Shown here in pieces: positions 1-64,000 of a DNA stretch of 64,000 nucleotides (its first letter is position 1; each line of letters begins with the position of its first letter). Made by a program: the position numbers and the translations under genes. The notes below the pieces were generated by a model that was not told where the DNA came from, did no database searches, and worked only from the letters and a program-made list of their open reading frames with translations. Source of the stretch: Octopus bimaculoides. Lineage: Eukaryota. The DNA lies in assembly GCF_001194135.2 (NCBI RefSeq), contig NC_069000.1, forward strand, positions 18,874,060 through 18,938,059, written 5' to 3'.

Positions 1-427
1 ACTGGGGTCAATTTGTTCATCTTAACCCTTCAAGATGCTACTCCAGCATGACTGCAGTCCAATGACTTGTTTCAGTCATTTGACTGCAGCCATGCTGGAA
101 CACCGCCTTTTAGTTGAGCAAATCAATCCCAGGACTTATTCTTTGTAAGCCTAGTACTTATTCTATCGGTCTCTTCTGCCGAACCGCTAAGTTACGGGGA
201 CCTAAACACACCAGCATCATTTGTCAAGTGATGTTGGGGGGACAAACACACATATACATATACATGACGGGCTTCTTTCAGTTTCCGTCTACCAAATCCA
301 CTCACAAGGCTTTGGTCGGCCCGAGGCTATAGTAGAAGACACTTGCCTAAGGTGCCACGCAGTGGGACTGAACCCAGAACCATGTGGTTGGTAAGCAAGC
401 TACTTACTACACAGCCACTCCTGCGCC
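1..427 (-). mobile_element. tRNA-derived SINE, family 1 (octopus-type, central microsatellite)
   Basis: Reverse complement starts GGCGCAGGAGTGGCTGTGTGGTAAG...GGTTCAGTCCC (A/B-box-like tRNA head). The body (gaaactgaaagaagc, gtaacttagcggttcggc, gactgaaac) recurs at 6330, 16270 and 46590. Confidence 0.85.
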
Positions 428-1293
428 TAAAATAATTAGAAAATAAAATGGTTGTGAAAGATATTTAAAAGTGTTAGACACCTGTAATAGATCATGTGAC
501 TGGCAATGTTTTGTGAAACATCAGGAGGTGGCTTTGCTTTGAAGCTAAAGAATAGGAACTTTGGCTTGGATAGTTTGTTCTCGATGGGTTGGTAGATGAT
601 ATAGAGCTTTTTGGTGAGATATACGACCCAAAAATTTAGGTCCATTCCTAAATACCAGTTTTCATTCTATTATTATCCATCTGATGTTCATATTCTTTAT
701 AGAATCCTCTGATTCCAATGCATTTAGACTGCTATGTATTTTTCAAAGAGCCCTTCTGGAATGGTAGTTTCTGACTTTGTTCTCTGTTTGCCCTGTGCAG
801 AAAGTGCTATTGTTGCTAATGACTGGCAATGATGATGATGATGATGACATGCTTGAATGTGTGAAGACAGGATAGTTGCAAAGCAGCCTGTAATTAATAT
901 GTAGAATGACTCTTTTATTGCAATCTTTAGATAAATTAAATTACTAGCTAAATGAGATAAGCAAAATGTACAGAATGAAAATGTCAAAAAGATAACGGAA
1001 AGGATTTTAGCCTTACAGTTATAGCAGTTCATTTCTTTCCATCTTTAATATCTAGTCAAACAGAATTCAATAAGAATTTAACAACAATAAAATCTTCTTA
1101 ACTGACAAATAACATAATTCAACAACTCAGTTTCTCCTCCATCATTTTTAATTTACAAATTTCATTGAAAAACAAACACAAAAGCCAGTCTGGGTTTACA
1201 CGTTTATTCCTGAAGTGAATGTATGCACAAAATAATTGTGGTTTAAATACATACACTCTCAATAGATCTACACATCTAATTATAATAAAACCG

Positions 1294-1299
1294 TTTATT
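1294..1299 (-). promoter_or_regulatory. Candidate polyadenylation signal AATAAA
   Basis: tttatt on the + strand directly after the putative stop; a second copy lies at 1203-1208. Confidence 0.4.
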
Positions 1300-1305
1300 A
1301 AAACT

Positions 1306-1391
1306 TCAGCATGTGGTCAAGATTGTAGCAGTGGTAGGGGTGATACTTGTCACTGCCCGGCTCCTCTCACTTAGATTCTTCTTTTCAGTAT
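1306..1391 (-). CDS. Probable last coding exon of an unidentified minus-strand gene: (D)TEKKNLSERSRAVTSITPTTATILTTC*
   Basis: Acceptor tttgtattttatattgcag, an open frame of 2 nt + 28 codons ending in TGA, AATAAA 6 nt downstream, and non-repeat sequence with higher GC than the flanks. Confidence 0.5.
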
Positions 1392-2907
1392 CTGCAATAT
1401 AAAATACAAATGCAACATGTCAAATGTAAAACACCCCACCCACCCTCACATCCACCCACCCACCCATACATACACTCACACACACACACATATGATTTAT
1501 AAAGGGATATAATTGAGCAAGACATGTTTCGGTTATTTTTACTGCTTCCCTTATGACTACTCAATCGGATGAGTTGATTTCAAAAAATGTCACTGTGAAC
1601 TCCTTTAGCTAGGATTTTGACCGACTTTTTCCTTTCAACTACTAATTATGCTAGTGAGGTAACACTTAAAAAATGCAAACCTGAGTGGGTTGTTTAAGAG
1701 GAGGGAAGAGTGGACGTTTGACAAGTGTGGAGAAGCACATTAATGTAATCACAGTAGAAGTCTAACTGAGTTCTTTTCTATTTAATACAAAACAAAACAA
1801 CCAGCTTAGTACAGTTGATTGTGGCAAACCCATCCTGTGCCTAAGACCGTAACCTGTCTTTAATCTGTGTACAAGTTAAACGGTCTCAGGGTAAGGGGGG
1901 GCGCCATCAAGGGTTGGTAGTTGTGTAGTAGTTATAAAATTCAATGACACAATACATTAAAAAAAAAGACTAAAAGATAATGGAGCTGATGCTGTAGCTG
2001 GTTAGCTAGATGTCCAAAGTAAAATGCCAACAATGAATTGGTCAAATAATTATAGGCCATAGTCAGTGACAAGACAATGGTATGATAAATAAATTTAGTT
2101 GCTCTTAACTTAATTCATATAGAGAACAGTAAAAAAAAAAATTAACTGTAATTATGTAGTGAAGAAAAAAGGTATTAGTCATTGACTAATATTAGTTTAA
2201 TAATTTTGGCAAGTTGGACCATATTTCTGTCCTATTATGGCCTCATCAGCAAAGCACAAATCCTTATGAGTGAGTAAATGTACAGTTGTTGACATAGAAA
2301 AAAATTGTTAGGTATGAAAAATAAAGCACAACATACAACACCCTCATATCCTACCTCAATTCAGTATTACCTAGTTATACACACACACACATTTCACATT
2401 AACCTGATTTTATTTTTTAAACCAATATCATGCAAATAAAATAGATTTGTCATAGTCCAGTTTCAGAAGTGTCAAAATACAAGTATAAGTAAAATAATTT
2501 TGATTATACAAAAGATTAGAATAAAATAAAAAATAAAAAGGAAGATGTGGCTTGTGTAGGAACAAGTAAACATAAACTCAGGATCTTTGTGTGTTAAGAC
2601 CACTGGTGTTTAAGTCAACTGCTCTCAGCTAGCCACTCCTCCTACTATAGTGATATCATTGGAGTAGTTTATAAAACATTAGTCTAATGGACAGGGTAGG
2701 AGGAGAAGCAAGGTTATTCAGTGCAAATTCTTCAGAAATATTGAATAACCCAATCAAGTGTAACTTATAACTACTTTACCCTTTTACTCATAACTAAAGA
2801 AAACCAAGATTGTCATTATAAAAACTCATTGAAATAATTTCAGTGAATGAAAATCATAAATGGTTAAGTTTTATCAATATATAAAATGACAAAACCTCAA
2901 TCATTTC

Positions 2908-2940
<33 letters not shown>

Positions 2941-2946
<6 letters not shown>

Positions 2947-3827
2947 CGTCCACTCGTGACCGAGGAAGACCATTGCCAACCTTCATGAACATTGTGCGCT
3001 CTAGGACTAACTTATATTTTGCATTTGTGGCTCCGTTGGTGGCTAATGAGCCCTGCTCTTGACAAGCATACACGACTGCAAACATTGCAGACCAAGCTTT
3101 CCCCATTCACTATACGAGTTGTGCACTTTCGCGCAGCTTGCTTAAGTTCTTCATGCTGTATATATGCTCTCTCAAAAGTGTCGATCTCCTCTTTAACCTG
3201 CTTCCTCCATCTGTGGCAATGACAGGCATTGTTCTCCCAGTCAGTGTCCTGCATATCACAGGCCTGGACAACACTGTTGTAATGTTCCAGCCGGCACCAG
3301 GAAATCCATATATGGAACCAGCTATCTTGGTTGAAGGAACAATTCTGAAGGTAGTAGACAAGTTTGTCCCTGAGCAGCACACTCAGCTGTTCTTGCTCCC
3401 TGGATGAGGAAATATCTTTCAGGTTGTAGAGAGCAACTAATTCCTTCCAGTCTCTTCAGTCTCGTGTCTGGTCCCAGCATGGCATCGCAAGGCAAACAAA
3501 AGTTGCTGTATACCGTGCACGTGTACTGACATCGCTCCTTTACTCATGTGAGACATGGACCCATTACAAACGTCATGTAAGGGTCCTTGAATGCTTTCAT
3601 CAGAGATGTCTGAGACACATTCTGAATGTTTGCTGGACCTTAAAAACTCCAGACACACAGGTCCCGAGGAAAGCTGATATCTTGAGTATTGAGGCGATGG
3701 TGCACAAGCACCAGTTACGTTGGACTGGACACCTTATTAGAATGAAGGATAGCAGGATTCCTAAGCAGATGCTCTATGGAGAACTTGTGAATGGAAGGAG
3801 ACTCCGACAGAAACTAAGGCTGCAATA
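2941..3827. mobile_element. RTE-clade LINE 3' fragment with 5' inversion
   Basis: About 3290-3827 (+) reads RT C-terminal motifs LLYSCETW, FHQRCLRHIL, QLRWTGHLIRMKDSRIPKQMLYGEL. 2941-3288 (-) reads the continuation RWRKQVKE...CNVCSRVCLSRAGLISHQRSH. Both ends abut (TA)-rich tracts. Confidence 0.85.
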
Positions 3828-4604
3828 TATATACATACACACATACATAATGTTCAAGCACATATAAAAAGATGACATCCGATATCTAATTATTTACCTA
3901 GATGCAAGCAAACACAGACAACAAGCTATTGGGTTTATATAAATAAGTTTGAATTATTTCTGATTGGTTTCTACATAAATAATCTGAAAGCAGTATTTCC
4001 AAAAAGACTAATATGACTTTTCATATTATCAGGTTTAAGTGAATCCAGTGATTAGAGCAATTTCACATTTACAGTTCTATATAGAATTGTGATTCTAAGA
4101 AAAGGATACAGATATCTTCAGTCCTATGGTCAAATGTGGTTCCAAACTAGAAAAGAGAGAGAATGAGAAAAAAATACAATGTTGAAAATATTTTGATAAA
4201 AAAATAGAGAATACTGAAAACTGAAAAAGTTAAATATTTGTATTACTTGGAAAGTTTTACTAATAAAACAATTTGATATTCAAGATAAAAAGAAACAAAA
4301 TAAAAACTGAATAGAGATAATTTTCTGATGAGTTTTGTAATCAAAAGAATTAGGTGGAGGTAGACTCCTAATAGCCTGTCTGTATGAATGTATATATATA
4401 TATTTATCAAAGTATACAATGGTTTTACACAGAGTACTAAAACAAGTGGTATATAACAGCACAGTTAAGTAATACCATGTGCTCTCCAGAGATAGCAAGT
4501 ATGGAAAGAGTGGTGAGTCATGAACTTTTAGTGATGTCATGAATTTTTAGATAATTATGTACACACACACACACACACACACACAGAGAAAGATAAAATA
4601 GATA

Positions 4605-4790
4605 TGTGCAGTAATGCCCACATGGTTTAGAAGTTTGCTTTGAAACTATGCGATTTCTGGTTTGATCCAACTGTATAGCACCTTGGGCAAGTGTCTTCTG
4701 CTTTCGCCTTGAAAATTTGGTAGATGAAAATTAATGCTGAATTCTGTCATGTGTGTATGTGCATGTGTTTGTTTATTTCTGCTGTGTCCG
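4605..4790 (+). mobile_element. Decayed SINE family 1 fragment
   Basis: gcaccttgggcaagtgtcttc...tttggtagatgaaa, matching the 1-427 family. Confidence 0.65.
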
Positions 4791-5570
4791 AGAGTGGTTT
4801 TATGTGTTCTTTACCATTTATGCTGTTTGGGAAGTGGTGACATTTGTTTATGTACCCCTTAAAGAAAACCTCCTTCTTGGCAGTTTTATGAGCGAAGACA
4901 TTAATTGTAAACAAAGTTTAGCATCATGGAAGGCATTCAAGTGTAGAATACTTTACAAGGAGTTTAGTCATCCCAATGGGAAAAGTTGATACACATACAA
5001 TGACAATAATTAAAATGATAATGGTAATTATGTGCGTGCATGTAAACATATTACACACACACACAAATATATAATGAAACTGATGTTAAAAAGATGGTAG
5101 CTATGGAAGCTAGAAGCATAATGTGTATGCACATATCTGGGATTGTGTTCCAGCCAAATCTACATCTGCTGTCCTCTCCTTGTTTATTGCTCATCCCTCC
5201 ACCACCCTTTTATCTACTGTAATTAATAAAAACAATAATTACTACATATCATATCATCACCCTTTCTATACTTCCAGTCATCACTCCCACTTCCCTGAGT
5301 CACTTCCAATTTCCATCCTTCATACTCACCAGTCACTTCCCCACATTCCATCACCATCAACTACTTTCATGCCCTATTTACTTATGACCACTGTCACCCC
5401 TGTCTCTATCTCTCACTCTACCTTCCCCACACACTTTTCTCAATCCTTTTGTCACTATACTCTTTATTGATTTTTTATGAATATTGAAAATAAATGACAC
5501 TGCTTGTGTGACAAACACAACCAGATTCACATGTTCATACATATATATATGGATGTATATTTATTTTTGA

Positions 5571-5650
5571 AGCTCTGATGAAGCTAAAGGATGATACTCA
5601 AGCACTCAACTATGAGTGCATTGCATCTTATAGCAGAAACAGTGATAAGA
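5571..5650 (+). ncRNA. Decayed hammerhead-ribozyme-like motif
   Basis: CTGATGA, an extended stem II (gcta..ggatg / catc..tagc with an inner gcactc/gagtgc hairpin), then GAAACAG. Stems I and III and the cleavage triplet are degenerate. Confidence 0.35.
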
Positions 5651-5760
5651 TAATGAGGTTTATCACACAATTTCTTATTCCTTTGTCATTTACTAGATTT
5701 ATTATTACTGCTCTGTATTTGAATGACACTTTGCTCTGAAGCATATATATATATATATAG

Positions 5761-6240
5761 CTTATGAAGGGTAATGGAGTCAACCAGACCCTAAAGATAC
5801 AGGTACTACCGAGTAAGTGCTGTATACTGACTAGTTTTGCCCCAGATGTGGTTGCAACATGAATGGGGAATATAACATGAATCGTGTATTAGCGTGTGTA
5901 TAAATAAAAAGAATGAGATAAAGAGACCAATGGCATAAGTAAATTTGTATTCTATGTAGAATGTCTTACAGCTGTTTCAGGGAAAATTCAATGTATCCCT
6001 TCATCGGAGACGGTAATAGTAGAAGATAAGGATTATTACATCTGTATGAGGAGATTTGCAGTAAGAAATGAGAGCGATGCGGAGAAGAAAAAACAAAGAA
6101 GAATAAGTACTTGGAGTATAGTTCCATTCCAACAGTAAATATCTATGTATAGAATCCTTGTGGGTATTTTCCAGTGATAATTATAGTTGCATTGGTGGAT
6201 ATATATCATTTCGTATCCAGTTTACTCTGTGCGTTGTTTA
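5761..6240 (-). mobile_element. Probable Penelope-like element pseudo-LTR fragment
   Basis: Carries the minimal palindromic hammerhead typical of PLE pLTRs and starts at a (TA)n tract. No ORF is visible and the boundaries are approximate. Confidence 0.5.
5963..6011 (-). ncRNA. Minimal type I hammerhead ribozyme (Penelope-like-element type)
   Basis: Minus strand GTCT CCGATGA AGGGA-12nt-TCCCT GAAAC AGCT GTA AGAC: 4-bp stem I, 5-bp stem II, palindromic ACAGCTGT helix III, GUA cleavage triplet; the core has U4C. Confidence 0.75.
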
Positions 6241-6329
6241 CTTAAAGGACAGCCCGAAGTGAGTGGAAGATGTATGTAGGATTGTGAGATCAAGCCAAAA
6301 AAGGCTTGATCTCACAATTCTACACACAT

Positions 6330-6895
6330 CTTGGTAGGCAGAAACTGAAAGAAGCCTGTCGTATGTGTGTATGTATATATGGCCGTTGCCAGTACCGCCT
6401 GACTGGCTCCCGTAGGATTTTCGAGCGAGATCGTTGCCAGTGCCCCTGGACTGGCTTGTGCGGGTGGCACATAAAAGACACCATTTCGAGCGTGGCTGTT
6501 TTCGTGCGGATGACACGTAAAAGCACCCACTACACTCTCTGAGTGGTTGGCGTTAGGAAGGGCATCCAGCTGTAGAAACTCTGCCAAATCAGACTGGAGC
6601 CTGGTGTTGCCATCCGGTTTCACCAGTCCTCAGTCAAATCGTCCAACCCATGCTAGCATGGAAAGCGGACGTTAAACGATGATGATGATGATGTATGTAT
6701 ATGTTTGTGTGTCTGTGTCTCCCCAACATTGCTTGAAAACCGATGCTAGTGTGTTTACGTCCCCGTAACTTAGTGGTGCGGCAAAAGAGACCGATAGAAC
6801 AAGTACAAGGCTTACAAAGAATAAGTCCTGGGGTTGATTTGCTTGACTAAAGGTGCTCCAGCATGGTCGCAGTCAAATGACTGAAACAAAAGAAT
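6330..6895 (+). mobile_element. SINE family 1 (5'-truncated), interrupted by a nested insertion
   Basis: ggtaggcagaaactgaaagaagcc, then a microsatellite, then the insert, then gtccccgtaacttag...gactgaaacaaaagaata. Confidence 0.8.
6381..6693 (+). mobile_element. RTE-type 3'-tail element with (GAT)n tail, nested in the SINE microsatellite
   Basis: gcacccactacactct...ggaagggcatccagctgtagaaactctgcc...gttaaacgatgatgat; the same family occurs at 23196, 32318 and 45680. Confidence 0.8.
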
Positions 6896-7099
6896 ACATA
6901 TACCTATAAACACCAACACGTATACATGTGTACACATGTACACACACACACACACACACACACAGAATACAAATATTAAGACAAAGAATGAATACAGTGC
7001 AACTTTATTATTAGTGGCAAATGTTTCTGTACCACTCAATTTCAAAACCCATTGCTTGTAAGTGCTTCCATGTGAAAAAGTTATGTAATATGTGTGGTT

Positions 7100-7960
7100 G
7101 ATTATATCAGAGTGGTACTTCATCATACTAACAACAGGTTGTGCATTTTTACATTGTACATAAAAATAATGAAGGGAGCCAGACTAACTTTTGAGCAAAG
7201 GGAATTTATCTTAAACTGGAAGCTTTTTTCAAACTTCCAGGAGCACTTTGGGATAAATTTCCTTCAAACAGTTGAAGTGCAAAAATGGCTTAGACAGGAG
7301 TTTCAAACAGATCCACCTATGTAGAACCAGATGGAAGTGTTAAGAATGTCCACAAGAAACTTTCTGGAAGACCACAGACATTAATGAGCCCCAAAGAGCA
7401 AGAAAGGGTACTAGAAATGTATTACCAGAGTTCAAGAAAATCTGTGTAGCAAGCTAGTTATGAGATAGGAATTTCAAAATCAAGCCATTTTGAAGTGTCA
7501 TCTTTGAAAAGTTACATTCCAAGAATAGTCCATACTCCCAATGAAGCTGATCCAGACTGAAGATTGGAATTTCATGCATAGCACTTGGTAACATGTGCAG
7601 AAGGTGCACACTTTCCGACAAAGATTGTTTGGAGTAATGAGGCTACATTCAAATTAAATGGCTCCATTAAACCACCACAATTGTATCTACTGGAGACATG
7701 AGCATCTGCATATTATGGAGTAATATCACATTGGAACATTACATTAATTTACCAAGAGTTACAGTATGTGCAGCTTATCCTTAAAAGGATTAACTGGACC
7801 ATTCTTTTTTTATGGTACTATGACAAGTCCCATTTACTTGAACTTGCTGCAACAATCTGTGATGTTATGCATTCAAGAGGATTCTGAAGATATGGAATTT
7901 TTTCTCTCACTTTTAGTTGTTTGTAAAAATGACTTCCTGACAGTGTTGTTTGCTTGCAGT
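7100..7960 (+). mobile_element. Decayed Tc1/mariner-superfamily transposase (resembles DD41D/rosa-type)
   Basis: MKGARLTFEQREFIL..., [21 protein letters not shown] (first catalytic D region), [21 protein letters not shown]; frameshifted. Confidence 0.75.
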
Positions 7961-8555
7961 TCCCCATGAAAGTATGTCCAGGTTTCTTGATGTGTATTGA
8001 AAAAGAGCTCATTTATACAGGGCCATCTGTTTCCAATTCTTTGCATGAAACATGTCTGTTGCTTGAATGGGAGATTATTATTCCACTTGGAAACAAGAAA
8101 GGGTTGGTAACTGGAATTTCATTCAGCAATAAAACTCTGCCCCAATGTACTCTCATCTGATCCATGTAAGCATGGAAAAGTAGCCATTAAAATAATATTT
8201 TACAAATCTCAAATGTCTTGGTTGTCTTTAAAATGAAATGTAAAACAAAGGTGGTCTACTCTTTACTTTTTTTTTAGAATAGCAACCTCATGAAAATTAT
8301 AAAGGAACAATAAGAATTTCTCAAGAATCTATGTAATTACTAAAAAACAATGCAATTGTTGGCTCACCTCATTAATCAGAACAACTTACAACAATGATAT
8401 TTTCAATGCCATTGGTTTCATGTATGAAAAAATATATAAACAATTCTTGCATTACTCTCCTATACTAGAATCCACATAGCTAACACCCATTCCACTAAAC
8501 ATTACCCCTATTACTACCTTAAAATCTACTTTCTATGTTAACCTTCCTGTGGTTC

Positions 8556-8598
<43 letters not shown>

Positions 8599-9577
8599 GC
8601 ATACATAAACATATATCCACAAACACCTTTTAATAATACTACCTCTGAGAATTTCTAAATATATGTCTAACTCATTTATTTTGATATACATACAAAAGTT
8701 TCTACCAGTTGTGAGGTCAATAGTAGCAAAAGGAATGTATATACAAGTATACAAAATATGAATGTAAAACTAAAAACTAAATACATATCAACACTATTTA
8801 ATAATTAATAGTTGCTTTAAGATGAAATTTGTTTAGACAATAAAAAGAAAAATAGGAGCCATAATAGATCATGTAATAATTTAATGTTAGTATGTGTGAC
8901 AATTGTAACCTAAAACACATTTTACACAGCAACACACCTCTCATAACCAAAATTACTGATGATACAATATGAAGAAGGACAGTTCCTCTTTTCTTGTCTA
9001 CAGACATTGCCATTGTAGGTGACTCTAAATTTTCTTTGACTTATCTTTGATCTTCCAATTCACAGTATTCCTTCCCTTATTTAAATTCCATTTCAGTTTA
9101 CAAAGAGAACAGAAAATCACATCTGTCTTTCAAGATGGAAGCATTCAATGAATGTAATTAACTTTAAAATTCCAGCTAATGAATTAGGTTCAGCAAGCAT
9201 AACTCCATGAGCTTTGATTACAAGATATTAAACAAATGAGAGAAATACTATTCCAGACAGAATGTTAGGGTATCTCAGATATCAAAATATGACAGCATCT
9301 ACCATCTATTCCAAGTAACATGCCCCACTGAGGAATGCACAAATTAAATATCCTGTTCAAATGTGTAATAAAAAATCTGCAATAGATTCAAGAATGAGCT
9401 GGGAGCTCCAATATGGTAACAACTGGTGGTAATTTGGTGAGGATCATATTTTAATTAGTTCTCATAGAGACATTCAACTATGAAGTGAGAAGGAGTAAAA
9501 ACTGTTTATCAGCAAACAAATTGAGAAAATCCAATGTTTAATGTATACTATATGTCTTACGTGTTCTGGGTAAATTC

Positions 9578-9778
9578 TTTTTATTTGTATTTTTATTGTT
9601 CTGGAATCTATACACATACAGAGTTGATTGAAAACTTGTTAACTATTAAATGTACATGTCATTCTAAAAAGTATATTTATATAAGTAACATGTCAACATT
9701 ATCTTTACAACATAAATTTAAGACTGGTTCTCAACGCTACAGATGTACAATGCCCGTGAAGTTACCATGCTGAAATAT
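9578..9778 (+). repeat. Diverged ~200-bp direct repeat, copy 1 (copy 2 at 10580-10777)
   Basis: Shared blocks ctattaaatgtacatgtc, catgtcaacattat, aaatttaagactggtt, gctacagatgtacaatgcc. Confidence 0.8.
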
Positions 9779-10579
9779 TGAGTCATATGTAAGATATATT
9801 ATCTACATCAATCAATTGACCAGGTTTAACTTGAAATTGAATGGAGAATCTGCAAGAAATGCAGAACCATTCTAGTTACATGCAGAGGTCAAGTCATGAA
9901 CATATATGGTAGAAGTTATGTATAATTTATAATATTTTATCTTCACAATAATTTAGTATCTAAACATATCTTCATCCCAGTCATAACAATCTTGTTCAAA
10001 GATTTTTAATTTCGTACTAAATGTGGATGAATAAATTTCCTTTTCATGTATGAATATTTGCATGAGATGATGGAACCTGTATGTTCTATATTTTAATCAA
10101 ATCAGAGCAATGTGCATTGTTTATATTTTGGAACTCATAGTTTTGTGTTTAATATTTGAGCATCTTAATTTGCTTAGGCCATAATTACAGTTTACGAGAC
10201 ATTTGAGACTTGAGGCTTGACCACATTCCTATATAGCAAAAAGTGGTTAACTTTATTAAAAGCCATTCAAACAAAAAATAGGTAAGTCAGTGCAGAATTA
10301 ATCTGTTTAAAAATGCCTACTTGTAGACAAATACTATTTCATATGTTGTTTTGAGTATTTATTTCCAATTTTTCAACCTTGAAGTGCAACTTACCACAAC
10401 TAAGCACCTCCAGAAGAAAAGACACAGATGAATTTTGTTTAAAATTGATCAGTTATTGCATTTTTATAAGATTTTGATGAAAATCCATGGAAATTCAAAT
10501 GTATATCAAAAAATTACTTCAAGTCAATTGAAAAAATAAATTTCAAGTAAAAAATGATAGTGATATATCAGCTTTTTTT

Positions 10580-10777
10580 ATTTATTTATATTTTTATTGT
10601 TTTGGAACCTATACACAAGCAAAGTTAATTGAAACCCTGTTAGCTATTAAATGTACATGTCTTTATAAGAAATATATTCTTATAAGTATACATGTCAACA
10701 TTATTTTTGTAACACAAATTTAAGACTGGTTTTCAAAGCTACAGATGTACAATGCCTGTAAGGTTATCACACTGATG
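10580..10777 (+). repeat. Diverged ~200-bp direct repeat, copy 2
   Basis: Collinear with 9578-9778. Confidence 0.8.
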
Positions 10778-11014
10778 TGATATTAGTATTAGGTTCCCAG
10801 ATTGCCTATTCCAGATGATATTGTCAATTTTTAAGTGTTTCTATTCAGTAGTTTCTACTGAATGAAAACTGCTGGGTATACCTCAATTTCAAATACTAAT
10901 TATCTCTTTTTGCTGACAGCTGAAAGGCTTAACCTCACAATAGTTGTAATACATGGCAAAAGGAGCTATATCTAAATGCTGTTCTACAGTATCATCTCTT
11001 CATCCAGAACATAC

Positions 11015-11092
11015 TGGGACATATTAAGGAAACTGGTATAACTGTATCTCAATTTTGTTAAATAATTATGCATGTACACACGATCACCTTGT
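11015..11092 (-). CDS. Candidate 78-nt internal exon (QGDRVYMHNYLTKLRYSYTSFLNMS)
   Basis: Acceptor tttcttgtttttgttgtag, donor gtatgt, symmetric phase 2-2, open frame. No homology recognised. Confidence 0.3.
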
Positions 11093-11160
11093 CTACAACA
11101 AAAACAAGAAAGTATGATTCGTCAAGTGATAGGGGATGACTGAGATAGTACAAAGATGAA

Positions 11161-11365
11161 TTAAATGCATTATGGACCAAAATATTTCATGGCTAAAAGC
11201 ATTGTGAATCGAATACTTCACAGAGTAAAAGCTTTATGGACCAAAATACGTCACAGATTAGATGTCTTATGGACCAACTACTGTACAGACCAGATGCTTT
11301 ATGGAGTAAAGTATTTCACAGATTAGATGGTATGTGGACCCAGTACTTTATACATTAGTTGATTT
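11161..11365 (+). repeat. Degenerate 32-33 bp minisatellite (about 6 units)
   Basis: Repeated gatgctttatggaccaaaatatttcacagatta-like unit. Confidence 0.8.
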
Positions 11366-11569
11366 ATAGTCAATATCTTAATGCTAAAATTTTTTGTTAC
11401 AAATTCTGTTTTCCAATGCATGTTAATCATTTTTAGATGCATTGGGGAACCTTAATACAAAGAAGAGAGCAGAATTTGAAAAAAACTTCAGATATGCAAA
11501 GTGAGACATAAATTGATCCTAGTACTATATAGAATAATTCGCAAGTGAAATAATTACTTTTGATATTTC

Positions 11570-11760
11570 TAAGAAATTCTGGCAAAATTGTTAGCATGCT
11601 GGGCAAAATGCTTAGTGGCCTTTTGTCTATCTTTACCTACTGAGTTCAAATTCTGCCGGGGTCAACTTTGCCTTTCATCCTTTTCGGGTTGACAAAATAA
11701 GTACCAGTTGAGCACTGGGATTGATGTAATTGACTTACTCGCAGCCAAGATTTGAAACCA
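11570..11760 (+). mobile_element. tRNA-derived SINE family 2
   Basis: ggcaaaattgttagc...ctgagttcaaattctgcc...ctttgcctttcatcc...aagtaccagttgagcactgg; recurs many times in the window. Confidence 0.8.
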
Positions 11761-12991
11761 ATATTCCTAAGAAATTCTTTACTTACAAATGTTTTCTATT
11801 TAACAACTAGATTTGTCTTAAGATATAAATAGATAATTACTTTAGGACATTTCCGATTCATTAGTTTTATATGCATTTGCAAGGTCATCATTGAAAGGAT
11901 ACTGCTACACAAATCAAAAAGTAATCCTATTTCAAATGAATTATGCTATAACAAAACAAAATTATTTTATAAATGAAAATGAAATTATGTAGCCATTTAA
12001 CTTGATATAAGCATCCTTTATATTCATATATTTATTTATATTAAAGATTAACAGAAAACATATTTGGCTGACAATGACAACAGTTTCAACAACTTTTCAG
12101 GTTTTTTTTTATTGCACATCCTCTTTTTAAGTAGATTTAGTCCAAATCACTATACAACACAATCTGTGTATAAAGAGAACAACGAACCTTAATGAAAATA
12201 GATGTGTCTGTTTGGTGAGCATAATAGTCTGTTTCATGAATGATGATTAAGAAGAGGAGCTAATGAACTACCCTAAAATAAAAATTCCTGATATAGTAAT
12301 ATTCTATAAAAGAAGCGTAAAGGTAATACTGAAACAAGCTATAATAATTTGTTATTTGAAAGTAAAACAGTGTGAATCTAAAACAAATTTCTGTGTGTAT
12401 ATTGCTGAATTTACAGCTTTTAAAGCCCAGGATACTAACATGTTTCATTGGTGCACAAATTCCATTTCCAAGTTTAAGAAATCATCTGAGGACGGATGGG
12501 GAGAGTAAAAATAGATAATAAGCATTCCAATGGAAATATATATTTTAGAGCCATTTTCATTACACTAAAATTAAATCTGAAGAAATCATTAAATTTAAAA
12601 ATAACCTATCACATACAATTTAAATGAGATTAAAATGACAAAATAAAATACAAGATTAATTGAAAAACTAAAGGTTAAAAGGAATGATTATACTAAAGGG
12701 ACCAACATACAATCTCATTTTACACATTACAAATTTGTAATCTTTTCTTATGCAATCTCATTCCATGGCCTATAAATTTGTAATCTAACACAATCATGTT
12801 TTCATCTCTGTAACCTTTTCTTACACAATCACATTCCATACCCTGTAAACTTTTGTCCTCATACAATCTCACCACACACCTTGTAATGTGTTGTATCTAA
12901 GTGATAAATTGTTATCTTATTTACTGAAATAAGCTATAATTCCAGCCAAATATAAAGATATTTCACTGACAGGAAAACTACTGTTAATTAC

Positions 12992-13105
12992 CCAATAATA
13001 TTGTAGATAATTATATTCAAACGTTCGCTTTTTTCCTTTTATATCTGAAATGGTTGGTTTGTTGGTATGGTTGACACTTCTCACTTGAGATGTCTTCTTC
13101 ACATC
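12992..13105 (-). CDS. Candidate 114-nt internal exon (DVKKTSQVRSVNHTNKPTISDIKGKKRTFEYNYLQYYW)
   Basis: Acceptor cttttagtatactag, donor gtaatt, phase 0-0, open frame. Confidence 0.3.
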
Positions 13106-13229
13106 CTAGTATACTAAAAGACTGTTACCAACTAGTCTTTAAGTGAAAGACTAAAGATATTTAATGGGAGTTATTCTCAATAACATTGCACCAAGGATCA
13201 CATGTTTGGAGATGTGACAGTAATAAGAG

Positions 13230-13420
13230 TTTCAAACTTTGGCACAAGGCCAGCAATTCTGGGGAAGAAGCTAAGTCGATTACATCAACTCCAGTGTTCA
13301 ATTGGTACTTATTTTATTGACCCCCAAAAGGATGAAAGGCAAAGTTGACTTTGGCAGAATTTGAACTCAGAACATAAAAATGGACGAAATGCAGTTAAGT
13401 ATTTTGTTTGTCATGCTAAT
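13230..13420 (-). mobile_element. SINE family 2
   Basis: Reverse complement of ctgagttcaaattctgcc...ctttgcctttcatcc...aagtacca. Confidence 0.8.
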
Positions 13421-13690
13421 GAAGCAACTCAGTTTAATTATATTATGCTCATAACCAATACTATTTGCTTAAAAAAAAAAAGAGTCTAATTGTTCCACAT
13501 ATAGTTATTTAGAGATATGGTCTTCACCTCCATGCAGCTATTAGTTATTACTTGTTATCTGATTTAGTCTTCACAACATTAACTATGTAAATCATAAATA
13601 AATAATGGCAGGGGACAACAGGACAGAACACAAAAAACAAGAAAGAAATGAAATCTATTCTGTTCATCAAACAACTTCATGTCATCACAG

Positions 13691-13888
13691 TCATTACCAT
13701 GGGGTGTGACTGAGCACACCGTTTGTTCCAGGGAGTGTGGCACATTGTCCCCTTCCTCACAATCTTCTGCTGCTTTACCCCCCATTTTTTTTTTGCTTCT
13801 TTGTATTTTGAATGTTATAATTTACAATGTGATCAGAAGTATAATTGTCTGTAGAAATAAAGATTTTTTTCAGTTGTTAAGTGATTAA
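13691..13888 (+). CDS. Candidate terminal exon with Cys motif, Ser-rich spacer and hydrophobic tail
   Basis: After tcatgtcatcacag: SLPWGVTEHTVCSRECGTLSPSSQSSAALPPIFFLLLCILNVIIYNVIRSIIVCRNKDFFQLLSD*. The antisense frame is also open, so the strand is uncertain. Confidence 0.25.
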   Translation, partial: SLPWGVTEHTVCSRECGTLSPSSQSSAALPPIFFLLLCILNVIIYNVIRSIIVCRNKDFFQLLSD

Positions 13889-14221
13889 CTTTCAACTTCA
13901 AACTTGAGCAAATACTCCATTGCCGAGGGCCATTCCTGCTTTATGATTGAATGATTAATGTTAAGGAATTTATCTGGCTATGGCATTAAACTGTGACAAC
14001 TCAAGCAAAATCCAAAATTACTTACCATGCTATTACATGCAAGCTAGAGGCAAGAAAAGGATAGGATGGATGTAGGGTGATTTAAATATGTTTTGTTTTG
14101 TTTTATACAAAATTTAAAACATGCAGAAGAAATTACCAGAATATTTTATTGGCAATTTACAGTAGATGTAATTTATTTTAACTGTGGATAAGCTTGAAAA
14201 GAGCATTGAAGAGAGAGGGGG

Positions 14222-14255
14222 GAGCGAGAGAGAGAGAGAGTGAGAGTGAGTGTGT

Positions 14256-14324
<69 letters not shown>
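14222..14324. repeat. (GA)n/(GT)n microsatellite
   Basis: Seen directly. Confidence 0.95.
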
Positions 14325-14325
<1 letters not shown>

Positions 14326-14689
14326 ATGCACACTTATATTGCTGTATTATGTTTTTTATTTTTCCAAGCTATTGTTGAAAGGACAGGTCTGCAAATACGA
14401 CATATTTCCATTCCCCTGTGTTTGTTTTAATATCTGTTCCATGCTAGCAAGGGTTAGACAGTGAGGTATTTCATGTAGAATTTTTATGGCCTGATGCACT
14501 CTTCCTTACTAGATTTTTGAGAAAAGAAATTTTAACTCTAGAGGAATTTGAAAGTGCAGAGGTAGCAGGCAATCTGTTGACAGGAAATGTCAATAAATGT
14601 CACAGATGGTGATGTCATTACTCGCTACAAATGGTGACATTACTGTCTAGAGTGTAGCTCACCACAATTTGTACACATTGATGTACACA

Positions 14690-14830
14690 CACACATATAT
14701 ATCTATACCATATATATTTAGATACACAGTTTCCGTCTACCAGATTCCTGAACAAATCATCGATCAGCTTGGGATTATAGTAGAAGATGCTTATGACACT
14801 GTGCAGTGGTACTGAACTCAAAGTTCTGTG
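14690..14830 (-). mobile_element. Decayed SINE family 1 fragment
   Basis: cagtttccgtctaccagattc...ctatagtagaagatgctt...gtggtactgaac matches the reverse complement of the family head. Confidence 0.6.
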
Positions 14831-16269
14831 CATGAGAAGCAAACTTATTGACCAGGAATATATATTTTACACTGATCAGAGATGCAGCACAGAATTTTGT
14901 CAGTGAACAGGTCGTGGTCTCAAAGCAATGAAAATATTTTGACAAATTAAATTTAAATGTTGAAGTGAATCTAACGGTTTTTGCGTGTTTCTTAAATGGC
15001 TTATAAACACCTTCCACGCTGCAATTGCTAATATAACAATTTAATTAAAAATTAAAACTTGCAGAAAGAAAGAAAATATGTCAACTAAAGAGTCATGTAA
15101 CTTTGTTAGCTCTTTGGAGCAGCTATGATAACATTTTAGCACAGCTTCTACACTTACAGTCATAAATAATTTCAGAGCAAATCGAAATTCTTCAAATTGC
15201 TTGTTCAACAGTTATGTGTGTGTTTACGTACACACATATATGATTTGAAAAGTAATAAAAAAAATTTGCTTTCATTTAGATAGAATTTGTTCCAATTCAA
15301 TCTTGAATACAGACGCACATAGTGTTTTTAATGTGTAATTGATGAGTGATGTCTTTATAAAAATGTCCATCAATATACATGCATGACTGCATATACATTG
15401 AATATCCTACTGACCTCCATATGACATGGAACCTAATGGAAAATAGGATTTCCATACTGGAATTCCATGTTAAGGAAACATTTTCAGGAATCCAGCATTC
15501 CCATGTGGAGGTGCCTATCCGTGTTTTCTTTGTATTGTCTATCTGTATGTTTTGTCCCTTTCTTGTATCACCTAACTGCCTGGATGTTTTGCGTCTTTGT
15601 CCCATTCTGTATTATATATATATATACACACACACACATACACCTGCACGTGTACACACACACATGCACATAAACACACACTCATACAATGTTGTTCAGA
15701 AATAACTGTCAACTTTAAAGTAGGCTTATTATTGGAAGAAGGAAAATAAATTCTCGAAAATAAACCATTAAAAAGGAAAGGAAAACACAAGTAGTATTCT
15801 TTGATAATGGTATGTTGTTGATAGCTTTAGTCTGAATGACTGAACAAAGTAATTGAAGTTAACAGGTTGCTTTGTGCTAAATGATGTGGAAAAGCACTAT
15901 GCAATAGATTATTGTTAAGCTCTATTCTCATATATTTTGATGTTAGTCTAATATTTTCTGTCATACAGAGTATTTTAACAGCGTGGTATGAGATTTATAA
16001 AATACTACTGTGATATGTATAAAATCCTAATATCAGATTCTTTGTTTTTAGGAGGAGTTCAACACAATAACCCTTTTATTAATATCAGTTTGAATGAACA
16101 AGCTGATATTAATATTAAAAAAAAACAACAATTACAAAATATGAAAATTATGGATTCAAGTATTAAGCAACAAATGAAAATTAGATTAAATCATATAAAT
16201 CATGAAAGTATGTTTGGATATATTACACAAATATGCTTCTTTTTTTTTTAGCTACTGAAATTTTGTTGT

Positions 16270-16630
16270 TAGGCATGGCTGTGTGGTAAGAAGTTTGCTT
16301 GTTAATCACATGGTTCTAGGTTCAGTCCCACTGTGTGGCACCTTGGGTAAGTGTCTTCAACTGTATCCTTGGGCTGACCAAAGCCTTGTGAATTAACTTG
16401 GTAGACAGAAACTGAAAGAAGCCTGTTGTGAGTGTGTGTCTGTCACCCACCACTACTTGATAACTGGTGTTGGTATTTGTATGTCCCTGTAACTTAGTAG
16501 CTTGGCAAAAGAGACTGATAGAATAAGTACCAGGCTTAAAAAAATAGTATCTGGGTTAATTAATTTGACTAAAATTCTTCAAGGCAATGCTCCAACATGG
16601 CCACAGTCTAATGACTGAAACAAATAAATA
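16270..16630 (+). mobile_element. SINE family 1, near full length
   Basis: ggcatggctgtgtggtaagaagtttgc...ggttcagtcccactg...gactgaaacaaataaata. Confidence 0.85.
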
Positions 16631-18360
16631 ATGAAAGGTAAGATACTGAAATACACTTCGGAAGCTAGACACATTATATCTACTGCAATACACGAGAGAG
16701 TACAGGTGAGCAAATTAATAAGATACTCATCTTTTATCACACCTGATCATTAGTATGGCCTTGTCAGTACAGCAATAACATTTAAATCTCAGACAGCTCA
16801 ATATACAAAGTCATCAACAGATATTTGAGTTGAAACAAATCCTTTCTGTAAACAGCAGCTAAAGTATCAAACTGAAGATTGACATGGTGTCCATTTCAGT
16901 TTCTCCTATGGGGAAAGTTCCCAGTGACAGTTTGGTATCCTAACCAGGGGGATGTTTGTTTCTCATCCCTTCTCTCATAACAGCACAAAACTTGAAGAGG
17001 AGTCCTGAGTGAGCTGTAATGGTTTGTAGAGGGAACACATACAAAAGGTCAATACAACTATTAACACCTAACAATCTATGTGAAATAGAACTGCACAAGA
17101 CTGCATTAGTCAATCAACCCTGATATGCATGATATCACATGAATCATACTGACTTTGTCTACATTCGTTTTGAAGGAACTGAGGAACCTTCAAGTGTCTG
17201 AGCTCCCTCCCTCAATCATTCATTTCTGTTCTGTAACAGAATCATTCATCATGGGACTGGGCTTCTGATTTAGAAAATTTTCAGTAGGATGTTAAGAGTT
17301 AAACATGTAGACCTGGGCTGTGTTCATTCTGAGGTATTTATAAATAATGAAACAAATGCTAAGATTTTAATGGAAATGATATGGTGATGGTGCTAAGTGT
17401 GTGACAAATTATGGTGTGGAAATAAAATAACAGTAGTTAATATGGCAGAAACAAATTATGAACAAAATACAAGGATTGGTAAGAGAGAGGACTGGCAGAT
17501 GCACTGTTAAGTAATAAGCGATACAGAAGCCCAGCAAGCACTAAATATACAGTTCTAGTTAGGTATAGTGCTGTTGTTGTCTCTTACATTTGTAATTTAA
17601 TAAATACATTTATATCTATTAATTAAAAAAATCAGGAAGAAGTAGAAAGAACAAAAAAAATTTGTTTTGAAGTGATAATGTTTTTGGTTTAAATATTTTA
17701 ATAGTGCTTTATTTTTGTACTGCTCTGCCATTGTCAGTTGCAATAAAAAAATAAAAATAAAAAAAAACAATCTCTATAACTGACATTGAATCAATGTCTA
17801 AATTCTAATTAGCATAAATCTGCAAAATATCAGTATCATTTTTACCCCACTACCTCCATATACAAATATTACCATATCATAAAAGAGTTCAAGTCATTAA
17901 AGATGATTATATAGAGACATAAGCTTGAGAAATATTTTCCAGTTTTCATGTTCAAAATCCAAAACGATTTGATAATGTATTATGTAGACTTCACATGTAT
18001 AGTTTGGTATTTAAGACTACTGTTAAGAACATAAACCTTACATATTTAAAATATCAAAAACCATAAAATTGTATCATTAACCTTTGAATGGCAGGAAAGA
18101 CTTACACGAATGTGTGTGATAAATGAACAAAAAGCAAAAAATACCTCTTTTTCTTAGAGATAATTTTTGTACTTATTTTCAGTTTAAATAAGTACAAAAA
18201 TTATAATAATTGTTAGTCCTCATAGAATAAAATGTATAATCTCATTAGTGAAAAGTGCAGTAAAATATTCACTTTCCTTTGCACATCTAGCAGGAGCATA
18301 AATTCATTTGAGATTCCCACATGGTGAAATGAATGTATAATTGGAAAAAAATCTGTTCAC

Positions 18361-18580
18361 TTTTTCCAGCCAGAACTAGTTGAAGCATCACATTGTTATG
18401 TGCTGTGCCATCTAGAACACAATCACCATCCTCATCATCCACCTCATTTGATGATGGGGGTAAGTCAGAAGAAACTTCATTTCTGTACACATTTGCAACT
18501 TGAGTTTTTCCTATTGATAAGGGCCACTTATGCTCAGGTGCATTTGATGAAGTGGATGCCCAGGTGTCAATTGGTGTCCA
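18361..18580 (-). CDS. Candidate exon WTPIDTW...NEVDDEDGDCVLDG...LVLAGK
   Basis: Acceptor cttgtttaacttttaaatag and a 73-codon open frame in non-repeat DNA; the donor (gtgaac) is weak. Confidence 0.35.
18370..18459 (+). CDS. Alternative candidate 90-nt exon on the opposite strand (PELVEASHCYVLCHLEHNHHPHHPPHLMMG)
   Basis: Acceptor ctgttcactttttccag, consensus donor GGG|gtaagt, phase 0-0, open frame. Confidence 0.3.
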
Positions 18581-18719
18581 CTATTTAAAAGTTAAACAAG
18601 TTTCCAAGGGGTTGGATTGGCACAGTTGTTAGAGAACTAGAAAACATCCTTGAGGTATTTGTTCCAGTGCTTTAAGTTCTGAGTTCAAATTCTACTGTAA
18701 TCAACTTTGGTTTTCATCC

Positions 18720-21700
18720 TTTTGGATGAAGTTGGTGGAGAGATGAGGAAATGGCAAACTGGAGGAGTATGAGTAATAGGTAGATGAGAGGGGGAGTGAG
18801 GATACAAGGTAAGACAGCAGCAAAGGTAGGTTTGGTAGGGTATGTTTTGTATGGGTAGATGGGTCTCCTGCAGTTTGCATATTGCTTATCTGTATGGCAC
18901 TTTCTTATCACTTCCTTGAGGTGCAGCACCTCCAGATCAGCCTTCACTATTTTATCCCAAGTCTTCTTTGGTCTCCCTCTCGATTGGAGTGTTTGGCACT
19001 TCCATATGTAGCAGGCTGAACTAGATTCCTCCTACACACAGTTTCTCTCAGCTGACTTGTACTCTGACATTGAAGCATACTAAATTTACACAACCATCCA
19101 AACATGACTATTATATAATCTACCTTTCACCTGCCAATAGTGGTATTCTTCCAATCCATCCTTACCCTGGCTACTATACTTTCAGAACAACTACCTCCCC
19201 TGCTAGTTATGTTAGCTAGACAACAGAAGCTATCAACTACATCCAGTGAACCAGCTGGACATTTATTTCTGGTAAGCTCTCAGTACATATGGCTCTGGTA
19301 CATCTGCTACACACAAATCTTTCTTTCTCTGTGGGCTTGCCTTCATTCCATAATATCTGTATCATTAGCATACACTGGGTATGGTATTTGGAGTTTATAC
19401 TTAACAAGTAAGACCATTTCCCTGACAATACCAGGTCCTGTTTCTTTTCTTATTATTAACACTGCAGTTTTTTTGCTAAATTCATCTTGAGGCCTCTTGA
19501 TTCTGAATTTTATTTCTATGTCTGAAATTTCTTCAGATTCAACTATAAGAAATAGATCATCAGCATATAAGAGCTCCCACAGGCAGCTGGCCTTTAATTC
19601 CTCTGTGGTGGCATCAACACTGAACTAACAGTTGATTCTCACAGGCCATTTATCTACACCTGGCTCTGTTATGAACCACCAAATCACTGCATGTCAAACG
19701 CTGCCAAAGGACTCATCCAAGTTGACTAATGCCAAATATAGTGGTTTAGTGTTAGCTAAATATTTCTCCAGTAGATACCTCACTAGGAAAATTACATTTG
19801 TGGTATCAATTCCTGACACTGAACTACATCTCATCTAGGTCTACTCTGTCATGGATCAATTGTGTTATAAATTTCTCCATGACCTACATAAGCTTGGTTC
19901 AACAATTTTAATCCTTTATAATTTACTCTCCTTAAAAGCATCTCTTTTGCCCTTTTAGCCAATTACAATGATACTGCTATGCCTGTCACTGAGTATGACA
20001 CCTTCCTATATTACTTGATTAACTATTCAAATGAATATCAAGCATCCTGCTTTGATTATCAAATATCTTATTTTGATTATCTCAATGATTATCCTTCATG
20101 AATCAGCAGCTTTCTCTATCTTCATGTCTTTAACTTCTGGTTCCTCTATATCATCAACATGAAACAGCCCCTCTTTCTCCTATGCATTATCCTTGTTTAA
20201 CATAATAGCACTGCTTCTATGCCAATTTCTTGTCCTCCACAGCAATGGTGTAGGTGCCTTCATAAGTTTGGATACACTTCTCCCCAGACATCTTGGCTCT
20301 CTCTAACACACTGTCTCACAATCCTGAATACACCATACCTCTGATCTTCACATTGCAGAACATAATACATACACACACACACATATATATATGTATATAT
20401 ATATATATATATACTTTTCTGCTTCTTCCTCAGTCTGCCTTTCTAACTACTTGAAAATGCTTTCTATTACCTTTCTTCCAGGCTTTCCAAGCTTGTTTCT
20501 TTGCTTTTATAGAACTATCTACTAAGCTATCACTTTTTGCTCGGCTGGAAAACTGCACTAGCAACATGTTTTATATGTAGCCATTAGTAGGTTATCTAGA
20601 GGAACTCCCAATTGTCATGTATGCTAAAAGTATCTAATTCCTTTTCATTACAGTCATATGTGTCAATTAGAACTTCTCTAAACCAATGACCAACTGCAAG
20701 ACCTTTTAGCTTCCATGCCTTCCTTCTCCATATTTCTGTTTCTGAATTTGCCTAGTTCTGATTCAAAAGCCATAAGCCACTAATCTGTGAAGATTAATGC
20801 ATTTGTCATAGGGAAAGGTTTTGATATTTCCAATGATTTCTTGATAAGAATGCTCACCAGAGGTGATGAGATGGTGGGTTGGTTTCTCAAAGTGTGTGTA
20901 GCCAATTGGCAAATCAAGTTGCATCACAGAAGTCCAGGAGCCTTACACCCTTACACCATTTCTTGTACCATAGCCATTACTTCCAGGAATATCAAAGGAA
21001 GTCATCATTGCGTTGACTGGCACGGTAGTTAAAGTCACCAACCATGATAATGAAGTTACTGCTGTTCATTGCTGAGGTAGCCTAAGGTCATATAGATATG
21101 GTCTTTCTGTTTGTCAGTCAAACCTGACTGTAGAGTGTACACATAAATAAATGTTGAGTTGTACAAAGCTGATCTCAGTTTAACTATAGTATAGCAAGTC
21201 TGATTACCTCAATTACTCTATCCATCTGATCCTCAACTGACAAGTATGTCTACCATACACTCTGGTTTCTCCTCACACTGAGTGGATAAATCCTTCGCCT
21301 ATCATACACCTACCATCACTTTTACACACCCAGAAAAGTTTGTCTTTGCTGCTTCTTGCCTGTGAAGAGTTTCACTAAGTATCCTTTCCATCTTGCACAA
21401 ATCCACTCCTCTCTGCTCACCAGCATCTTCACAATCTCAACTTTTGTCGAGCCTGTGTTGATACCCAGAAACTTCAGAACTGACAAGTAGTGGGAGTATT
21501 TTCAATGAGAAATGTGTTGGTTGCTGTTTGAAGATGTCTGCATCTATAGGGAAGAGGAAAGCTTGTTGGGATTTGCCAACCACAGGAAGATTCACATTCA
21601 TGGTCTGTTTGTTTGTTTTTTTTTATTAAATTTACATCATTCACCTTTTTCTCACTGTATATCCTACTCTAAGTGTCATTTGTTACTTTCATTGATTAAT
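18720..21700 (-). mobile_element. Decayed RTE-clade LINE (EN and RT remnants)
   Basis: RT motif LWELLYADDL at about 19554-19590 (reverse complement); APE-endonuclease-like start near 21400-21600; many stops and deletions. Confidence 0.8.
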
Positions 21701-21711
21701 ATTATATAAAT

Positions 21712-21900
21712 TTGAAGGTGTCGAACTGGCAGAATTGTTAGTACACCGGGAAAAATGTTTAATGGAGTTTTGTTTGTCCTTATGTTCTGAGTTCAAATTC
21801 TGCTGGGGTAGACTTTGCCTTTCATCTTTTCGGAGGTCGATAAAACAAGTACCAGTTGAACATTGGGGTTGATTTAATCAGCTTCGCCCTTCCCCCAAAT
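21712..21900 (+). mobile_element. SINE family 2
   Basis: aaggtgtcgaactggcagaattgttag...ctgagttcaaattctgc. Confidence 0.8.
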
Positions 21901-21933
21901 CCAAGATGACTTATTTTAGTATTATCAGACATA

Positions 21934-22713
21934 CAGGGTCAGACAAAATAATGGAATTTTGGGATCCTTTCTAACAATTTGCGTAAGAGTCTGACGGTCC
22001 CTATCTGAAAGTTCTGGTTTTCTTTCAACGAGGTTTTTCCCTCTTTCTCAAAGGATGTCATTACTTTTGAGACAACACTTCTTGATACACCAAACATTTC
22101 GGCTGTTTTTGTTACGCTAGTGCCTGCCATACAAGCACCAACAATTTAATGAATTTTAATTACCTTTTTCTGATGACATCCAAAAAGAAACAGCAATTTT
22201 AGAAAAACATATTAAGCAACACTTGTTGTTGGCACTCCATCGCTTACGACGTCGTAGGTTCCAGTTGATCTGATCAATGGAACAGCCTGCTCGTGAAATT
22301 AACGTGCAAGTGGCTGAGCACTCCACAGACACGTGTACCCTTAACGTAGTTCTCGGAGATATTCAGCGTGACACAGTGTGACAAGGCTGACCCTTTGAAT
22401 TACAGGCACAACAGAAACAGGAAAAAAGAGTGAAAGAGTACAACAGGGTTCGCCACCATTCCCTGCCGGAGCCTCATGGAGCTTTAGGTGTTTTTGCTCA
22501 ATAAACACTCACAACACCCGATCTGGGAATTGAAACCGTGATCCTATGACTGCGAGCCCGCTGCCCTAACCCCTGGGTCATTGCGCCTCCACTAAGCAAC
22601 ACTAATAATAAATCAAAAAACATTAAAATAAACAAGCTTTTGATGGTTTTATAGATATTTCAAAATTATTATGTTATGATGCGAGGTGTTTCCATTATTT
22701 TGTCCAACCCCTG
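21934..22713 (-). mobile_element. Internally deleted Tc1-like DNA transposon
   Basis: TIRs cagggtcagacaaaataatggaa / ttccattattttgtccaacccctg, TA on both sides, and an HTH-like ORF MAGTSVTKTAEMFGVSRSVVSKVMTSFEKEGKT. Confidence 0.85.
22224..22592 (-). mobile_element. tRNA-derived SINE family 3, nested in the Tc1 element
   Basis: Head GGAGGCGCAATGACCCAGGGGTTAGGGCAGCGGGCTCGCAGTC...GGTTTCAATTCCC, (CAA)n tail, 11-bp TSD taagcaacact (22213-22223 / 22593-22603). Confidence 0.9.
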
Positions 22714-23195
22714 TATATATCATTAATTAATAATGGTATTATATATAAATAAATGTATATTGTGTTTGTTATGTGGCTGAGTAACATAAATGGAAATGAC
22801 TATATATATAATATATATATAGCAATTTAGATTCCAAGTTTTCTGGATAGCTGAAGAATTGTAGTAGAGACAAGGGACAATTATCTGCAAAATAGATTGG
22901 TGAAAAGATAGCCAATCATTTTCCTATTAACTTAAGACAATAGCAGGAAGCTTTCTCATCAATGATTATATCCACTGTAAAGGATATAAATAAAACTAAC
23001 TAATACTATACGTTTCTTGTATTTTGAATTATGCTTATTCAGCACAATATATATTGTAACTGTTTCTGTTACAGCTAATATGTGTGTATGTTTGTGTATG
23101 CGTGTGTGCACAAAAGTAGACAGTAGAGTACAATGCAGTACTTGGACAAATCAGATACCATCATACACATCTGTATCTTATCTATCTATATATAT

Positions 23196-24179
23196 CATCA
23201 TCATCATCGTTTAACGTCCGCTTTCCATGCTAGCATGGGTTGGACGATTTGACTGCAGATTGGTGGACCAGGTGGCTACACCAGGCTCCAATATGATTTG
23301 GCAGAGTTTCTACAGCTGGATGCCCTTCCTAATGCCAACCACTCCGAGAGTGTAGTGGGTGCTTTTACTTGCCACCGGCACGAAGGCCAGTCAGGAGGTA
23401 CTGGCAACGGCCATGCTCGAAATGGTGTATTTTACATGCCACCTGCACAGGATCCAGTCCAGCAGTACTGGCAACGATCAGCCTCCATCACTTTGTCCTG
23501 TCTTCCTCTTTCAATAGCTCTACCCATATCAAGTGATCAGCACTTCTTTATACAGCTGTCTCCAAACATGCACCATGTCCATACTTGCAGTCTTCTTTCT
23601 TTTACGCTATATCTGATTCCTCTTATACTCAGTTTTTCACATACACATCTAACGGAGTATACTTGCTTCATTTCTTTCCAGTCCATGTCTCACTATCATG
23701 CAGCATTGCATCTCTAACACAAGCATCATATACTCTACCTTTCACTCAAAGGGGGAAAAAGATTTTTGTTTCCAGTAGCGGCAACTTAAACTTCATCCAG
23801 CCCATTCTTCCTCTGGGTACTTAACTTTTGGAACCACCACCTCCCTTGCTAATTATATCTCTTAGGTAACAAAAGCTGTCAACTACCTCTCATGAGCCAA
23901 ACAAGCATTTAAGAGAGACTATTTCTGGTGTACTTATAGTATGTACCGTTCCAATGCCTTCATTACATATGAAGCTTATGTTCTCAGATAATCTGCTTAT
24001 GATTCCACCACACCTTTTGAATTCCCATATCTAACACTGAGTGCAACATATAGAGTTTATACTGACCCCTTATCTGCAAAATGAAGGAAACAAAATTTTG
24101 TGCATGATACAAAATGTATCAAAAAATGAAAGCAATTGCATCATATGAAGAGAGAAAGGTAGGGATAGCATCCTTGAGA

Positions 24180-24180
<1 letters not shown>
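23196..24180 (-). mobile_element. RTE LINE 3' portion with (GAT)n tail
   Basis: catcatcatcgtttaacgtccgctttccatgctagc... followed by decayed RT C-terminal sequence. Confidence 0.75.
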
Positions 24181-24185
<5 letters not shown>

Positions 24186-24235
<50 letters not shown>

Positions 24236-24634
24236 NNNNNNNNNNNNNNNNNNNNNNNNNNNNNNNNNNNNNNNNNNNNNNNNNNNNNNNNNNNNNNNNN
24301 NNNNNNNNNNNNNNNNNNNNNNNNNNNNNNNNNNNNNNNNNNNNNNNNNNNNNNNNNNNNNNNNNNNNNNNNNNNNNNNNNNNNNNNNNNNNNNNNNNNN
24401 NNNNNNNNNNNNNNNNNNNNNNNNNNNNNNNNNNNNNNNNNNNNNNNNNNNNNNNNNNNNNNNNNNNNNNNNNNNNNNNNNNNNNNNNNNNNNNNNNNNN
24501 NNNNNNNNNNNNNNNNNNNNNNNNNNNNNNNNNNNNNNNNNNNNNNNNNNNNNNNNNNNNNNNNNNNNNNNNNNNNNNNNNNNNNNNNNNNNNNNNNNNN
24601 NNNNNNNNNNNNNNNNNNNNNNNNNNNNNNNNNN

Positions 24635-24679
<45 letters not shown>
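24186..24679. repeat. (GA)n microsatellite spanning an N gap
   Basis: Seen directly. Confidence 0.9.
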
Positions 24680-24683
<4 letters not shown>

Positions 24684-25447
24684 ACAGGTAAAGAGTAGAT
24701 TTGTTGGTCAAAATTTGAGTTATTTCTTGTGGTAAATTATACTTTTTGATTATTATTTATGGACAACCCTTAATAAAGGATGCAAATTTTGAAAATTAAA
24801 TTCATTTTTCTCAAGGATGCACTGTTTCAGAGCCTTTTGGGGCTAAACACACATACATAACTACATATATTCTTAATTATATAATATATATAGGTTAGTG
24901 TCAGGTAACATGGACTCCAATGCAACCCTTTTGCATGGCCGAGTCATTGGCAACTATACCAGAACTCCTAGTAGGAAAGCATGGTGAGGAGAGTTGCTAG
25001 AAACCCATTAAGACTAAGAATATGATCTGTAAAGGCAACATGTAAACCCAATAGTATGGCCACTCACAAATTTCATATAGATGGCCAGTGTGCAGGAAGA
25101 GCACTGGGTATGAGGCACCCCTCAACTTTTGTTAAAGCATGTCTCTAGGAGGTCATTCTGATATAAAACCAGATATGCAGGGAATATTGGACATTTTGGA
25201 GATCTTTTGCCTGCGCTTGAGATCATGGCACAGGCCTGATCTGCAACCCATACTGCTACTAGATACCCTGCCTTGGCTTGTCTCTGGCTCATGTCAACAG
25301 GGTGGAGAGGGCCTTATGATCTATTCGATCTAAAAAGTTTTGCACTGGCATTGCTTTGTCAGTGATGGCCATACTCATTTACAAGTTGACAGTATCATAT
25401 ACATATGTATATGTGTGGGCATGCATATATATTTATATATATATACA

Positions 25448-25466
25448 CACACACATGTATGTGTGT

Positions 25467-25498
<32 letters not shown>

Positions 25499-26156
25499 AA
25501 ATATATACACAAATATATACAGGGNNNNNNNNNNNNNNNNNNNNNNNNNNNNNNNNNNNNNNNNNNNNNNNNNNNNNNNNNNNNNNNNNNNNNNNNNNNN
25601 NNNNNNNNNNNNNNNNNNNNNNNNNNNNNNNNNNNNNNNNNNNNNNNNNNNNNNNNNNNNNNNNNNNNNNNNNNNNNNNNNNNNNNNNNNNNNNNNNNNN
25701 NNNNNNNNNNNNNNNNNNNNNNNNNNNNNNNNNNNNNNNNNNNNNNNNNNNNNNNNNNNNNNNNNNNNNNNNNNNNNNNNNNNNNNNNNNNNNNNNNNNN
25801 NNNNNNNNNNNNNNNNNNNNNNNNNNNNNNNNNNNNNNNNNNNNNNNNNNNNNNNNNNNNNNNNNNNNNNNNNNNNNNNNNNNNNNNNNNNNNNNNNNNN
25901 NNNNNNNNNNNNNNNNNNNNNNNNNNNNNNNNNNNNNNNNNNNNNNNNNNNNNNNNNNNNNNNNNNNNNNNNNNNNNNNNNNNNNNNNNNNNNNNNNNNN
26001 NNNNNNNNNNNNNNNNNNNNNNNNNNNNNNNNNNNNNNNNNNNNNNNNNNNNNNNNNNNNNNNNNNNNNNNNNNNNNNNNNNNNNNNNNNNNNNNNNNNN
26101 NNNNNNNNNNNNNNNNNNNNNNNNNNNNNNNNNNNNACACACACATGTATGTGTGT

Positions 26157-26188
<32 letters not shown>

Positions 26189-26213
26189 AAATATATACAC
26201 AAATATATACAGG
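25448..26213. other. N gap with identical sequence on both flanks (probable assembly artefact)
   Basis: 25448-25524 is repeated at 26138-26214. Confidence 0.85.
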
Positions 26214-27488
26214 GTTCAATGAGTCGCCAGTTTATATTTTTAATTTTGTGCCTGCACATAGTGTTTTTGTCAACTACACAGTATGGTAGGGTCAGTTGGG
26301 CACTGTCTGTGAGAAAAACAGTACCATGATGCAATTTACTCTGCCAGAAATTTGGAAACGACATGCTGTACTGCTTGGTATTTGCACCAGAAGCTCCAGT
26401 ACAAACATTTCAGAGTTTTTGGGTGTCAACCTGAGAACATGTACTTAGAGTGATAAAAATCAAATATCCAGTCAACATCATGGTGTTTTGGAGTGATCAC
26501 TAGTGATGGTGACGTTATGCCTCCATTCATTTTCTCACACAGCCTCAGACTCAATACAAAGACCTACATCAAGTGCCTGGAGGAGGAAGCGTTGCCCTGG
26601 GTCAAGAGGGTGGCTGCTGGAAGACCCTATGTCAGGCAACAAGACTACACCATTCCACACAAGCAAGGGAACCCAGTCATGGCTATCAAATAATTTCTGT
26701 GACCACATAACCCCCAACATCTGGCCACCTAACTCCCCACACTGCAACCCACTTGATTATTATGTGTGAGGCACAGTTGAGCGAGCGATCAACAAAACTT
26801 CTTTTAACACCAAAGATGAACTAAAGACAAGGATTATGGCAGCATTCACTAACTTAAGCAAGGAGACTGTCCAGAAGAGTTGCAGGAGATTCCAAAGTCA
26901 TCTGGAGGCCATGGTTAAAACTAATGGTAATTTTATTGAATAAATTTACTCTTTAGTATTTCAAGATATTTTTATGTAATTTTGGTAAATATATCTGTTA
27001 AAATGAGATGTCAGTGTTATTTTCATTTTTGCATAATTTATANNNNNNNNNNNNNNNNNNNNNNNNNNNNNNNNNNNNNNNNNNNNNNNNNNNNNNNNNN
27101 NNNNNNNNNNNNNNNNNNNNNNNNNNNNNNNNNNNNNNNNNNNNNNNNNNNNNNNNNNNNNNNNNNNNNNNNNNNNNNNNNNNNNNNNNNNNNNNNNNNN
27201 NNNNNNNNNNNNNNNNNNNNNNNNNNNNNNNNNNNNNNNNNNNNNNNNNNNNNNNNNNNNNNNNNNNNNNNNNNNNNNNNNNNNNNNNNNNNNNNNNNNN
27301 NNNNNNNNNNNNNNNNNNNNNNNNNNNNNNNNNNNNNNNNNNNTAATGGTAATTTTATTGAATAAATTTACTCTTTAGTATTTCAAGATATTTTTATGTA
27401 ATTTTGGTAAATATATCTGTTAAAATGAGATGTCAGTGTTATTTTCATTTTTGCATAATTTATACAACAGTTTATTCACTGCACCCTG
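26210..27488 (+). mobile_element. Non-autonomous Tc1/mariner-family element (internal deletion), copy 1
   Basis: TA|cagggt... and ...caccctg|TA ends; transposase remnants including IWPPNSPHCNPLDYYV; contains a gap with duplicated flanks (26924-27042 = 27344-27462). Confidence 0.85.
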
Positions 27489-27799
27489 TATATGTCAGTA
27501 TAAATAAGAGTAACCTAATGAAAGAATGGAGCACTCCACACATTTGCTTAGATTTATATGTATGTAATAAGAGTTTGATTCATATGGAGTTAGATTCAGA
27601 GACAATTGCAACCAACAGAAACCAGTGGCATCAATTTGCTGCCCAATGTGCTCAAGAGAACAGGAAATGCTGAACTAATGTAAATAGATTTATGTATATT
27701 CTTTTACTTGTCATTTGATTGTGGCCATGCTAGAGCACCACCTTTAAAATATATATATGTATGTATTTAAAGAAATATATCCATATATCTGTGTGTGTG

Positions 27800-28075
27800 T
27801 TAAGGTGCATAGCCTATTTGTAAGAGTATTACACTCACAATTGTGAGATCATAGGTTCAAATCCTAGACTGACAGTGAATTGTGCTCTTGAGCAAACACT
27901 TATTTCATGTTGCTCCAGTCCACTCAGCTGTAAATGAGTAACCTGGTGACGGTCAAACATTCTATTCATGGCGAATGTAGGCCTACCCATTGGGATGGTA
28001 TCATCGGAAAGTTAAAACAATGCAAAGTGCATTGTGACCAACAGTTTACAACAACTTCCAATGGTCTTGTCAATA
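27800..28075 (+). mobile_element. Decayed tRNA-derived SINE family 4
   Basis: ggttcaaatcc B-box followed by gagcaaacacttatttcatgttgctccagtccactcagctg (CORE-like domain, from recall). Confidence 0.55.
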
Positions 28076-28098
28076 CAGTGATATATATATATATATAT

Positions 28099-28675
28099 GA
28101 TGGCTGCCCCCTCGTTATCGAGTATGGCCATTGCACAAAGCTTAACTTAACGGTGCTGTGATCAAATGTGACTTTTTAGCCCAGCCAAAGATCTACAATG
28201 TCTTGCACAGAGTTGGCATCCAAAACCTTTACTGGCAATAGCTGGCTGTTGTTGTAATTGGGCTCCATGTACCTTTGCGTGTCGTTTAAGTCCTCCTGCT
28301 GAATCACACTCCCTTCCACATGCCCGACAGACATGACTAGTATGGTGTGTAGCATCATCACCAGCGGCCTGGTAAATCAATCATCGGTCTTGCTTTATGA
28401 CTACGAAGATGACTCATAAGCCCAGCTTTACTGAGGCACGGTCTTTTATGGAGAGGAAAACAACCTCCACATAAACCAAAAAAGAGATATAAAGACTTGC
28501 TGAAGATTTCCTTGAGAGATGCCAACATCTCTCCTAGCCGTGGCAGGTGGAGAAGGATTGTGCATGAGGGGACAACTATTTTTGAGAAATCACGAATTGC
28601 ACATGAGAAATTAAGGAGGGATGTCAGGAAGGGCATTGTTGTTGCACTTCCAGATGGCAAGGGTCTTCCTATGAC
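28099..28675. mobile_element. RTE-clade LINE 3' end with 5' inversion and three C2H2-like fingers
   Basis: About 28445-28675 (+) reads PPHKPKKRYKDLLK...GRWRRIVHEG. 28099-28445 (-) reads KRPCLSKAGLMSHLRSH / CRACGRECDSAGGLKRHAKVH / CQLCARHCRSLAGLKSHI. Flanked by (TA)n. Confidence 0.85.
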
Positions 28676-29906
28676 ATATATATACATATACACACGCATA
28701 CATATATTAGAAAGAATTCTTGATTCAGTCACAATAGTCATGCACCTTCTTTTTCTACAGTAAGACACTTGTGTTTCTTCACCTATCATACTTTATGCTC
28801 TCAATACTTGGCATAAAGCCACCAACCACTTCCCCTGACTTAGTCAAAGAGTCCTTTTCCTGTTCTTCTGCTCTCTTGCAAGTTACTTGGCAATCCCACT
28901 TGTGTAGGTGAAACACACACACACACAAACAACAGTACACACTGCAAAGTGATTGGTTATTAGGAAGGACCTCTAGTTGCAGAAATCATTCCAAAGCTGA
29001 CACTGGAGCTCAACGCAACCCTGCTGCTTGCAAAACCCTGTCAAACTGCCCAATCCATGCCAGAATGGAAAATGGACATTAACTGATGATGATGATACAA
29101 TACCTCAAAACAAACAGAATAACACACATCTTTTAGAAACCAGTTTTTGTACTGTGTAAGCACTTTTGCTATTTACAGCTTTTCAAACACGCACATTATA
29201 AGGTAATCTACATAGTTAAAGTTGTTTTTAATAGCAGTGTTGTCTACTTCTGGTTTAGTTTCAGATTTAAAATTCTTACAAAGTATTCTTCTCTTGTATT
29301 TTGTGGTTGATCATTTCATCCTTCATTTTGAAAAAAGTTTGTTTTGCATTTTCAATTTGCACAAGTGGTGTAAAAATAGGTGTTCACTAGTGGAACATAT
29401 CTAAGAGACAAATCTTTGATTTGTTCTTAATGTACTCTACTTCAATGTATCACTTTTGATCCCATTTGTGGGTATGTGATGCAGTATATGAAATTTTTTT
29501 TTGTTTTGCAATTTATATTTGCATTAACCTTCAATTCCTACCTGTTCTTGTCTCACAACAATTGTCTCCAGATTTTGTTAGTTGTATTATTTCTTCTACT
29601 GTTGTGAATTTTGCCTTTGTTAAGAGTCTTTCAGAATTTGATGGCTGTCTTCAGCTGTTGGTAATTTGTAATTTATTCTTCGGAGATTTGATGATTGGTG
29701 TACAATTGGAATGGTCGATTGACCATATACAAAATATAATGGTTTCTACAATTATAGGTGGCAACAAATGGGAAATTTGTGTATTTATTTTTGTCTTCGA
29801 CCTTATTGTGAGGGTTTCTCTGTAAGACTTGTGATTGGTCATCTTTTTAATATCTTTGTGTCTGTGACTCATGAACATATACATCTTGTTATATTAACAG
29901 GGATAT

Positions 29907-30118
29907 TAAGATGATAAGCTGACAGAATCATTAGCACACCACGGAAAATGCTTAGCAGTATTTCATCTGTCTTTACATTCTGAGTGCAAATTCTTCCGAG
30001 GTCAACTTAGCCTTTTATCCTTTCAAGTACCAGTTGAGTACTGGGGTTGATGTAACTGACTATACCCTTCCCCCATTTTCAGGCCTTGTGCCTATAATAG
30101 AAAGGATTATTATTATTA
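29907..30118 (+). mobile_element. SINE family 2 with (ATT)n tail
   Basis: aagatgataagctgacagaatcattagc...aggccttgtgcctataatagaaaggattattatt. Confidence 0.85.
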
Positions 30119-31224
30119 ATCACTGGTGCTGTTTGGTTGTCTTATTGCTGACTGTGTTCAACACTGCATATATGCTACTAATTTTAATCTCCCTTGGAAG
30201 AGGTAGGTCTGAGAAATTTATTGATTCATGTTTATTTGGGCAACCTTCAAGTAGTTTTCCAATAGAAATTTTGAAGTCACTAAATGCTGATACTTCAAAT
30301 GTTATTGTTGGTACACTTAAATCATCAAGCTACTGTACGTAGAACTTGCTATGAACATCAATTCTTGATTTCATGCTAATTTAAAACACAAGGTTGAAAA
30401 TGTGCCATTTCTAACTTTAGGGAGAAAATATATCAGCTCATCAAAGAAAGTAAAAATGTTATACACACACACACATATATATAGCATGTCCCCCTAATAT
30501 TTAACAAAAAAAAAAAAAAAAAANNNNNNNNNNNNNNNNNNNNNNNNNNNNNNNNNNNNNNNNNNNNNNNNNNNNNNNNNNNNNNNNNNNNNNNNNNNNN
30601 NNNNNNNNNNNNNNNNNNNNNNNNNNNNNNNNNNNNNNNNNNNNNNNNNNNNNNNNNNNNNNNNNNNNNNNNNNNNNNNNNNNNNNNNNNNNNNNNNNNN
30701 NNNNNNNNNNNNNNNNNNNNNNNNNNNNNNNNNNNNNNNNNNNNNNNNNNNNNNNNNNNNNNNNNNNNNNNNNNNNNNNNNNNNNNNNNNNNNNNNNNNN
30801 NNNNNNNNNNNNNNNNNNNNNNNNNNNNNNNNNNNNNNNNNNNNNNNNNNNNNNNNNNNNNNNNNNNNNNNNNNNNNNNNNNNNNNNNNNNNNNNNNNNN
30901 NNNNNNNNNNNNNNNNNNNNNNNNNNNNNNNNNNNNNNNNNNNNNNNNNNNNNNNNNNNNNNNNNNNNNNNNNNNNNNNNNNNNNNNNNNNNNNNNNNNN
31001 NNNNNNNNNNNNNNNNNNNNNNNNNNNNNNNNNNNNNNNNNNNNNNNNNNNNNNNNNNNNNNNNNNNNNNNNNNNNNNNNNNNNNNNNNNNNNNNNNNNN
31101 NNNNNNNNNNNNNNNNNNNNNNNNNNNNNNNNNNNNNNNNNNNNNNNNNNNNNNNNNNNNNNNNNNNNNNNNNNNNNNNNNNNNNNNNNNNNNNNNNNNN
31201 NNNNNNNNNNNNNNNNNNNNNNNN

Positions 31225-31273
<49 letters not shown>

Positions 31274-32105
31274 TTGACTAAGTAGGGGTTTTATCAGTGG
31301 ATAAAAATATTGAGATGGTTGAGAATCAGTTCAAAATAACCTACACATAAACAAGTAATAAAACTCTCACAGTTATGTAATAGTCTTTAAGGATGTGGAC
31401 CAAAAAAGATATGTTAATGAACTGAAAAATCCCCAAAATTCTGATGACCTTTGCATATATATGTTCACAGTGTGCAGACATTTCAGAGATAGAGTAGAAA
31501 AGCAGGCTAAATTAACGAATCAGATAAACACAATGCTAATGCTAGCACCATTCCTATGGACTTAATTGATGAAACTTGTTAAAGTCACAACTACTTCTTA
31601 GATATAATTTTTAATGAAAATAGCATAAATTTTCACAAAATGGAAAATGTTATTGAGATCTGAGAAAAGTATTTTAATATTTTTGTACAGGATATTTCTT
31701 CAGAGAAAAAAAATTCACTTAGCTGAAATAACCTGAATCATTACTGAGTGAGTCTAGCAACATCCCCAAACCATAGATATTGTAACCATGTATTTCTATG
31801 ATCTATGCTTCTAAAATAGTAGACTAACTAGTGCTTTTAAACTGCTACTGATTGACTGACAATATATGCAGTATCTTATAGAGATTAGGATTACAGTCAG
31901 TGAGTCGTAGAACTGTACATATGCTTCACACATGTACAGTGTGTGTCATTACAGGTATGTTTGTTTTGTAGTGGGGTTGAATTCTGCTTCAGCAGTTGTT
32001 TTTATTTTCAAATCTGATGTCGTCAACATATATTTGTTTACACTGCTGATATTCATGTAGACAAATGTAGTAACATAACTTATCCTATGTACCTGATCAT
32101 TTGTT

Positions 32106-32142
<37 letters not shown>

Positions 32143-32317
32143 AGTATAGTATATTTTAGACCTACACACCCATGTATATATGCACGTATAGTCCTGTAAC
32201 ATCTTATACAGCCTACTACCACTTCTTCCAATGGTGTCATTTGCTTGTGCTAAAACTGTGATCTTCAACTGGCACACACTTTTAACACCATAAGTAGTAA
32301 ATATACACACAAGCATT

Positions 32318-32591
32318 TATGTGTACTGTGCAGGTGGCACGTAAAATACACCATTTTGAGCGTGGCTGTTGCCAGTATCGCCTGACTGGCCTTCGTGCCA
32401 GTGGCACGTAAAAGCACCCTCTACACTCTCGGAGTGTTTGGCGTTAGAAAGGGCATCCAGCTGTAGAAACTCTGCCAAATCAGATTGGAGCCTGGTGTAG
32501 CCATCTGGTTTCACCAGTCCTCAGTCAAATCGTCCAACCCATGCTAGCATGGAAAGCGGATGTTAAACAATGATGATGATGATGATGATGT
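32318..32591 (+). mobile_element. RTE-type 3'-tail element with (GAT)n tail
   Basis: Near-identical to 6381-6693. Confidence 0.85.
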
Positions 32592-33289
32592 ATATAGACA
32601 TGTTTGTGCATGCATATATCAAACATGCCTGTGTAAGCACATACACACACACAATTATACCTGTTTTAAACAATGATCTATCTCTATAATTCACATCCAT
32701 CTACAGTCGTTGATCAACTCAAGTTCTGGCCCCCTTATTTACTTGTAAACCATTTCTGTTATCCATCTCCAGTCATGAAAATGCATCAGCTTGCATTGTT
32801 TGAATACAAAGCCCTTTCAACCTATGCTGCATTGATTCCCTAAGCCACTTTTATGGTGGGTAAGTGGTGGTGGTGGTGGGAAACACAGTAGAGTTGACTG
32901 AACCAACCCTCAGGGTATTAAATTATTGCTACTAAAACAATAATAAATGAAAGTTGATGGAATAATGGCCTCGTTTATTATTAATTCTAGAACATTTTAC
33001 TAGATCCTTTGTTTAAGTTGCTTTAAGTTGACTCAATTCACTAAATTCAGAGATATTTGCTTCTAAATCTGTGGCAGTTGTTGGATACGGAGGGAGATTT
33101 TTTTTCAGTTAGCTTTCTCGTAACATCTACCCATGATGTGTAATACAATCTATGAAACAAATTCCATTACATGAATGAAATAGGTAAATAAAAATTGAAT
33201 GTTTGTTAAAATTGGACATTCTTGGGAAGTTGAATGTGGATTTCACCATAAGTTGCAGTTAAAGATGGCTGTGTTCATTTATGTGTAGA

Positions 33290-35100
33290 GCTATATAGAG
33301 TAAATGCAAATATCTAAAGGAAACAATATTTAATATCAACTGCTGATGAGGTGCTGGAAATTTCGAAAGGATTACACTTCTTTTCAAAGATGAATCTTGA
33401 TAATGTGCTAACACCAAGTAAAATTAGATCCAGTGATGCAAAATAATAATATTTGCTCCTTCTAGTGGATCAAATCAGTACAAGCATGTAGTTCTTCAGA
33501 TTTTCTTAGTATTTGAAGAATTTTGGGAAATTAGCAGTCTTTTCAAATCTGAACTGAATGTAATATTGCAAATAATATTCTAAGCTCATTGCAGGTCAAA
33601 AGAGATAATCCCATGACATTAAATTGATGCTTAATAATACTGTTCAGAAGTGGTCTTGCATTAAATCATAGGAAATATATCTATACCATGAGACAAATAG
33701 AATATTTTGACTTTGTTTTCAAGCAGGAAGTGAAACTGATGGAGCATAAGGTTATGTTTCATCAGATTTAACAATTCAAGCATAATGACTGAATGAAGAG
33801 TGCTTCTTTTTGATCACTCATATTTCTTTGTCATTTCATCATACTTAATTATTAAAAAATATATGGAAACTGACAAAATGGAGGGAAAGAAATTTCAATT
33901 GGGTGGTAAATGAGAATAAGATTTCCAGGAATTAAAACACTGCATAACATCTCATACGATATTTTATACCAAACAGAAAGATTATCTATTGATGACACTC
34001 AGGTTGGGTTGGATGCCATATTGGTGCAACATAAATATCAAAGGTAAAGTTCATGTTATTTCCTATGGAATCAAAGCACTTCCAAAAAATCAAACAGTGG
34101 TATGGTCTATTTGAAAATAAAGGCCTTGCAATAGTAGGGGTGTCCTATGAAAGTATACAAAAGGTATTCATAACACAGCAGCTGTACTGTCCCTTCAGCT
34201 AATAGAAACAACAGAGTATGTTGATAAATATGACTATTGTAAACAATATCAAATTTGTAGCCATGACCGTATCTAATTTATTAAAATATTCAAAGAAAGT
34301 CTCAACTATTCAGACAATAGAAAAAAACATGGAGAAAGGAGACAGTAAAATTCAGCTGCTAGAAATTATACAGCAATTTGTCTGTTGTCCCAGAATTAAC
34401 AAAGACCAAAAGCCAAAAATTAGAAATTGTTTGATAATAAATCTTCACAGCTAAATGAGGAACATACATGTAGATTTCAAAGGTCTACTTCTCAGCAAGG
34501 AATGACTATTAGTAATTGCTGAAGCAATGCAATAGCTGGAGACAGTTGTTCTGAAACTGACTGGAATTTGTCCACGGTTTATAAGCTGTGAATTTAAAGT
34601 GTTTAGAATGATAGTGAGTAAAACACTGATACTTGACCATTCTCAAATGTTTTGGTAAAAAGATTCAGTATAAGCAACGTAATGAAGTCATCAATCTAGA
34701 AGGCAAATGGTAAAAGAGAGAAATTTGGAAACGTTTATTGTTCTACAGGAACACCTTTCATTCATGAACTAAGGTAGCACCATCTATCCTATTTTTAAAT
34801 CAACTCTTACCTGGAAAATTTCCACATTATGAAATTCCTGTAACAGACAAAAGACATGAAGCGGAGAGTAATGAGAAAAGAGCAAAATCTAACATAAAAT
34901 ACTTGCTAATTGGAAACCAGGTGTTCAGATATAGACGTTGATCATGTTATCATGAAAATTCAACAACCAAGAAAATACCATCCAAATTTTAATTTGACTT
35001 TGTTGTTAGAAGGAAGGGAAGACTGATTTGGGTTACAGCTCTAGATTGGTTGAAAGCATTCATGTGCACCGTACTTGATCTCAAAGTTGTACTGTAAGAA
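33290..35100 (+). mobile_element. Highly decayed Ty3/Gypsy pol remnant (RT, RNase H, integrase)
   Basis: DEVLEISKGLHFFSKMNL (RT), IDDTQVGLDAILVQ...VISYG..AL...NKGLAIV (RNase H), KANGKREKF and YRNTFHS*TKVAPS (integrase), in Gypsy domain order; many stops. Confidence 0.7.
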
Positions 35101-36730
35101 AGTGCAAGAGGTTCTTATAATAGGATCCTTGTTAAAAGCTTGACTGTGGATCAAATTCACAGAATGAATCAACTGAAATAACAATAAAGATAACAAGTGT
35201 CTGAAGAGAGCAAATCTGGCCAGGAATGCCAGTATGGTTTATGTATAAACCTACAGGAATATATATGGATATACCAGCGATCAAATACAGACCAGAGAGT
35301 GAAAACATTATTAAATAAATAAAAAGCAAAGATATGACATTCATATGGTAGTGTTGCATATTTTACATTATTCACATGCTTACTATTGCATGATTCAATC
35401 TGATGGTCACATAATCAGTGTCATTCAATGTTACCAGTTGGATGAGGAAAGCTTGGTTATTCAGTTGAATAAAGCTTGTAGAGTTATAGGACCTCTTGCA
35501 ACTACAGCTTTGCTTGAATAAACACTTTATTGCAGGACTACATGCATAAGCTCATTACAGAGCTCTATTATAAAATGCAAGTAGTTATTTTCTTAAATCT
35601 GGTGGAATGAAGGTAAAAAAATCTACTATGATTTGAACTTAAAGACTAAAAATGACAAAGCTAAATACATATATGCATTTCATTTTATGCTTTAACTTGT
35701 GCTATTAACAGAAAAGTAAATAAGAGGCTGTACCATTTGTTGTATATTGGTTTGGTTTCAAAGCCTCAATCATAAAGAATATACAGTATACACCACCATT
35801 TAGTTAACATTTGTTTTATCTGAAATTGTTGCTTATATATGAAGAGTCTAAAATGATTGACCTTTCTGCTGTTTACTGTTGAAGGCCAGCTTCCAGTTAG
35901 CCTCTCTATACTCTCATGATGTACTCTAGACTTATTCTTAATGATGAAATAGCTATATTTTAGAAATTGGGGAAGCAACTTTAAAAGAGATCTCATTTTA
36001 ATATTTATGCATTTTCTCCTGAATGTAATTAACTGATTAAATAAACAATTGAGTTCTAAAATATTTTATTTCCTCTAAGATTTCTTTCAGTATGTTTAGA
36101 AGTGAATAAAAGAATGTGTAAGTTTTATTTTTTCAAGTTTCTAACAATTTGTATATCATATGAAATGCCTAATTAATATTCAATAGTTTCGAACTGAAAA
36201 TCTTACTTTTGTTTGTTATATATAGGACCACAAGAATTCTGTATAATCAATGTCCATGTGTTAGTGCACACACAGGCATACAAACACATCAACACACACA
36301 TACAAACCTACATGCACAGATAAATGAACTTTTATCCTTTTCTTTTTCACAAAGTGTATTTTATGGACACAAAAGACATTGCTAAATGGTTAATTTTAAT
36401 CTATTTTATCTCCAATGGATATCTGAACTGAACAATTTAAATATATCAAACTAAATGAATGTTTGAAGTAACTGAAGGAAATTGAGTTTTTAATGTTCAA
36501 TTTGAAGGTAGAAAACAACAACCAATGAAGAATGCAAATCAATTCTCACATAGTGTGATCTTTATCCAAAACCATTGAGGAGAGTCACCTGCTCAGAGAA
36601 ACACAGGCTTCTGAATACAGACACCAACTGAATCTGTTGAGATTGCCATTAAGTGATTTCTATAAAGAAGCATCATGAAACGTATTTAAACTGAAATATA
36701 TGCCAGTTAATATCAGTAAATCAATGTTAC

Positions 36731-36835
36731 CAGAAGGTGCGGGGAATATGGACGAATACAATAATGCCGAATGTCCAGTGAGCATCCATTCCCTCCCATT
36801 TAGGGGCTTGGGACCCTCAAGGTATGAGATCACAC
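36731..36835 (-). CDS. Candidate 105-nt exon (VISYLEGPKPLNGREWMLTGHSALLYSSIFPAPS)
   Basis: Acceptor catttaaccatgccag, donor gtaaca, phase 1-1. The + strand is also open (36700-36821, donor gtatga). Confidence 0.3.
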
Positions 36836-39204
36836 CTGGCATGGTTAAATGGATGTTGTGAATAATAGCAATGACTGCATATTAATACCTCTAAGAAGGA
36901 GAAGATTTATTATGAATCAGTACATGAAATTAGATCAATGTACATGAACATTTCAATGTTCACTTTAATAATAATTGTCACAAAATACATAAAGGTAATA
37001 ATAAAAATCAACTTGATATCTCTAATACATCATTATTATATGGCTATACTTCATACTGCATAGACATTCTATCATTATGATCACTAATTAATATTAAAAA
37101 TGTGTATTAATGTATCATGTTTATTTTCTTATCTTCAAATATAAAAATTATTTTCATTTAAAACCATATTCTAAAGAATATTACTAGTAGAAATATTTTT
37201 AGTAATTGTAATAAAAAATATCATTCTCCCTATTAGCATAATTAAAGCAGAAATTATTATCTCTTATATTTTGTGTTAAATTGATATAATTAAAAGTGTC
37301 CATGTAATTCAGTTAATTTCTCCACTTTTTAAATGTATATACAAAGTAAAATGGAACAAATTAAATATATACTTTGGATGTTAACAACCATTTTGGTAAG
37401 TGTTATGGAAGACAGAGGGATTACTAGTATTTGATAGATGGTTTAATATAATGGTTGTGCAATGATTTAAACTATTATTGTGGAGTTAAAAAAAAAAAAA
37501 AAAAAAGAGAAAATAAAAAGAAAACTAGGATTTAAAACACTGAAATGTTTATTTCAAGAAAGGATATTTCTTTGAATTCTTGATATAAACCTGATAGAAC
37601 CATATTATATTAGTAGAAGGAAAAGAAATAATACATAGGTAGTGATGATTGTTAAAGAGTGCCATAGCTCAGTTCAGTCAGTAAATCCTAAATCTATTGT
37701 AGGTGGATTTATACTATCAGATACATCCATTACAGTCAATCCTTCTACATTAATAGAGATCATGTCTTTGAATCCACCTGAAACCCAACTGCACCCACTC
37801 TCATATTGGAAACAAAAAAGGAGTAAGATAGGATCAAATACCATTAAAATATTGCTTTTAAATGAATTAATGAGTTGTATAAACTGCAGAAGAATTTTAT
37901 TCATTCACTAACATGTTTTTGTCAGAGGAAAGATATACAGCTTCAGAAACCAGAAGATAAAATATATTAATAATTATAACCAGGATATAACAAAGCATAT
38001 AGAACAATGAAACCAACTGCTTTCTATTGGTAAACAGAATAATTCTTTGTTTGAGTAAACAACAGCCAAATCCAGATATGTCAGACTTAACATTTTAAAA
38101 TATATTACAATTAAACTATGTTTATTATGTTAGGGCAAGGTGTAATATCTTCTTAAATATTAGCTGCTAAATTGATCAATTTCTTTTTATCTTATTTTAA
38201 TCAAATCATAGTAAAATTGAAAAAGAAAATTAATTGAATTTTGATTTTATAAGTTTTATAAAAAAAAAAAGAGTTGCAACATTTTATGAGTTCACTTATG
38301 AAAGAAAGTGCATGATTGAAATTACTATAAACACCATTAGCATTAGCTACAGATATTATAAATTTTTTCATAATTTTGTACAAATTTACCAATACAAGTA
38401 AAATCAGGGGGGGAAAAATCTATAATTGTGTACAAATATTCATTAGCAGTTTAGAAGATATTATGCAAATACTGAGAATGAAATGGCTAGAAGTTGACCA
38501 TTGTAGAAGGAAGGATAAAAGAAATAGAGTTATTGTTAAAAAATAGAACTAAGTTTATCATATAACTCAAATTGTAAGTGTTAATGTAATCTAACATCTT
38601 AGACGGGTAATATAAATATTCAGAGATTTATAAAAGCAAGGCAAATAGGAGTAGTAGGTTGAAAAAAAAAAAAAAAACGACAAAATATAGGCAATACCAG
38701 TTTGAAAAACAGAAATGTCATTCATTAGTTATGACTGTTATATGTTAAGTTAGGGATTTACATAAAATACAATTCTATGGGAGTATTAGATATAGTTCTA
38801 AGTTTATCTGATAATGGTTTCTCTATGGTAGATCCCTATGGTTTTTAATAGAACCCACATTATGCTAAAGATATAAGTTTCTATCTAATTTGAAGACTCT
38901 TTATTATACACCAATACAGTAAGCTAGAAGAAGCCTCTACACAATCATTTGATCTGCTAGAAATGGCAAAGAATCTCTCAAATCACGCCCATACCATCTT
39001 ATGTAAGTATAAGAAACATTAATATTATCCTGCATACCCCTAAAAAGAAGGGATGGTCAAGGTAAGAAGGCCTTACCAACCCTTCTGCTCAGTCAGGGTT
39101 GACTTGGAATTAAACAACTTGATCGATTCTGAAAGTAGAAATTTCTTGTTTTTTGATGTTGGATTCAACTAGTGTCTGTCTATAATTTGAATACCTTCTA
39201 AATA

Positions 39205-40403
39205 TTGGGTCATTCCATAAATGTGGTTTTTTTATACATATTTTATTTTTCAAAATTAAGATGCACAAAGTTCTTTTTTAATCTACAATGCTCTTCCATC
39301 TATCTGGTAGACTTGCAAGGCCCTTCTTCCAAAATTCACTTGCCCATGAGGAAAAATACTCCTCCAGTACTGTTCTGACCTCATCTACAGAATTCATATT
39401 TTTTCCATCAAAATGATTTTGAAGACTGATAATCAGATGAGATAAGGATAATGTCTAGCGAATATAGTGGGTGGGGCATTGCTTCCCATTCAAACTGCTC
39501 CAGCCTTTGGAATGTCATCTTTGCTATATGTGGCTGAGCATTATCCTGGTGGAAGAACACCTTTCATCTTGAAACCAAAGATGGATATCCTTTGTTATCG
39601 TTTGGTGTGTGTTTAAAAGTTCAAAGTGGACTAAACCTTTCATATCCAACCAAACAGATAACAACACCTTACGTGGGCGAAGACTTTCTTTAGCCTGGGG
39701 TGCCAGTGTTTCTTCTTTCCCTACCCACTGTCTTCAGCACTTGACATTTTTATAGAGAACCCATTTCTCATCACCAGTCACTATTCGGTCCAAAAAGGTT
39801 CATTTGTGAGACATGATAGCAAAGAAGAGCACACATTCACTCTCTGCACGAAATTAAACTCAGAAAGTTTGTGAGGAACCCATTGACTCAATTTGCTGAC
39901 TTTGCCAATGGCATGCAGGTGTTGATGAATGGTTGAATGACCAAAGCCAAGCTTCTCTGCTAGTTCAAGTTATGATGGGATTTTGTTCCACCAGGGTTTG
40001 CAGGACATCCCCACTGAGCTCTACAGATCTTCCAGGATGAGGCTCATCTTCTAGGCTGTAGTTTCTGGCTTGGAATTTCTGGAACCACCATTGACACTGG
40101 CTTACACTTATTGTCTGATCCCCATATACTGCATTAATATTCCTCGCACTTTCCATTGTTGTTGCCTTTACTGAACTCATAAAGCAAAATATGCCAAATA
40201 TGCTCCTTTGTCACTTCCATTATAGCTTTGAAAAAATAACTGTTAAAATTGAACTGCACTCTTCAAAACTTGCACTAAGAATAAGTACAAGGTAAAATGA
40301 CTACCTGCTTTTATAGCAAGTTGATGCAGGTAGTTTATCCTGTTCCCCTCCGACTTTTAGTTCATGCAATTGAGAAAACTGCATTATTTATCGGATGACC
40401 CAA
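39205..40403 (-). mobile_element. Full-length decayed mariner (DD34D-type) transposon
   Basis: TIRs ttgggtcattccataaat / atttatcggatgacccaa with TA on both sides; HTH ARNINAVYG..WFQKF..SLEDEPHPGR; TGDEKW and HQDNAQPH motifs. Confidence 0.9.
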
Positions 40404-40826
40404 TAGTTTGGGATTTTACTTCAATACTTCAGAAAATTTGCTATCTCACTGCTTGTGGCTTCCTAACAAACATGCATCCTTGTCCCACATACAGTTCACT
40501 TTACTTTATTAACTAATTAAAAACTATCCTAAGAAACAATTACTGATGTTGAGTAAATTACCTCTGTCACACTTTTTTTAAACGTAGCAGATTCAACATT
40601 ACACTTAATTTCATATGTTTATATGATTGTCATTGAAATGAGTTACTATGAGTGGGTCTAAATGATGACAGTCATGTGATGCTTGTATTAAAGCATTTTA
40701 ATACCAACATCATTAACACACAACCTGTTTTCCTATCAACAAGTTCTCAAAATGTTCATCTATTTTTATAGTAAACTTATTAAGAAAACAAAAATATATT
40801 CATTTTCATTGATCAATTTGTTTTAG

Positions 40827-40899
40827 AAAATGGGGACATTATATTGATTTGGGGGTCAGCTCTATTTGTATATACCACAATCAGCAATCTGTCTCAAAA
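40827..40899 (+). CDS. Candidate 73-nt exon (KWGHYIDLGVSSICIYHNQQSVSK or NGDIILIWGSALFVYTTISNLSQ)
   Basis: Acceptor ttcattgatcaatttgttttag, donor gtatgc, two open frames. Confidence 0.3.
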
Positions 40900-41383
40900 G
40901 TATGCTTCTTAATTCACCCACAAATGGCTTTGCACATACAGTTGAATGATTATATATTAGACAACTTATTTTTCATCTAATAGATTTCAAATATTCCTTA
41001 CAGTTGATTCTGGAATGAAAATTAGATGAATTGCAAGCAATTTAATCTAGCTAAATAATTTGGTTAGATGAATTTATTTTAGTTTAGTATTACTTTTGTG
41101 TAACCTCCTGTGTTTTGTTAATAGATGCAATGCCTTAAATCATTTTGCAATACTGGAGATTTAACAGGTTCACAAAATTAATCTTTATTTCTTCTGTTGT
41201 ATACATGCATGCACAACACACATACACAAATTCACTCACAGACACTGTAGTCATCTTTGTCTTTCATCCTTCCAGGTTTGATAAAATAAAGTGCAATTGA
41301 AATTGACTAACAGCCTCCCCTCAAAACTACTGGCCTTGTACCTAAATCAGAAACAATTATTATTATCATTGTTGTTGTTATTA

Positions 41384-41810
41384 AGGTGGTGAGCTGGCAG
41401 AATTGTTAGCACATTGGGCAAAATGGTTAGTGGCATTTTGTCTGTCTTTACATTCTGAGTTCAAATTCCACTGAAGTTGACTTTGTGTTTCGTCCTTCTG
41501 GGTCAATAAAATAAGTACCAGTTGAACACTGGGAGCAAATGTAATCAACTTCCCCACACTTGCTGGCCTTGTGCCAGAATACAAAACTATTATTAAGGCG
41601 GTGAGCTGGTAGAGTCATTAGCAAACTGAACAAAATGCTTAAGAGCATTTTGTCTATCTTTACATCTGAGTTCAAATTCTACCAAGATCGACTTTGCTGT
41701 CATCCTTTCAGGGTTGATGAAATAAGTTGAGCGCTGGAGTCAGTGTAATTGACTAGCCCACTCCCATCAAAATTTCAGGCCTCATGCCTATAGTAGAAAG
41801 GATTTTTATT
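41384..41810 (+). mobile_element. Two head-to-tail SINE family 2 copies
   Basis: Heads taaggtggtgagctggcag (41384) and taaggcggtgagctggtag (about 41593). Confidence 0.9.
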
Positions 41811-43474
41811 ATTGCTGTTGTTTAGTCAAATGAATAGGACTGAACTCATCTCTGCATATCCTGTCCTAGACACATAATACTGATACTGTTAGTGTTTCAT
41901 TTGAACTTCTCAAAGTAAATGCTAGAAATGTTATTGATGCATAATAAACTCAATAACATGAAGATCATTAAAAAAAGTAAACACTCAACATAAGAGAATA
42001 TGCCCAGGATGCAAAATTTAAAAAATTCATATTAAATACATTATTCCTAAAAATTAAAATGTTGAGGAAACTTATTACACCCAACTTACATTTTTAAAAG
42101 AAAATATATTAACTTTAAGAAGAGTAATGTGAAGCTTTTCATAAAGAACTTTTGGTGCAGAGAGAGAAAGAGAATTTTAGACTAAGGATGTTTTCAAATA
42201 TAATTCAAAACTATGCAGAAGTAGATTGTTTTTATCTTTTACAAGACAAAAATGTCTATATTTTCCATCTGTAAAATGTTGAAAACAGAGGGAAATGTCT
42301 GAATGTTTTGGGTGGTTTAAAAGTTCATGCTTCCACTCAAGATAAAACACTGAATAAGATGTTTTGAATTGTACCTAAACGTTTTACATTGGATAATTTA
42401 AATATAACATTTATGTGCTAAAACTGTAAAAAAAACTAGATAAAATGCTGTGAGTACAGAATCCAATACTTTAGAAAATAAAAGTGATGTGATTGGTACT
42501 AAAGACAAGTGAGTAGAAATCCTAGAATAACAACGCAGGAGGAATTGTTTGAATATATAAGTGAAATAATCCAGTTAGATAATCAGGAGTGAATAGAATT
42601 GTCTTCCCTATATCTTGCAGCACAACACATGCTTCCTCTATTGTGTTGTGGTGTTTCCCCAACAGAAGGTCAATGTTGAAGTAGACTTGACCCAAACTGA
42701 CATGAGATTTGAAACTTCTGGGAGAACTTGGTTATGAGGTCTGTGCTCTTGGATAGTGAAAAAGCAATTTGCATTCCATTCTGTATATGGTATTGCATTG
42801 AAATTCTGCTTTACTGAAACCTTTTATACATCACCTTTAATATATGCTATGTTTAGTGCAAGAGTTGGTTAAGTCCATATATGAAGGACAGTTGGAATCA
42901 CTAAAAGTAATGCCATTTATGTAATATTGTGAGAATTTAAGAATTTCATATATTTATTCTATTTAATATGAATAAGCTTCTGGCAAAGTGATTTTCATAA
43001 ATAATAAATTATGTAAGAAATATATGTGCAGAATTATTTTAACTCCTTTTTACCAAATAAATATAATCTAAATGAATACAACTAACCATTACACTGACAC
43101 ATTTACAAATTTGGTTACTTCTAAGATTTCAAACTGGCTTTAAGAACAATAAGGAGATATTTGTTAGTGCGATTTAAGAGAAAAATAATTTGTGCCATTT
43201 TGTGCTGACAAATGAATACTTTCCAGATTTAAAAAGAACAAGACATTCAACAAAACAACCAATAAATTGATATTTAGGGATCTACTTAAAAATATCATTG
43301 CTTTTGTTATTAGTATACAGGATTTCTTTTAAAAAAATTTTAATTGTGGAAAAATATTAAATATTTCATTAATGTTAATAGTGGGGATATTATTATACTG
43401 AAGGAAAGTGTTCAATTAGGTATGTTAGCTCTAACACTCTTGGTTATTATGCAAATTTAAAATCAAAATCGGAG

Positions 43475-43518
43475 CAATTATATATATATTCACACACACA
43501 CACATATATATATATGTG

Positions 43519-43566
<48 letters not shown>

Positions 43567-43672
43567 TGTATACACATATATATGTATATATATATGTATA
43601 CACATATATGTATATATATATATATATGGTTTACATACATATATATACATATATATATATATGTATACATAC

Positions 43673-43751
<79 letters not shown>

Positions 43752-43788
43752 NNNNNNNNNNTACATATATATACATATATATATATGT

Positions 43789-43836
<48 letters not shown>

Positions 43837-43925
43837 GGTTTACATACATATATATACATATATATATATGTATACATATATGTGTATATATATATATATA
43901 TATATGTATACACACACACATACAC
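43475..43925. repeat. Complex (TA)n/(TACA)n/(GA)n microsatellite
   Basis: Seen directly; contains a short N gap. Confidence 0.95.
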
Positions 43926-44019
43926 ATTGAATGATAAAAGTTGTATGTTGTGTTTGTCAGCAGAAATCTTAAAATAATTAAAAGGTGTAAATTTAGGCAA
44001 AGACTAAGCATTAACTCAC

Positions 44020-44056
44020 CTGGCAAAAGGAACAGTAAAAGTTCAACATTAAAAAT
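44020..44056 (-). CDS. Candidate 37-nt exon
   Basis: Acceptor ataatttgttttggacag, donor CCAG|gtgagt; open as IFNVELLLFLLP or FLMLNFYCSFCQ. Confidence 0.3.
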
Positions 44057-44770
44057 CTGTCCAAAACAAATTATGCAAATATTAAGTTTGAAATATAATA
44101 AGCATGTTAAAATGTATTACAATTTACGCAAAGCAAAGGGAAAATAATCAAGAATTCTGAAATTCTTATCTAGATATCTCTTTACTGTCTAAACATGCTT
44201 GTGAAATGCATGGCTGTCTAAACATTACTGTTTTCCAGTTATATTAAACACAGCTGTTAGTACAACGGTATGCACCAAACATGCCACAGTGCCTGTCTCT
44301 TTGTAAACCAGATAAACTTATTTAAAAATCTACCTCTGTCATGTTGATATTTAATTCAAATCTTAAAAAAATATAATTCAATTAAAATGGTAAACAAGTG
44401 TTAATTAAACTTATTTACAGTTACATACTCTATAATCCACAACCAACCATCTAACTATAAAGTGGAATGTACGATCTTTTTTTTAAAAATTAGTTTTCAA
44501 TTGAAGTACATAGAATAGAATGTATGCTTAGGAGTATACATCACTTATGAATTGAACTTTTAACACACAGACCAGTAAATACTTCTTCCTTTTAAAACTT
44601 TTACAGACACACATGTACATATAATGTGTGTGCGTGCGTGTGTAAAGAACATACCACCCAACACTAGCTGTTGATCAATGACTTTAGAATAAGAGAAAGA
44701 CTGCAAGGTAAAAGATATTCTGAAGAATAAAGGTGTGGAAATTGAAAGAACTTTCTAATAAATATATATA

Positions 44771-45596
44771 CAGGGTGCGGTGAATAAGCTATCATCTAAA
44801 TTATAATGCAAAAATGAAAATAACTGACATCTCATTTTAACAGGTATATTTACTAAAATTACATAAAAGTATCTTGAAATACTAAAGAGTAAATTTATGT
44901 AATAAAATCGCCATTGGCTTCAACCACAGCCTCCAGATGACTTCAGAATCCCTTGCAACTCTTTTCTTGCCTTCAGTTCATCTTTGGTGTTACAAGAAGT
45001 TTTGTTGGTTTCTCACTCAAATGTGCCCCACACATAATAATCAAGTGGGTTGCAGTGTGGGGAGTTAGGTGACCAGATTTTAGAGGTGATGTGGTCACAG
45101 AAATTGTCTGACAGCCATGACTAGATTCACCTGCTTGTGTAGCATGGTGCAGAATCCTAGTCCTCTTGCCAGACATAAGGTCTTCTTTCTTGACCCAGGG
45201 CAACACTACCTCCTCTAGGCATTTCATGTAGGCCTCCATGTTGAGTTTGAGGCCATGTGGGAAGATGAAAGGAGGTATAACGTAACCATCACTAGTGATC
45301 ACTCCAAACACTATGACGGTGACTGGATGTTGGATTTTTATCACTTTCGGTACATGTCTTCAGATTGACACCCAAACACTCTGAAATGTTCATATTGGAG
45401 CTTCTGGTGTGAATGCCAAGCAGTATAGCATGTTGTTTCTAAATGTCTGGCAGAGCAAATTGCGTCATGGTGCTGTTTTTCTCACATACAGTGCCCAGCT
45501 GACCTTACTATACTTTGTAGTCGACAAAATCAAAGACAAACAATGTGCATGCATGAAATAAAAAACATAAAATGGTGACAATTTATCCATCACACC

Positions 45597-45599
<3 letters not shown>
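44771..45599 (-). mobile_element. Non-autonomous Tc1/mariner-family element, copy 2
   Basis: TA|cagggtgcggtgaata...caccttg ends; homologous to 26210-27488, with the same deletion junction. Confidence 0.85.
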
Positions 45600-45632
<33 letters not shown>

Positions 45633-45642
45633 NNNNNNNNNN

Positions 45643-45679
<37 letters not shown>

Positions 45680-45682
<3 letters not shown>

Positions 45683-46410
45683 TCATCATTTAATGCCTAA
45701 TTTCCATGGTGGCATGGTTTGGACGGTTTGACTGAGGACTGGTGAGCCAGATGGCTGCACCAGGCTCCAATCTGATCTGGCAGAGTTTCTATAGCTGGAT
45801 GCCCTTCCTAATGCCAACCATTCCGAGAGTGTAGTGGGTGCTTTTACGTGCCACCAACACGAGGGCCAGTCAGGTGGTACTGGTGACGACCAGAGTCAAA
45901 TGGTGTCTTTTATGCGCCACCTGCACAGGAGCCAGTCCAGCGGTGCTGGCTCAAATGGTGTTTTTTATGTGCTACCTGCACAGGAGCCAGTCCAGCAGCA
46001 CTGGCAACGACCTTGCTCCAATGTTGTTTTTCATGTGCCAGTAAGGTGATACTGGTAATGATCACACTCGAATGGTGCTTTTTATGTACCACCGGCATGA
46101 GAGTCAGTCAGCGGCCCTGGCACTGATCATGCCCGGATGGTGTTTTTAATGTTCGACTGGCATGGGTGCCAGTCAGGCAGTGCTGTTATTGGCCACGTCA
46201 GCGAATTTAATTTTGATTTCACTTGCCTCAACAGGTCTTTGCAAGCAAAGTTTAGTGTCCAACAAAAGAAAGGTACGCATAAGTAGGCTGGTTACACCGC
46301 TGGCATGGGCCACAGGACATGGTCTCACTTGGCTTGCAGGGTCTTCTCAAGCACAACATATTTCCAAAGGTATTGGTCACTAGTCATTGCCTTGGTGAGG
46401 CCCAATGTGC
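45680..46410 (-). mobile_element. RTE-type 3'-tail element with about 6 tandem 50-65 bp units
   Basis: catcatttaatgcc...gcagagtttctatagctggatgcccttcc followed by repeated gccagtc...actggc...aatggtg..ttttatgtgccacc units. Confidence 0.8.
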
Positions 46411-46455
<45 letters not shown>

Positions 46456-46589
46456 GAGAGAGAGTGAGTGTGATTCTACATGACACTTGACAAAGGAGAA
46501 AGAGATACAGACCTACGTATCTGCTGAAAACAAAAACAAACTAAAGGCAAAAGCAAGATTCAACCCAGATGTAAGGTAACAACTTTTAT

Positions 46590-46935
46590 GATGTTTTACT
46601 TGTTTCAGTCATTAGACTGTGACCATGCTGGGGCATTGCTTTGAAGGGTTAAGTCAAACAAATCGACTTCAGTACTTTTTATTTTTAAACCTGGTATATA
46701 TTCAACAAGTCTCTTTTTTCTGAACCACTAAATTATGGGGATGTAAACAAACCAACAAATGTTGTCAAGCAGGGGGGGCAGACACAAATACAACAGGATT
46801 CTTTCAGTTTCCATTTACCAAATTCTCCACACAAGGCTTTGGATGGCCAATAGCTATAATAGAAGACACTTGCCAAAGGTGTCACACAGTAGGACTTAAC
46901 TTGAAACTATGCAGTTGGGAAGCAAACTTTTTACC
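46590..46935 (-). mobile_element. SINE family 1
   Basis: ttgtttcagtcattagactg...cagtttccatttaccaaat...ctataatagaagacacttgcc. Confidence 0.8.
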
Positions 46936-46959
46936 ACAGTTACACCTGCATCGATCATC

Positions 46960-48400
46960 AAAGAATAGTATTGTAGAGAGAGGTATAAAAGAGAGGCCTG
47001 GAAAGACAAGAGGAAAGGAGGTAGCAAAGAACAATATCAAGTGGTTAACTGAGAAACTAGGCAACAATTGTATAGAGTTCAAAGCAAAGCAGAAAGCAGG
47101 AGGTTTGCCAATGCTCTGCAATAAGAGGATCAGAGGTATAAAGTGTTCCAGAGTAAATCAAGACATTGTTCAAGAAAAGTGTGTCCTCAATAATGCTGAG
47201 AAGAAAGAGACATAAAAATGCTATTATGAAAGGCTGCTGAATGTAGAAAATGTGTGGGAGGGTGAAGAACTGACCCAATTATACTCAACAGAAGGATCAG
47301 CTACTGAAGTAGACAGCTATATGATCAAAATGGCTAATATGGATATGAAGTTATGGCAAATGCAGTTGGTCTATCAGGTTAAGTTGCTAAAAATATCCAG
47401 CACAATAGCATCCAAGTAATATGAAGAGGTATCATACCCAATGATAGCAGTATAAATGTCAACAATTACAAGGGCAACGGAGATGCTTTAGCAAAAAGCA
47501 AATACAGAAGTAGCAAACTGATGGACCAAGTTATGTAATTAATGAAACAAGTATTACCACAACTGATTAGGAAGAGATTCAGGTTCGATGAGATGCACTT
47601 CAGATTTGCACCAGTTCAGGGTACTACTAATGCTCTCGTTATAGTAAGACAAAAAAGTTTTACCTAAAAGTAAACCTCTCTAACTAGGATTTATTGATCT
47701 GGAGAAGGTCTTTTCTGGTTGTACCATGATCTGTAGTTGTACTATAATCAGGGGTTTTTAGAAAATTAAGTGAAAACAAATGATTTGTGTGAGATAAGCT
47801 ATGTCGAGATGCAAACAGTAAAATAAGATTTAGCAATGAGTTCAGTGAGAAATTTAGCTTACAGCTAGGATTTGATCAAAGTTTGGTTTTCATTTACTAC
47901 ATTTCAACAAACCGTCACAAATGAGTTTAAGACTGGTTTTTCATGAGAAGCCTTATATGCCAAAGGTCCAGTCCTTATAGCAGAGTTTGTGGAAGACTTT
48001 GAGAAGAAATTCCTGATATGGAAATAAAATCCGAACTTTAGGTAAGAAGATAGAACCCTGCAGCCTTCAGTGAAATGAACATGCTCAGTGTACAGAAAAG
48101 GGACAGTCTGTGAGCTATGGGTGCAGAAGAGGATACTGGAACCACAGGCAGGATGACAGTGAATAAACACTGCATATATGACAGATGTACAGTATTTAGC
48201 AGTTAGAGTAATAGTAAAATACATTTTTTCAATGTTTGGAAGGCTTCATGCAAGTTGTTGATAACTTCTGTTAACTAGTTGACTTAATCAGCTGTCGAAA
48301 AGGATGCTCTGAAAGCACCCTCCTCTACAGTTGTCACAATAAGAACAAGATGGAAACAAATCTGCTGACAACATTGCTGTGTACTGAGTGATGTGGCTAC
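46960..48400 (+). mobile_element. Decayed RTE LINE RT region
   Basis: Collinear with other RTE copies in the window (aggtttgccaatg, tgctattatgaaaggctgctgaatg, ggatttattgatctggagaaggtcttt = F.DLEK.F). Confidence 0.7.
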
Positions 48401-48615
48401 TGAATACAGAGAATATGTGAATGTATATTATTGCAAAAGTCTATCTTGTTACGGTTGACGTTATTACTTCTCATATTTCTAGGACTGATAAGATGAGCAT
48501 CAGTGAAATGCTCATGCTGAATCAGGAGAATATATCTATTCCTTGCTTTACAAAATGAACAATATGATTCTAAATAAAAGAAAGCAAAATTTAAGTAAAC
48601 TGGTTTGTACTTTCT

Positions 48616-51266
48616 CAGTGGTTTCCAACTTGGTGCTTGCAAGCTAAGCTCTAAATTTTAAATGACTTCAGTGAAAAATGTACAATTACAATAAGGTTGA
48701 TAACAAAAAAAACAAAAAAAAATATTGGGAATCTTATATACATCAGGTGCAAGATCAACTTTGACATGGTTATATCATATGACAGAAACATTCTGAATAT
48801 ACAATGACAGCCTGTTTGTTTGATTTCAGAACTTTAATATTCGACTGCATTAACAAAGATAGTAAAGGTATAACAAAGTTCAAAACTGTTGCTATTGTAT
48901 AGTGTGGATATGATATATGACATTTCATCATGCTCAAGTGGAAATTGGTAATTAATGTTATTAATGAAAAAAGACCTGTATGAACACAATACACAATCTT
49001 TTGACTGGCATAAATTTAAAGGATTACATTTGAACATGATCTATTTGGATAAACTCTGTAAAATAGTAGGCAATTATTCATTTTTTAACAATATCAAACT
49101 ACACTGATGAAGAAAATTCTTTATATATATATATATAGTCCCCAGGTAATTGTAGATTGCTGGTTAAAAACTGGAAATGCACTAAAAAAGAAAGATGAAA
49201 AACACAGGTTAAGATGATCCATTTATCTTTTCCATCTACTATTCTTGGGTAAGTTGTGGAGGAGTAGAGTCTTCAGGCATCTCCTGTCAGAAGGAATCAT
49301 CATTAGATTTTCCAGCTGGATTCCCAAGCATGGTCAACTGAAACTATGGATATGATCTAGCCATCTTGTTCATGATCAGCTTGTAAGTCTTCTGCCAGAT
49401 GGCTTGACTTTAAAAATCCATTATGCAACTATTTCCAAAATGAAAAAAAAAATTGTAAATATTGTGATGAGCAGATACTCTTTATATAAGGCTACTACGA
49501 AGGCAAGAGAAGCTGCAGTGTATTCTATGTATGAAACATTGTCCAATGCAAGTTATGAAGGTGGTGAAACTTCACTGACATTTAGAAACAAAGTATGAAC
49601 AAAACATGAACAAACTTTCAAAGAAGATGGCAACAACTACTTTGATGACAAAAGTCAATAGTAAAAATAGCAACTGGCTTTGATAAAAAAAATTTTGCTT
49701 GTATCATATGCTGTTACCTTTTTAGTAGAAAAGAGTGAAAAATCACACACAACTTGGAAGAAACTAATTCTGCCTGATGCCAAAGCAAATGCCAGAGAGA
49801 AAGTAATAAAGAATCATGCTAATGATGATTCCTTTATGAAACAATACTCTGAAGTGGCAGAGGACATGTCTGATAATATTAAATATCAGTAAAAAGAGTG
49901 ATTAAAAGTGAAAATATGGATATTTGTAACTGCACCAATCTACTTGCATTTATACAATATGAATTTAATGGTACAATTAGTGAATATTTTCAGTTTTGCC
50001 TATCACTGCCAACACATACAACATATGAGTATATTTTTAATGATTTGAACAATTTATAATCGAAAATGAAATTGGGAGGTCAAAATGCAGGAGTGTGAGT
50101 ACTGATGGGGTTCTTGTAATGTTGGGAAAATACAGAGGAGTGAAAGCAAATATTCAAAATATAATGCCAAATGTCAAATAGATGCATTGCTGCATACATA
50201 GAGAAGCATTGGCAGCAAGAATCATGCCAGGAAAACTGAAGATGACACTGGAGGCAGCAGTGAAAGCACTTAATTCTATAAAAACTCATTTGTTAAATTC
50301 TCCTATTTTTATGTCTTTTTTATTTATTTTTGAGATGCTCTTGTATTTTCAAGTGCATTAGTGTCCTGCAGCACTCACCCACATATTTGAGTACATGATG
50401 AAATAAGTTAGCTTTTTCATGAAAAGTCATTCCATGAGAGTAAGTGGGTCAATAACTTTTTGTGGTTAGCTATGATGGCATATATGTCAAACACTTTTAT
50501 GTATTGAATGTGCTAAATTTGAGCCTTCCAAGACCCATAATCATGAATTTAAACTTGTCTAAATGTCTGAAGAGTGGCATGTTTGAATCCTTTCCAACAT
50601 CCTGGGACTTTCTTGTAATAGCTGATGATGACCTCCCTAAAGAAATAGGAAACCTTTTCATTCAGCATTTGCAAGGGTTAAAGAAGTTATAGAGATCATT
50701 TTTCTCTTCCAGACACCAACGATTAAATTATGGATCCATTTCAGACACATGTAAAAACTGTAAACTATTTCACTTTAAATGGAGAGCTTTTGTTGCACTT
50801 TCACGTGACACTTTATTTATGTCAAGTTTCATTCAGTATAATTTAGCAGATTTTTAGTTAGGTGTGAAAAACGAGTAGCCAGAATAGCCATCCAAAGCAC
50901 TGGAATATTTAATGTCATTCCCAACTACATACTTATGTAAGAAGGCTTTCTCCCAGCTGTTTTATATAAAATCCAAATACTGAAACAGGATGAATGTAGA
51001 ACTTGATCTCTCTGACTACCATTGCACCTGAAATTCATAATATTCTATTGACAAAGCAGCATCAACCCTCAAGTAAAAAATTTTTTTATAAATACTGTTA
51101 TAAATACTGTTATCTTTCAACTGAGAGATGAAGCAAATAAAATGCATTTGCTGTTAGTTAATAAAATCAGCTTGTTGAGCAAATAGACCTTTCAAAAGTT
51201 TGGGTATCCATAACAATTCATTTAAATATAAAGGATCCATGATAGTGAGAAGGCAGGGAACCACTG
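48616..51266 (+). mobile_element. Decayed hAT (Buster/Charlie-like) DNA transposon
   Basis: TIRs cagtggtttccaac / gggaaccactg; imperfect 8-bp TSD tactttct/tactatat; remnants LLVSYAVTFLVEKSEKSHTTWKKLILP and the dimerisation region FPTTYLCKKAFSQL..IKSKY*NRM. Confidence 0.8.
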
Positions 51267-52329
51267 TACTATATCAGTGTTTTTAAAAATGCATTGCTTT
51301 CCATTTTCCCCTTGAGGGATCCATTTAATTTATATTATTAGTTCTAAAGTGTGTAACCAGCAAGCAAAGAGCTAACTTAGAAAATACATCCTGAACTACA
51401 TTCCCAAGATATAACTGGAAGCTTTTCAAGCTCTTAATTTATGCACATGAAGTAAAATTTACATGATGAGTATTGTTTTAATATACCAGAAATAACAGAC
51501 AAATAATTAATGTACCAAAAATGAAATTAGAAAAAAATCTAAAAGTCAAAAAGATAAAAGCTTGCAAACTAAAGATTGGATATAGGTTTAAAACGCAAGT
51601 ACCAAATGAGAATCCAGATAACCAACTGTCACTCCTTTCTCACATTCATATGAAATTACCCACCCTTACCTTCCTCACCGGATCCCCTGTCCGTAATCTT
51701 CCTTATATTCACCTCTTATAACTTGAGATTCTGCTCTCCATGACCACAATCTTTATCTTCCTTCTAGAAACTGTCACCCACACCCATATAATGCAATGTA
51801 GTCACATATTTCCTCTATAGCAAGACACCCAGACTTGTCACTCTATCATACTTCCAAACATAAAACCTCCCCTTTTTTTCAAATACTCTCCCACTCAGCC
51901 AAAGTTCTTTTCCTTTCTTTTCTTTGCCTTGTAAGTTTCTTGGTGACCTCAGAAGTGCAAATAACATGGAGAAGTATCCAGTATACACTATCAAGTTATT
52001 GGCATTAGGAAAGGCATCCTGCCACAGAGACCAAACCAATGCTGACATCAAAGCCCAAAGTAATCCTGTAACTTGTTAGATCCTGTTAAACCATCCATCC
52101 CATGTCAGCATGAAAATGTTAATGAGGAAGGTGATGATAAGCACTTTTCACATAATAAATATAATTTCTCCAAAGAATCAGAAACATTTTTATTAATTTT
52201 TCATACAAATATCAGAAGACATTAACCGTCAGACAATAAAACGAATTCAATAACAGTTTTCATCCACAAAAACTGACAAATTCTCTTTCAATCAATCTCC
52301 ATGTCTCTCGTATTAACAACCATCTGCTC

Positions 52330-52513
52330 TTAGCCCTAAAGCATTCAAACCAGTTAGATTTGGCCTCTCACACCTATCCTATAATGTCATTCTAAAAATA
52401 AACAATCACATCATCATAATCTTGAAGCCACAAGATTATGCAAGATTAATTCAAAACAATGTAAATAAGTATAATATCTGACAAATTGAATAATCAGAAT
52501 GAAAAGGGTTTAA
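52330..52513. mobile_element. MITE with piggyBac-like ends
   Basis: ttag|ccctaaagcattc ... gaatgaaaaggg|tttaa, i.e. decayed TTAA|CCCT ends; resembles a common octopus MITE from recall. Confidence 0.5.
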
Positions 52514-53384
52514 GCTATTTATTCTATATATGTATTGGTAATATAACTATAATGGCCTACTTGTTCCATCACATACAAAAGTGTGCCTCTCTTTGATGAA
52601 TTTCTTCATACCAATTGAATTCTGACAAATCTTTGCAAGACTTTGATCAAGCCATTTCTATTTATGTTACAATGATTCTTACATCATGATAATTAGGTGT
52701 ATGATCTAATTACAATGTACAGCATTTCTAATGGTAATATATCAAATCCCAGAGTAAGAGAAGCACTCTCGTTCTCTCTCTCTTTCTCTCACACACACAC
52801 GCAAGTGGAAGCTACAAGATGACAGAGTTGAACTTCAAATGACCAAAGCATCAGAATACTGAAAGCGTCAAAGACCTCAGACTCAGAAATATGTTGTGCT
52901 TGAAAGATTAAAAACTCAGAATATTGAACTTTGAAGTATTTATGGAAAAAATAATCAGAGGAAAAAAAAGGTAAAGGTAAATAACTTTTAAAATTTAAAG
53001 TGTTAAAAAGGAATTAATTTGAGCATGTAGAATTTGTACAAAGCTGAATGATTTGGCAGGGGGAGAATTCTAGTATTTAATTCCCTGTTTTCATATCATC
53101 TATGAGCATTGAAATACAGGCATTTAGAGAATGGTGGTGTTCTATGAATTTGGTTAATAAAAGGAAACAAAGAACATATTGAAATTTATATACTGGCACA
53201 GACAAAGAGAGGTAAGGTCAAGAACATAATTTTGGTCAATCAAAATTTGGTCTCTTGAACATTTGGTATGTTTACATTTGTAGTGAAATAATATTTAATG
53301 ATAAGAAAAGAAATGTATGTTATACACACATTTATGTAAATAATAATATACATATAATACAAATACACACACACGCAGGCATGC

Positions 53385-53990
53385 ATGTCTCTAAGTGCAC
53401 ACCTGCACTTAAAGATTCTGAAAGGATAGAGGCATGGAAGTGCTACCATGAAAGGCTACTAAACATAGACAGAGCCTTCTGAACCCAACAGAAGGGCTAG
53501 TCATTCTAGATGACAACAATATGATAAATATAGCAATTAAGGATATGAAGACAGTGGAAGCCTCTGGTTCATCAAGAATTACCTCTGAGATGATTAAAAT
53601 ATATCTGACAGTGTGGGCTTTGACCTAGTCACTTGTATAGTTAGTCAGGTTTCACAAGAAGATATACTTAGTAACTTACATAGCAATGTTACAGTCAACT
53701 GATTTAAGATTAAAGGATATGTTTTAGAGAGAAGTAATTACAGGGCTGTCAAACTGTTGGACCAGGTCATGAAGATTATGGAAAGAGTTATAGCTCAGCT
53801 AATTATGAAGAGAATGAGACTAGATAAGATGGAGCTTTTGTGCCAGGAAGAAGTACTACTTATGCTCTCTTCATAGTAAAGTAATTGCAGAAGTATTTAG
53901 CCAAAAGTAAATTGCTGCACTTGGCTTTCATTGACTCGGGCCTTCGACAGTGTCCCTTGCTTCCTGAGACTGTGGTTGCCATAGAAGCTA
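53385..53990 (+). mobile_element. RTE LINE RT fragment
   Basis: AWKCYHERLLN, NYRAVKLLDQVMKIMERV, FVPGRST and LAFID motifs. Confidence 0.8.
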
Positions 53991-55801
53991 GGAGTGGATG
54001 AAAGGAAAGTGAGAGTCAGTCGATGTCAATTAGTGAGAGCAATGAATTTAAATATATACATATATATCATCATCATCATCATCTTCATTATTTAATGTCC
54101 ATGTCCCATGCTGGCATGGATTGGATGGTTCAATGCTTGTGTTGGTATGGTTTTTAAAGATGGATGCCCCATTCCGAATACCAACCACTTTATGATATAT
54201 AGCTGGTGCTTTTTGACTGGCATTAGCATAGTGAGGTCACCACACATCTTGCAAGATTCAGATCCCCCTTGACTGAGTGGGGCTACAGTAAAGACAGTGG
54301 CTTTATGCCAGGAAATGAGAGGTTAAAGCATGAGAGAAGGGGCTAGAACAGAGCATATTTCCTGCAGTAGAGAAGCTGCATAGTTATTCACATTACAGAG
54401 AATGTAGGAGCGGTAGAGGAAAGAGATAAAATAGTAGTGATGAAGTGTCAAAGTGAACACACACAAGGTATAAAGTGAACAGAAGTGAGTGAGGAAAGGA
54501 GATATAAGGAGTCTGGACAGTGAGAGGTTGTAAGAATGTATGGGAAAGTGAATGGGTGAGGGAGTAATTATTATGATAAACAGATGTTGAGGGATGGTAT
54601 GTAGGAAATGCAGGGAAGAGATGGTGACAACCATAGAAATTAGACAGGGCTGATATGTGGGTGTAGTGATTGGTAGATAAGGAGTGGGTTGAACAATGAG
54701 ACATGTGGGTTGTAGGAGAGCAGGATATAACTGATAGTGCAGAAAAAGTGGGGGTGAAGAACATCAGTATAACAATGATGATGATACAGCAGACATAGGA
54801 AGGGTGAGAGAAGGATTGAGAGCCAGGAGGGACAGAAAATGAAGGAAGGATAACAAGTGAAGTGGGTCAGGTAGTTACAGCAGCAGAATACTGCAGTTAG
54901 AAAGATGATGGGAAGGTGAAAATATCTTGAGAAAGAAATAGAGCAAGTGGTAGAGTTGTGCATATATATATACACATAATGCTTCCAGAATCTCAGTTTC
55001 ACCTAAATGGGTGGCTCTTCATGAGAACCACATATCACCAGTTGTCCTGGTCCATTGTCATCTCCTTTGTGAGGTTCAAGGTCACCACTTTGTCCCAAGT
55101 TTTCCCTTTTCTGCGAGTTTCATACACATTCAATGATGAGCACCTTTTTATACAGTTGTTCTCATCCATATGCACCACATGTCCTTACCAGCACAGTCTT
55201 ATTATATGCATCTGATTCCTTCTATGTACAGTTTTTGTCTTGGCAAATTTGTACTTTGTTGTGCCTGCACAACTTATATTGTACATCCAAAGGAGCATGC
55301 TAGCTTCATTTCTTTCTAGCCCCTGTGCATTCAAGGCCCATGTCTTACTACCATGCAGAATTGCAGTTCTAACACAATCTGCCATTCACATTGAAGGAAA
55401 AGATCTTTCTTGGAATCAATGGCAGTGGCTCCCTGAACTTTTTCCACCCATTACAAACCTGAGCTACTCTATTTTCAAAGCAACCACCTCCCCTGCTAAT
55501 TTAAATCTCCTAGATAACAAAAGCTATCAAATACTTCTAATGAGCCATCTTGATACTTAAAAGAATCTATTTCCAGTGTGTTTGTAGTATGCACTGTGCC
55601 AGTGCATCTGTCCCACATAAAGCTTACTCTGTCTGTTGGTTTGCCTGTGATTCTACTACATATCTTGTCTGCCCATGGGTTATATTAGGTACAGCATATG
55701 GAGTTTATACCTACGCCTTTTCTGCATATAGAACAAAGATATTTCCCTGGAGGTATCAGGGTCCTGTCCTCTTTCATACTTAGTAAAATTTTCATCTTTA
55801 A

Positions 55802-56212
55802 AAAGTTAAAGAAGTGATTTTTTAAATTCTCAATCGCAGAATAATGCTAATAATATAGCCTGAACAGGATAAACTATCCCTATTTTGCAGAGAAAAGTGT
55901 AGGTGACTAGCTGTGGACTCGAACTCACATCCCCGTCATTACATGTGACGAGGCTTTTGCCGATTAAGCTAAACTACCCACTACAAATTCCTCTGCAAAT
56001 TAAGATATATAAATCTCGCTTTATGAGACGCTCTCATATGTTAAATTCAAATTACGACAAACGTAAATAAACAAGCGAAGCTTGGCTATATTATTAGCAT
56101 TATTCTGCGATTGAGAATTTAAAAAATCACTTCTTTAACTTTCTAAAAAAGACATCTCAACGCTTCTAAAAGCAAGCTTCGCTTGTTTATTTACGTTTGT
56201 TGTAATTTGAAT
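55802..56212. mobile_element. 411-bp insertion with 13-bp TSD and interlocked inverted repeats
   Basis: TSD ttttcatctttaa at 55789-55801 and 56213-56225; perfect 59-bp IR 55802-55860/56084-56142; 41-bp IR (1 mismatch) 56043-56083/56174-56214. Confidence 0.85.
55902..55979 (-). ncRNA. tRNA-like cloverleaf (UGU/Thr-like loop), probably not a functional tRNA
   Basis: A-box TAGCTTAATCGG, D stem GCTT/AAGC, stem CGTCA/TGACG with loop CATGTAA, B-box GTTCGAGTC, acceptor GGGTAGT/GCTAGTC; extra nucleotides, a bulge and A33 depart from the tRNA consensus. Confidence 0.65.
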
Positions 56213-56744
56213 TTTTCATCTTTAAGTTTACTTAAGACCTCTTGATTCTAGATTTAGCTTTCATGCCTGGAATTTTCTCTCTAACACCCCTATAAATTCA
56301 GCTGGACAGCCAGTCATAAACTCCTCTGTGATGGCCTGTAAGACTATGAGGAATAGGAACACACTAATGACTGACTTTCTTTTAGAAATCCTCACCTATT
56401 TCCACTCAAAACTTAGGTTAGTCTGGGACTAAGGTGCTGTGCAGGGGAACTTAAAGCAAAACCATGTGGTTGGGTATCAGACTACTTATCCACAGACAAG
56501 CCTGGGGGCTGTACCAAAATTCTGTCTGCTTTGGCATGGTTTCTACAGCTGAATGCCCTTCCTAACACTAACCACTTCAGAGAATGCAGTGGGTGCTTTT
56601 TATGTGGCACTAACACTGGTGAGGTTACAAGTACCAATAAGACAAGACCCTCTCAAATGGCAAATAAGTGAGGTATAGAATTCAGGGATAAAAAAACAAA
56701 ACAAGGATAGAGGGACAGGAGCAGGTATTTTACAGAAGAGGTGA

Positions 56745-57075
56745 ATACAGTTTTCACTTCCTTGTCACTAGAATAATGTTTGCCTCTCAAACCTTTTGTG
56801 GTGCCAAAGAGATGATAGTCCGAAGGTGCTAAATCTGGAGAGTGTGGAGGTAATGAAGAAGTAGCTCAAAGAACAGTCAGCAGAATTTTACGGGGAAGGG
56901 ATACATGCTCTCATTCGAAGGTGGAACATTGCTATTGAGAGAAACAGTGACTATGCTGAGAAGTAGGGATGTGATCCACAGAGGACCAGCTTCATTTTGA
57001 TGTATGATACAGATTCCTGTGTTGGTAATTATACCTGTCCTAAACAAAATGGCATTACTTTTTGACTCACCCTCG
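56745..57075 (+). mobile_element. Mariner 3' fragment with TIR
   Basis: FYGEGIHALIRRWNIAIERNSDYAEK*, then ttactttttgactcaccctcg|TA. Confidence 0.75.
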
Positions 57076-57189
57076 TATAACACCCATGTCCAGAGGAGGT
57101 GGGAAGGGTAGTATAATTGATGGTGGAATAATGTGAGGGTAACTGCTATTACATATCTGTTGGCTAATGCTCATCACGGCCTTCCAGAT

Positions 57190-58530
57190 GCTGAAAGCTG
57201 CAGTTCCCTCTTTCCATTCCCCCAGAGTCAGTAGTCAATGTAGGGACATTGGAAGATAAGTCTGGTGAGATTGTTGAGATGCTTGAAAGGAGATGTGTTG
57301 ATGTTTGCTGTATCCAAGAAGTTTGGTGGAGGGAGTTTCAACCAGGTTCCTCACAGGCTAATGGAATAGGTATAGACTCTTCTGGAAGGGCAACTGTAAC
57401 GGGGTAGGAGGCATTGGCATACTTCTAGCAGAGAATTGGGGAGGTAAGGTGATTGAGGTAGTCAAAGTATGTGATATTGTACTTAAGCTGAGACTAGTTT
57501 TGCAGAATAGCACAGCAACAATCATTTCTGCCTATGCCCCACAACCAGGCCTGCCAAATTAACAAAAGGACTGTTTTTATGACACTTTTAGCAAGCTACA
57601 TTGAAGACAAGTGACAGTGACTGGAAGGACTGGAAGGGTGGTGGTAGCAAGGAGCTATATCAGACAGCTAGAAGGGAAACTAGGAAGCAGGTATATTTAG
57701 CCGAGGTTGAAGTAGAAAGGAAGAAGTTTGCCAATGTTTTGCAGCAGTGGCTGAAAGTGTTTCGGTTTGTAAGACAATGTGCCAGGGAAAATTATGATGC
57801 TGTGGGAGGGAAGTGTGTTTGCATGATGGTTCACTTGCAGTTAGTGACTCTGAAAAGAAAAGCTTGCAAGTGCCACTGTGAAAAGGCTACTAAATGTAGA
57901 GAACTCTTGAGAGAAAGAGAATCTGCCTTGTGGTGATCCAAAAGGGACCAGCAATCCAAAGAGACAGTAGTGATATAGACAAAGCTATGAAGATGGGGAA
58001 AGCCCTTGGCTCACCAGGAATAACCACTGAGATGCTTAAAATATCTGGCAATGTGGGTTATGGTCTAGTCACCCATATAGTTAATCGGTTAGTACATGGA
58101 GTCATACCCATAAGAAGTGCAGCAACATCATAGGTAGGTTAACTGGGAAAATAGTTTTGTGTGGAAGGTGCACAGGTACAATAAAAACTAAAAATGTAAA
58201 GAAAACAGACTCCATCAAATGCTAGTGGAGTAAGCTAGAGGGAGTTGATAGCTTCTGTTATCTAGGTGCCCAAGTCAGTAGTGGAAGTGGATGCTCTGAG
58301 AACGTAGCTGCAAGGATAGGGATAGGCTGGGCAAAGTTCAGAGAGCTTCTGTCCCTGTTGGCAATAAAGGGCCTCTTCCTCAGAGTGAAAGGCAGACTGT
58401 ATGATGCCCGTGTACAAACAGCCATGCATAGGCTAGAAAGAAATGAAGCTAGTATATCTCACTGGATGTGCAATGTCAGTGTGTATGTACAACAGAGTGT
58501 GAACGTCTTGAGAGAAAAGTTGGGCATAAG
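57190..58530 (+). mobile_element. RTE LINE with multiple internal deletions
   Basis: Endonuclease motif VGTLEDKSGEIVEMLERRCVDVCCIQEV, ISAYAPQPGL, then RT C-terminal remnants. Confidence 0.8.
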
Positions 58531-58599
58531 ATAATGTGGTGTTCTTGTGTATTTTAAATGGTGAATGAAATGTCTGACAAAACAGCAACAACAATAAAA

Positions 58600-59300
58600 T
58601 TAACAAGAACATTATGAGGGAAGGTAAACCTACAGTTGAAGACTTCTGGAAGAAGTTCATTGTAATGTATGTTCTGGATAAGAGAGCCGAGTCATTGGAT
58701 GAAGTAAAACCTTCAATTTTTAATAGTGCTTGGGAAAATGGCTGGCTTGACTTATCTGAAACTAAGAATTTTCCACAAGCAGAAAGTCTACATCAAATTC
58801 TGAAAGATACAGTGACACTTGCAAATCATGTAAGTCTTTGAAGAGAAGGAGGTTTGTCTGAAGCTGTTAGAAGAGCAAACTAAGAATACAGATGAGAATA
58901 TGGAAATTCTATTAACTGTACTTAAATAGACTGCAAAAAATACTGATCAAGGGTTGACATTTAAGGATGAAGGTCTAAAAGTTTTTGCTGATAAAAACCC
59001 TGACCATGAACGCAACACAAAAATTACAGGAGAATTTACAAAGAGTTCAGTTCCTACACTGAACTGTACAAAGAAATAATGCACTGTATAAACATCAAAC
59101 AATTTTGGAAAAGTTTTTTGCCTTTCAAGTAGTTGATAATGGTGAATTATAAAATAGAAGACAGTAATCCTCATCCTTCCTATAACCCTTCAGATAGTTG
59201 TCAACATCTTTTGTCATGAGAATGTCCCGTTACTTTATTATGGTTCTTATTTATTTCCTAATGTATTTCTTTTCAAATGTTCTTTTTTTTGTACACTTTG
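58600..59300 (+). mobile_element. Tigger/pogo-like transposase 3' fragment
   Basis: TVEDFWKKF..AESLDEVKPSIFNSAWENGW resembles the Tigger DDE C-terminal region. Confidence 0.6.
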
Positions 59301-60912
59301 TGGGGTTTTTTTCTACCAAAAAGTATCTGTTGGAATTCATTACTTTATAACATGAGGATATGGATACAGACACACACACACACACATGTATTTATATACA
59401 AATTTGTGTGTGTGTACACATATACATATATATTAAGATTCATAGATATATAATTTTGTGTGCATATCAATTTAAATAAGAGCTAAAAGACGATCCATTG
59501 TAAAAACTTTAAAGATATGCACACAAAATTGTACGATTAACAACCTTACAAATGAGAATTTTGCTACGTTGATAACAGGTATAATATTTTCACCAAATTT
59601 TGGTATAAATCTATAAATACAAGTATATATATATATATAGATAGATATATTAAGAAACATATATATTAACACAAACTTATTCATGTATACACATTTAAAC
59701 GATGATGTAGTATTTCTTGTGTGTACAGTTAGATGTACAACTGCAAATGGTTAGTTTAGAGTTTCATGTACAGTCTACTACCTTCAGTAAAGTGATGTGG
59801 TTACCACTGTGCTACTTAATAATATTACCAGTTAAGATATACAGAGCAAACATTGTGAAAGTGTGATAGACACAAGATGCAGTTTATATAATTTGTTCCC
59901 GATGTATGTTTCACCATTGCTACTATTTGCATCAATTGCAGCAGATGTTCTGAGTACAATTGGATTGTGAACCACAACAGTCCATTAGATGAACACTTTA
60001 CTGAATTATGTTACGCAGATTAAATACTTGAAGTTGGACAGAGGACAAGAATTTTTATAAGTATGTTGAAAAGGAATTAAATAAAGAGCAAGAAAGAGAG
60101 GGAGAGAGAGAAGGAGGAAGAAAAAGGAATAAGGGGAAACAGAGAGAGTGCAAATTGGGTGTGTTTTTGACGGATCAACTTTAGATGGATGCCAATCCTG
60201 TAATTGCTTTAGAAATTAAGTTTAGAAAACACATCCGTTAACACAAACATACAAAGACAAAAATATAAAAGGATCGTGATCTTACATTCGGTTAGGAATG
60301 TACTCAGAGATAAACAAATAGATAAATAAATAAATATACACATAGAGCATGACATGCCTACCCAAAGATCAAGGTGTATATTATGTGGGTCTAAATACAA
60401 AGATATATTCACATACACATACATATATACAAATGTACACACACACATACACAAATATATATATATTAAATATATACATACACAACTATATCTACATACA
60501 TATACCTAGAACCATGTACACACACACTGTATGCACACATATGTATGTATAATTTTTCTTAGTTTTATTTAAGTTCTTCTCAAGAGTTCCTGGCATTTGT
60601 AAATATGTGGTTGAGTTGGCGCGTTGGATGAGCTGTCAGTGCGCACACCCATGTCTTACAAATTTTCACTGTGCCATTAATAGATTGGATTTGGAGAATA
60701 TGCATCTATTTCTTTTTCTTTTCCTTAAAAAAAAACTAGGTTTTTGTGTAAATTTGTAGGTACATAGCCCAATGCACATATGATGATAGGTACAAATGGG
60801 AATTTATAGTCAGGGTACAAGAGCTATAAGTTCTGTTATGCATCTACAGCTGTATGTTTATGTATGCATTCGTCCCATTTCCCTTTTTGTTTATTATCCA
60901 ACATACATGTAT

Positions 60913-61061
60913 TTATATATTTCAGGGTCAAAGGCCCATTTTCAGAAGGATGTAGTAAAGGAAATAGGTCTACATAAATCCTACCATTTCTGTGTCTATG
61001 TTGACACATATTTCTTTCACTATATCCTTCTGAAGGTGGGCCTCTGTCCTGAAATATATAA
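60913..61061. repeat. ~150-bp foldback inverted repeat (MITE-like hairpin)
   Basis: Arms tatatatttcagggtcaaaggcccattttcagaaggatgtagtaaaggaaata / tatttctttcactatatccttctgaaggtgggcctctgtcctgaaatatata with a ~20-nt loop. Confidence 0.8.
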
Positions 61062-61149
61062 AAGTTTTTCAACTTCCCTCTCTGCATTGTCAAAAGCTTC
61101 TCTAATTTCCTTTTTGTTTATTATTCTATTTATGTACTGCGGTGCTTTA

Positions 61150-61760
61150 AATAAACTGTAACATTCTCATACACACACACGTGTCCTTGATATGTAGGAA
61201 AGGTATAGGCTGGAGTGCCATATGGTGTACCCAGTGCCAGCTATGGACGCATAACAGTTGCAGTGGAATCATAAGAAGGTTTAACAGAGAAAGTAGTCTT
61301 TGTATGTGGATTACAGGAGCAATAAGCGCTAGGGACACACAGGAAATACTAACCTATGTGTTGTAGATAGTTTCTGTTACCAAGATGACTTAATTAGTAG
61401 TGGAGGAGGATGTAATGAAAGCATACTTGATAAAATAAGAATAAGATTGAGAAAGTTCAGAGCAATTACTTCTGTAAGCAACAAAAAATTTCTCAGTGAA
61501 AGACAGATTGTATGACACTTATGTAAGAACAGCAATGCTACTTGATAGTGAGATGTGGTCCCTGAATGCAGAAGACTAAAGAGGAATGAAGCATGTATGA
61601 TCCAAAAGATGTGTATCATCAGCATGTACGTATGACATAGTGCAAAGATATTGAGACAAAAATTAGGCATTAGAGGAATCTAATGTAGTGTACAAGAGAG
61701 AAGACTGCGATGGTAAGGTACATTCCACTTGCTGCAATCATTTGAGAACAGAATCAGCAC
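61150..61760 (+). mobile_element. RTE LINE 3' fragment
   Basis: ICRKGIGWSAIWCTQCQLWTHNSCSGI, then ...VQERRLRW remnants. Confidence 0.75.
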
Positions 61761-63949
61761 TTTCATTCCTCTCCTTTGTCACTAACAGTTACCTCACTGT
61801 CTTTATCATCCCTGACTATACTATTTTCAACTGATCACAACCTTCAGTAACCTTTCCTTCCTCTCAGAGTCACATCTTAGACCTGCCATACCTCAGCTTT
61901 AACATCTCTCCTATCTGTGTGGCACTTTGGGCAATTGTCTTCTACTTTAGCCCTTGGCTAACCTAAGCCTTGTGAGTGGACTTGGCAGAAAATAACTGAA
62001 AAAACCCATTGTATATGTACACACACATATGTGTGTGTGTGCATGCATATTACTGTCTCCTTGCTTCAACTTCTTGTGATAGTTATAAACAAGAGTCACT
62101 GAGATGTAAGCAGTGTTCTTTGTTCTTAATCTTATGTGGAAACATGCTTGGTCACAAGGAAATATTACCTCACTTGGAAACAGGTGAGGATTAGCAACAG
62201 GAAGGACATCCAGCCACAGGAAAATTCCCCTCAACAATTTCCATGTGAGCAGGAAAAGTAAACATAAATGTGTACATACAGAAATATACATTTATAACTA
62301 TGTACACACACACACATATATATATATAGACACTTTATTTGTGGATTAAGGCTACCATTGGTTTCATGTTCAGAAAGTCCTTAACAATTATCAAGCCTAT
62401 CTCATGGAACATTGGTGTTTGTCTCCATTTTGGATTAAAACAATGATAATTGTTAATGGCTTCCTTAACATGAAACCAATGGTAGTCTTAATCCACAAAT
62501 GTGGTGTTGAGCACTCATTCTCACTGTTCAATATTTACACATACACACACAACTTTATATTTATACTAGACTTACTACCCAGCCTTGCCTGGTAAAGTAT
62601 TTGTATGTGTGTGTGTGAGAGAGAGAGAGTGCCACTTACACATACATGAGAACATACACAGTCACTCACTCACACATTCTCTCTCTCTAGCATACATGCA
62701 CATGTACATACAAAACAGATGTTCGTATATGTATTGATGTATGTATGTATACATGACAATACACCCCTTCACTCATTCTGTCTCTTTCTCTCTCTTCCTA
62801 TCTCTTTCTGTTTCACACACACACGTCCATTTCAAATACACGTACATACATCTTTCACTTTTTCCTCTCTTTCACTTTAAAACAAAATCAAATTGATAAA
62901 AATTTTTTACAGAAATTAACGAACTCCAGATGATGAAATCACATTCAGTTAAAAATATTTTTAAATGATTAAAATATTGTGTATGTCAAAAAGTCAACAG
63001 TCTTTTTTTTTCTTAGAGAGCGCGAAGACATTGAACGTGTGTTTGTGTTGATTGACATTCTATGACATTCATTATATGTGTGTGTATTCTGTATGTGTGT
63101 TGATGTCATGGAAGCCATGTATTTTTCTCATCAAGAAATAACAAACGTTGTGTTTAATTGTTTAAACAGGTTCAAATGTCACAAAAATTTGTACTGCACT
63201 GCTGAAGGTAAGTATAAAAATAAATATGTAAAAAAAAAATTAAGATACANNNNNNNNNNNNNNNNNNNNNNNNNNNNNNNNNNNNNNNNNNNNNNNNNNN
63301 NNNNNNNNNNNNNNNNNNNNNNNNNNNNNNNNNNNNNNNNNNNNNNNNNNNNNNNNNNNNNNNNNNNNNNNNNNNNNNNNNNNNNNNNNNNNNNNNNNNN
63401 NNNNNNNNNNNNNNNNNNNNNNNNNNNNNNNNNNNNNNNNNNNNNNNNNNNNNNNNNNNNNNNNNNNNNNNNNNNNNNNNNNNNNNNNNNNNNNNNNNNN
63501 NNNNNNNNNNNNNNNNNNNNNNNNNNNNNNNNNNNNNTATATATATATATATATGTATGTATATATGTATGTATATATGTATACTCACTGTAAACACCAG
63601 CTCATCTACTTCCGGGTCTATAAACCAGTTTTCTTGCTATGAAACTGAACTACATAGCTCTGTATAATATGTAGTGTGTGTGTGTGTGTGTGTAGACAAA
63701 TAGATAGATGGATAGACAGTCATACAGACAAAGAGAGAGAACAAGAAAGACCTACTCATAGATATATCAAATAACATCCTCTTCATCTCAGGCAGTATTG
63801 AAAGAGAGGAAGTTAGAGAGAAAAAATGTAAAAAATGAAGGTGAACATGTGATAGAATAAGATTGGAGTGAGAGAAAGAATGTCTGCGTGTGACACAAAA
63901 TGAGAGCTAGCTACACACTTGCATATATCTATTTATCTATCTATCTATC

Positions 63950-64000
<51 letters not shown>

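What the first reader, a model, noticed from the sequence alone, without database searches (positions are those of the whole stretch)
55802..56212. Unclassified 411-bp mobile element: tRNA-like core inside interlocked inverted repeats
It is inserted into an RTE RT region with a 13-bp TSD (removing it restores ...VNLKMKIL...). Architecture is A-[hairpin, C-tRNA-like-C']-B-A'-spacer-B': A begins at the left boundary, B' ends at the right boundary, and the internal B-A' block is the reverse complement of A joined to B'. The tRNA-like domain is internal and sits on an imperfect 20-bp stem (55883-55902/55981-56000), unlike a normal SINE with a 5' tRNA head and simple tail. There is no ORF and no true terminal TIR pair. 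Near-perfect arms imply youth. The long TSD suggests target-primed insertion, and inverted end segments recall Penelope-like pLTR integration, so it may be an undescribed non-autonomous structured-RNA retroelement.
Basis: partly seen in the sequence, partly recalled or inferred. Interest (0 to 1): 0.72.

Follow-up and report, generated by a model that had tools for sequence, protein, structure and literature searches.

The report
Inverted two-piece insertion of tRNA-like retroposon
The 411-bp insert is real and young, but its puzzling interlocked inverted repeats are most simply explained as two head-to-head partial copies of one ~312-nt tRNA-like repeat unit laid down in a single reverse-transcription event, so it looks like a rearranged copy of a SINE-like retroposon and not a new kind of element.

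Summary
A 411-bp insert (55802-56212) is flanked by a perfect 13-bp target-site duplication. It carries interlocked inverted repeats: A/A' match 59/59 and B/B' match 41/42. It also holds a stalked, sub-threshold tRNA-like domain on the minus strand (Rfam 22.2 bits, cut-off 29).

The architecture reduces exactly to rc(Q-z-P) followed by (P-y-Q). These are two partial copies of one ~312-nt unit, joined 5'-end to 5'-end, with z the tRNA-like core. "Internal block = reverse complement of the joined ends" then follows automatically.

Three features fit dual-strand target-primed reverse transcription of a longer-than-unit (tandem or circular) RNA:
- both outer ends abut the duplication with about 7/10 complementarity between target and template;
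- the two arms and the duplication are equally pristine;
- the tRNA-sense strand is depleted of T-runs.

This resembles the complex insertions of Penelope-like elements, or LINE twin priming. The enzyme is unknown.

No hammerhead ribozyme, no terminal inverted repeats and no second copy were found in the window or in any database I could reach, none of which appears to hold this genome. Repbase and Dfam were not available. Whether the family is new therefore stays untested, and the organism was not identified.

I rate it a probable rearranged member of a known kind, of moderate interest.

The parts
55789..55801 (.). Left copy of the target-site duplication, TTTTCATCTTTAA
   Evidence: 13/13 identical to 56213-56225. 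Its 3' end TCATCTTTAA matches the reverse complement of the template sequence just beyond the left start point (y start) at 7/10.
55802..56084 (-). Fragment 1: inverted partial copy. Read on the minus strand it is Q - z - P (283 nt), with its 5' end at the centre and its 3' end (end of P) at the left boundary.
   Evidence: Decomposition checked. It holds the tRNA-like core in the sense orientation on the minus strand.
55802..55860 (-). Arm A (= reverse complement of P)
   Evidence: 59/59 complementary to 56084-56142.
55861..55880 (-). Linker with a small hairpin (GGATA..TATCC)
   Evidence: Seen in the folds.
55881..55902 (-). 3' arm of the stalk that closes the tRNA-like domain. It contains the only internal T4 run of the sense strand.
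   Evidence: 18/22 pairing with 55981-56002. T-run count.
55905..55978 (-). tRNA-like domain (cloverleaf, A box TAGCTTAATCGG, B box GAGTTCGAGTCC, anticodon loop CAUGUAA)
   Evidence: Rfam RF00005, 22.2 bits (gathering score 29), model positions 1-71, E 0.0086 in a local search and 4.4 over the whole window. Not called by ARAGORN.
55981..56002 (-). 5' arm of the stalk
56003..56042 (-). Unit leader: a TATA-like TTTATATAT about 25-33 nt upstream of the tRNA-like domain, and the hairpin ATGAGAGCGTCTCAT
   Evidence: Read directly from the sequence. Any promoter role is inferred.
56043..56084 (-). Arm B (= reverse complement of Q). In fragment 1 it lies upstream of the unit start, so it acts as a partial tandem, pLTR-like piece.
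   Evidence: 41/42 complementary to 56173-56214.
56084..56085 (.). Inversion junction, where the 5' ends of the two fragments meet. G56084 is shared by both arms (1-nt overlap).
   Evidence: Arms I1 and I2 both include position 56084.
56084..56214 (+). Fragment 2: direct partial copy P - y - Q. It ends in a T-run that merges with the duplication (56213-56214 could belong to either).
56143..56172 (+). Spacer y. It is present once. Together with Q it forms a 72-nt 'tail' found at the right end only.
56213..56225 (.). Right copy of the target-site duplication
   Evidence: The target sequence TTTTTCATCT matches the unit's continuation after GAA (TTTAACATAT) at 7/10 (sequences printed; the match was counted by hand).
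55300..56400 (-). Host: degraded LINE-type reverse-transcriptase C-terminal region, interrupted by the insert
   Evidence: Translation of the joined flanks. Paralogues at about 19.2-19.6 kb, 23.7-24.1 kb, 58.2-58.5 kb and 61.2-61.6 kb.

Best explanation
The insert is one young integration of a non-autonomous, tRNA-related, SINE-like retroposon whose basic unit is about 312 nt.

The unit, read in the tRNA sense, is:
- a leader;
- a stalked tRNA-like domain with Pol III A and B boxes;
- a linker;
- P (59 nt);
- y (30 nt);
- Q (42 nt), ending in a T-run.

Mechanism (inferred). At a staggered break with 13-nt 3' overhangs, both overhangs primed reverse transcription on a template longer than one unit. 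That template could be a tandem-array transcript, a circular RNA, or two RNAs linked by a template jump.
- The bottom-strand overhang started at the end of Q and copied Q, y and P. This gives the direct fragment, 56084-56214.
- The top-strand overhang started at the end of P and copied P, the core and on into the Q of the preceding unit. This gives the inverted fragment, 55802-56084.
- The two cDNA ends were then joined with a 1-nt overlap.

The fragments overlap in P and in Q. The interlocked repeats A/A' and B/B', and the fact that the internal block equals the reverse complement of the joined ends, follow automatically.

The enzyme is not identified. The pattern (inverted 5'-truncated copy, partial tandem piece, tail at one end only) works like the insertion of Penelope-like elements. 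LINE twin priming is the alternative.

Shown: the anatomy, the duplication, the exact decomposition, the microhomologies and the strand asymmetry of T-runs.

Inferred: an RNA template, its multimeric nature, Pol III transcription and the enzyme.
For: 1. Exact decomposition. rc(55802-56084) = Q z P and 56084-56212 = P y Q, with P 59/59 and Q 41/42. One assumption, two overlapping head-to-head pieces of a repeating unit, reproduces every repeat in the element.

2. A clean 13-bp duplication flanks the whole structure, so it was one event. The joined flanks give a continuous reading frame.

3. The arms and the duplication are equally pristine. There is one CpG-to-TpG change in 114 duplicated positions, as expected if all three arose together.

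4. Both start points show target-template complementarity beyond the copied part.
- Left: 7/10 (P about 0.009; only 4 of 313 unit positions reach this).
- Right: 7/10 against the Q-to-z continuation (sequences printed; the match was counted by hand).
- The imperfect match shows annealing. A copy of the flank would have matched perfectly.
- The right-hand match needs a template that continues past Q.

5. No direct repeat of 6 bp or more flanks the internal block. This argues against a nested insertion.

6. The tRNA-sense strand has one internal T>=4 run against five A>=4 runs, although T is its commonest base (P about 0.004). It ends in a T-run. Both fit a Pol III transcript in that sense.

7. 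Literature.
- Penelope-like insertions are partial tandems plus an inverted 5'-truncated copy, with a tail at one end (PMC8557442).
- A Penelope-like protein cleaves and extends both strands, starts internally, and uses multi-copy RNA (PMC11167929).
- 5' inversions go with 10-20-bp duplications, because the overhang must pair with the RNA (PMC4245944).
Against: - There is only one copy. No second copy was found anywhere I could search, so the unit, its ends and its multimeric template all rest on this single locus.
- For L1-type twin priming the 59-nt overlap is long (median 12 bp). Twin priming of a SINE is also very rare: 0.02% for Alu (PMC12016303).
- For a Penelope-like mechanism there is no hammerhead motif. 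No GIY-YIG or Penelope-like reverse transcriptase was seen in the window. The 72-nt 'tail' is longer than the 30-40 bp reported. Initiation by the Penelope-like protein was reported NOT to depend on homology with the target.
- Each microhomology is only about P 0.01, and the boundaries were chosen after seeing the data.
- The tRNA-like domain is below Rfam's threshold.
- The T4 run directly after the tRNA-like domain could stop Pol III early.
- The window comes from a gapped scaffold, and reads could not be checked.
Confidence: 0.55

Rival explanations
1. Native architecture. A-[stalked tRNA-like]-B-A'-spacer-B' is the conserved design of an undescribed structured-RNA retroelement family, and every copy carries it.
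For: The arms are near perfect and the total fold is very stable (z-scores -14 and -17). A duplication flanks the unit. No known family matched in Rfam.
Against: The design has no independent logic. It is exactly what two overlapping head-to-head partial copies give. The arm boundaries coincide with the fragment ends. The flank-template microhomologies are unexplained under this view. The A-A' and B-B' pairings cross each other (an interlocked, pseudoknot-type arrangement), and the nested-structure folds form only A-A'.
Confidence: 0.13
2. Nested insertion. A 101-bp deletion derivative (A joined to B') of the same family inserted, in reverse orientation, into a full-length copy.
For: The internal block equals a complete 'mini-element' with both termini.
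Against: The internal block has no target-site duplication: no direct repeat of 6 bp or more flanks it. This view needs a second event, a mini-element with exactly the parent's termini, and no divergence between the two copies. No free mini-element occurs in the window.
Confidence: 0.07
3. The structure was not built by reverse transcription. Either it is an assembly artefact, or a simple insert was rearranged in place by replication template switching, or a staggered break was filled by DNA synthesis copied from a tandem satellite or circular DNA of the same 312-bp unit.
For: The window is a gapped, short-read-style scaffold. Complex inverted and tandem insertions are known to trouble such assemblies (PMC8557442). 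Microhomology-primed copying from both break ends would give the same sequence whether the template were DNA or RNA.
Against: The element lies in a 17.6-kb ungapped stretch. The arms (59 and 42 bp) are shorter than typical reads. The clean 13-bp duplication and the ordered fragment structure are not what a mis-join typically gives. The staggered 13-nt duplication points to endonuclease nicks.
Confidence: 0.17
4. A DNA transposon of MITE or foldback type, with long subterminal inverted repeats.
For: It has long perfect inverted repeats and is AT-rich. The inner stalk is flanked by TA on both sides (55881-82 and 56001-02), so the core itself could be an old TA-targeting MITE.
Against: The ends are not inverted repeats of each other (5/20). 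By general knowledge of the cut-and-paste superfamilies, a 13-bp duplication is longer than they usually make. A/A' does not span the element.
Confidence: 0.05

Closest known systems
Complex insertions of Penelope-like elements and their non-autonomous derivatives (pLTR partial tandems, inverted 5'-truncated copy, one-sided tail; animal non-LTR retrozymes; MRC1 of Chlamydomonas)
   Same: Two copies lie head to head with their 3' ends facing outward. A partial tandem piece (Q ahead of the unit start) is present. An extra 'tail' (y+Q) sits at one end only. The target is AT-rich. The template is inferred to be multi-unit RNA primed on both strands (PMC8557442, PMC11167929, bioRxiv 10.64898/2026.07.22.740005).
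   Different: There is no hammerhead ribozyme. No link to a Penelope-like reverse transcriptase or GIY-YIG endonuclease gene was found. The tail is 72 nt, not 30-40. The start points show partial homology to the target. The unit carries a tRNA-like module, which is not a reported feature of these elements.
LINE-1 twin priming (5'-inverted insertions)
   Same: The insert has an inverted 5' part followed by a direct 3' part inside one duplication of 10-20 bp. The second-strand overhang anneals to the RNA. The cDNAs overlap at the junction (PMC4245944, PMC12016303).
   Different: There is no poly(A) tail and no TTTT/A cleavage site. The overlap is 59 nt against a median of 12. There is a second overlap (Q), which needs a longer-than-unit template. 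Twin priming is almost never seen in SINEs such as Alu.
tRNA-derived SINEs
   Same: The element is short and non-coding. It has a tRNA-related segment with A and B boxes. The sense strand is poor in T-runs and ends in a T-run. A target-site duplication is present.
   Different: The tRNA-like part is not at the 5' end of the inferred unit; about 60 nt of leader precede it. It sits on a 22-bp stalk. No LINE-derived tail could be recognised. Copy number is unknown.
Schistosome Sm-alpha-type elements (about 335-bp satellite-like SINEs with a Pol III promoter and a hammerhead ribozyme; cited from my own knowledge, not checked here)
   Same: A unit of about 300 nt carries tRNA-like Pol III boxes and apparently exists as multimers that are copied into dispersed sites.
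   Different: No ribozyme was detected in this unit. Tandem arrays were not observed, only inferred.
DIRS1-type elements (inverted terminal repeats plus an internal complementary region)
   Same: An internal block is complementary to terminal sequences and lies next to the right inverted repeat.
   Different: The internal block joins the INNER ends of A and B', not the outer ends, so it is not a circle junction. A 13-bp duplication is present. There is no tyrosine recombinase.

Membership tests
tRNA-derived SINE | tRNA-related region with Pol III A and B boxes | tested here: inconclusive
   Rfam tRNA gave 22.2 bits, below the gathering score of 29, with a full-length alignment and both boxes visible. 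ARAGORN was negative.
tRNA-derived SINE | tRNA-related head at the 5' end of the element | tested here: not met
   The domain is internal in the insert. In the inferred unit it starts about 60 nt from the unit start.
tRNA-derived SINE | Variable target-site duplications from LINE-mediated insertion | tested here: met
   A 13-bp perfect duplication is present. Only this one copy could be examined.
tRNA-derived SINE | Many dispersed copies, and a 3' tail shared with a partner LINE | not testable with these tools
   No other copy in the window. No hit in the protein, metagenome, prokaryote-genome or viral collections. The source genome does not appear to be in any of them.
Penelope-like element derivative / retrozyme | Partial tandem (pLTR) and an inverted 5'-truncated copy in one insertion, with a tail at one end | tested here: met
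   Fragment 1 is Q-z-P inverted, fragment 2 is P-y-Q direct, and y+Q is present at the right end only. This matches the description in PMC8557442.
Penelope-like element derivative / retrozyme | Hammerhead ribozyme motif in the repeat | tested here: not met
   No hammerhead hit in Rfam at E<=10 over 55600-56400. No CUGANGA core on either strand of a unit dimer. Naiad and Chlamys Penelope-like elements also lack it (PMC8557442).
Penelope-like element derivative / retrozyme | Sequence similarity to the 3' end or pLTR of an autonomous Penelope-like element (reverse transcriptase plus GIY-YIG endonuclease) | not testable with these tools
   A regex scan of six-frame translations found no GIY-YIG-like motif in the 64-kb window.
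L1-type twin-primed insertion | Inverted 5' segment plus direct 3' segment within one duplication of 10-20 bp | tested here: met
   The duplication is 13 bp.
L1-type twin-primed insertion | Poly(A) tail and TTTT/A cleavage site | tested here: not met
   The element ends ...GAATTT and the site is AAAA|TTTT.
L1-type twin-primed insertion | Short overlap or gap at the inversion point, with a template of one linear RNA | tested here: not met
   The overlap is 59 nt, and a second overlap of 42 nt needs a terminally redundant template. The L1 median is 12 bp (PMC12016303).
MITE / terminal-inverted-repeat DNA transposon | Terminal inverted repeats at the two ends and a short duplication of fixed length | tested here: not met
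   The ends match at 5/20. The duplication is 13 bp.
DIRS1-like retroelement | Internal complementary region equal to the circle junction of the outer termini, and no target-site duplication | tested here: not met
   The internal block joins the inner ends of A and B'. A duplication is present.

The most novel reading that the evidence does not exclude
The ~312-nt unit belongs to an undescribed class analogous to retrozymes. Under this reading it is a non-autonomous retroelement that exists as tandem or circular RNA. A stalked tRNA-like module takes the place of a hammerhead ribozyme. That module would serve both as the Pol III promoter and as an RNase P/Z (and tRNA-ligase) processing signal that yields unit-length or circular templates. 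The element would be inserted by a Penelope-like enzyme that primes on both strands. The interlocked repeats would then be the recurrent, variable footprint of that mechanism.
Probability: 0.1. Interest if true: 0.75.

Novelty: new member of a known kind. Interest (0 to 1): 0.38.

Why it matters
If the reading is right, this locus is a clean worked example of how an apparently exotic repeat architecture arises. Interlocked inverted repeats can come from dual-strand target-primed copying of a multimeric template, so repeat annotators should not treat such structures as new element classes.

It would also be indirect evidence that a tRNA-like, Pol III-type short retroposon can be copied from longer-than-unit RNA. 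It would show insertion with the tandem, inverted and tailed footprint so far tied to Penelope-like elements. That would widen the set of passengers of that little-understood machinery.

In addition, the 59-bp perfect hairpin sits inside a LINE remnant. If it is transcribed it could be a source of double-stranded RNA.

Tried and rejected
Searches for other copies, all empty:
- BLASTN and nhmmer of the element and of the unit against the window gave only self hits.
- The 55-aa ORF across the core had no homologue in the protein collection, and exact ORF look-ups failed.
- Exact-pattern scans of metagenome contigs, prokaryote genomes and viral contigs found nothing.
- A full-text search of papers for four k-mers found nothing.

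Organism identification failed:
- The degraded reverse-transcriptase fragment found no homologue.
- A better-preserved LINE fragment hit only distant proteins, at most 64% identity.
- The contigs of two of those hits are unrelated animal DNA without the element.

Other negative or blocked steps:
- Pfam found nothing on the host-element fragments, and it refuses translations that contain stop codons.
- Rfam found no ribozyme or other family in the element. The only hits were spurious plant-miRNA hairpin matches caused by the inverted repeats.

Readings I rejected:
- DIRS-type 'internal circle junction'. The block joins the inner ends, not the outer ends.
- Two independent adjacent insertions. 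There is only one duplication around both fragments.
- In-situ inverted duplication that includes the flank. The flank matches only 7/10 while the arm matches 59/59.
- The RTE insertion signature (T at the first base of the duplication plus a T-stretch 10 bases upstream; PMC6007223). It is not evident in either orientation, and a single site cannot decide.

Full report
**1. What is there**

The region 55802-56212 is a 411-bp insert in a degraded LINE-type reverse-transcriptase remnant on the minus strand.

- It is flanked by the direct repeat TTTTCATCTTTAA, at 55789-55801 and 56213-56225. The match is 13/13, or 15/16 if three more bases are included.
- Joining the flanks with one copy of the repeat gives a continuous ...VNLKMKILLSMKEDRTLIPPGKYLCSICRKG... 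frame.
- A diverged paralogue of the same LINE, at about 19.39-19.56 kb, crosses the site without an insert.

Inside the insert:
- A (55802-55860) and A' (56084-56142) are complementary at 59/59.
- B (56043-56084) and B' (56173-56214) are complementary at 41/42. The one difference is CpG versus TpG.
- A 22-bp stalk (55881-55902 / 55981-56002) pairs at 18/22 (P about 2e-7). It closes a tRNA-like domain.

The tRNA-like domain lies on the minus strand (55978..55905). Rfam aligns it over the whole tRNA model at 22.2 bits, below the gathering score of 29. It has clear A and B boxes and a damaged T stem. ARAGORN does not call it. It is the only tRNA-like match in the 64-kb window.

The two ends of the insert are not inverted repeats of each other (5/20). 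The element occurs once in the window. It lies in an ungapped stretch of 17.6 kb.

**2. The architecture reduces to two overlapping pieces of one unit**

Write P = A', Q = B', y = the 30-nt spacer, and z = the core read in the tRNA sense. The insert is then exactly rc(Q z P) followed by (P y Q).

These are two partial copies of a repeating unit [z P y Q] of about 312 nt. They are joined 5'-end to 5'-end at position 56084, with their 3' ends facing outward.

Any two such pieces that together exceed one unit overlap twice. Those overlaps are the two arm pairs. It also follows automatically that the internal block B-A' equals the reverse complement of A joined to B'.

No feature of the interlocking needs a separate explanation. 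I therefore do not read it as the native design of a family.

**3. Evidence that it was one target-primed event on a longer-than-unit template**

- One duplication surrounds both pieces.
- The arms and the duplication are equally pristine, with one CpG transition in 114 duplicated positions. All three look the same age.
- The internal block has no duplication of its own. This speaks against a nested mini-element.
- At the left boundary, the 3' end of the target overhang (TCATCTTTAA) matches the reverse complement of the template just beyond the start point (the start of y) at 7/10. The probability is about 0.009, and only 4 of 313 unit positions do as well.
- At the right boundary, the target (TTTTTCATCT) matches the unit's continuation after the end of Q (TTTAACATAT, known from fragment 1) at 7/10. 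The sequences are printed and I counted the match by hand.

The matches are imperfect while the arms are perfect. They therefore look like primer annealing and not like copied flank.

The right-hand match, and the presence of Q upstream of z in fragment 1, both require a template that runs past one unit. That could be a tandem-array transcript, a circular RNA, or an end-to-end template jump.

These microhomologies are suggestive and not decisive. The boundaries were chosen after seeing the data.

**4. Which strand is the RNA**

In the tRNA sense, the unit has a single internal T>=4 run against five A>=4 runs, although T is its commonest base (P about 0.004). It ends in a T-run. The stalk contains one G.U pair in that sense.

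This fits a Pol III transcript in the tRNA sense that ends at Q. It makes the right-hand fragment the 'direct' one.

Two points sit awkwardly with a standard SINE and are unexplained:
- a T4 run lies directly 3' of the tRNA-like domain;
- about 60 nt of leader, with a TATA-like TTTATATAT, precede the domain.

**5. Mechanism and enzyme**

The pattern is dual-strand target-primed reverse transcription.

*Literature in favour of a Penelope-like route*
- Insertions of Penelope-like elements are typically partial tandems, with an adjacent inverted 5'-truncated copy and a tail at one end (PMC8557442).
- A purified Penelope-like protein cleaves and extends both strands. It starts internally at two sites and is thought to use multi-copy RNA (PMC11167929).
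- Animal retrozymes are proposed to be non-autonomous derivatives of Penelope-like elements (bioRxiv 10.64898/2026.07.22.740005).

The insert maps onto this scheme: an inverted copy ending at P, a direct copy ending at Q, a tail y+Q on one side, and Q ahead of z as a pLTR-like piece.

*Points against a Penelope-like route*
- There is no hammerhead motif.
- No GIY-YIG motif was found in the window.
- The tail is 72 nt long.
- There is target homology at the start points.

*LINE twin priming as the alternative*
- It fits the 13-bp duplication and the annealing (PMC4245944).
- Against it, L1 overlaps are short (median 12 bp), and twin priming of a SINE such as Alu is extremely rare (PMC12016303).
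- There is also no poly(A) tail and no L1-type cleavage site.
- The RTE insertion signature (PMC6007223) is not visible, though one site cannot decide.

I therefore commit to the general mechanism at about 0.55 and leave the enzyme open.

**6. Rivals**

- Native architecture: about 0.13.
- Nested mini-element: about 0.07.
- Assembly artefact, in-situ template switching, or DNA-templated break repair from a tandem or circular DNA copy of the unit: about 0.17.
- DNA transposon of MITE or foldback type: about 0.05.

A DIRS-type internal circle junction is excluded. The internal block joins the inner ends of the arms, not the outer ends, and a duplication is present.

**7. What could not be done**

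No second copy could be found. All of the following were empty:
- the ORF across the core;
- exact-pattern scans of metagenome, prokaryote-genome and viral collections;
- a full-text search of papers.

The organism was not identified. LINE fragments hit nothing, or only distant proteins, and the contigs of two of those proteins are unrelated.

The collections evidently do not hold this genome, and Repbase and Dfam were not available. Three things remain untested: whether the family is catalogued, how many copies exist, and whether the interlocked form recurs.

**8. Verdict**

The 'new architecture' is most likely the footprint of one rearranged integration of a ~312-nt tRNA-like retroposon.

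I class it as a new member of a known kind, of moderate interest (0.38).

The most novel reading still open, at about 0.1, is a retrozyme-like multimeric or circular element in which a stalked tRNA-like module replaces the ribozyme.

Noticed in passing
window 36787-36851 (-): A twister-P1 ribozyme-like sequence scores 44.6 bits (gathering score 67.2) over the full model, with E 1.3e-6 for the whole window. It keeps the conserved core (UUUAAC..GCC..GGUCCCAAGCCC..GGAGGGAA), but one stem is weak. It is a possible self-cleaving ribozyme, perhaps part of a repeat.
   Followed up: partly
window 55881-56002: The stalked tRNA-like core is bracketed by TA on both sides (55881-82 and 56001-02), with roughly 20-bp imperfect inverted arms. 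It could be an old TA-targeting MITE-like module captured in the unit, and not necessarily an RNA stalk.
   Followed up: partly
window 6315-6629 (-), 23253-23714 (+), 32365-32511 (-), 45732-45881 (+), 56519-56700: A recurrent repeat family is recognisable by the conceptual peptide LDALPNANHSESVVGAFTCH. One copy lies just beside the insert, inside the same LINE remnant.
   Followed up: no
window 114-329 (+), 6637-6846 (-), 16325-16555 (-), 46724-46900 (+): A second recurrent short repeat family has the conceptual peptide ...TTGFFQFPSTK... It was not recognised as tRNA-like by Rfam.
   Followed up: no
window 26457-26766 (+), 44976-45359 (-), 56656-56865 (-): Mariner/Tc1-like transposase remnants are present (for example ...HSPDLAPSDYHLF...). 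One of them interrupts the same LINE remnant about 450 bp from the insert.
   Followed up: no
window 57195-58531 (+), 18717-19624 (-), 23683-24085, 61151-61600 (+): Further degraded copies of the same LINE family are present. Pieces include an endonuclease-like N-terminus, ...LLYADDL..., and a cysteine-rich CxxC...C motif after the reverse transcriptase. The clade (RTE or other) was not verified.
   Followed up: partly
window 24236-24634, 25525-26136, 27043-27343, 30524-31224, 43752-43761, 45633-45642, 63250-63537: There are seven N gaps, mostly inside (TC)n, (TA)n or (CA)n-type microsatellites. The window comes from a gapped scaffold of an AT-rich (about 35% GC) animal genome.
   Followed up: no
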